A program made the position numbers and the translations under genes. Below the pieces are notes generated by a model that made no database searches, had not been told where the DNA came from, and saw nothing but the letters and a program-made list of their open reading frames with translations. From IMG/VR virus record IMGVR_UViG_3300026198_000007: a stretch of 20,000 bases of DNA, one strand, 5' to 3'. Within the stretch, counting starts at the first letter, position 1. The number at the start of each line of letters is the position of its first letter. Origin of the DNA: an uncultured virus (IMG/VR IMGVR_UViG_3300026198_000007). Taxonomy: Duplodnaviria > Heunggongvirae > Uroviricota > Caudoviricetes. This document shows positions 1-20,000 of the stretch, piece by piece.

Positions 1-106
1 TTCGCTGTCTTATAATTATTTTGTCCATGGAATTATCCCGATCTTCCGGGATTCCCGCCAGCGGGTAAAGGAGGGTCGGCTGAATCATACCGAGAAAATC
101 CCGCTG

Positions 107-292
107 TTAACGGTCTCGAAAGATCTCTTCTATGCATGCTTGTAATACGTTAAATACTCTTCGCGAGGTTGGATCACCCGACAGAACCAGTTGCCGAGCG
201 GCTTCTTCTTGCAGAGCTACCAAAACAGATTCCCAACCGCATTCGTCAACAAAAGACTCCACGCTCGGACCTGTTACCACGCGCCACCCCAA
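107..292 (-). CDS. Small hypothetical protein (start may be GTG at 280)
   Basis: ORF in the packed minus-strand array, overlapping the stop of 274..597. Confidence 0.6.
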   Translation of the reverse strand: MGWRVVTGPSVESFVDECGWESVLVALQEEAARQLVLSGDPTSRRVFNVLQACIEEIFRDR

Positions 293-597
293 CGTCTTTC
301 ACACTTGGTTCTCATCAGCTCAAGTTCAATCGTTACCCACCAAAGATAATCCTCTAGATCGGTATCGGTCGGATGATATAATCTTGAGTCTGCTGGATCA
401 TCCATGCACCATCCGGATGGATATAACGGACAAAGAAGTTCACACCCATCATCTTCTGATAATATGCTATCAATCTCGGCACATATACTACAATAGGCCC
501 ATACTGGGTATTCTCCTGTTAGCGCATGTATGTATTTTTCAATTGTTTCGTCGAGAGCATATTCTGGCAGATTGGACAAAGATATTATCGTGGTCAT
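274..597 (-). CDS. Cys-rich hypothetical protein, possibly metal-binding
   Basis: CSIC...CELLCPLYPSGWC; ATGA overlap with the upstream ORF. Confidence 0.7.
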   Translation of the reverse strand: MTTIISLSNLPEYALDETIEKYIHALTGEYPVWAYCSICAEIDSILSEDDGCELLCPLYPSGWCMDDPADSRLYHPTDTDLEDYLWWVTIELELMRTKCERRWGGAW

Positions 598-833
598 ATA
601 TTATTTCCCTCAATAAATAGCATTGTTTTGCATGCCGGGTATCTGCTCATCTCGGCAATCAGGGTTATTGATTCCAGCTCTCTTTCGTCATTGAAGCACA
701 GGTCGTTCCTATCTAGATATTCCCTTACTTGCATATAAGCACTATCAATCGAGGATGCTACCACATATGATTCGTGATAATTCGTGCCTGTTGAACTGCA
801 TCCTCCGCGTATTCTGACTTGGTATAGTTTCAT
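594..833 (-). CDS. Hypothetical protein (MKLYQVRIRG...)
   Basis: ORF 594..860; ATG at 833 chosen because it avoids overlap with the gene ending at 844. Confidence 0.65.
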   Translation of the reverse strand: MKLYQVRIRGGCSSTGTNYHESYVVASSIDSAYMQVREYLDRNDLCFNDERELESITLIAEMSRYPACKTMLFIEGNNI

Positions 834-843
834 TTTTGTCAAC

Positions 844-1815
844 TCAATCAACATTGCCACTTGCCGAAAATGACCTAACGGCCCTGTTCACATAAACGCG
901 ATGCCAAATTTTGCCTAATACCAATATCTTATGTTCAGGGTGCCTAATTGTTCCTCTGACATAAATATCTCCATCTTTTTGTCTGATTTCTGTTACTATG
1001 TGCGCATGACCTGTTCCGGCATTCGGAAAATATCGTGCCAGGTTATTTTGGTCTTTAATCGGGAATCTGTGAACCATTCTACTAGAGTTATCGTCGAACT
1101 GCCCCCATGATTCCATGTGTCTTCTCAGATGTTTGTCTGCAAGTTCTTTTGTTGCAAACCTCGTTTGATAAGCATGTTGAACATTGTAATCATACCACCC
1201 CCACTCATATAAAGGCTCTACTCGCGAAAGTTCTCTCGTCTCTACTCCGGACGGATGGAAGAAAAATTCTCCTTGTCTGACATGCGGTGCGTCTCGGGCC
1301 AGATCTTCCGGAAACAGAGTATCAAACGCCTCATCAACCGAGGTTACATTCTCGGGCAATTCCACCAAAAAATATCCTTCTCGATCTTTGGCACCTGCAT
1401 CAATTGATGACAAGTAGTGTTTACCTTCTATCTCGATTACGGCTGACCCCAGCCTGTGTTCATTGTACTCAATTATTTCTCCTGTTTTTGGATCTCGTCG
1501 AATTCGTGGAATGTATATGTCTGATGATCTGTCAACCATCTTGATAGCTGAGTACTCCGTTGTTACCTGGTTCAATGCCGAAAATGGGATTATCACATTT
1601 GGAGTCAAATGTCTGATGCACAACGATGTATGCCTTGATGTTGATGAACTATAAGTATCCCCGTTGATCAGATATTCGCCGGTATCTAGTCTCGTTGCTA
1701 GGATGAAATGATGCCCGTAGCTGTATAATTTTCGATTGTCATCATGAAAAATATGTTTGCTGTTTCCTCTTTCTTGACGCGCAAATGCGATTACTGCATC
1801 TTTGTTTGATAACAT
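844..1815 (-). CDS. Virus-type hypothetical protein, 323 aa, His-rich C-terminal motifs
   Basis: Long ORF with SD GAGGT. Motifs YSYGHHF, YSSSTSRH, RQGEFFF, GHAH and RHPEH resemble uncharacterised phage proteins (recalled, not searched). Confidence 0.85.
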   Translation of the reverse strand: MLSNKDAVIAFARQERGNSKHIFHDDNRKLYSYGHHFILATRLDTGEYLINGDTYSSSTSRHTSLCIRHLTPNVIIPFSALNQVTTEYSAIKMVDRSSDIYIPRIRRDPKTGEIIEYNEHRLGSAVIEIEGKHYLSSIDAGAKDREGYFLVELPENVTSVDEAFDTLFPEDLARDAPHVRQGEFFFHPSGVETRELSRVEPLYEWGWYDYNVQHAYQTRFATKELADKHLRRHMESWGQFDDNSSRMVHRFPIKDQNNLARYFPNAGTGHAHIVTEIRQKDGDIYVRGTIRHPEHKILVLGKIWHRVYVNRAVRSFSASGNVD

Positions 1816-1826
1816 TTTTGTTTACC

Positions 1827-1943
1827 TCACTCTTTTTCGTTGTTTTGCTTCTCATCGCGCTTGCTTTTCAATCGCTGTCCATATTCTTTTATCATCTTGC
1901 ATTGTCGATCTATATTTTCAGCAAGTTCTTCCATGGTGTACAT
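1827..1943 (-). CDS. 38-aa small protein MYTMEELAENIDRQCKMIKEYGQRLKSKRDEKQNNEKE (not in ORF track)
   Basis: Translated by hand; SD AGGAGAG upstream; fills the gap between its neighbours. Confidence 0.55.
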   Translation of the reverse strand: MYTMEELAENIDRQCKMIKEYGQRLKSKRDEKQNNEKE

Positions 1944-1964
1944 AATACACTCTCCTTTTTTTAT

Positions 1965-2705
1965 TTACTCCCAGAAATTTTTTATTTCCTCTATCAAGCG
2001 TTCTCTCAGATTTTCTTCGTATTCTACGCACGTCTCTTCTGCCGTTTCGATTAGTTCTTCCATTTTTTCGTAATCATCTAGGTCGTCTGGTTTAAGCCCT
2101 AGACATTTAATTGCTGTTTCGAATCTGATATAGTCCATATCCAAGCTGTTGATGTTCATTATCAACGTTTCAAGTTCATCCCACACTGCATTCCCGTATG
2201 TATATGCTGCCTGGATCTCGGCGATTCGATCAATATCCGTTTCTCCTTCCCACAACCCGGCATCTTCTTCGGCGTATTCATATAACTGACTTAGCAATTC
2301 TGCGGCTTCCGTCATATGATATGATCTATCTACTATCGTTTCGTGGAATATACCGTCTCCGTTGGCGTAATCGTTATTTATGTCTGCGCTGGCTTCACCC
2401 TTGTCGATGAGTTGATCAACGATTTCATCCATGAAATATTCCAAAACCAGATTTGCTGCATCGTCTTCGGCTTCCTGGCGGTAGTTCGTTGGCGGTTCTG
2501 GCGGCAATTCGAAGTGAAATCTGCCCATGAACTCATCTATGCCGTCTAAAGAATGATTGCTGGCAAATTGTATTGCCAGGCTCGTTAACTGTGATTTTAG
2601 GATTTGTTTTGCGTAGTCGGTGTCTCTGTATGACGAGTATCTTGAAATTGGTCTGCTTAGATCAACATATATCGAGGCAATTATGTACGATGGTTCTTGT
2701 TTCAT
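1965..2705 (-). CDS. Highly acidic protein with a putative Ocr (T7 gp0.3)-like DNA-mimic domain
   Basis: Residues 71-246 have 49 D/E versus 11 K/R. EDAGLWEGETDIDRI...VWDELETLI aligns without gaps to the recalled Ocr segment [15 protein letters not shown]...[18 protein letters not shown]. Confidence 0.65.
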   Translation of the reverse strand: MKQEPSYIIASIYVDLSRPISRYSSYRDTDYAKQILKSQLTSLAIQFASNHSLDGIDEFMGRFHFELPPEPPTNYRQEAEDDAANLVLEYFMDEIVDQLIDKGEASADINNDYANGDGIFHETIVDRSYHMTEAAELLSQLYEYAEEDAGLWEGETDIDRIAEIQAAYTYGNAVWDELETLIMNINSLDMDYIRFETAIKCLGLKPDDLDDYEKMEELIETAEETCVEYEENLRERLIEEIKNFWE

Positions 2706-2745
2706 CGTTTTCCTCCTTATGTGTCTGCCGATGGCGTTGAATTGT

Positions 2746-3159
2746 TCATGCCAATTCGATTGTGTTCATTACTTTCAGTAAGATATCGGCCATCATCTCT
2801 TTATCAGCCGGATCTAGATCGTCTACCCATCTGCTTTTGCAACTATATGTTGCTACAAGTTCTCCGCTTGGTGCTCTGATTTTTGCAATTAGGTCTCCGA
2901 CGTTTCCATAGTATTGTACTATGTAGACATATGTTCCGATCACTGCTCCAATATCTTCAGCTATTTCGTCTGCGTCGACGGTGCCGGTTCGATAATCGAC
3001 CAATACTCTACTTGATGATACGTCGATGTCTACTTTGTATATGTCATTTGCACCGTCTTCTAATACATCTTCTCCTATCATTTCTATTTCGCTGTAGTCT
3101 GTTCCCGTGGTTATCCCGATTGCTGCGATCAGCAATAACATACCAAGTATTGTTTTCAT
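2746..3159 (-). CDS. Secreted or membrane-anchored acidic hypothetical protein
   Basis: N-terminal signal-peptide-like MKTILGMLLLIAAIGITTG; SD GGAG. Confidence 0.8.
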   Translation of the reverse strand: MKTILGMLLLIAAIGITTGTDYSEIEMIGEDVLEDGANDIYKVDIDVSSSRVLVDYRTGTVDADEIAEDIGAVIGTYVYIVQYYGNVGDLIAKIRAPSGELVATYSCKSRWVDDLDPADKEMMADILLKVMNTIELA

Positions 3160-3160
3160 C

Positions 3161-3352
3161 TTATTTCAACTCCTTTTCTTCCAAATCTTTTGTCCATTCT
3201 GCGATACTTACTTTCGACGGTACGTGCTGAAGAAATCCCAAAATAAAGTCCTTGTCATTGGAATGCTGTTCGAACAGTCTGGCGGTTTTGCTTCCTGTCC
3301 GCTCATCAACATAATCCAGATCAAAGGAGACCGTAAACCGCATGCATCTCAT
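3161..3352 (-). CDS. Small hypothetical protein
   Basis: Part of ORF 3161..3406; ATG at 3352 overlaps the upstream stop (ATGA). Confidence 0.6.
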   Translation of the reverse strand: MRCMRFTVSFDLDYVDERTGSKTARLFEQHSNDKDFILGFLQHVPSKVSIAEWTKDLEEKELK

Positions 3353-3666
3353 GGGTCTGGGACCAAAAATGAGATGCGATGCTCGTAGTCTAAATTCTGC
3401 ACCCAATTGCGAACTTCTGCGATCCTTTTTCTCAAAACATCTACATATTCCGGAGTTCCGAATTTTGCGTATTCAAATTCAAATGTTGCACGCATATCTC
3501 CCTTTTCAAACCAGGTGTTTCCGCCATTAAATATTCCTAGACCCCGCTCTCTATCAGTGTTTGTTAACAGTCTTGATGCAACGTACATAGGTGTTTCTTT
3601 ACCATCAACGAGCACTAACTCATATTTGTGCCCGTCTTTAATTCCGTCTACCAATGTTATTTCCAT
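3349..3666 (-). CDS. Hypothetical protein
   Basis: SD GAGGTGA upstream of the ATG. Confidence 0.8.
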   Translation of the reverse strand: MEITLVDGIKDGHKYELVLVDGKETPMYVASRLLTNTDRERGLGIFNGGNTWFEKGDMRATFEFEYAKFGTPEYVDVLRKRIAEVRNWVQNLDYEHRISFLVPDP

Positions 3667-3672
3667 TTTATC

Positions 3673-3921
3673 TCACCTCAACATTTCTTCAATTGTTACT
3701 TTTTCTCCGTTCCAGCTGATCCAGACCGGGTGAAAGTTGCCGATTTGTCGGCCATTGCCTACCCGGTATTGGATCTTTCCGCTCGTTCGGTCCCTGATAA
3801 AAACATCAATTTTTGTTCGGTCCCCCATTGCATTCAGGGTATAAACATCCCCAAACGCAACATCAAACTTGGCCCCATGATGCCAATTTGCGTTTCCTGG
3901 CGGAACTTTTCTAATTTTCAT
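3673..3921 (-). CDS. Basic hypothetical protein (MKIRKVPPG...)
   Basis: Part of ORF 3673..4005; ATG at 3921 is preceded by AGGTG. Confidence 0.7.
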   Translation of the reverse strand: MKIRKVPPGNANWHHGAKFDVAFGDVYTLNAMGDRTKIDVFIRDRTSGKIQYRVGNGRQIGNFHPVWISWNGEKVTIEEMLR

Positions 3922-4354
3922 TGATAACACCTTGAAACCGGTATGGACCCCTGCGATTCTCAGCAATGCTTCTATCTGCTTGTGCCAGTTCCCCAGGGTT
4001 GTCAAATGACCTGTAGAATACGAAATTCGTTTTGATCGCCCCTAGATTCTTGGAAAGGTTGGCCCCCATTCTTATCGAGGTATCCAATCCCACCGTTAAA
4101 CCGCCTTCAATCGGGATTATTATGTAGCAATGATCTCCAGGGCCGGGATCAGTTCGAACCACAATTTTAGGGTCATATCCATGATCTTTGAAAAATTGCC
4201 AATTGGCAGATGCCATGTCCGCGCAATCAAAGACATCATCCTCCCAGGGCTGGGTAAAATGATGAGAGTTGACCAGCTCTTCAATTTCTTCAAGATTGCC
4301 GGCAATGACTGTTGGTGTCAAACACAGCAATGCGATAACCCAAATGAATTTCAT
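3911..4354 (-). CDS. Secreted transglutaminase/papain-like Cys-His fold protein (putative)
   Basis: Signal-peptide-like MKFIWVIALLCLTPTVIAG; motif FDCADMA, then GDHCYIII, then a downstream Asp. Confidence 0.6.
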   Translation of the reverse strand: MKFIWVIALLCLTPTVIAGNLEEIEELVNSHHFTQPWEDDVFDCADMASANWQFFKDHGYDPKIVVRTDPGPGDHCYIIIPIEGGLTVGLDTSIRMGANLSKNLGAIKTNFVFYRSFDNPGELAQADRSIAENRRGPYRFQGVINEN

Positions 4355-4512
4355 CTTAGCCCCACCATGCGTCGCATAACCCAGATCAAATGTGTGGTTT
4401 TGAAAGTGGTACACATATCGAATTCATTGCTCCAATATCTAAAATCCTTCTGACTATGCGCAAACGCTGTGCAGTTTACTAATTCTTCTTCACTTATTGT
4501 AAAAGGTTTCAC
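4351..4512 (-). CDS. 53-aa small protein MKPFTISEEELVNC... (not in ORF track)
   Basis: GTG start just after the upstream stop; its stop overlaps the ATG of the next gene (ATGA). Confidence 0.5.
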   Translation of the reverse strand: MKPFTISEEELVNCTAFAHSQKDFRYWSNEFDMCTTFKTTHLIWVMRRMVGLR

Positions 4513-4518
4513 AGTAAA

Positions 4519-4719
4519 TCACCCCACAAATACTTGATCCGCCACAATAGCTGCAATCTCGGATCGTTCTATAAATGAACCATTTGTACCAAACCCCACC
4601 GTGACGTTGCTACCATGATTGTTTCTGATATTTTCAAGTTCATCTTTTGTGAGTTCATTTATAGTTATTTTAATGCCAGATTTCAAAACAACCAAATATC
4701 TCATTTTAAGTCCTCTCAA
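4519..4719 (-). CDS. Small hypothetical protein (probable start MRYLVV)
   Basis: ORF in the packed array; SD GAGGA before the internal ATG. Confidence 0.65.
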   Translation of the reverse strand: MRGLKMRYLVVLKSGIKITINELTKDELENIRNNHGSNVTVGFGTNGSFIERSEIAAIVADQVFVG

Positions 4720-5489
4720 TAGTTTTCATCTTCAACTCTCCTCTTCATTTCGTTGACCATGCCTATCTGCAATCTTACAGAAGTCAGATAAAATTTTACC
4801 TTGTCACCGTTTGGATCAGTTGCTGCCGATTCAAGCAGAAGCACGACGTTTGTTCTCAAGTTTCTGATCCAGTGTAAAACGTCTAGATCTGTTTCCTCTG
4901 TTTCCTTTTTGTATAGGAAACGCATCAGTTCATTCATATCGGCAATCAGCGATGGCGTGTTATCCTCGGGATAAAGCTGTTTCCATAGTTTGTTATATCC
5001 TTCTTCGATGGTTATATACTCATACGGGGTCTTATCGTCTTCGAAACACTCCTTTGGTAGACAATAAGCCATGAATCCGCGTTTTCCGTCTGCATCTGGT
5101 AAATAAACTGCTCCTGGCGCGCATGGTGAACAAAGTGGTCCGAGAGTAACATATGGAGATTCGGCAATGAATAGGTCATTGCCGATTAATTGTATTTTGT
5201 ATCCATCGTGTTCATATAGTCTGGAATCTTCGCTTTCGTCCCAGTTTTCGAACATTTCTTCTGCGATTGATTCTTTTAATTTCTCGATTTCGGTTTCTTT
5301 ATCCAATCCTCGTTCTTTTGCGAACTCTTTAATTGGTTCGAACAATTCGTCAATTTCAAGCTCGATTTCTTTTATTGCAAGGTTTTCCGAGTTATCATAA
5401 AATTCTTCGTATGCGAACCAGGGGTCTAGATCGTGTAATGGTATCACCCCGTATCTGATACCTGTTTTCGGATCTGTGTTTGGGATCAT
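4716..5489 (-). CDS. Virus-type hypothetical protein (TGIRYGVI, CSPCAPGA motifs)
   Basis: Long ORF; SD GGAGGT before ATG 5489; ATGA overlap with the upstream gene. Confidence 0.85.
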   Translation of the reverse strand: MIPNTDPKTGIRYGVIPLHDLDPWFAYEEFYDNSENLAIKEIELEIDELFEPIKEFAKERGLDKETEIEKLKESIAEEMFENWDESEDSRLYEHDGYKIQLIGNDLFIAESPYVTLGPLCSPCAPGAVYLPDADGKRGFMAYCLPKECFEDDKTPYEYITIEEGYNKLWKQLYPEDNTPSLIADMNELMRFLYKKETEETDLDVLHWIRNLRTNVVLLLESAATDPNGDKVKFYLTSVRLQIGMVNEMKRRVEDENY

Positions 5490-5986
5490 GTTACCTCCCA
5501 TTGCAATTCTTTGTCTGATAGCTTTGCATACTTTTCGAATGCTGTATCCAGTTCCAGCATGCTGAATCCGATGTTGGATAATCTTTTGCGGGTTTCGTTC
5601 AGTAGATCTCTGTGATACCAGCCTATGTCTGGATCATCACTCTCGATTCCCCACACTGATTCATATATTGAGGTGCTTAAGGGTTCTTTGTTTATCAGTA
5701 TTTCCAAGTCAATTTTTATGATGGCTCTCACGTAGTACCATTTATTGTCTAGCCAATCTTCGACGCGTTTTTTGTCTTCGTTTGCGTATCGGTATGCGTC
5801 TCGACGTTCTTTTCCCTTTAGATCGTGCCATTTTTGAATTGGTATTAACCAATGTTGACCAAGTTTTAATGCATTTGTTTCCCAGTGATCTGACAACTTT
5901 CCGTAGTCGTTTAACATGTAACAGTCATCATCAATTTCGTATTTTAAGAATATATCAACTATACTCAATTTTGCCTCCTTTTCCAT
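5486..5986 (-). CDS. Virus-type hypothetical protein (WYYV...SVWGIESD)
   Basis: SD GAGGTGA before ATG 5986. Confidence 0.8.
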   Translation of the reverse strand: MEKEAKLSIVDIFLKYEIDDDCYMLNDYGKLSDHWETNALKLGQHWLIPIQKWHDLKGKERRDAYRYANEDKKRVEDWLDNKWYYVRAIIKIDLEILINKEPLSTSIYESVWGIESDDPDIGWYHRDLLNETRKRLSNIGFSMLELDTAFEKYAKLSDKELQWEVT

Positions 5987-6035
5987 GGCCGTCACCTCAT
6001 TTGTCGTGTTGTTGTATCGCTTTTTCGATCACCAT

Positions 6036-6443
6036 TTACATTCTCTCCGTTTCCCATAACAAAGTCTCGTATGCTTCTTTTCCCAAGAAATTTTTCATGT
6101 TCAAAGACACAGCTTTCACATTGTGATATATTGTCTCAGCTCTTCTTAAATCAATATCATATCCATAATCGTTGGCCCAGTCTTCGAAACTATTCGAATT
6201 TTCGTATCCCGATGCATCCGATGCAATGCAGTCTAGAACTTCGGATACTGTTGGTCTCTTTCCTTTGTGACCAATCCCTTTTGAAAAGTATGTCACAAAC
6301 TCGTTTATTCCTTTTCCCGGCATGTGCAGCACAATTTCCCAATGATCTCCTTTGAAATCTGTCATATATGGGCTTTGATGTATTTTGTTGCATTCCTTCA
6401 TTTTTATTCCATGCATTTCAATGAACTCTTCAATCGTTGCCAT
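6036..6443 (-). CDS. Virus-type hypothetical protein (FEDWANDYGYD)
   Basis: SD AGGAGGT before ATG 6443. The longer ORF start would run through the tRNA-like element and the upstream gene. Confidence 0.8.
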   Translation of the reverse strand: MATIEEFIEMHGIKMKECNKIHQSPYMTDFKGDHWEIVLHMPGKGINEFVTYFSKGIGHKGKRPTVSEVLDCIASDASGYENSNSFEDWANDYGYDIDLRRAETIYHNVKAVSLNMKNFLGKEAYETLLWETERM

Positions 6444-6462
6444 ATGTATCTCTACCTCCTGA

Positions 6463-6504
6463 TTGCCGCTCCCGGAGTCGAACCGGGCTAATACCTCGGC
6501 GGCT
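6463..6504 (-). ncRNA. Mini tRNA-like element no. 2 (acceptor stem + T-arm), intercistronic
   Basis: Minus strand: AGCCGCC GAGGTATTAG CCCGG TTCGACT CCGGG AGCGGCA A. Canonical T-arm; 5 of 7 acceptor pairs; 10-nt linker. Confidence 0.7.
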
Positions 6505-6772
6505 ATTTCGTTTCTTCCACTAGTTCCCATATGTGAATCTCTTGTACTTCGTCGGATTCTTGCATGTCGAAGTGTTCCATTCTCAGTTCGATGATAACCG
6601 TACCGGCCAGCGTTGATTTGATTTCTGATATTATTGATCGATAGTCATCTTCCCATTCGTCTGTTCCCAGTTTCGATATGTGTCGGTCTAAGTCTCGTAT
6701 TGCGGTTTCGTTGTTTTTATTGGCAATGTAGACGCCGGTATCTTCTCCGTCTTTGTAAACTTTAAAGATCAT
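6503..6772 (-). CDS. Acidic hypothetical protein
   Basis: SD AAGGAGA before the ATG. Confidence 0.8.
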   Translation of the reverse strand: MIFKVYKDGEDTGVYIANKNNETAIRDLDRHISKLGTDEWEDDYRSIISEIKSTLAGTVIIELRMEHFDMQESDEVQEIHIWELVEETK

Positions 6773-6788
6773 TTCGATTCTCCTTCAT

Positions 6789-6845
6789 GAAAACCTCGGG
6801 TGCAGGGGCAGCGGATACTCGCGACTTCAGTCGTGGGTAGTTGAC
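6789..6845. mobile_element. 57-bp IS200/IS605-superfamily (IscB-type) palindromic remnant or mini-element
   Basis: Minus strand begins GTCAACTACCCACGACTGAAGTCG; 10-bp hairpin at 6816-6839; flanked by TTCAT (6784-6788); removal restores GAG GAA TGA. Confidence 0.75.
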
Positions 6846-7282
6846 TCCTCCATTGGTTCTTCGTTCTCAGTAAATGCTTCTTCTGCGCAGAATTCTGAAC
6901 AGAATTTTCCGTAATCAGGATCTCCGTATATCACGAAAAATTCTTTGTCATCTCTTAGTTTTCCACATCTGTCGCACTTTGGCAATGATGCATAATGTTC
7001 CATGATTTCTTTTTTCAATTCTTCTAGATCCTGTGGTTCACCTTCAACCATTTCAAAATGGCCAAACGCAATCCCTATTTCCTCATCAGGGTGATCGGCC
7101 TGCAATGCCTCTCTGACCTTGATCGCTGCGTCCAAGGCTTCTCTTGGGTCGTCGTATTCTCCTTCACCTGGATAATCCGTGGCGAGCATATCCGAACCGG
7201 CGTAATCGATTCCTGGATATGCTATTTCCACTATATATCTACCAGAATAGAACTGATGTTGGCAATTTACGAAGTATGGCAT
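6827..7282 (-). CDS. Acidic protein with C-terminal CxxC...FCSxxC (TRASH-like) zinc motif
   Basis: CDRCG...FCSEFCA; SD AGGTGA; the last 5 codons come from the IS remnant. Confidence 0.8.
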   Translation of the reverse strand: MPYFVNCQHQFYSGRYIVEIAYPGIDYAGSDMLATDYPGEGEYDDPREALDAAIKVREALQADHPDEEIGIAFGHFEMVEGEPQDLEELKKEIMEHYASLPKCDRCGKLRDDKEFFVIYGDPDYGKFCSEFCAEEAFTENEEPMEESTTHD

Positions 7283-7304
7283 TTTTTATCACCTGATTCT
7301 TATT

Positions 7305-7499
7305 TCAATCAATCCATACGCATACAAAGCCAGGTTCCTTAACACCATCTTGAATTTCTTCAGTCACTCTGGTTATTCGGCCAACTGTTAGACTTCCAGG
7401 TTCTCCTAGAATATCACTTAACAATGTGTTAACTTGTGCAATCAATTCTTCATCAGAGTCATCAATATTTCCTTCTACTATAATTGGTAGTTCGCCCAT
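7305..7499 (-). CDS. Small acidic hypothetical protein
   Basis: SD GAGGAGA. Confidence 0.7.
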   Translation of the reverse strand: MGELPIIVEGNIDDSDEELIAQVNTLLSDILGEPGSLTVGRITRVTEEIQDGVKEPGFVCVWID

Positions 7500-7510
7500 A
7501 TTTATCTCCT

Positions 7511-7693
7511 CTAATTCTTTGCTGCGATTAATCCTATTCCCAGGATTATTAATGATACTACAAGTATCAGGCCAGCGAATAGTACCTCTAGGCCATTTTC
7601 ACTTGCGAAAACACCAATCGCCCCAATGAGTGTACCAGTTGCACCAATAAGGGCAATAAGGAACCCTATAAACCTTATTAACATATTTGTCAT
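7511..7693 (-). CDS. Small two-TM membrane protein
   Basis: Two long hydrophobic segments; SD AGGAGA. Confidence 0.75.
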   Translation of the reverse strand: MTNMLIRFIGFLIALIGATGTLIGAIGVFASENGLEVLFAGLILVVSLIILGIGLIAAKN

Positions 7694-7694
7694 T

Positions 7695-7853
7695 TTATTC
7701 TCCTAAAATTCCTAGATAATCGGCAATCTTCTCCAGGTACGGCACGGTTCCTTTGCTTAATACGGCGGCAGTTCCTGGATTTTTGATATCCCGGTATATG
7801 ATTTTGGTTGTTGGCTGTGCGTTGGTCTCTTCGATTGTTTCAGTATCTTCCAT
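7695..7853 (-). CDS. 52-aa protein MEDTETIEETNAQPTTKIIYRDIKNPGTAAVLSKGTVPYLEKIADYLGILGE, apparently chimeric (not in ORF track)
   Basis: SD AAGGAGG; the C-terminus matches that of 9105..9302 at 12 of 14 aa. Confidence 0.7.
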   Translation of the reverse strand: MEDTETIEETNAQPTTKIIYRDIKNPGTAAVLSKGTVPYLEKIADYLGILGE

Positions 7854-7868
7854 ATCGTTGTTCCTCCT

Positions 7869-8132
7869 TTATGTTGTTGCATGGTTTTTTATCTTTTTCA
7901 CCAGTTCTATATTCAGCCTTTCAGCTTCGTCCATGTTTCCTATTCCCAGCAGACCCACTATCTCGCATAATTGGTCTACACATTCTGTCAGTTCTTCCAC
8001 CATATCCGCATCGTCTTTAAAGGTCACCAGTATTATGCTTGTCGAATATTGCAGCATTTTTGCATATCTCAATATCGCTTTCATCCGTTTATCCTCATCC
8101 ATCTCAGGCCACTTCCTCAAAGTCTTATTCAC
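7869..8132 (-). CDS. Hypothetical protein
   Basis: GTG-start ORF overlapping the upstream stop. Confidence 0.65.
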   Translation of the reverse strand: MNKTLRKWPEMDEDKRMKAILRYAKMLQYSTSIILVTFKDDADMVEELTECVDQLCEIVGLLGIGNMDEAERLNIELVKKIKNHATT

Positions 8133-8403
8133 TCACAATTGCTGCTTCAACAAACTTAGTCAAAACCGGCTCTGCCCAGCTTATAATATCCCATGTATCT
8201 GGCTCATATGTTATCTCTTCAACTGTTACAATCAGACCGTCAGTTAGGTTCAGTATCAGCGAAAGATATTCCGATGTTATTCTCAGTTCAGCAGATACAA
8301 CTTTATTGCGATTTACTGAGCAATAATCACTATCCAATATACTGATCATCTCATTTATGATCTGGTCAACCAGGACTTCATCAATCTTTACAATTTGTTT
8401 CAT
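8125..8403 (-). CDS. Acidic hypothetical protein (MKQIVKIDE...)
   Basis: SD GGAGGT before ATG 8403. Confidence 0.7.
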   Translation of the reverse strand: MKQIVKIDEVLVDQIINEMISILDSDYCSVNRNKVVSAELRITSEYLSLILNLTDGLIVTVEEITYEPDTWDIISWAEPVLTKFVEAAIVSE

Positions 8404-8593
8404 GATAACCTCCATATCTACGTGCTTTTCCAGAGCAAATCGGACCCATCCCATCTTTAACAGATTCGGGATGAGTCAGTTTCCTGCCACAACAAACACA
8501 AGTTGTTATGCCGTCGCCTTTAGGTTTGAAAGCCTTGCAGGCTGGAGTTATTTTGCCATTTTCAATCAAAATCCTTCCCATTCCAACCACCAT
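8381..8593 (-). CDS. DUF6011-like zinc-finger protein (start uncertain)
   Basis: CVCCGRKLTHPESVKDGMGPIC fits the CxxCGRxLTxxxSxxxGxGPxC signature. Confidence 0.75.
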   Translation of the reverse strand: MVVGMGRILIENGKITPACKAFKPKGDGITTCVCCGRKLTHPESVKDGMGPICSGKARRYGGYHETNCKD

Positions 8594-8614
8594 ATACCAG
8601 ACAATCTGACCATC

Positions 8615-8743
8615 TCAGGCCACCTCCTCGACCTTCTTCTCGTCAAACATTTCTTTTTCCCACGCCGTGGTTGCTTCTTCGATGTTCCCCGATCTCATGT
8701 TTTTGCGATAGATCGCGTCTATCGCAGGGTGTAGACCGAACAC
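8615..8743 (-). CDS. 42-aa small protein MFGLHPAIDAIYRKNMRSG...KVEEVA (not in ORF track)
   Basis: GTG immediately after the upstream TAA; its SD GGAGGTG lies in the upstream gene tail. Confidence 0.65.
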   Translation of the reverse strand: MFGLHPAIDAIYRKNMRSGNIEEATTAWEKEMFDEKKVEEVA

Positions 8744-8845
8744 TTAGGCCACCTCCTCCGCGCTGTCCTTGGATTGCTCTCTTGCTTCTCTTCGCTCAAT
8801 ACAGTCCTCCACAAATTGGTCTATAAGATCGCTCATGGCGGTCAT
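8744..8845 (-). CDS. 33-aa small protein MTAMSDLIDQFVEDCIERREAREQSKDSAEEVA (not in ORF track)
   Basis: ATG immediately after the upstream TAG; SD GGAGGTG. Confidence 0.65.
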   Translation of the reverse strand: MTAMSDLIDQFVEDCIERREAREQSKDSAEEVA

Positions 8846-9103
8846 CTAGGCCACCTCCTCTTCATGAATTTCCGAGTTGCCGCAATTGCATTTCACGATT
8901 TCGGCGTAATCGGCACCATAATCTCCACCTAGATCGGTATATCCTGTTTTTCGAAGATCGTCTGCTTTGCGGCCATATAATGCTAATTCGAATGTCCAGA
9001 TTATGTGGTAGATTGCGTCAGCCTTTCTTTCAAATGTTGCGACATGGTCCGGGATGCAGCCGTAGCTCCCGGACATTGCTATGAAGTGCTCTTTTGTTGA
9101 CAT
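8846..9103 (-). CDS. Virus-type hypothetical protein (GSYGCIPD)
   Basis: ORF packed 1 nt after the upstream stop; SD GGAGAG. Confidence 0.75.
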   Translation of the reverse strand: MSTKEHFIAMSGSYGCIPDHVATFERKADAIYHIIWTFELALYGRKADDLRKTGYTDLGGDYGADYAEIVKCNCGNSEIHEEEVA

Positions 9104-9104
9104 T

Positions 9105-9302
9105 TTAAATCTCTCCCAGGTAATCTACGATTTTGTCTAAATATGGCACGGTTCCCCAGAATCCGTAAACCTTGCCCTCATCAGTGGTGAAAAGGCCGCC
9201 ATATTCACCATCCAATGGGAGGCCTAGCTCGGTTAGAATTATGTTTACGTCTTGCGAATCTGTTATAAGCTGGGCTCTATTTGGGATGTCTGAAATTTTC
9301 AT
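9105..9302 (-). CDS. Small hypothetical protein
   Basis: SD GGAG; C-terminus GTVPYLDKIVDYLG shared with 7695..7853. Confidence 0.75.
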   Translation of the reverse strand: MKISDIPNRAQLITDSQDVNIILTELGLPLDGEYGGLFTTDEGKVYGFWGTVPYLDKIVDYLGEI

Positions 9303-9311
9303 GTGAATCTC

Positions 9312-9824
9312 CTACTCCAAACCGGCGAACTTCAATATTTCGAATATCTCTTTGTGGAGTTTTGGTGTCATCTTGATTTCGTGTTTGCCTTTTTCCAGAG
9401 CCGTTTCTGACAATTCGTGGACTGCAAACTGTAGTGCATAATAGGCAGTAGCAATGTCTTTGTCATTTCGCCAATAAAAATTCTTGACTTGTTTCCATTC
9501 GGTTTTATGATCAAATATTTCAAATTTCAGGCATATTCGATCGTTGGATGATTCATCATTTGTGCTCAGGTACATTCTCATACCAATGCTGAAATTTCGG
9601 TCCACTACTTGTCTGGACGGGCCGATATCGAAACAAAACTCTTCTCCACGTTGTTTGATTCCCCCGTTCATCCAATCAATTACTTGCCCCCACGACAAGA
9701 TTTTGTTGACTGGCCCAATATCTGCTTTCTTTCCGAATGCGTATATCAAAGGAAATGCGTGCTCCATTGAGCTGTATAAAAATTCGCATTTCATGAGTTT
9801 CATAGCCTTTTCACGAGAAATCAT
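9312..9824 (-). CDS. Hypothetical protein, 170 aa
   Basis: ATGA overlap with the upstream gene. Confidence 0.8.
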   Translation of the reverse strand: MISREKAMKLMKCEFLYSSMEHAFPLIYAFGKKADIGPVNKILSWGQVIDWMNGGIKQRGEEFCFDIGPSRQVVDRNFSIGMRMYLSTNDESSNDRICLKFEIFDHKTEWKQVKNFYWRNDKDIATAYYALQFAVHELSETALEKGKHEIKMTPKLHKEIFEILKFAGLE

Positions 9825-10042
9825 CGGCTATCAAGTCCTCGTAGATGATTTACAAGCTCATCGAATACCTTGGTTCCGGCCATGGTTTGAAGGACATTGG
9901 CTTCATAATCTTTGATAGGGGTGAAATGCCCGTCATTCATCAGAGCAAATTCCTGAGGGAGCCTGACCTTTTTTATGCCCTGCTTTGTCAGATACTTCTC
10001 AAATCGGTTAAATTTGTAAAGAGGGCCGGCAATCTGTTTCAT
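9821..10042 (-). CDS. Hypothetical protein (MKQIAGPLY...)
   Basis: SD GGAGG before ATG 10042; ATGA overlap. Confidence 0.7.
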   Translation of the reverse strand: MKQIAGPLYKFNRFEKYLTKQGIKKVRLPQEFALMNDGHFTPIKDYEANVLQTMAGTKVFDELVNHLRGLDSR

Positions 10043-10122
10043 AACTCGGCCTCCACGGAGATCCCGATCAGTTCGCCGGACTCTTCGTAATAGGTGATTC
10101 CGTCGCAAGTTGTTGTGGTCAT
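10039..10122 (-). CDS. 27-aa small protein MTTTTCDGITYYEESGELIGISVEAEL (not in ORF track)
   Basis: Starts right after the upstream TAA and ends overlapping the next ATG. Confidence 0.45.
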   Translation of the reverse strand: MTTTTCDGITYYEESGELIGISVEAEL

Positions 10123-10539
10123 TTAGGCCACAACCTTCGCGCTGGGGAATGCTTCAACTATGGCCTCATCATAGGGTCCGGCCCAGAAAGGATTGTTTCC
10201 TGGTAACGGGTTTTGAGGTGCGTTTACGTAGAATCTGAGCTTCTTGGCCTCTTTGAAGGCTCTGAGTTTGGTGAGAATGGCCTCATCAGGCTTGCCGCCT
10301 ACGGTCTGAACCGCAATCATTGCTTTGCCCTTGTGTTCGTAGCGGACGATCAGCAATTTGCTGCTTGTCTTTTCGGCGGTGGGTTTGGGGGTTCTCGCTT
10401 TTTTGGTCTTGGGCTGTGTCTGGATGGGGGCCTGTGTCGCGGTGTTCGCAAATACGAGCATTGAGGTTAAGATGGCCTCATCATCTATTTTTTCGACAGT
10501 TTCAACTACCTTTTTTCTAAGTATGCTTATTTTGCTCAT
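10123..10539 (-). CDS. Basic protein with Lys/Pro/Thr linker; first gene after the structured leader
   Basis: SD AAGGAGTGA; K-rich linker QPKTKKARTPKPTAEK. Confidence 0.85.
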   Translation of the reverse strand: MSKISILRKKVVETVEKIDDEAILTSMLVFANTATQAPIQTQPKTKKARTPKPTAEKTSSKLLIVRYEHKGKAMIAVQTVGGKPDEAILTKLRAFKEAKKLRFYVNAPQNPLPGNNPFWAGPYDEAIVEAFPSAKVVA

Positions 10540-10700
10540 TTGGTATCACTCCTTTATTACTTTCCTGGAGGAATCTGAGTCGATTGCCTCATCAGGGTAA
10601 TTAGGGGTCAGTGGACGATGCACCCAAAGGTTAGGAGGCCAATGGAAAAAGTGTCGCCCACTGTTGACGGGTTGTGAAGGGAGTTCAGCAATCCCGCCAA

Positions 10701-10742
10701 TAGCAGTGTCCGGAATCGAACCGGAATTGTGCCTGCACTGCT
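10701..10742 (-). ncRNA. Mini tRNA-like element no. 1 (acceptor stem + T-arm)
   Basis: Minus strand: AGCAGTG CAGGCACAAT TCCGG TTCGATT CCGGA CACTGCT A. Perfect 7-bp acceptor stem, 5-bp T-stem, 7-nt T-loop; no D or anticodon arm. Confidence 0.8.
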
Positions 10743-11560
10743 TCTTTGCCGGAGCCCTGAGTCTCCCCTAGACACAAGGCTCATCGTCGTTGTCTGTGCG
10801 TTGCCCATATCAGGCCCTTTCGCTGTCGGCTATTTGGGCATATGGGCTAGATCGGAAGTAAGGGCATTTTTGGTCTTTGGCAACTACCCTATGGTTCGAC
10901 CAGATTTTTGGTGAGATGGCGTCTCTTAATCTGGTTTACACTAGCCGCCGCATCCGGGCCAGTCAAATTCCCGGAATCGATCAGTTGAGCCGTATCAGAG
11001 TTTGGTCAGTCGGTTAGGCGAGAGGTTATCTTTTTCGTCGGCATTTGCTAGGGGATAGCAAACCGTGATCATTTTTCCCTCTCTCGGCTCGTCACTCTGG
11101 ACTGATCCATTGCTCCGGCTGACTCTGAAGGGCTGGCCTGATCTTTGAACTTCTGGCTTTTAGGTGGAGCCAATGCCGTTTATCAAGTCTTCAACCTGAT
11201 ATTAAGCCTAATCTACGGAATTGAGACCGATTTGCGATTAGGACGGCTAACCATTGATTAACGTGGATTGATTGCTTTTGGCTTTTCGGGACTTCTGAGA
11301 AAATCGGGAGTAGGTTTGCCATCAAATGCCTGCTCCGTATTCCCTGCCTGGAAATTGCTCTGAATCACCTCGATTGATGCCTATTTGAGTTCATTGAGCC
11401 TATACATTGTGATATTGATTTTGACTAACCCCAAACCGCCCAGCAATGAAGATCTCATTTCCCCAGAGTTTGGAGAGATCGCCGGTTTTGGCCTGCCTGC
11501 TCTATTTGGGATTTTGGTTTTGTGCTCCAGCGGTTGGTTATTCGCCTTCGCCATAACCCA
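10743..11560 (-). ncRNA. Candidate large (~800 nt) structured non-coding RNA
   Basis: No convincing ORF; more than 12 mutually compatible helices, including one pairing the two ends; promoter upstream and mini-tRNA downstream. Confidence 0.6.
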
Positions 11561-11573
11561 TCTTAGGTCTTGA

Positions 11574-11590
11574 GGATATAAGCTTTGCTG
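11574..11590 (-). promoter_or_regulatory. Archaeal BRE + TATA promoter for the leader and gene cassette
   Basis: Minus strand CAGCAAAGC TTATAT CC, about 20-25 nt upstream of the first hairpin. Confidence 0.65.
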
Positions 11591-11628
11591 AACAACTATG
11601 CTCTACTGTGATCGATATGGTGATATCT

Positions 11629-12455
11629 TGTACGTTGATGTACATATTTGTACATTGGAAAGGATGGTTGGGGTGGTCGATTTCCGCGATAATGTCGCTT
11701 GATATCGATTTGATGTGGCGGGATGGCGACGAAAGGCGGGAAAATCGGCAACTGGCGGCTGTATATATCATGTACGCACGCGTATATCTATATATAGGGG
11801 AGATATTGCCGCCTGTTATCGATTATATGGGATATATGCGGTCGATGATGGCTACTGATAGCGATATATGGGATATATGTGAGGTATGTGTGATATATTC
11901 GAAAATTAATAAAAATGAAAAAGATGAAACGAAAATTTTTAAAATTAAATTAATTCAATTTACTATTATAGGACTGATCCTGATATAAAGCGATAAGGGG
12001 AGGGGCCGAACCCCAGTGCACAGAAATGAACATTGGCGGCGAGAAGTCGGCAATGGTGCTTGAAGATATGCATTGGGACCCGGAGATGTGCATTGATGTA
12101 CGAATATGTACATTTTGGCGTTGGCAGTAATATAACCCTAGAAATGCCTCAACCCGCCTACGGAACTATTGACTCACCAATGTACATATCTATCCGTCTA
12201 GGGTTATATGAGCGCCTTGTAGTCCAGATCTGAGGATGGTTGAAGGTCCACATTCCGCCAGGCCCAGCCCAGCCCACATATCAAGCAGCATACCTATATC
12301 AATCTCATATGACTCCTATATCATCACTAGCGATCGAATATGTACATCACCGGGTTGGAATTATCAGGAACGGCCCGATTCAAGCACCAATGCGCAAATA
12401 TGTACATCAGGCCGCATATACCAGCATCCCCCAACCCGCGAGCGCGACAATGTAC
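11629..12455. repeat. Cluster of TGTAC(A) motifs, partly in 10-bp tandem phase, including a 23-bp inverted repeat
   Basis: TGTAC at 11629, 11639, 11649, 11771, 12097, 12107, 12181, 12341, 12401 and 12451; 11636-11658 is the inverse of 12387-12409 (21/23). Confidence 0.75.
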
Positions 12456-12821
12456 CTTTCCAGACATTAAACCCCCCATATTTCCACTAGTGTAAACCCC
12501 AAGACAATAATGCTCACATTAATACAATAACACACAGCAGCGACCGAACTGGTGCGCATTAGCGCACCCTTCCCCTCCCGTGGAGGGGATTGAGGGGAGG
12601 AACCAGAAAGCTCCTACGTCACTTTCCGGTTGGGAAAAAAGATTGTATCAGAATCACATGCACCAACATAACCAAACCACAACCCAACCCTAAACCAAAT
12701 AGCATAGCGCCATGCACCACAACAACCAGAACCCACAACCCACATAATACAATCTAAACCCATCAACACCACTACAAATAATATCTACATAGCCTCGATC
12801 CTATAATAGAAAATTGGATTA
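11951..12821. repeat. 23-bp inverted repeat pair adjoining AT-rich tracts
   Basis: The reverse complement of 11951-11973 TAATTCAATTTACTATTATAGGA matches 12799-12821 TCCTATAATAGAAAATTGGATTA at 21/23. Confidence 0.7.
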
Positions 12822-12883
12822 TTTTCGAAAAATTTCAAAAATTTTAGCAGATATCGATTTTAAAAAATAAATATCCGTTGACA

Positions 12884-13099
12884 TCATATCCACCGTAATC
12901 GATTTCTCACAAATCGCAACCAGTCGCGCACTTTGTTCATTATTCGACGTTCGTTGCCACCATTTCTATACTTCATCCTCAACTCCTCCCAAAACAAATC
13001 AGTCTCGGCAACCTTCTCCTTTCTCCAAGCCAGATACTCTTCCTCTGTCATATCATCAGGTCCAAACACAAGAACCCCATTAATTACCTCTGAAATCAC
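12884..13099 (-). CDS. Small hypothetical protein
   Basis: SD GGAGGT before GTG 13099, which overlaps the upstream stop (GTGA). Confidence 0.65.
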   Translation of the reverse strand: MISEVINGVLVFGPDDMTEEEYLAWRKEKVAETDLFWEELRMKYRNGGNERRIMNKVRDWLRFVRNRLRWI

Positions 13100-13545
13100 G
13101 ACGTGAACCTCCCATCCTTCCATGCCCCAATATACCTCAGATAATCCTCAAGCTCAAGTATGCGCAGGTTAGTCACCTTTGCCAACTTAATAATCACGTC
13201 CTGGTCATCCATTTCCGGCAATTCGCCCGTTGATGTCTCACAATAAATTGTCGGCCCGGCCAAATAAGGATACATCCTACAAATCAGAGGTCTACTCCGA
13301 TATATCCGACATCCATTTTGATAAAACTCACATGGAGCCACATTCCGCAACGTCAACCTCTCATCATCTTTCGGATGCCTCATAAAATGACGTTTAGCCG
13401 CCAGTCTCATCGAAATCCTAAACCTTCTTGCAATCCTCAAAGCATCCCTTGGATATATGTCAACAATTTTCGGTTCCTTGCAACACGTCCCACATCTCTT
13501 GCACTCGAAAAAGATCTGTCTAATAGCGCGCTCTTTCCAATTCAT
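13096..13545 (-). CDS. YkgJ/CxxCxxCC-family putative Fe-S or Zn cluster protein
   Basis: FECKRCGTCC...PCEFY...CRIY..RPLICRMYP; SD GGAGGT. Confidence 0.85.
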   Translation of the reverse strand: MNWKERAIRQIFFECKRCGTCCKEPKIVDIYPRDALRIARRFRISMRLAAKRHFMRHPKDDERLTLRNVAPCEFYQNGCRIYRSRPLICRMYPYLAGPTIYCETSTGELPEMDDQDVIIKLAKVTNLRILELEDYLRYIGAWKDGRFTS

Positions 13546-13706
13546 ACCCCAACCTCCTTTCCACAAAACGGGCAATACGTCAACTCATAATAAGCCATGT
13601 CTCGGCCAATCCACAACCTACCGTTGCGGCTTCTAACAACCAACGCATGAATCGCAGATTTCATAGTTTCACAGCATATGCACATGACCATGCCTGGCAC
13701 TTTCAT
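13542..13706 (-). CDS. 54-aa zinc-ribbon protein MKVPGMVMCICCETM...YCPFCGKEVGV (not in ORF track)
   Basis: ATGA overlaps at both ends; CC and CPFCG motifs. Confidence 0.7.
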   Translation of the reverse strand: MKVPGMVMCICCETMKSAIHALVVRSRNGRLWIGRDMAYYELTYCPFCGKEVGV

Positions 13707-14122
13707 AGTTTAAAAATCATCTCCTCGTCGTCATATTTAGGTTCCTTAATGGCAAAGAAGTCCTGCATGAACGGACTCACCATGGGCTCGGAAAATCCCT
13801 TGCGAACCCTGTCTCGACCGCAAACGACCATGTTTATGATCCAGGTTCCACTGCCCCGTACCCTGCGTTCTTGCCCGCCGACAAGATGAGTTTTAGGCCG
13901 CGTGCATACCTCAATCTTGCCCACAAGGTGCTCCATATAACTCGGCAATTCCCTATTCTCACTGTAGTCCTGTGCTAGTGAGGAGTTGCCGGGAATTTGT
14001 CCCCCATCCACAGTCTTTTGGTCAGTACTACTTTGCAAGTTCGTCATGCTCAACTTCAGCATCGGAAAATCAAATTGAGGAACCTTACCAGAAGGAAGGC
14101 CCATAGACCAGAAATTGTTCAT
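13703..14122 (-). CDS. Hypothetical protein
   Basis: TGATG overlap at 14122 with a GAGGG SD. Confidence 0.65.
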   Translation of the reverse strand: MNNFWSMGLPSGKVPQFDFPMLKLSMTNLQSSTDQKTVDGGQIPGNSSLAQDYSENRELPSYMEHLVGKIEVCTRPKTHLVGGQERRVRGSGTWIINMVVCGRDRVRKGFSEPMVSPFMQDFFAIKEPKYDDEEMIFKL

Positions 14123-14805
14123 CAAATCCCTCCATTCATAGCGCACCAGGCCATCATAAACGGTTGAAAATGACCAGGATGCCCTCTTATGTACATTGGC
14201 TCAACGTTTTCAAAGAGTTTTCCAGCAATGTCTTGCTCATGATCTCGGAGCCATGCGGCTGCCTGTTCAATTTCCTCGCATATATGATCGCATGCACAAG
14301 CATCGCACCTTTTTCTGAACTCTTCTTCAGCGAGATCAATGCCAATCAAAACATAGTCGGCCATGTCTGGATCTGAATAAATCTCGTCAAGCGAATTATT
14401 CGCAGCTTCGAACTCGTTATTGGCAAAGATATCAACTTTCGAGATCGTCGTGACCTCATATGTCAGTCGATAATGTTTAGCCAAAACTCCAAGAGCAACT
14501 TCGCATCGGATAGCCAACGCAAGGTTATCATTCAGGTACTTAAGGAACGCATCGACCAGTCGGCAATACTCTACAAAGGCCTCGGGCGGGCATGGCAACA
14601 AGAAAGGTACTCTGCAATACAGGGATCTCTCATGGCACCCCTCCCAGAAGAAATGGCTTATGTATCCGTCGTAATATAGCATGTACAACTGATCAACAAT
14701 CCCTCTCAAGTATCGAACTATCTCATCGGCGGTGCATACCCTCGGATCGAAATACAGTTCAGGGCTTCCGTTGGCCAGGATATCGGCAACTACTAGGTCA
14801 TTCAT
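14122..14805 (-). CDS. Acidic hypothetical protein with CxxCxCxxxC cluster (ORF extends to 14877)
   Basis: Long ORF; CDACACDHIC; ATG at 14805 minimises overlap with the upstream gene. Confidence 0.75.
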   Translation of the reverse strand: MNDLVVADILANGSPELYFDPRVCTADEIVRYLRGIVDQLYMLYYDGYISHFFWEGCHERSLYCRVPFLLPCPPEAFVEYCRLVDAFLKYLNDNLALAIRCEVALGVLAKHYRLTYEVTTISKVDIFANNEFEAANNSLDEIYSDPDMADYVLIGIDLAEEEFRKRCDACACDHICEEIEQAAAWLRDHEQDIAGKLFENVEPMYIRGHPGHFQPFMMAWCAMNGGI

Positions 14806-15109
14806 GTTTCTCAGCTTCCTTTCTGCAAGCGCATTCATGCATTTCAGCAATGTTTGATGGGTTTCTTTCGCACGCACATTTCCTCATGTTATCAGATATC
14901 CTTGTTATCGATGATTGCGGATCTGTCCTCGGGTCTTCGTACTTGTGAGAATACTTGACATCTGTGACATTGACACTACTAACTGGTGGAAAGTTTAACA
15001 TGTTTTCTACATGTTTTTTTGCTTCTTCTTCACTATCTGCAACTACCTCGTACCCAACAATCTGATCGATTATTGTGACGGTATAATCTACCTTGTATAT
15101 GTTGCTCAT
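14798..15109 (-). CDS. Hypothetical protein with VVADSEEEAK motif and two CAC motifs
   Basis: ORF in the packed array. Confidence 0.7.
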   Translation of the reverse strand: MSNIYKVDYTVTIIDQIVGYEVVADSEEEAKKHVENMLNFPPVSSVNVTDVKYSHKYEDPRTDPQSSITRISDNMRKCACERNPSNIAEMHECACRKEAEKHE

Positions 15110-15182
15110 TGCGTTTTACCTTCATTGAGTCCGTGTTTTCGAATACTTGACGCCTTGCAGCTTACCAGGTATCTCATTTCAG

Positions 15183-15347
15183 TCACCTCATAAAGTCCCA
15201 AATTATTGCCACCAGGTACAGTCCCACCACGCTTATGATAATTGGAACTGCGTAGAAGATATCGCCCGTGGTGACAATACCCAATATCGATATCCCAATG
15301 AATGCCAAAAATAGGATGGCAAATAAGGTCGTTACAAACTTAATCAT
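15183..15347 (-). CDS. Small two-TM membrane protein
   Basis: SD GGAGGTGA before ATG 15347; two hydrophobic segments. Confidence 0.7.
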   Translation of the reverse strand: MIKFVTTLFAILFLAFIGISILGIVTTGDIFYAVPIIISVVGLYLVAIIWDFMR

Positions 15348-15352
15348 CTCGG

Positions 15353-15541
15353 TCACCTCCAAAGTAAATACCAATCAGCAATCAGGGTGACTCCGAAGAC
15401 CAGCCATAGCAGACGAAATGCCATTTGGCTCACTCTCGGACTTAATCTATCTTCGAATGAATACAGCGTCGCAAACCCCATAGCACATAGCTCGATCAAT
15501 ATCACACTTATCAGTATTACGATATCTGGCTGGCAAGTCAT
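15353..15541 (-). CDS. Small two-TM membrane protein
   Basis: Two hydrophobic segments. Confidence 0.65.
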   Translation of the reverse strand: MTCQPDIVILISVILIELCAMGFATLYSFEDRLSPRVSQMAFRLLWLVFGVTLIADWYLLWR

Positions 15542-15599
15542 TTATCCGCCATCCGTTGGTCACGATATTCTTTAAGTAGTCCCCACATCTCACCTTGGT

Positions 15600-15881
15600 T
15601 CATCTCCAATCGACCTCAGGATGCTCCATAACAAGCATGCGGCGGGCATCTTCGTAGAAATCTGGCATCATTGTATCGTCGGTCTCATAATCTGCCAGAT
15701 CCCGTAGACGTTGTGCTCGTTCACATTTTACGATCTTTTTGAGGGCAGCGACCTGGGCCATCAGATCAGAGATAACTTTCTGTGAGTCTTTGCCTTTGTG
15801 CAGTTCGAATATCTCGTTTTGCAGTAGGTCTATCTGAGTTTCCAACCCTGCGATCCTGGTGGTTTGCTCTTCAGTGTTCAT
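15600..15881 (-). CDS. Coiled-coil hypothetical protein
   Basis: Heptad pattern IAGLETQIDLLQNEIFEL; SD GAGGG. Confidence 0.75.
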   Translation of the reverse strand: MNTEEQTTRIAGLETQIDLLQNEIFELHKGKDSQKVISDLMAQVAALKKIVKCERAQRLRDLADYETDDTMMPDFYEDARRMLVMEHPEVDWR

Positions 15882-15911
15882 TGTTGATCCCTCAGCAATT
15901 CCTCAAATTTC

Positions 15912-16178
15912 TCAAGTTCGATCATTTTGAATACCACCATAGGAATTCTTGAACTCTTCAATCTCTTCTGGAGTTAGGAACTCATGCCATTTGACAGGTG
16001 TTATTCTGACAAGATTGCCGTCTCTTTCAGATTTGATCCAGTTGTCACTTTCCAAGCGACAAACCGATTTGAATACCTCAACTATGGACCACCCCATCTC
16101 GTTTGCCAGTTCACGGATACTTGATCCAGGTTTTTCGTTTATCTTCTTGTAGAGCCTGTAATCTATATCTGCTGACAT
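15912..16178 (-). CDS. Winged helix-turn-helix DNA-binding protein
   Basis: INEKPGSSIRELANEMGWS...VCRLESDNWIKS; SD GGAGGAG. Confidence 0.85.
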   Translation of the reverse strand: MSADIDYRLYKKINEKPGSSIRELANEMGWSIVEVFKSVCRLESDNWIKSERDGNLVRITPVKWHEFLTPEEIEEFKNSYGGIQNDRT

Positions 16179-16180
16179 GT

Positions 16181-16474
16181 TTAATCTCCTCCATTTTTTA
16201 TCCGGTCTAACTCTGCGATTATTTGAGCACGTTCTGTCGGGTCGTCAGTGTGATCGAGTTCTGTGTAAAGCTTTGCCATTTTGACAGCAGGGTGACGACT
16301 TGGCTTTCGTAACGACGGTAATGGTGGTACGCCAAGCTTATTGATTTTTACGACCTTGATCACGTTGTCTTTTTTCAGGGCTTCCTTGATTGCGTCGTCC
16401 ACCGTTTCGGCAATGATGATGCTTTTCTCGATGGTGATGGTTTTGACTTCGTATTGGACTAGGTAGCTGTTCAT
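16181..16474 (-). CDS. Hypothetical protein (MNSYLVQY...)
   Basis: SD GGAGGA before ATG 16474. Confidence 0.7.
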   Translation of the reverse strand: MNSYLVQYEVKTITIEKSIIIAETVDDAIKEALKKDNVIKVVKINKLGVPPLPSLRKPSRHPAVKMAKLYTELDHTDDPTERAQIIAELDRIKNGGD

Positions 16475-16475
16475 C

Positions 16476-16847
16476 TCATCCTCCGTGACCATATACGCAT
16501 CCATCGCCAGAAAAATCAATTGTCATGATCTCCGGTGGATAGCGACTTGGCATAGATCTCCATTTTTTCAGGAGGCTACTGATATGGGACATTAGTTTTC
16601 GAAGGACGTCTTCGTTCAATACCATCAATTCAGTGTGTTCTCGAATGTCTATGTCGACAAAGCTGCTTCGAATACATAGTACGTTGCAAGGGATGCTTTC
16701 ATCCATGCAAATATGGTCACCTTTGAAATATTCTGGGCATGTTTTTAAGATTTCTTCCGTTGTCGGAAAACCAGAAATCCGGGAAACCATATACTTCTTT
16801 TTTCCCTGGTTATCTGATATTATTTCTATTACGATTTTTGGGGCCAT
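16476..16847 (-). CDS. Hypothetical protein
   Basis: SD GGTGA before the ATG. Confidence 0.75.
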   Translation of the reverse strand: MAPKIVIEIISDNQGKKKYMVSRISGFPTTEEILKTCPEYFKGDHICMDESIPCNVLCIRSSFVDIDIREHTELMVLNEDVLRKLMSHISSLLKKWRSMPSRYPPEIMTIDFSGDGCVYGHGG

Positions 16848-16853
16848 GTTTTT

Positions 16854-17126
16854 TCACCATTTTTTAGATGTTTTGTCTAATGCTTCAATGCGTTTGATGT
16901 GTTCCTTTATACTTGAAATGGTCTCGGTGGCTTTCCGTAAGTCTGCCTCTTCCTTGTCCAGCAACCACTGCTTTGCTTCCTCAAATGTGTCGAATATAGA
17001 TCTGTCATCGGAAATCTTTTTATGTTTTCGTCCATTGCTATCCGTAACATAGTGATCTGTTTCTGATATGATGTCAATGATTCTAATATCACGAAATGCA
17101 CGCCATGCGATGTATTTGTATTTCAT
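16854..17126 (-). CDS. Virus-type hypothetical protein (FDTFEEAK + coiled coil)
   Basis: ATGA overlap with the NrdG-like gene; SD AGGAG. Confidence 0.8.
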   Translation of the reverse strand: MKYKYIAWRAFRDIRIIDIISETDHYVTDSNGRKHKKISDDRSIFDTFEEAKQWLLDKEEADLRKATETISSIKEHIKRIEALDKTSKKW

Positions 17127-17761
17127 TTCTTCAATACTCCTTTTTCGAGTTTTAGGTTTAGATCGGATATGACCGAGTTCTGGAAATTGGTGAAATAGTC
17201 TTGACTTGTGTGGTCTCCTCTGAGCAGTCTAATGGAAAAGCCCATGTCGATTATGGGTGAAAATGGGTCGATTATGGGAGGGTCTGATTCGTGGACTACA
17301 TAGCGTATCTCAGTAACGTTGGGATCGAGTCTTTCGAGGTTCTGGACTACATTGTCGAATGCCTTGTTATCTCCCGTGTAGGAGTTATATAGCCAGCTTT
17401 CCAGGGATGTTTTGATGTCGAGGAAGACTCTGTCGAAACCTTCCGGGATGGGTCGGCAACCTGAGGTTTCAAGCCCGACTTTGAGACCCAGTGCATGACC
17501 CCAGATCAGCAATTCGAGACATACCTCGGGTTGCATGACAGGTTCGCCGCCAGAGATGACCAGGGCCGATACGTAACGTCGGGCGGCTAGGATTTCTTGG
17601 GCTATGTCGTTGAAATCTACAAGACGTTCGCCGGTGCGTATTTTTTCGTTATGACAGTGAGGACAGGACATGGGACAACCTCTGAGAAAGACTACGTAGG
17701 AAGCGTGCCCCGGCCAGTCGATAGTGGACAGTTCATGACGACCGGCATAGTTCACCTGCAA
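17123..17761 (-). CDS. nrdG: Radical SAM protein, anaerobic ribonucleotide reductase activase-like
   Basis: STIDWPG...VFLRGCPMSCPHCHN (CxxxCxxC), ISGGEP, LETSG, LDIK. Confidence 0.85.
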   Translation of the reverse strand: MQVNYAGRHELSTIDWPGHASYVVFLRGCPMSCPHCHNEKIRTGERLVDFNDIAQEILAARRYVSALVISGGEPVMQPEVCLELLIWGHALGLKVGLETSGCRPIPEGFDRVFLDIKTSLESWLYNSYTGDNKAFDNVVQNLERLDPNVTEIRYVVHESDPPIIDPFSPIIDMGFSIRLLRGDHTSQDYFTNFQNSVISDLNLKLEKGVLKK

Positions 17762-17898
17762 TCCTCTTCCCCCAGTTCTACATCCTCCGGAGATAGGCGG
17801 CCAGTCGTAATCAGATATGAGGTTACGGTTGGTGGTATTACCTCTCCTTTGAAGAACGTGATTTCTAACCGGTTCTTCACTTTAGCACTCAATGGCAT
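17752..17898 (-). CDS. 48-aa hypothetical protein, first gene of the leftward operon
   Basis: ATG 17898 lies ~22 nt downstream of a TATA box (leaderless); its tail carries the SD for the NrdG-like gene. Confidence 0.55.
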   Translation of the reverse strand: MPLSAKVKNRLEITFFKGEVIPPTVTSYLITTGRLSPEDVELGEEDCR

Positions 17899-17919
17899 AG
17901 AAGATGGTAAGTGGGACAC

Positions 17920-17958
17920 ATATTTAAGGCTTTTCATAGGATGCAAAAGAGTTATACA
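17920..17958. promoter_or_regulatory. Back-to-back divergent archaeal BRE/TATA promoters
   Basis: Minus strand GAAAAGCC TTAAATAT (17920-17935); plus strand CAAAAGAG TTATACA (17944-17958); each ~22 nt from an ATG. Confidence 0.6.
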
Positions 17959-17980
17959 GGAGGGACATAGGGAAGACTTT

Positions 17981-18670
17981 ATGCAAGACCCAGTTGTTAT
18001 TGACATCGAGACAATACCGGGCACTGCGCAGCAGATTAAAACGTATAAAGATGTGAAGTGCGCACGGTGCGATCATAATCCAGCAGATCATCCTAAGCAG
18101 AAAAAAGATTATTGTGCAGAATGTGATGAGCAGGCTGCTCTTAGATGGCATACCTCGCGGACTATTTGCATTACGGCTAAGCCGGTGGATATGGACGTGG
18201 CATGTTTTTGTGATCGCGATGAGGTAAAGGTGTTAGAGGATGCTTATGAGTATTTGAGTGAGATTAGGCCTGCAAAGTGGATTGGCTTCAATATCAAGGA
18301 TTTTGATTTGATTCATTTGAAGATGAGGGGTATGGTTAATGATATTCCTTTCATTAATATATTGCCGGTTGGAAAATATGATAGAAGATTGTATGATGTT
18401 TATGATGTACTGGTGGAGGGAAAGTGGAATAAGCAGCAATCGGCTACTTTGGAGATGTTTGCGGCAATGCTCGGGTTCAAAGAGCTGTTGTATGGAAGTG
18501 GTAGGGATGTTCCCAAATGGTTTGCTGAAGGAAAGATGAACAAGATCCGCAAGCACAATATCGGGGATGTGTTGGCTACGGAGCAGCTGTATTTGAGGAT
18601 TTGTGATGCAGAAACAAGGTATAGGAGTAGGGGTAGAAAAATAGATGATGAAGAGGTGTTTGCCCTCTAG
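17981..18670 (+). CDS. DEDD-superfamily 3'-5' exonuclease (PolB-exo/RNase H-like) with Zn-finger-like insert
   Basis: ExoI VIDIET, ExoII GFNIKDFD, ExoIII HNIGD; insert CARCDH...H...CAEC. Confidence 0.85.
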   Translation: MQDPVVIDIETIPGTAQQIKTYKDVKCARCDHNPADHPKQKKDYCAECDEQAALRWHTSRTICITAKPVDMDVACFCDRDEVKVLEDAYEYLSEIRPAKWIGFNIKDFDLIHLKMRGMVNDIPFINILPVGKYDRRLYDVYDVLVEGKWNKQQSATLEMFAAMLGFKELLYGSGRDVPKWFAEGKMNKIRKHNIGDVLATEQLYLRICDAETRYRSRGRKIDDEEVFAL

Positions 18671-19495
18671 TTACATTTTTATCGGGATGCCTCGGAAGAT
18701 GAAACCAGTTGCATCAGAACTTTCTGGTATTGCAGTTGAGCCAGATCCAACCACCGTTAAGGGTTTTGCCTCGGTCACTGGGACGTATTTGTTGGGGTTG
18801 GCCGCGTTCGGAGTGCTGCGTTCTTCTGATGGTCTTGCGAGAGTTATTGTTGGCCCGGCAATTGCTTTCTGAGCAGTTGGCAGGACACCCGATGTAGACC
18901 GCCCAGAACCAATATGCACGTTGCCTGGACTTGTTTCAGGCAGTGACATGGCGGATATTTTTTCTTTGATGGTGGATATTTGGTCACTGGATATGGATGT
19001 GCCCATAGTAGCAATGGTTTGAGTAGGCCGGGCTGATCCAAGCGTAATAGACTTTTTCTCAGAGATGTTGGTTAATGGCTTTTCTTCAGTTACGGCAACT
19101 GTCCTCTTTATGGATGTTGTAACGCCTGAAGCAGGGGATATGGATATTCCACCGAGGACGACTGTTTCTGGTTTTTGGATAGCAATGGTTGGGGTTGAGA
19201 CGGCTTTTTGAAATGTTGTAGGGGTAGAAGATATTGATGATGCAGATATGCCACCGGTCGGGGATATGTCATGTTTTCCGGATGAGACTTCGGACGTAAT
19301 GAGTTTTTTCTCGGGTGCAACAATGCCTCCTGTTGGGGATATTTTGAGGTAAGAAGTTGGAATAGATGAACGAGAGGATGCTGGGGTTTTTGAGGCGGTG
19401 GCTAGAGTTCTCGAAGTATTGGCTTCGTTCGAGACGGATTTGCCCTCGGAAGCTATTTTGGTAAGAAAAGCATGAAAAGGAGTGCGTCGGGCCAT
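18671..19495 (-). CDS. Ser/Thr-rich low-complexity protein, 274 aa
   Basis: SD GGAGTGA; repeats ISPTGGI x2 and ISPASGV. Confidence 0.75.
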   Translation of the reverse strand: MARRTPFHAFLTKIASEGKSVSNEANTSRTLATASKTPASSRSSIPTSYLKISPTGGIVAPEKKLITSEVSSGKHDISPTGGISASSISSTPTTFQKAVSTPTIAIQKPETVVLGGISISPASGVTTSIKRTVAVTEEKPLTNISEKKSITLGSARPTQTIATMGTSISSDQISTIKEKISAMSLPETSPGNVHIGSGRSTSGVLPTAQKAIAGPTITLARPSEERSTPNAANPNKYVPVTEAKPLTVVGSGSTAIPESSDATGFIFRGIPIKM

Positions 19496-19501
19496 GCCCG
19501 A

Positions 19502-19912
19502 TCACTCCGGTGGATTAAGGACTTTGATGTCGAGTTCGGATTGCTCGAAGTTCTTGGCGGTGGCGTTGCCGATTATGCCGGACATTGCGCAGGTCTGATC
19601 TTCAACAAAGTCTTCTCCTACGAGGGTGGCTATGTCGGCGGTTAGGTCCTGCTTTATGCCATCGAGGTCCTGAATTGTGTCACGGAGTATGGGTTTTACC
19701 AGACGATAGGCATATTTTTTGGCTTCGTTGGCCTGGAATCCACTGCCGACACGATTGGACATGCCTTCCCGGATCTCGGTGTCAAGATCTTCAATCTCTT
19801 CGAAAATCCTGGATACTTCACGGTCCATGCTTTCCTTAAATGCAAGTTTGATGTCAACTAATCGGCGACGTACTTTGTTAACATCTGTGTTATCCTTGAC
19901 GATTTCTACCAT
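19502..19912 (-). CDS. Helical hypothetical protein
   Basis: ORF with a BRE/TATA-like AAAAAC TTTATCA ~25 nt upstream. Confidence 0.75.
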   Translation of the reverse strand: MVEIVKDNTDVNKVRRRLVDIKLAFKESMDREVSRIFEEIEDLDTEIREGMSNRVGSGFQANEAKKYAYRLVKPILRDTIQDLDGIKQDLTADIATLVGEDFVEDQTCAMSGIIGNATAKNFEQSELDIKVLNPPE

Positions 19913-20000
19913 GGTTAGGAGATTGGATTTAGAAGGTGATAAAGTTTTTGGTTAGATGTTGAGGGTTTCTTTCTTCAGGCCCTGGATGTTACCTATCTGC

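Follow-up and report, generated by a model that had tools for sequence, protein, structure and literature searches.

A widespread acidic domain of viruses and mobile elements with a predicted shape closest to that of T7 Ocr

The protein encoded on the reverse strand at positions 1965..2705 of the viral DNA analysed here (a stretch of 20,000 nucleotides, hereafter the window) contains a conserved and strongly acidic core domain, and fold searches suggest that the predicted shape of this core is closest to that of T7 Ocr. Ocr is the textbook DNA-mimic anti-restriction protein. It is also the closest known system to the one described here (gp0.3; PF08684; PDB 1S7Z, 6R9B, 7EEW, 8ZEK, 8Q56). We tentatively propose that the target, as we call the protein under study, mimics DNA in the manner of Ocr, thereby blocking DNA-targeting defence enzymes of the host, and that it has added parts at its N and C termini. 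Its core belongs to a large unnamed family, most members of which do not have the N-terminal domain of the target and for which there is no name, family model or described function.

Layout of the protein and conservation of its core

The open reading frame encodes 246 residues and a stop codon, and its product is hyper-acidic and, taken as a whole, all-alpha (58 D/E versus 18 K/R). An earlier reading of this DNA, made from the letters alone (the sequence-only reading), had divided the protein into three parts, and we could locate all of them: a 67-residue N-terminal domain, a core that follows a PPEPP linker, and a 56-residue acidic helical tail. The N-terminal domain (residues 1-67, reverse strand 2505..2705) is predicted to consist of a strand (9-11), two helices (25-50 and 54-60) and a second strand (64-66), and residues 1-70, with 9 D/E versus 7 K/R, are not acidic. 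The linker (residues 68-72, reverse strand 2490..2504) joins this domain to the core; among 18 close homologues P68 and P71 are invariant, and P69 and E70 are at least 90% conserved. The acidic core (residues 73-190, reverse strand 2136..2489) is conserved and, in the predicted model, of the size and shape of Ocr, with 30 D/E versus 4 K/R counted over residues 72-190. It includes the segments TNY (residues 73-75) and FHETIVD (residues 120-126), which the sequence-only reading had compared with Ocr. The C-terminal tail (residues 191-246, reverse strand 1968..2135; 19 D/E versus 7 K/R) is predicted to form helices 190-202, 212-225 and 229-245, and its length and sequence differ from member to member of the family. 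A recount of residues 71-246 returned the same acidic excess that had been given earlier, 49 D/E versus 11 K/R.

An AlphaFold2 model of the target, built on an alignment of 146 sequences (mean pLDDT 94.5, pTM 0.80), has a small alpha/beta N-terminal domain, a helical core and three tail helices. The core helices span residues 75-102, 109-112, 116-125, 131-140, 149-152 and 158-186, and the EDAGL motif (residues 147-151, reverse strand 2253..2267) occupies a loop and the short helix preceding the last long helix. Neither the target nor its N-terminal domain matches any Pfam, PHROG or NCBIfam family, and no such family was recognised in 20 relatives; a CBM_25 match to the target (E = 0.049, below the cut-off) was regarded as noise. 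A feature search of the ESM Atlas with the core, covering named clusters only, gave no usable match.

A word-indexed search for proteins of similar length recovered 146 near-full-length homologues, down to ~50% identity, while an exhaustive HMMER search over 1.84 billion cluster representatives recovered 314 clusters (50% identity) at E <= 0.001, 194 of them at E <= 1e-10. The family matches delimit the core at target residues ~72-190. In many proteins of 140-270 residues the core begins within the first few residues, as in P0160 (141 aa), P0176 (146 aa) and P0135 (163 aa), and in a few it lies behind long unrelated N-terminal parts, as in P0184 (526 aa), P0194 (521 aa), P0212 (463 aa) and P0242 (1481 aa). 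On these alignments the N-terminal domain of the target is a lineage-specific add-on carried by a minority of family clusters, because just 13 among the 150 representative clusters listed align from target residue 31 or earlier. The fusion parts of the longer relatives P0184, P0191, P0199, P0212, P0145 and P0242 give no functional clue; they comprise K/E-rich linkers, a Cys-rich N-terminus and one Rho_N match. One of the 314 clusters includes a homologue of the core in BFVD, A0A6J5NV97 (152 residues); it is an uncharacterised protein from an uncultured phage of the Caudovirales and matches with 34% identity (Foldseek E = 2.1e-8).

The size and charge of the core are maintained throughout the family. 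Over the 146 members it has a median of 120 residues, 30 D/E and 7 K/R, and its net charge has a median of -22 and is never above -11, matching T7 Ocr, which has 34 D/E and 6 K/R in 117 residues. Columns that are at least 60% acidic number 25 of 123 in the family core and 29 of 117 in the Ocr family alignment. A metal site suggested by the family consensus H-H-E-x-H was considered and rejected, as only H121 is widely kept and the target has a single histidine there.

Conservation of individual residues admits a second explanation of the core. At least 90% conserved in the family are D117, D126, Y129, E146, D148, G150 and L151, and likewise the non-acidic residues W152, A166, A167, T169, Y170, A173, V174 and N186, where conservation is strongest. 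No column of the last long helix (158-186) is conserved as acidic in the family, whereas the corresponding last helix of Ocr has several conserved acidic positions. Both features would fit a core that is an acidic helical decoy or chaperone for another basic nucleic-acid-binding protein, with its conserved uncharged last helix (AAYTYGNAV motif) forming a specific protein-binding surface. It would then bind, for instance, RNA polymerase, a protein of chromatin or a different defence sensor, and not restriction or BREX enzymes, and its likeness to Ocr would be convergent or undetectably old. The partner-binding behaviour of Ocr offers a precedent for such a role, as T7 Ocr itself has also been described as binding RNA polymerase (PMC7064336; title of PDB 6r9b). 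We regard this explanation as possible but doubtful, for reasons given with the structural and genomic evidence below.

Comparison with Ocr in sequence and predicted structure

The proposal of an Ocr-like protein originated in a match of 36 residues noted in the sequence-only reading, and the match itself is accurate. A script check found the target segment exactly as quoted (residues 147-182, nt 2160-2267), the Ocr segment is that of residues 67-102 in the gene 0.3 translation of NC_001604, and BLASTP reproduced the gapless alignment with 10 of 36 identities (E = 0.038, for a single pairwise comparison). In this register (offset 80), EDAGL faces Ocr E67-D68-S69-G70-L71. Ocr D68 is invariant and Ocr G70 and L71 are at least 90% conserved, and the family residues facing them, D148, G150 and L151, are conserved to at least 90% as well.

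Profile methods returned no significant match to Ocr in Pfam or in the PDB. The target has no match to Ocr (PF08684) in Pfam at E <= 1, and Ocr is absent among the best 25 of 194 families in a Pfam scan of the 146 members at the same threshold. Searching PDB sequences with the single protein gave no Ocr or other informative match, and with the family profile 0 matches. We also compared the family with an alignment of 28 Ocr sequences, drawn from 360 Ocr homologues, using hhalign in local and global modes and with alternative alignments; the probability was 1.3% for the whole family and 4.3% for the trimmed core. The hhalign register is non-collinear, pairing family helix 1 with the last helix of Ocr and the last helix of the family with the first of Ocr, and these cross-matches are non-significant; we did not read them as a circular permutation. 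A profile Smith-Waterman comparison of the two families scored z = 0.6 against a column-shuffle null, and hmmsearch in both directions gave 6-8 bits and nothing significant.

A gapless profile-profile scan placed the diagonal of the 36-residue match at ranks 1-2 of 7216 segment pairs, with other offset-80 segments also within the top ten. When the columns of the Ocr profile were shuffled 300 times, however, 21% of the shuffles reached the same score somewhere. At that fixed place alone the score is unusual (z = 4.9, 0 of 300 shuffles). When 70 diagonals are compared for the correlation of acidic and hydrophobic patterns combined, offset 80 again comes first, but the correlation is weak (r = 0.20 and 0.32). 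By sequence alone, the resemblance to Ocr is not above chance and the target family is no demonstrable member of the Ocr family, an outcome that is in line with a decoy whose likeness to Ocr is convergent or very old. The Ocr Pfam family itself was recovered solely from T7/SP6-like phages of enterobacteria.

In predicted structure the core may come closer to Ocr. A Foldseek search of the PDB with the model of the target found nothing at E <= 0.001; Ocr (8zek_B) appeared at rank 19 with E = 1.6, and among the matches listed it had both the top probability (0.47) and the highest target-normalised TM-score (0.47). The stand-alone relative P0176 (146 aa) was folded with a pLDDT of 97.3, and in the search with its model Ocr was not within the top 50. 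For two members modelled separately, Ocr came at rank 1 and rank 2 of 48,161 in fold searches, and both matches cover ~95-97% of Ocr and are located exactly on the conserved core. These results suggest that the predicted shape of the core is closest to that of T7 Ocr. The earlier description of the protein as having an Ocr fold is partly supported. It agrees with size and charge, and the nearest neighbour in predicted shape is suggestive, but Pfam, hhalign, hmmsearch and the PDB search show no kinship in sequence or profile; Foldseek gave no PDB match at E <= 0.001 for the target model and Ocr as top or near-top neighbour in other fold searches.

A simple helical arrangement of acidic composition might resemble Ocr by chance, and the protein would then serve some unrelated process such as replication, regulation or assembly. 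We consider this unlikely, as Ocr had been named beforehand from the sequence and then reached the two leading ranks for two members, as the matched region takes in nearly all of Ocr and coincides with the conserved core, and as size and charge agree with Ocr in all 146 members. The position of Ocr as top or near-top structural neighbour likewise weighs against a decoy unconnected with DNA-binding grooves.

The Ocr fold is an arrangement of four helices, the C-terminal one long and bent. The predicted core also differs from Ocr, having a longer first helix and an extra short helix at residues 109-112. In the target the domain is embedded between the 67-residue N-terminal domain and the 56-residue tail, and the family occurs in a virus of archaeal type, in a diverse set of metagenomic viral contigs and in genomes of Planctomycetota/Actinomycetota, whereas Ocr is found in Autographiviridae.

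Genomic setting and distribution

The window corresponds to positions 32817-52816, read on the reverse strand, of an IMG/VR virus record of 60,309 bases (linear, 81% complete), from which it differs at 2 of 20,000 positions. This record encodes a family B DNA polymerase, an XPD-like helicase, a primase-polymerase, a RecA/UvsX-like protein, nucleases and PEGA-domain proteins, as well as a homologue of the archaeal chromatin protein MC1 (Pfam PF05854, E = 3.7e-19; PDB 1T23, E = 2.1e-11). The best matches of the polymerase among isolated viruses are haloarchaeal tailed viruses, with 23-26% identity over 95% of its length. Together, the MC1 gene and the polymerase support an element of archaeal type, as the sequence-only reading had suspected. 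The MC1 homologue lies outside the window at record positions 55735-56172 (L005:15735-16169), has an N-terminal extension of ~30 residues and found no match among deposited phage genomes. Another part of the record outside the window, 3768-13193, holds an open reading frame of 3141 codons with a C-terminal PEGA domain. Next to it are another PEGA protein, of 408 aa, and a pair of nuclease-like proteins (SNase / phrog_452). Of the open reading frames scanned in the 60-kb record, none was recognised as a capsid or terminase gene.

Source labels proved unreliable for assigning a host. The homologues P0037 and P0065 (96% and 85% identical to the target) are labelled Mesotoga prima and Candidatus Omnitrophota MAG, in conflict with the archaeal markers, and the Mesotoga prima-labelled homologue is a RefSeq WP_ record on 26 contigs. 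This suggests that the bacterial labels are binning artefacts, in which viral contigs were binned into bacterial genomes.

Searches of the window for tRNAs and Rfam families found none. The target belongs to a long array of small genes, all on one strand, which extends leftward from a repeat-rich non-coding region at ~10.6-13.0 kb. In this region (10600-13000, ~2.4 kb) an 18-nt element made of TGTACA palindromes occurs five times alongside other repeats, both direct and inverted; G+C rises locally (0.50 at 10-11 kb) and the GC skew changes sign. The region may be a replication origin or control region. Directly downstream of the target, a gene at 844-1815 (reverse strand, 323 aa) matches phrog_29643 (E = 6.8e-15) and phrog_7247, both PHROGs of unknown function; the C-terminal part of its product has a weak relative (25% identity, E = 3e-9) in locus L017, which also has a member of the target family. 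Upstream, the genes at 2746-3159 and 3911-4414 (both reverse strand) encode small proteins with hydrophobic N-termini resembling signal or anchor sequences, neither of which could be placed in a family. Further off, a radical-SAM protein at 17123-17761 (reverse strand) is QueE-like by PHROG (E = 5e-14) and also resembles an anaerobic RNR activase. It converges, with an overlap of ~165 nt, on a 357-residue open reading frame at 17597-18670 (forward strand) that matches the 'DNA polymerase exonuclease subunit' phrog_403 (E = 2.4e-13) and whose true start is probably further downstream. The gene at 18671-19495 (reverse strand) encodes a 274-residue protein that is extremely rich in Ser, Thr and Pro, has internal repetition and could not be placed in a family.

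T7 Ocr is described as the product of the first early gene, leading the genome end that is injected first (PMC12455610). The target, in contrast, stands ~8 kb from the start of the array and so does not seem to be the first gene, in a record that is linear and 81% complete. For several relatives in the family, the nearest contig end is no more than about 5-20 kb away.

The core was found on 15 IMG/VR contigs of 20-459 kb and in 6 scanned species-representative genomes (four Planctomycetota, one Solirubrobacterales and one unclassified bacterium), and one of the genomic loci is adjacent to an integrase and an excisionase-type HTH. Its identity to the target is 42-53% in most loci. As for the other open reading frames of the window's array, 3 of 20 match anything in the 21 loci, and these matches are in L006 and L017 only. 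No recurrent gene partner was found across 14 viral and 6 genomic loci, where the neighbours are mostly small open reading frames without assigned function, with occasional DUF932, SprT-like, thymidylate synthase/dUTPase, small terminase subunit and ParB/GmrSD-N-like proteins. One gene from a family member is a DUF932 protein (L012:4372-5553, E = 2.4e-51), and a SprT-like protein (L018:9010-9516) lies ~2.5 kb from another; both protein families are linked to anti-restriction regions of mobile elements. A tblastn search with the target found nothing among deposited phages and plasmids, which left neither an annotated relative nor the leading region of a plasmid to draw on for context.

Judging from these loci, the core gene moves without its neighbours between unrelated viruses and bacterial mobile elements. 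Such lone travel of a conserved gene among diverse hosts would be typical of accessory counter-defence genes and unlike core replication or assembly genes, which argues further against a chance likeness to Ocr in a protein of unrelated role. The wide host spread would also fit a ligand as universal as the DNA-binding groove, a single kind of target that accounts for this spread more simply than does a decoy for some other basic protein. That the virus has a basic chromatin protein of its own, MC1, does speak for such a decoy, but most members of the family are in bacterial viral or mobile-element contexts, and there is no MC1 gene among the neighbours scanned.

Proposed function and its meaning

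We propose that the core (~118 residues, 73-190) has an Ocr-like four-helix arrangement, that its negative charges form a dense and conserved surface, and that its most likely role is mimicry of nucleic acid (DNA). Produced in the course of infection, the protein would fill the groove in which DNA-targeting enzymes of host defence bind DNA, and with the groove occupied the incoming viral genome would be protected. The Ocr homodimer is reported to imitate ~24 bp of bent B-DNA (PMC2806950), dimerisation being central to this mimicry, and Ocr is reported to inhibit Type I restriction-modification and BREX (PMC7261183, PMC3439906). We infer common ancestry with Ocr, the formation of a dimer and the mimicry of DNA; by analogy with T7 Ocr, the targets may be Type I restriction-modification or BREX-type methyltransferase complexes. 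The N-terminal domain and the acidic three-helix tail may extend the mimic or shift its targets.

Like mimics of the ArdA class, the proteins described here are hyper-acidic and carried by mobile elements. ArdA (Pfam PF07275) is a member of the class of DNA-mimic anti-restriction proteins. Together with ArdB and Ocr, it is reported to inhibit Type I restriction enzymes (PMC10149784). Pfam scans at E <= 1 gave no match to the ArdA profile, either for the target or, among the best 25 of 194 families, for the 146 members, and there were no ArdA structures among the fold-search matches listed; the predicted helical fold of the target was matched to Ocr and not to ArdA. The abstracts and the passages of PMC7911831, PMC12455610 and bioRxiv 10.1101/2023.04.06.535777 that were searched contain no account of the target family and no Ocr-type mimic in an archaeal virus, although such partial sources do not prove absence.

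Based on our findings, a domain with the predicted shape and the charge of Ocr is present in at least 314 protein clusters that sequence searches do not link to Ocr. Their sources are viral metagenomes, mobile elements of bacteria and a virus of archaeal type. If the domain is Ocr-like in action, the known reach of this mechanism would be greatly widened, a sizeable block of viral dark matter would gain an annotation, and the family would offer candidate inhibitors of Type I restriction-modification or BREX-like systems for hosts, including archaea, in which restriction limits the genetic tools.

More speculatively, and with considerable doubt, the core domain might form a sister branch within the Ocr fold, large and so far without a name. 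As a pan-viral module for DNA mimicry it would have passed among phages of bacteria, elements integrated in Planctomycetota/Actinomycetota and viruses of archaea. In the virus studied here it would have become part of a three-part protein, in which the added N-terminal domain and the acidic tail make the mimic longer or direct it to other targets. If this is true, Ocr-type mimicry would be a widespread means of counter-defence in both prokaryotic domains and not a speciality of T7-like phages.

What the first reader, a model, noticed from the sequence alone, without database searches (positions are those of the whole stretch)
10743..11590. Candidate novel ~800-nt multi-domain ncRNA with its own promoter and a mini-tRNA-defined 3' end
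Seen: an ORF-poor kilobase in an otherwise packed genome, behind a BRE/TATA (11574-11590, -). Compatible helices (+ coordinates): 11524-11531/10748-10755 (closes the whole domain next to the mini-tRNA), 11121-11133/10754-10763 (2-nt overlap with the former), 11101-11107/10979-10985, 11085-11090/10987-10992, 11078-11083/11020-11025, 11044-11050/11056-11062, 10899-10906/10928-10935, 10803-10810/10840-10847, a three-way junction (11175-11179/11243-11247, 11182-11188/11194-11200, 11207-11213/11236-11242), 11307-11314/11329-11336, 11431-11438/11483-11491, 11451-11456/11475-11480 and 11536-11541/11553-11558. The motif CAAATAG recurs three times. Most G-U pairs favour the minus strand; one favours plus. 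Known: phages carry large ncRNAs such as GOLLD and ROOL, often beside tRNAs. Inference: a large structured RNA of an archaeal virus, transcribed first and released by RNase P, or a cis-acting antitermination leader for the >10 kb operon. The basic protein 10123-10539 is a candidate partner. I recognise no known family.
Basis: partly seen in the sequence, partly recalled or inferred. Interest (0 to 1): 0.85.

Follow-up and report, generated by a model that had tools for sequence, protein, structure and literature searches.

The report
Large structured RNA of a virus
A virus found in anaerobic digesters, probably one that infects methane-producing archaea, carries a gene for an abundant, intricately folded RNA of about 800 bases that matches no described RNA family.

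Summary
The finding holds. Window 10745-11551 (minus strand) is a gene for a discrete, multi-domain non-coding RNA of about 0.8 kb.

Evidence:
- There is no conserved reading frame: 23 of 25 indels are not multiples of three.
- Rfam gives no match.
- The consensus fold of 12 related sequences has 221 pairs, and 38 of them keep pairing through changes on both sides. Shuffled controls give 19.7 and slid controls 1-9.
- Three covariance models built without a ~50%-identical relative (L021) still find it, in the same order. There, 10 helices I checked keep their place with different sequence.
- A conserved archaeal-type BRE/TATA promoter precedes the RNA.
- Metatranscriptome contigs from three studies cover just this stretch. 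In two of them its depth is about 25 times that of the contig over the next gene.

Six do not, including both 'closing' helices.

The mini-tRNA (10701-10742) is real but occurs in one lineage only; two other lineages have an A/T-rich stretch there. It is therefore an optional 3'-end device, and RNase P cleavage is not shown.

Most likely this is a stable trans-acting viral RNA, possibly working with the always-adjacent basic 138-aa protein. The function is unknown. GOLLD and ROOL are the closest analogues but are not relatives.

The parts
11628..11658 (.). Palindromic TGTACA-type operator repeats just upstream of the RNA promoter. Further copies lie at 12096-12113, 12178-12190, 12330-12347 and 12390-12407.
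   Evidence: the repeat finder family D1 with 5 copies, and inverted repeats I1-I6. The same CCAATGTACA...TGTACATCA motif stands before the promoter in L036 and L021.
11574..11595 (-). Archaeal-type promoter: the conserved box TTGTTCAG, a BRE-like AAAG and the TATA box CTTATAT(C).
   Evidence: Columns 1-25 of A3 are nearly invariant in 12 of 12 sequences and kept in L021. No sigma-70-like site was found in 10450-11750 (0 found, 1.6 expected). The TATA-to-start distance is my inference from recalled knowledge of archaeal promoters.
11537..11551 (-). 5' end of the RNA. 11551 is predicted from the TATA box. 11537 is where the run X17 contig ends and runs on into adapter letters.
   Evidence: tables 7 and 8: X17 record 13 covers 10606-11537, with the loose end AGATCGGAAGAG... 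directly behind 11537. I recognise these letters as an Illumina adapter from memory. Contigs cannot prove an RNA end.
11427..11513 (-). Domain I: a long hairpin with an inner three-way branch. Present in the window-type sequences and L036, absent from L021.
   Evidence: helices 2-6: outer helix 11504-13/11427-36 has 5 double changes; 11471-74/11462-65 has 3; 11475-80/11451-56 has 1. Absence from L021.
11162..11371 (-). Domain II: closing helices, a long bulged hairpin (11297-11354) and a three-way junction (11175-11247).
   Evidence: helices 10-20 (double changes in helices 12, 13, 18 and 20). Model R2 finds L021 at E = 1.5e-4. In L021 the hairpin stem and all three junction helices are kept with other letters.
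10979..11143 (-). Domain III: a four-step stacked stem that encloses the invariant core (11083-11117) and two variable hairpins.
   Evidence: helices 22-28. A 35-nt run is invariant in the first five sequences, and 33 nt of it align at 97% to L021. Model R3 finds L021 at E = 5.2e-7. Three steps of the stem are kept in L021 with different sequence.
10879..10978 (-). Domain IV: a hairpin with the conserved loop AUUUGACU(A/G)G, and a branched stem with the conserved GAGAC-N-CCAUCUCACCAA.
   Evidence: helices 29-33 (9 double changes). Model R1 finds L021 at E = 2.7e-7. Helix 10928-35/10899-906 is a perfect 12-bp helix of different sequence in L021.
10803..10847 (-). Domain V hairpin.
   Evidence: helices 34-36: 2 double changes, 100% of cells paired.
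10752..10782 (-). 3'-terminal hairpin, preceded by the conserved ACGACG. It is the last element shared by all three lineages.
   Evidence: helix 39: 100% paired, with 3 one-sided G-U changes. It is in the minimum-energy fold. Equivalent hairpins after ACGACG are read from the sequences of L036 and L021.
10701..10742 (-). Mini-tRNA: acceptor stem AGCAGTG/CACTGCT, a variable 10-nt linker, T arm TCCGG-TTCGATT-CCGGA and discriminator A. It has no D arm and no anticodon arm.
   Evidence: The sequence itself and its fold. The stems are invariant in the 10 of 12 A3 sequences that carry it; L018 ends before it and L036 lacks it. The linker varies. It is not called by ARAGORN or by any Rfam tRNA model, and it is absent from L036 and L021.
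10607..10700 (-). Two hairpins between the mini-tRNA and the next gene: a trailer of the RNA or a leader of the mRNA.
   Evidence: RNAalifold on A1 gives one double change and several one-sided changes. The X17 contig of depth 508 runs on to 10606, three bases past the second hairpin.
10123..10539 (-). Gene for a basic 138-aa protein of no known family. It is the first gene after the RNA in every lineage and a candidate partner.
   Evidence: no Pfam family; 45 unnamed clusters; pI 9.87. The AlphaFold model has pLDDT 74.6. Its C-terminal domain looks weakly like eIF1/SUI1.

Best explanation
Window ~11551 to ~10745 (minus strand) is a gene for a discrete, stable, highly structured non-coding RNA of about 0.8 kb. 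It belongs to a 60-76 kb virus whose proteins resemble those of tailed viruses, found in anaerobic digesters, whose host is probably a methanogenic archaeon.

Shown:
- The stretch does not code for protein.
- It folds into at least six domains whose helices are kept by compensatory changes across three lineages.
- It sits behind a conserved BRE/TATA promoter, which lies beside palindromic operator repeats and an iteron plus A/T-rich region that looks like a replication origin.
- Each genome carries one copy.
- It is present in RNA libraries of three studies, as contigs much deeper than those of the next gene.

Inferred:
- The RNA acts in trans as a long-lived scaffold or decoy rather than as a leader. 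Its most likely partner is the basic 138-aa protein encoded directly downstream in every lineage.
- Its 3' end is set just after the conserved terminal hairpin (about 10745-10752) by interchangeable devices.
- In the window's lineage that device is a tRNA-like minihelix, cut by the host's tRNA-processing enzymes (RNase P at 10743/10742, tRNase Z after 10701). This would also separate the RNA from the downstream mRNA.
- In the L036 and L021 lineages the device is an A/T-rich stretch, acting as an oligo-T terminator and/or as a promoter for the downstream gene.
For: Not coding:
- No ORF of 80 aa or more.
- 23 of 25 distinct gap runs among 11 sequences are not multiples of three.
- Stop-free stretches in relatives lie in differing frames and strands.

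Structure:
- The RNAalifold consensus on 12 sequences has 221 pairs with 98.2% of cells paired.
- 38 pairs change on both sides, against 19.7 +/- 2.5 in 500 shuffles (0 of 500 reach 38) and 1-9 in six slid controls.
- Three covariance models built without L021 find L021 in the same order: E = 1.5e-4, 5.2e-7 and 2.7e-7 in 40.6 kb.
- 10 helices in L021 keep their position and nesting with different letters.

Strand:
- The promoter, the flanking genes and the T loop of the mini-tRNA all read on the minus strand.
- Folding z-scores are lower on the minus strand for the whole RNA (-2.17 against -0.19) and for all five parts tested.
- L021 has G.U pairs in 3 of the 3 junction helices.

Expression:
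- X17: contig 10606-11537 at depth 508, against 20.1 for the gene contig 8964-10545. Both match the window without a difference.
- X19: contig 10729-11389 at depth 416.7, against 15.5 for 8729-10546.
- X20: three contigs cover 10728-11517 at depth 7-10, against 2-5 for the gene contigs.
- Separate contigs in three studies hint at separate RNA species.

Copy number and linkage:
- One copy in 4 of 4 virus records searched.
- The RNA-to-protein gene order is kept in all loci that reach that far.

Interchangeable 3' devices.
Against: - Contig depths are one mean figure per contig, and the runs were picked because they hold this stretch. The 25-fold ratio is therefore a hint, not a measurement.
- In the fourth run (X15, a diverged strain) a single contig of depth 12.5 spans 9282-11371 with no excess over the RNA.
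- Contigs give neither the strand nor true ends. The RNA contigs of X19 and X20 stop at 10729 and 10728, inside the mini-tRNA linker and not at the predicted RNase P site (10743/10742). The X17 contig runs on to 10606.
- RNAalifold energies do not separate the strands, and several one-sided changes give C.A on the minus strand.
- No partner, target or activity has been tested.
- The comparative set is small: 12 sequences at 79-99% identity plus one distant relative. Many double changes are shared by descent.
Confidence: 0.55

Rival explanations
1. It is a cis-acting structured leader. The 0.8-1.0 kb RNA is the 5' part of the transcript of the long minus-strand operon (10539 down to about 844). 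It controls elongation, termination or mRNA stability of that operon, and has no role once detached.
For: - It has the same orientation as, and lies directly upstream of, a run of about 25 minus-strand genes.
- In the window's lineage I see no convincing TATA box between the mini-tRNA and the ATG at 10539 (my reading). The operon may therefore depend on the RNA's promoter.
- In X15 one contig runs from the RNA into the genes (9282-11371).
Against: - In X17, X19 and X20 the RNA and the gene lie on separate contigs of very different depth.
- L036 and L021 have an A/T-rich, TATA-like or oligo-T stretch between the RNA and the gene, which suggests separate transcription units.
- A tRNA-like processing site between the RNA and the gene argues for physical separation.
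- 800 nt in six conserved domains is far more than any described leader.
Confidence: 0.2
2. It is a replication-linked RNA. The transcript starts beside the origin-like region (iterons plus an A/T-rich stretch at 11790-11990). It serves in origin activation or priming, or as a copy-number regulator.
For: - The promoter lies about 40-400 bp from five TATATGGGATATATG-like iterons, an A/T-rich block and the palindromic repeats.
- This control region is the most conserved part of the locus: 86-98% invariant columns against 54-92% in the RNA.
Against: - Transcription runs away from the origin-like region.
- The genome encodes its own primase-polymerase/helicase, so an RNA primer is not needed.
- A high steady-state level and an elaborate conserved fold are not expected of a primer.
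Confidence: 0.1
3. It is not an RNA gene. It is conserved non-coding DNA (protein-binding or recombination sites, with the mini-tRNA as an integration-site remnant) or a missed protein-coding gene.
For: - Whole-region folding energy is only weakly better than shuffles.
- tRNA fragments are common at the integration sites of mobile elements (established knowledge).
Against: - Compensatory changes in 38 pairs are not expected of protein-binding DNA.
- The mini-tRNA has both acceptor strands, so it is not a 3' tRNA fragment.
- Its 22-mer occurs in no other species-representative genome: the only hit was a copy of this virus region.
- The indel pattern and frames exclude coding.
- The stretch is present in RNA libraries.
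Confidence: 0.03

Closest known systems
[quoted passage not shown]
   Same: - It is about 800 nt or more, multi-domain, and encoded by viruses of prokaryotes.
[quoted passage not shown]
- tRNAs are often beside it or linked to it, its function is unknown, and its expression is linked to the virus.
These features come from passages read in bioRxiv 10.1101/2024.12.08.627333. Here, likewise, the 5' domain I is optional and a tRNA-like element is joined to the 3' end.
   Different: - No sequence or structure match to any Rfam model, even at E up to 10.
- The domain architecture is different.
- The host is probably an archaeon, not a bacterium.
- The tRNA-like part is a minihelix, not a full tRNA.
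- Self-assembly into a cage is untested.
ROOL RNA (rumen-originating, ornate, large)
   Same: A large structured phage or prophage RNA near tRNA islands, with no known protein partner and no known function (passages in the same preprint).
   Different: No Rfam match. The fold is unrelated. Whether this RNA has pseudoknots or multimerises was not tested here.
MALAT1 / MEN-beta with mascRNA (eukaryotic long non-coding RNAs whose 3' end is made by RNase P at a tRNA-like structure)
   Same: A long stable non-coding RNA followed directly by a tRNA-like fold that could recruit RNase P and tRNase Z. The principle is recalled, and is also named in the listing of PMC4824109 (abstract only).
   Different: - This is a prokaryotic virus.
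- The element lacks D and anticodon arms.
- I did not search for an A-rich tract or triple-helix element before the cleavage site; the RNA ends ...GGCAAAGA.
- Cleavage is not shown, and the RNA-library contigs end 14-15 nt further on.
- The element is absent from two of the three lineages.
phi29 pRNA and other abundant virus-encoded structural RNAs
   Same: A virus-encoded non-coding RNA made from a strong promoter that acts in trans together with viral proteins (recalled).
   Different: pRNA is about 170 nt and belongs to a packaging motor. There is no evidence here for any link to packaging.
Candidate structured RNAs catalogued from IMG/VR (Fremin et al. 2023, PMC10690425)
   Same: The same data source, and the same kind of evidence (covariation in intergenic regions of viral contigs).
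   Different: Those candidates average 67 nt (passage read). I did not see their supplementary tables, so parts of this RNA may be listed there as short motifs. I found no description of an 800-nt RNA.

Membership tests
GOLLD / ROOL (Rfam families; names recalled) | Match to the family's covariance model | tested here: not met
   cmscan of the whole window at gathering thresholds gave 0 matches. For 10400-13000 at E up to 10 it gave only three chance-level matches (two microRNA families and a frameshift element), all far below their gathering scores.
GOLLD / ROOL (Rfam families; names recalled) | A large (over 500 nt), multi-domain conserved fold encoded by a virus of prokaryotes, near tRNAs | tested here: met
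   About 800 nt, six domains, 221 consensus pairs. It lies in virus records, with a tRNA-like minihelix at the 3' end in one lineage.
GOLLD / ROOL (Rfam families; names recalled) | Homo-oligomeric RNA-only cage | not testable with these tools
   This needs in vitro transcription and cryo-EM or light scattering.
tRNA | Cloverleaf with D, anticodon and T arms | tested here: not met
   ARAGORN genes and no Rfam tRNA model matches at E up to 10. Only an acceptor stem and a T arm are present, joined by a 10-nt linker.
RNase P-defined 3' end (MALAT1-mascRNA type) | A tRNA-like fold directly after the mature 3' end | tested here: met
   The minihelix 10701-10742 follows the terminal hairpin by 9 nt. 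The fold is in the minimum-energy structure, and the stems are invariant in the 10 of 12 aligned sequences that carry it.
RNase P-defined 3' end (MALAT1-mascRNA type) | Cleavage at the 5' side of the tRNA-like fold, giving the RNA's 3' end | tested here: inconclusive
   Only contigs could be laid. They end at 10729 (X19), 10728 (X20) and 10606 (X17), not at 10743. Contigs cannot show ends, and the linker varies between strains, which alone can break a contig.
RNase P-defined 3' end (MALAT1-mascRNA type) | The element is a constant part of the RNA gene | tested here: not met
   It is absent from L036 and from L021/L027, which have A/T-rich sequence at that place.
Integration-site (attP) tRNA fragment | An exact copy of the 3' part of a host tRNA gene | tested here: not met
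   The 22-mer GGTTCGATTCCGGACACTGCTA occurs in only 1 stretch of the 185,579 species-representative genomes, and that stretch is a copy of this virus region. The element also carries its own 5' acceptor strand. The host may not be among the representatives.
eIF1/SUI1 fold (for the neighbouring 138-aa protein) | Structural match of the alpha/beta domain well above background | tested here: inconclusive
   Best Foldseek E = 0.013 (eIF1 chains of 43S complexes). Best VIA-align Z = 5.5 (rmsd 3.7 over 71 residues, eIF1), followed by eIF2D at 5.2 and 5.0, YciH at 4.8 and aIF1 at 4.5. All are below the Z of about 8 that the tool names as meaningful. There is no Pfam match.

The most novel reading that the evidence does not exclude
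This is the first 'ornate' large RNA class from viruses of archaea. It would be a functional counterpart of GOLLD and ROOL that builds a higher-order RNA or RNA-protein assembly during infection. In one lineage its 3' end is made by a tRNA-mimic in the manner of MALAT1/mascRNA, a mechanism so far known from eukaryotic nuclei and some animal viruses.
Probability: 0.2. Interest if true: 0.9.

Novelty: new variant of a known kind. Interest (0 to 1): 0.75.

Why it matters
- Very few large structured RNAs without a known function exist (GOLLD, ROOL, OLE and a handful more). Each one solved so far has shown unexpected architecture.
- As far as my searches reach, none has been described from a virus of archaea, and almost nothing is known about non-coding RNAs of methanogen viruses.
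- This one comes with unusually good starting material:
  - a defined promoter;
  - a secondary structure supported by compensatory changes in three lineages;
  - evidence of presence in RNA libraries of working anaerobic digesters;
  - a conserved neighbouring protein;
  - a natural experiment in which the 3'-end device differs between lineages (tRNA-like minihelix against A/T-rich stretch).
- It is therefore directly testable by in vitro transcription, cryo-EM, RNase P assays and pull-downs. It may also bear on how viruses control methanogens in biogas reactors.

Tried and rejected
Searches that added nothing:
- blastn of 10540-12880 and tblastn of the 900-aa primase-helicase against 50,697 phage records: no match.
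- The profile of the 138-aa protein against IMG/VR and further DNA patterns gave only the same 4-5 records. IMG/VR holds 5 relatives besides the window's own record.
- Earlier notes of this scan: none, by place or by sequence.

Tests that did not discriminate:
- RNAalifold energies of the two strands are alike (minus -371.9, plus -384.7 with ribosum scoring). The strand rests on other evidence.
- MAFFT alone cannot align L021 (50-53% identity). I used covariance models and scripted checks of individual helices instead.

Readings rejected:
- The CAAATAG motif is at chance level.
- The 126-aa ORF on the plus strand (11608-11988), inside the very conserved control region, is not a gene. It has a stop in L019, several stops and shifts in L036, and no three-base periodicity of variable sites (10/13/12).

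Parts without cover in the RNA libraries:
- X17, X19 and X20 have no contig over 11539-13674. X17 has none over 10546-10605, and X19 none over 10547-10728.
- The stops of RNA contigs at 10728/10729 (two studies) and of gene contigs at 10545/10546 (two studies) are weak hints at most. The first may simply reflect strain differences in the variable linker.

Not run:
- Complex prediction, because it takes proteins only.
- A search for pseudoknots and tertiary contacts.
Full report
**Where the window lies.** The window is the minus strand of bases 32817-52816 of a 60,309-bp IMG/VR virus record, classed linear and estimated 81% complete. Minus-strand genes fill 844-10539 and 12884-19912. Between them lie 2.3 kb without a credible gene. 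Most neighbouring proteins have no Pfam family. The rest of the record encodes:
- a primase-polymerase/helicase;
- an XPD-like helicase;
- a nuclease;
- beta-helix and Ig-like proteins;
- a 3141-aa PEGA-domain protein.

Language-model look-alikes of the primase come mostly from tailed viruses. Those of the radical-SAM activase come from Methanobacteriota (a lead only). No sigma-70-like promoter is found around the RNA start. The host is therefore probably a methanogenic archaeon, but this is inferred.

**The observation.** The ORF-poor stretch, the BRE/TATA-like motif and the mini-tRNA are all there. ARAGORN finds no tRNA. Rfam finds nothing at gathering thresholds in the 20 kb, and only three chance-level matches at E up to 10 in 10400-13000.

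Folding energy alone is weak evidence. The z-score is -1.28 on the minus strand and -0.06 on the plus strand for 10743-11590. It is -2.17 against -0.19 for 11540-10745. All five parts tested score lower on the minus strand; the best is domain III, at -3.73.

**Relatives.**
- Protein and DNA scans of IMG/VR gave five related records.
- One metagenome scan with a 20-mer gave ten loci.
- One genome scan gave a 2.4-kb contig binned into a MAG labelled Alphaproteobacteria. This contig is in fact the same virus region.
- After removing duplicates I used 12 sequences that are 79-99% identical over the RNA, with L036 at 75-81% to the rest, plus one distant relative (L021 = L027) at about 50%.

All share the same layout. 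Palindromic TGTACA repeats come first, then the box TTGTTCAG and a TATA box, then the structured stretch, then the gene for a basic protein of 132-138 aa.

**It is not coding.**
- 23 of 25 distinct gap runs are not multiples of three.
- Stop-free stretches of 80-128 codons in some relatives lie in differing frames and strands and are not shared.
- The longest stop-free stretch in the window's RNA region is 59 codons.

**Structure.** With the first five sequences RNAalifold already gave 26 pairs with compensatory double changes. On the 12-sequence alignment A3 the consensus has:
- 221 pairs in 42 helices;
- 98.2% of cells forming standard pairs;
- 38 pairs with a change on both sides, against 19.7 +/- 2.5 in 500 shuffles (0 of 500 reach 38) and against 1-9 when the partners are slid by one to three columns.

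The shuffles ignore shared descent, and the structure was derived from these same sequences, so the distant relative is the stronger test. Three covariance models were built from the 12 sequences without L021, covering 11160-11262, 10976-11146 and 10876-10978. Each finds L021 once, on the expected strand and in the same order, at E = 1.5e-4, 5.2e-7 and 2.7e-7.

A scripted check shows that L021 keeps the following helices with different letters:
- the hairpin stem of domain II (9 bp);
- all three helices of the three-way junction;
- three steps of the domain III stem;
- both main helices of domain IV, one of which is a perfect 12-bp helix in place of the window's 8 bp;
- an invariant small hairpin.

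Conserved unpaired motifs link the lineages: GCUUAAU, AAACGG, the 33-nt core, AUUUGACU(A/G)G and GAGAC-N-CCAUCUCACCAA. L021 lacks domain I entirely.

Nine of 15 stand and six do not (details under the observation check). The failures include:
- both long-range helices meant to close the whole domain next to the mini-tRNA;
- two helices inside domain III, where a four-step stacked stem (11115-11143 with 10979-11013) explains the data better and is kept in L021.

I found no supported helix that closes the whole RNA. It reads as a string of domains.

**Strand.** RNAalifold energies do not tell the strands apart. One-sided changes give both G.U and C.A on the minus strand. The minus strand is supported by:
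- the promoter;
- the direction of all neighbouring genes;
- the T loop of the mini-tRNA;
- the lower z-scores;
- G.U pairs in L021's junction helices.

**Expression.** Twenty of 24 listed public runs hold the stretch, and six of those are on record as RNA. I laid contigs of four RNA runs from four studies on 7000-15000.
- X17: a 956-nt contig of depth 508 covers 10606-11537 and runs on into adapter letters right after 11537. The contig over the next genes (8964-10545) has depth 20.1. Both match the window without a difference.
- X19: 10729-11389 at depth 416.7, against 8729-10546 at 15.5.
- X20: three contigs cover 10728-11517 at depth 7-10, against 2-5 for gene pieces.
- X15 (a diverged strain): one contig of depth 12.5 spans 9282-11371 with no excess. 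The upstream region is covered too, so this run does not support a separate abundant RNA and may contain DNA.

These are assembled contigs with one mean depth each, from runs chosen because they hold this stretch. They show presence in RNA libraries and hint at a separate, abundant species. They do not show strand, level or ends.

**The 3' end.** The terminal hairpin (10752-10782), preceded by ACGACG, is the last element common to all lineages.
- In the window's lineage the mini-tRNA follows after 9 nt. Its stems are invariant and its linker varies.
- L036 has TTGAAATTATATTTTTCC at this place, and L021 has CTATTTAATTATAATTTCCC.

These are different devices at the same position, which fits a discrete RNA end there. 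The mini-tRNA may work as a processing site that also frees the downstream mRNA. The A/T-rich boxes may work as a terminator and/or a promoter for the downstream gene. This is inference.

The contig ends (10728/10729 and 10606) do not coincide with the predicted RNase P site. The mini-tRNA is not a copied host tRNA end as far as the species-representative genomes show.

**Neighbourhood.**
- Region 11600-12000 is more conserved than the RNA.
- It holds five iteron-like repeats, an A/T-rich block and TGTACA palindromes that recur up to 12410.
- It is not coding.
- It looks like an origin and operator region.
- Each of the four virus records searched has exactly one copy of the RNA. Three of them are rated complete, and two of those have terminal repeats.

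**The neighbouring protein.**
- It is basic, with pI 9.87.
- It has 45 unnamed clusters among 5.8 billion proteins and no Pfam family.
- The model (pLDDT 74.6) has an N-terminal helical hairpin, a disordered basic linker and a C-terminal alpha/beta domain.
- The best structural matches of that domain are eIF1/SUI1-type RNA-binding domains. The scores are within the background range: Foldseek E = 0.013, VIA Z = 5.5.
- It remains a candidate partner only.

**Comparison with known systems.** The nearest known systems are the large ornate phage RNAs GOLLD and ROOL. The shared features are size, a virus origin, a variable 5' part with a conserved 3' part, and a link to tRNAs (passages read). There is no homology. 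The possible tRNA-mimic 3' processing resembles MALAT1/mascRNA (recalled; listing).

For most papers I saw listings and abstracts only; I read passages of PMC10690425 and of the GOLLD/ROOL preprint. They turned up no description of such an RNA in a virus of archaea. The supplementary tables of PMC10690425 were not seen and may list short pieces of it.

**Verdict.** This is a genuine, expressed, structurally conserved RNA gene of a new family. I put about 0.9 on that core claim, and about 0.55 on the fuller reading as a stable trans-acting RNA with interchangeable 3'-end devices.

Noticed in passing
window 11600-12450: A control region that is more conserved than the RNA itself (86-98% invariant columns over 11600-12000). 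It holds five TATATGGGATATATG-like iterons (11793-11899), an A/T-rich block (11900-11990) and at least five ATGTACAT-type palindromes. It looks like a replication origin plus operator sites. The 126-aa ORF on its plus strand is not conserved.
   Followed up: partly
window 11898-12635: In RNA run X15 a 738-nt contig of depth 65.8 covers 11898-12245 and 12318-12635, against 12-17 for its neighbours. Strong hairpins lie at 12540-12640. This may be a second non-coding transcript or a terminator region. It was seen in one run only.
   Followed up: no
window 10123-10539 (-): The 138-aa protein carries the motif DEAI/DEAV three times, each at the start of a helix. This is what produces the recurring TGATGAGGCC words in the DNA. 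A fourth, non-coding copy (CTGATGAGGCAAT) lies at about 10585-10597, upstream of the gene.
   Followed up: partly
L017 (genome contigs record, 2375 bp): A contig binned into a MAG labelled Alphaproteobacteria holds this virus's control region, RNA gene and the start of the protein gene, at 89% identity. It is most likely a binning error.
   Followed up: partly
L003, L019, L022 against the window and L004 (alignments A1, A3): Mosaic relatives. L003 is identical to the window type from the promoter to about 11240 and to the L004 type from there on. L019 and L022 switch elsewhere. Recombination thus seems to exchange parts of the RNA gene at or near domain borders.
   Followed up: no
window 10976-10984; L021 1605-1608: The junction between domains III and IV holds a conserved palindrome: AUCGAU in the main group and UCGA in L021. 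Palindromic unpaired words are what pairs two copies in GOLLD and OLE. Here this is only a thought.
   Followed up: no
G000:C1:3768-13193 (+), outside the window: A single ORF of 3141 aa with a C-terminal PEGA domain. It is an unusually large protein for a 60-kb virus.
   Followed up: no
window 10545-10562: The contigs over the first gene end at 10545 (X17), 10546 (X19) and 10562 (X20). The first two are only 6-7 nt before the ATG and inside or behind the GGAGTG ribosome-binding motif. The mRNA may be nearly leaderless, or this may be an assembly effect.
   Followed up: no
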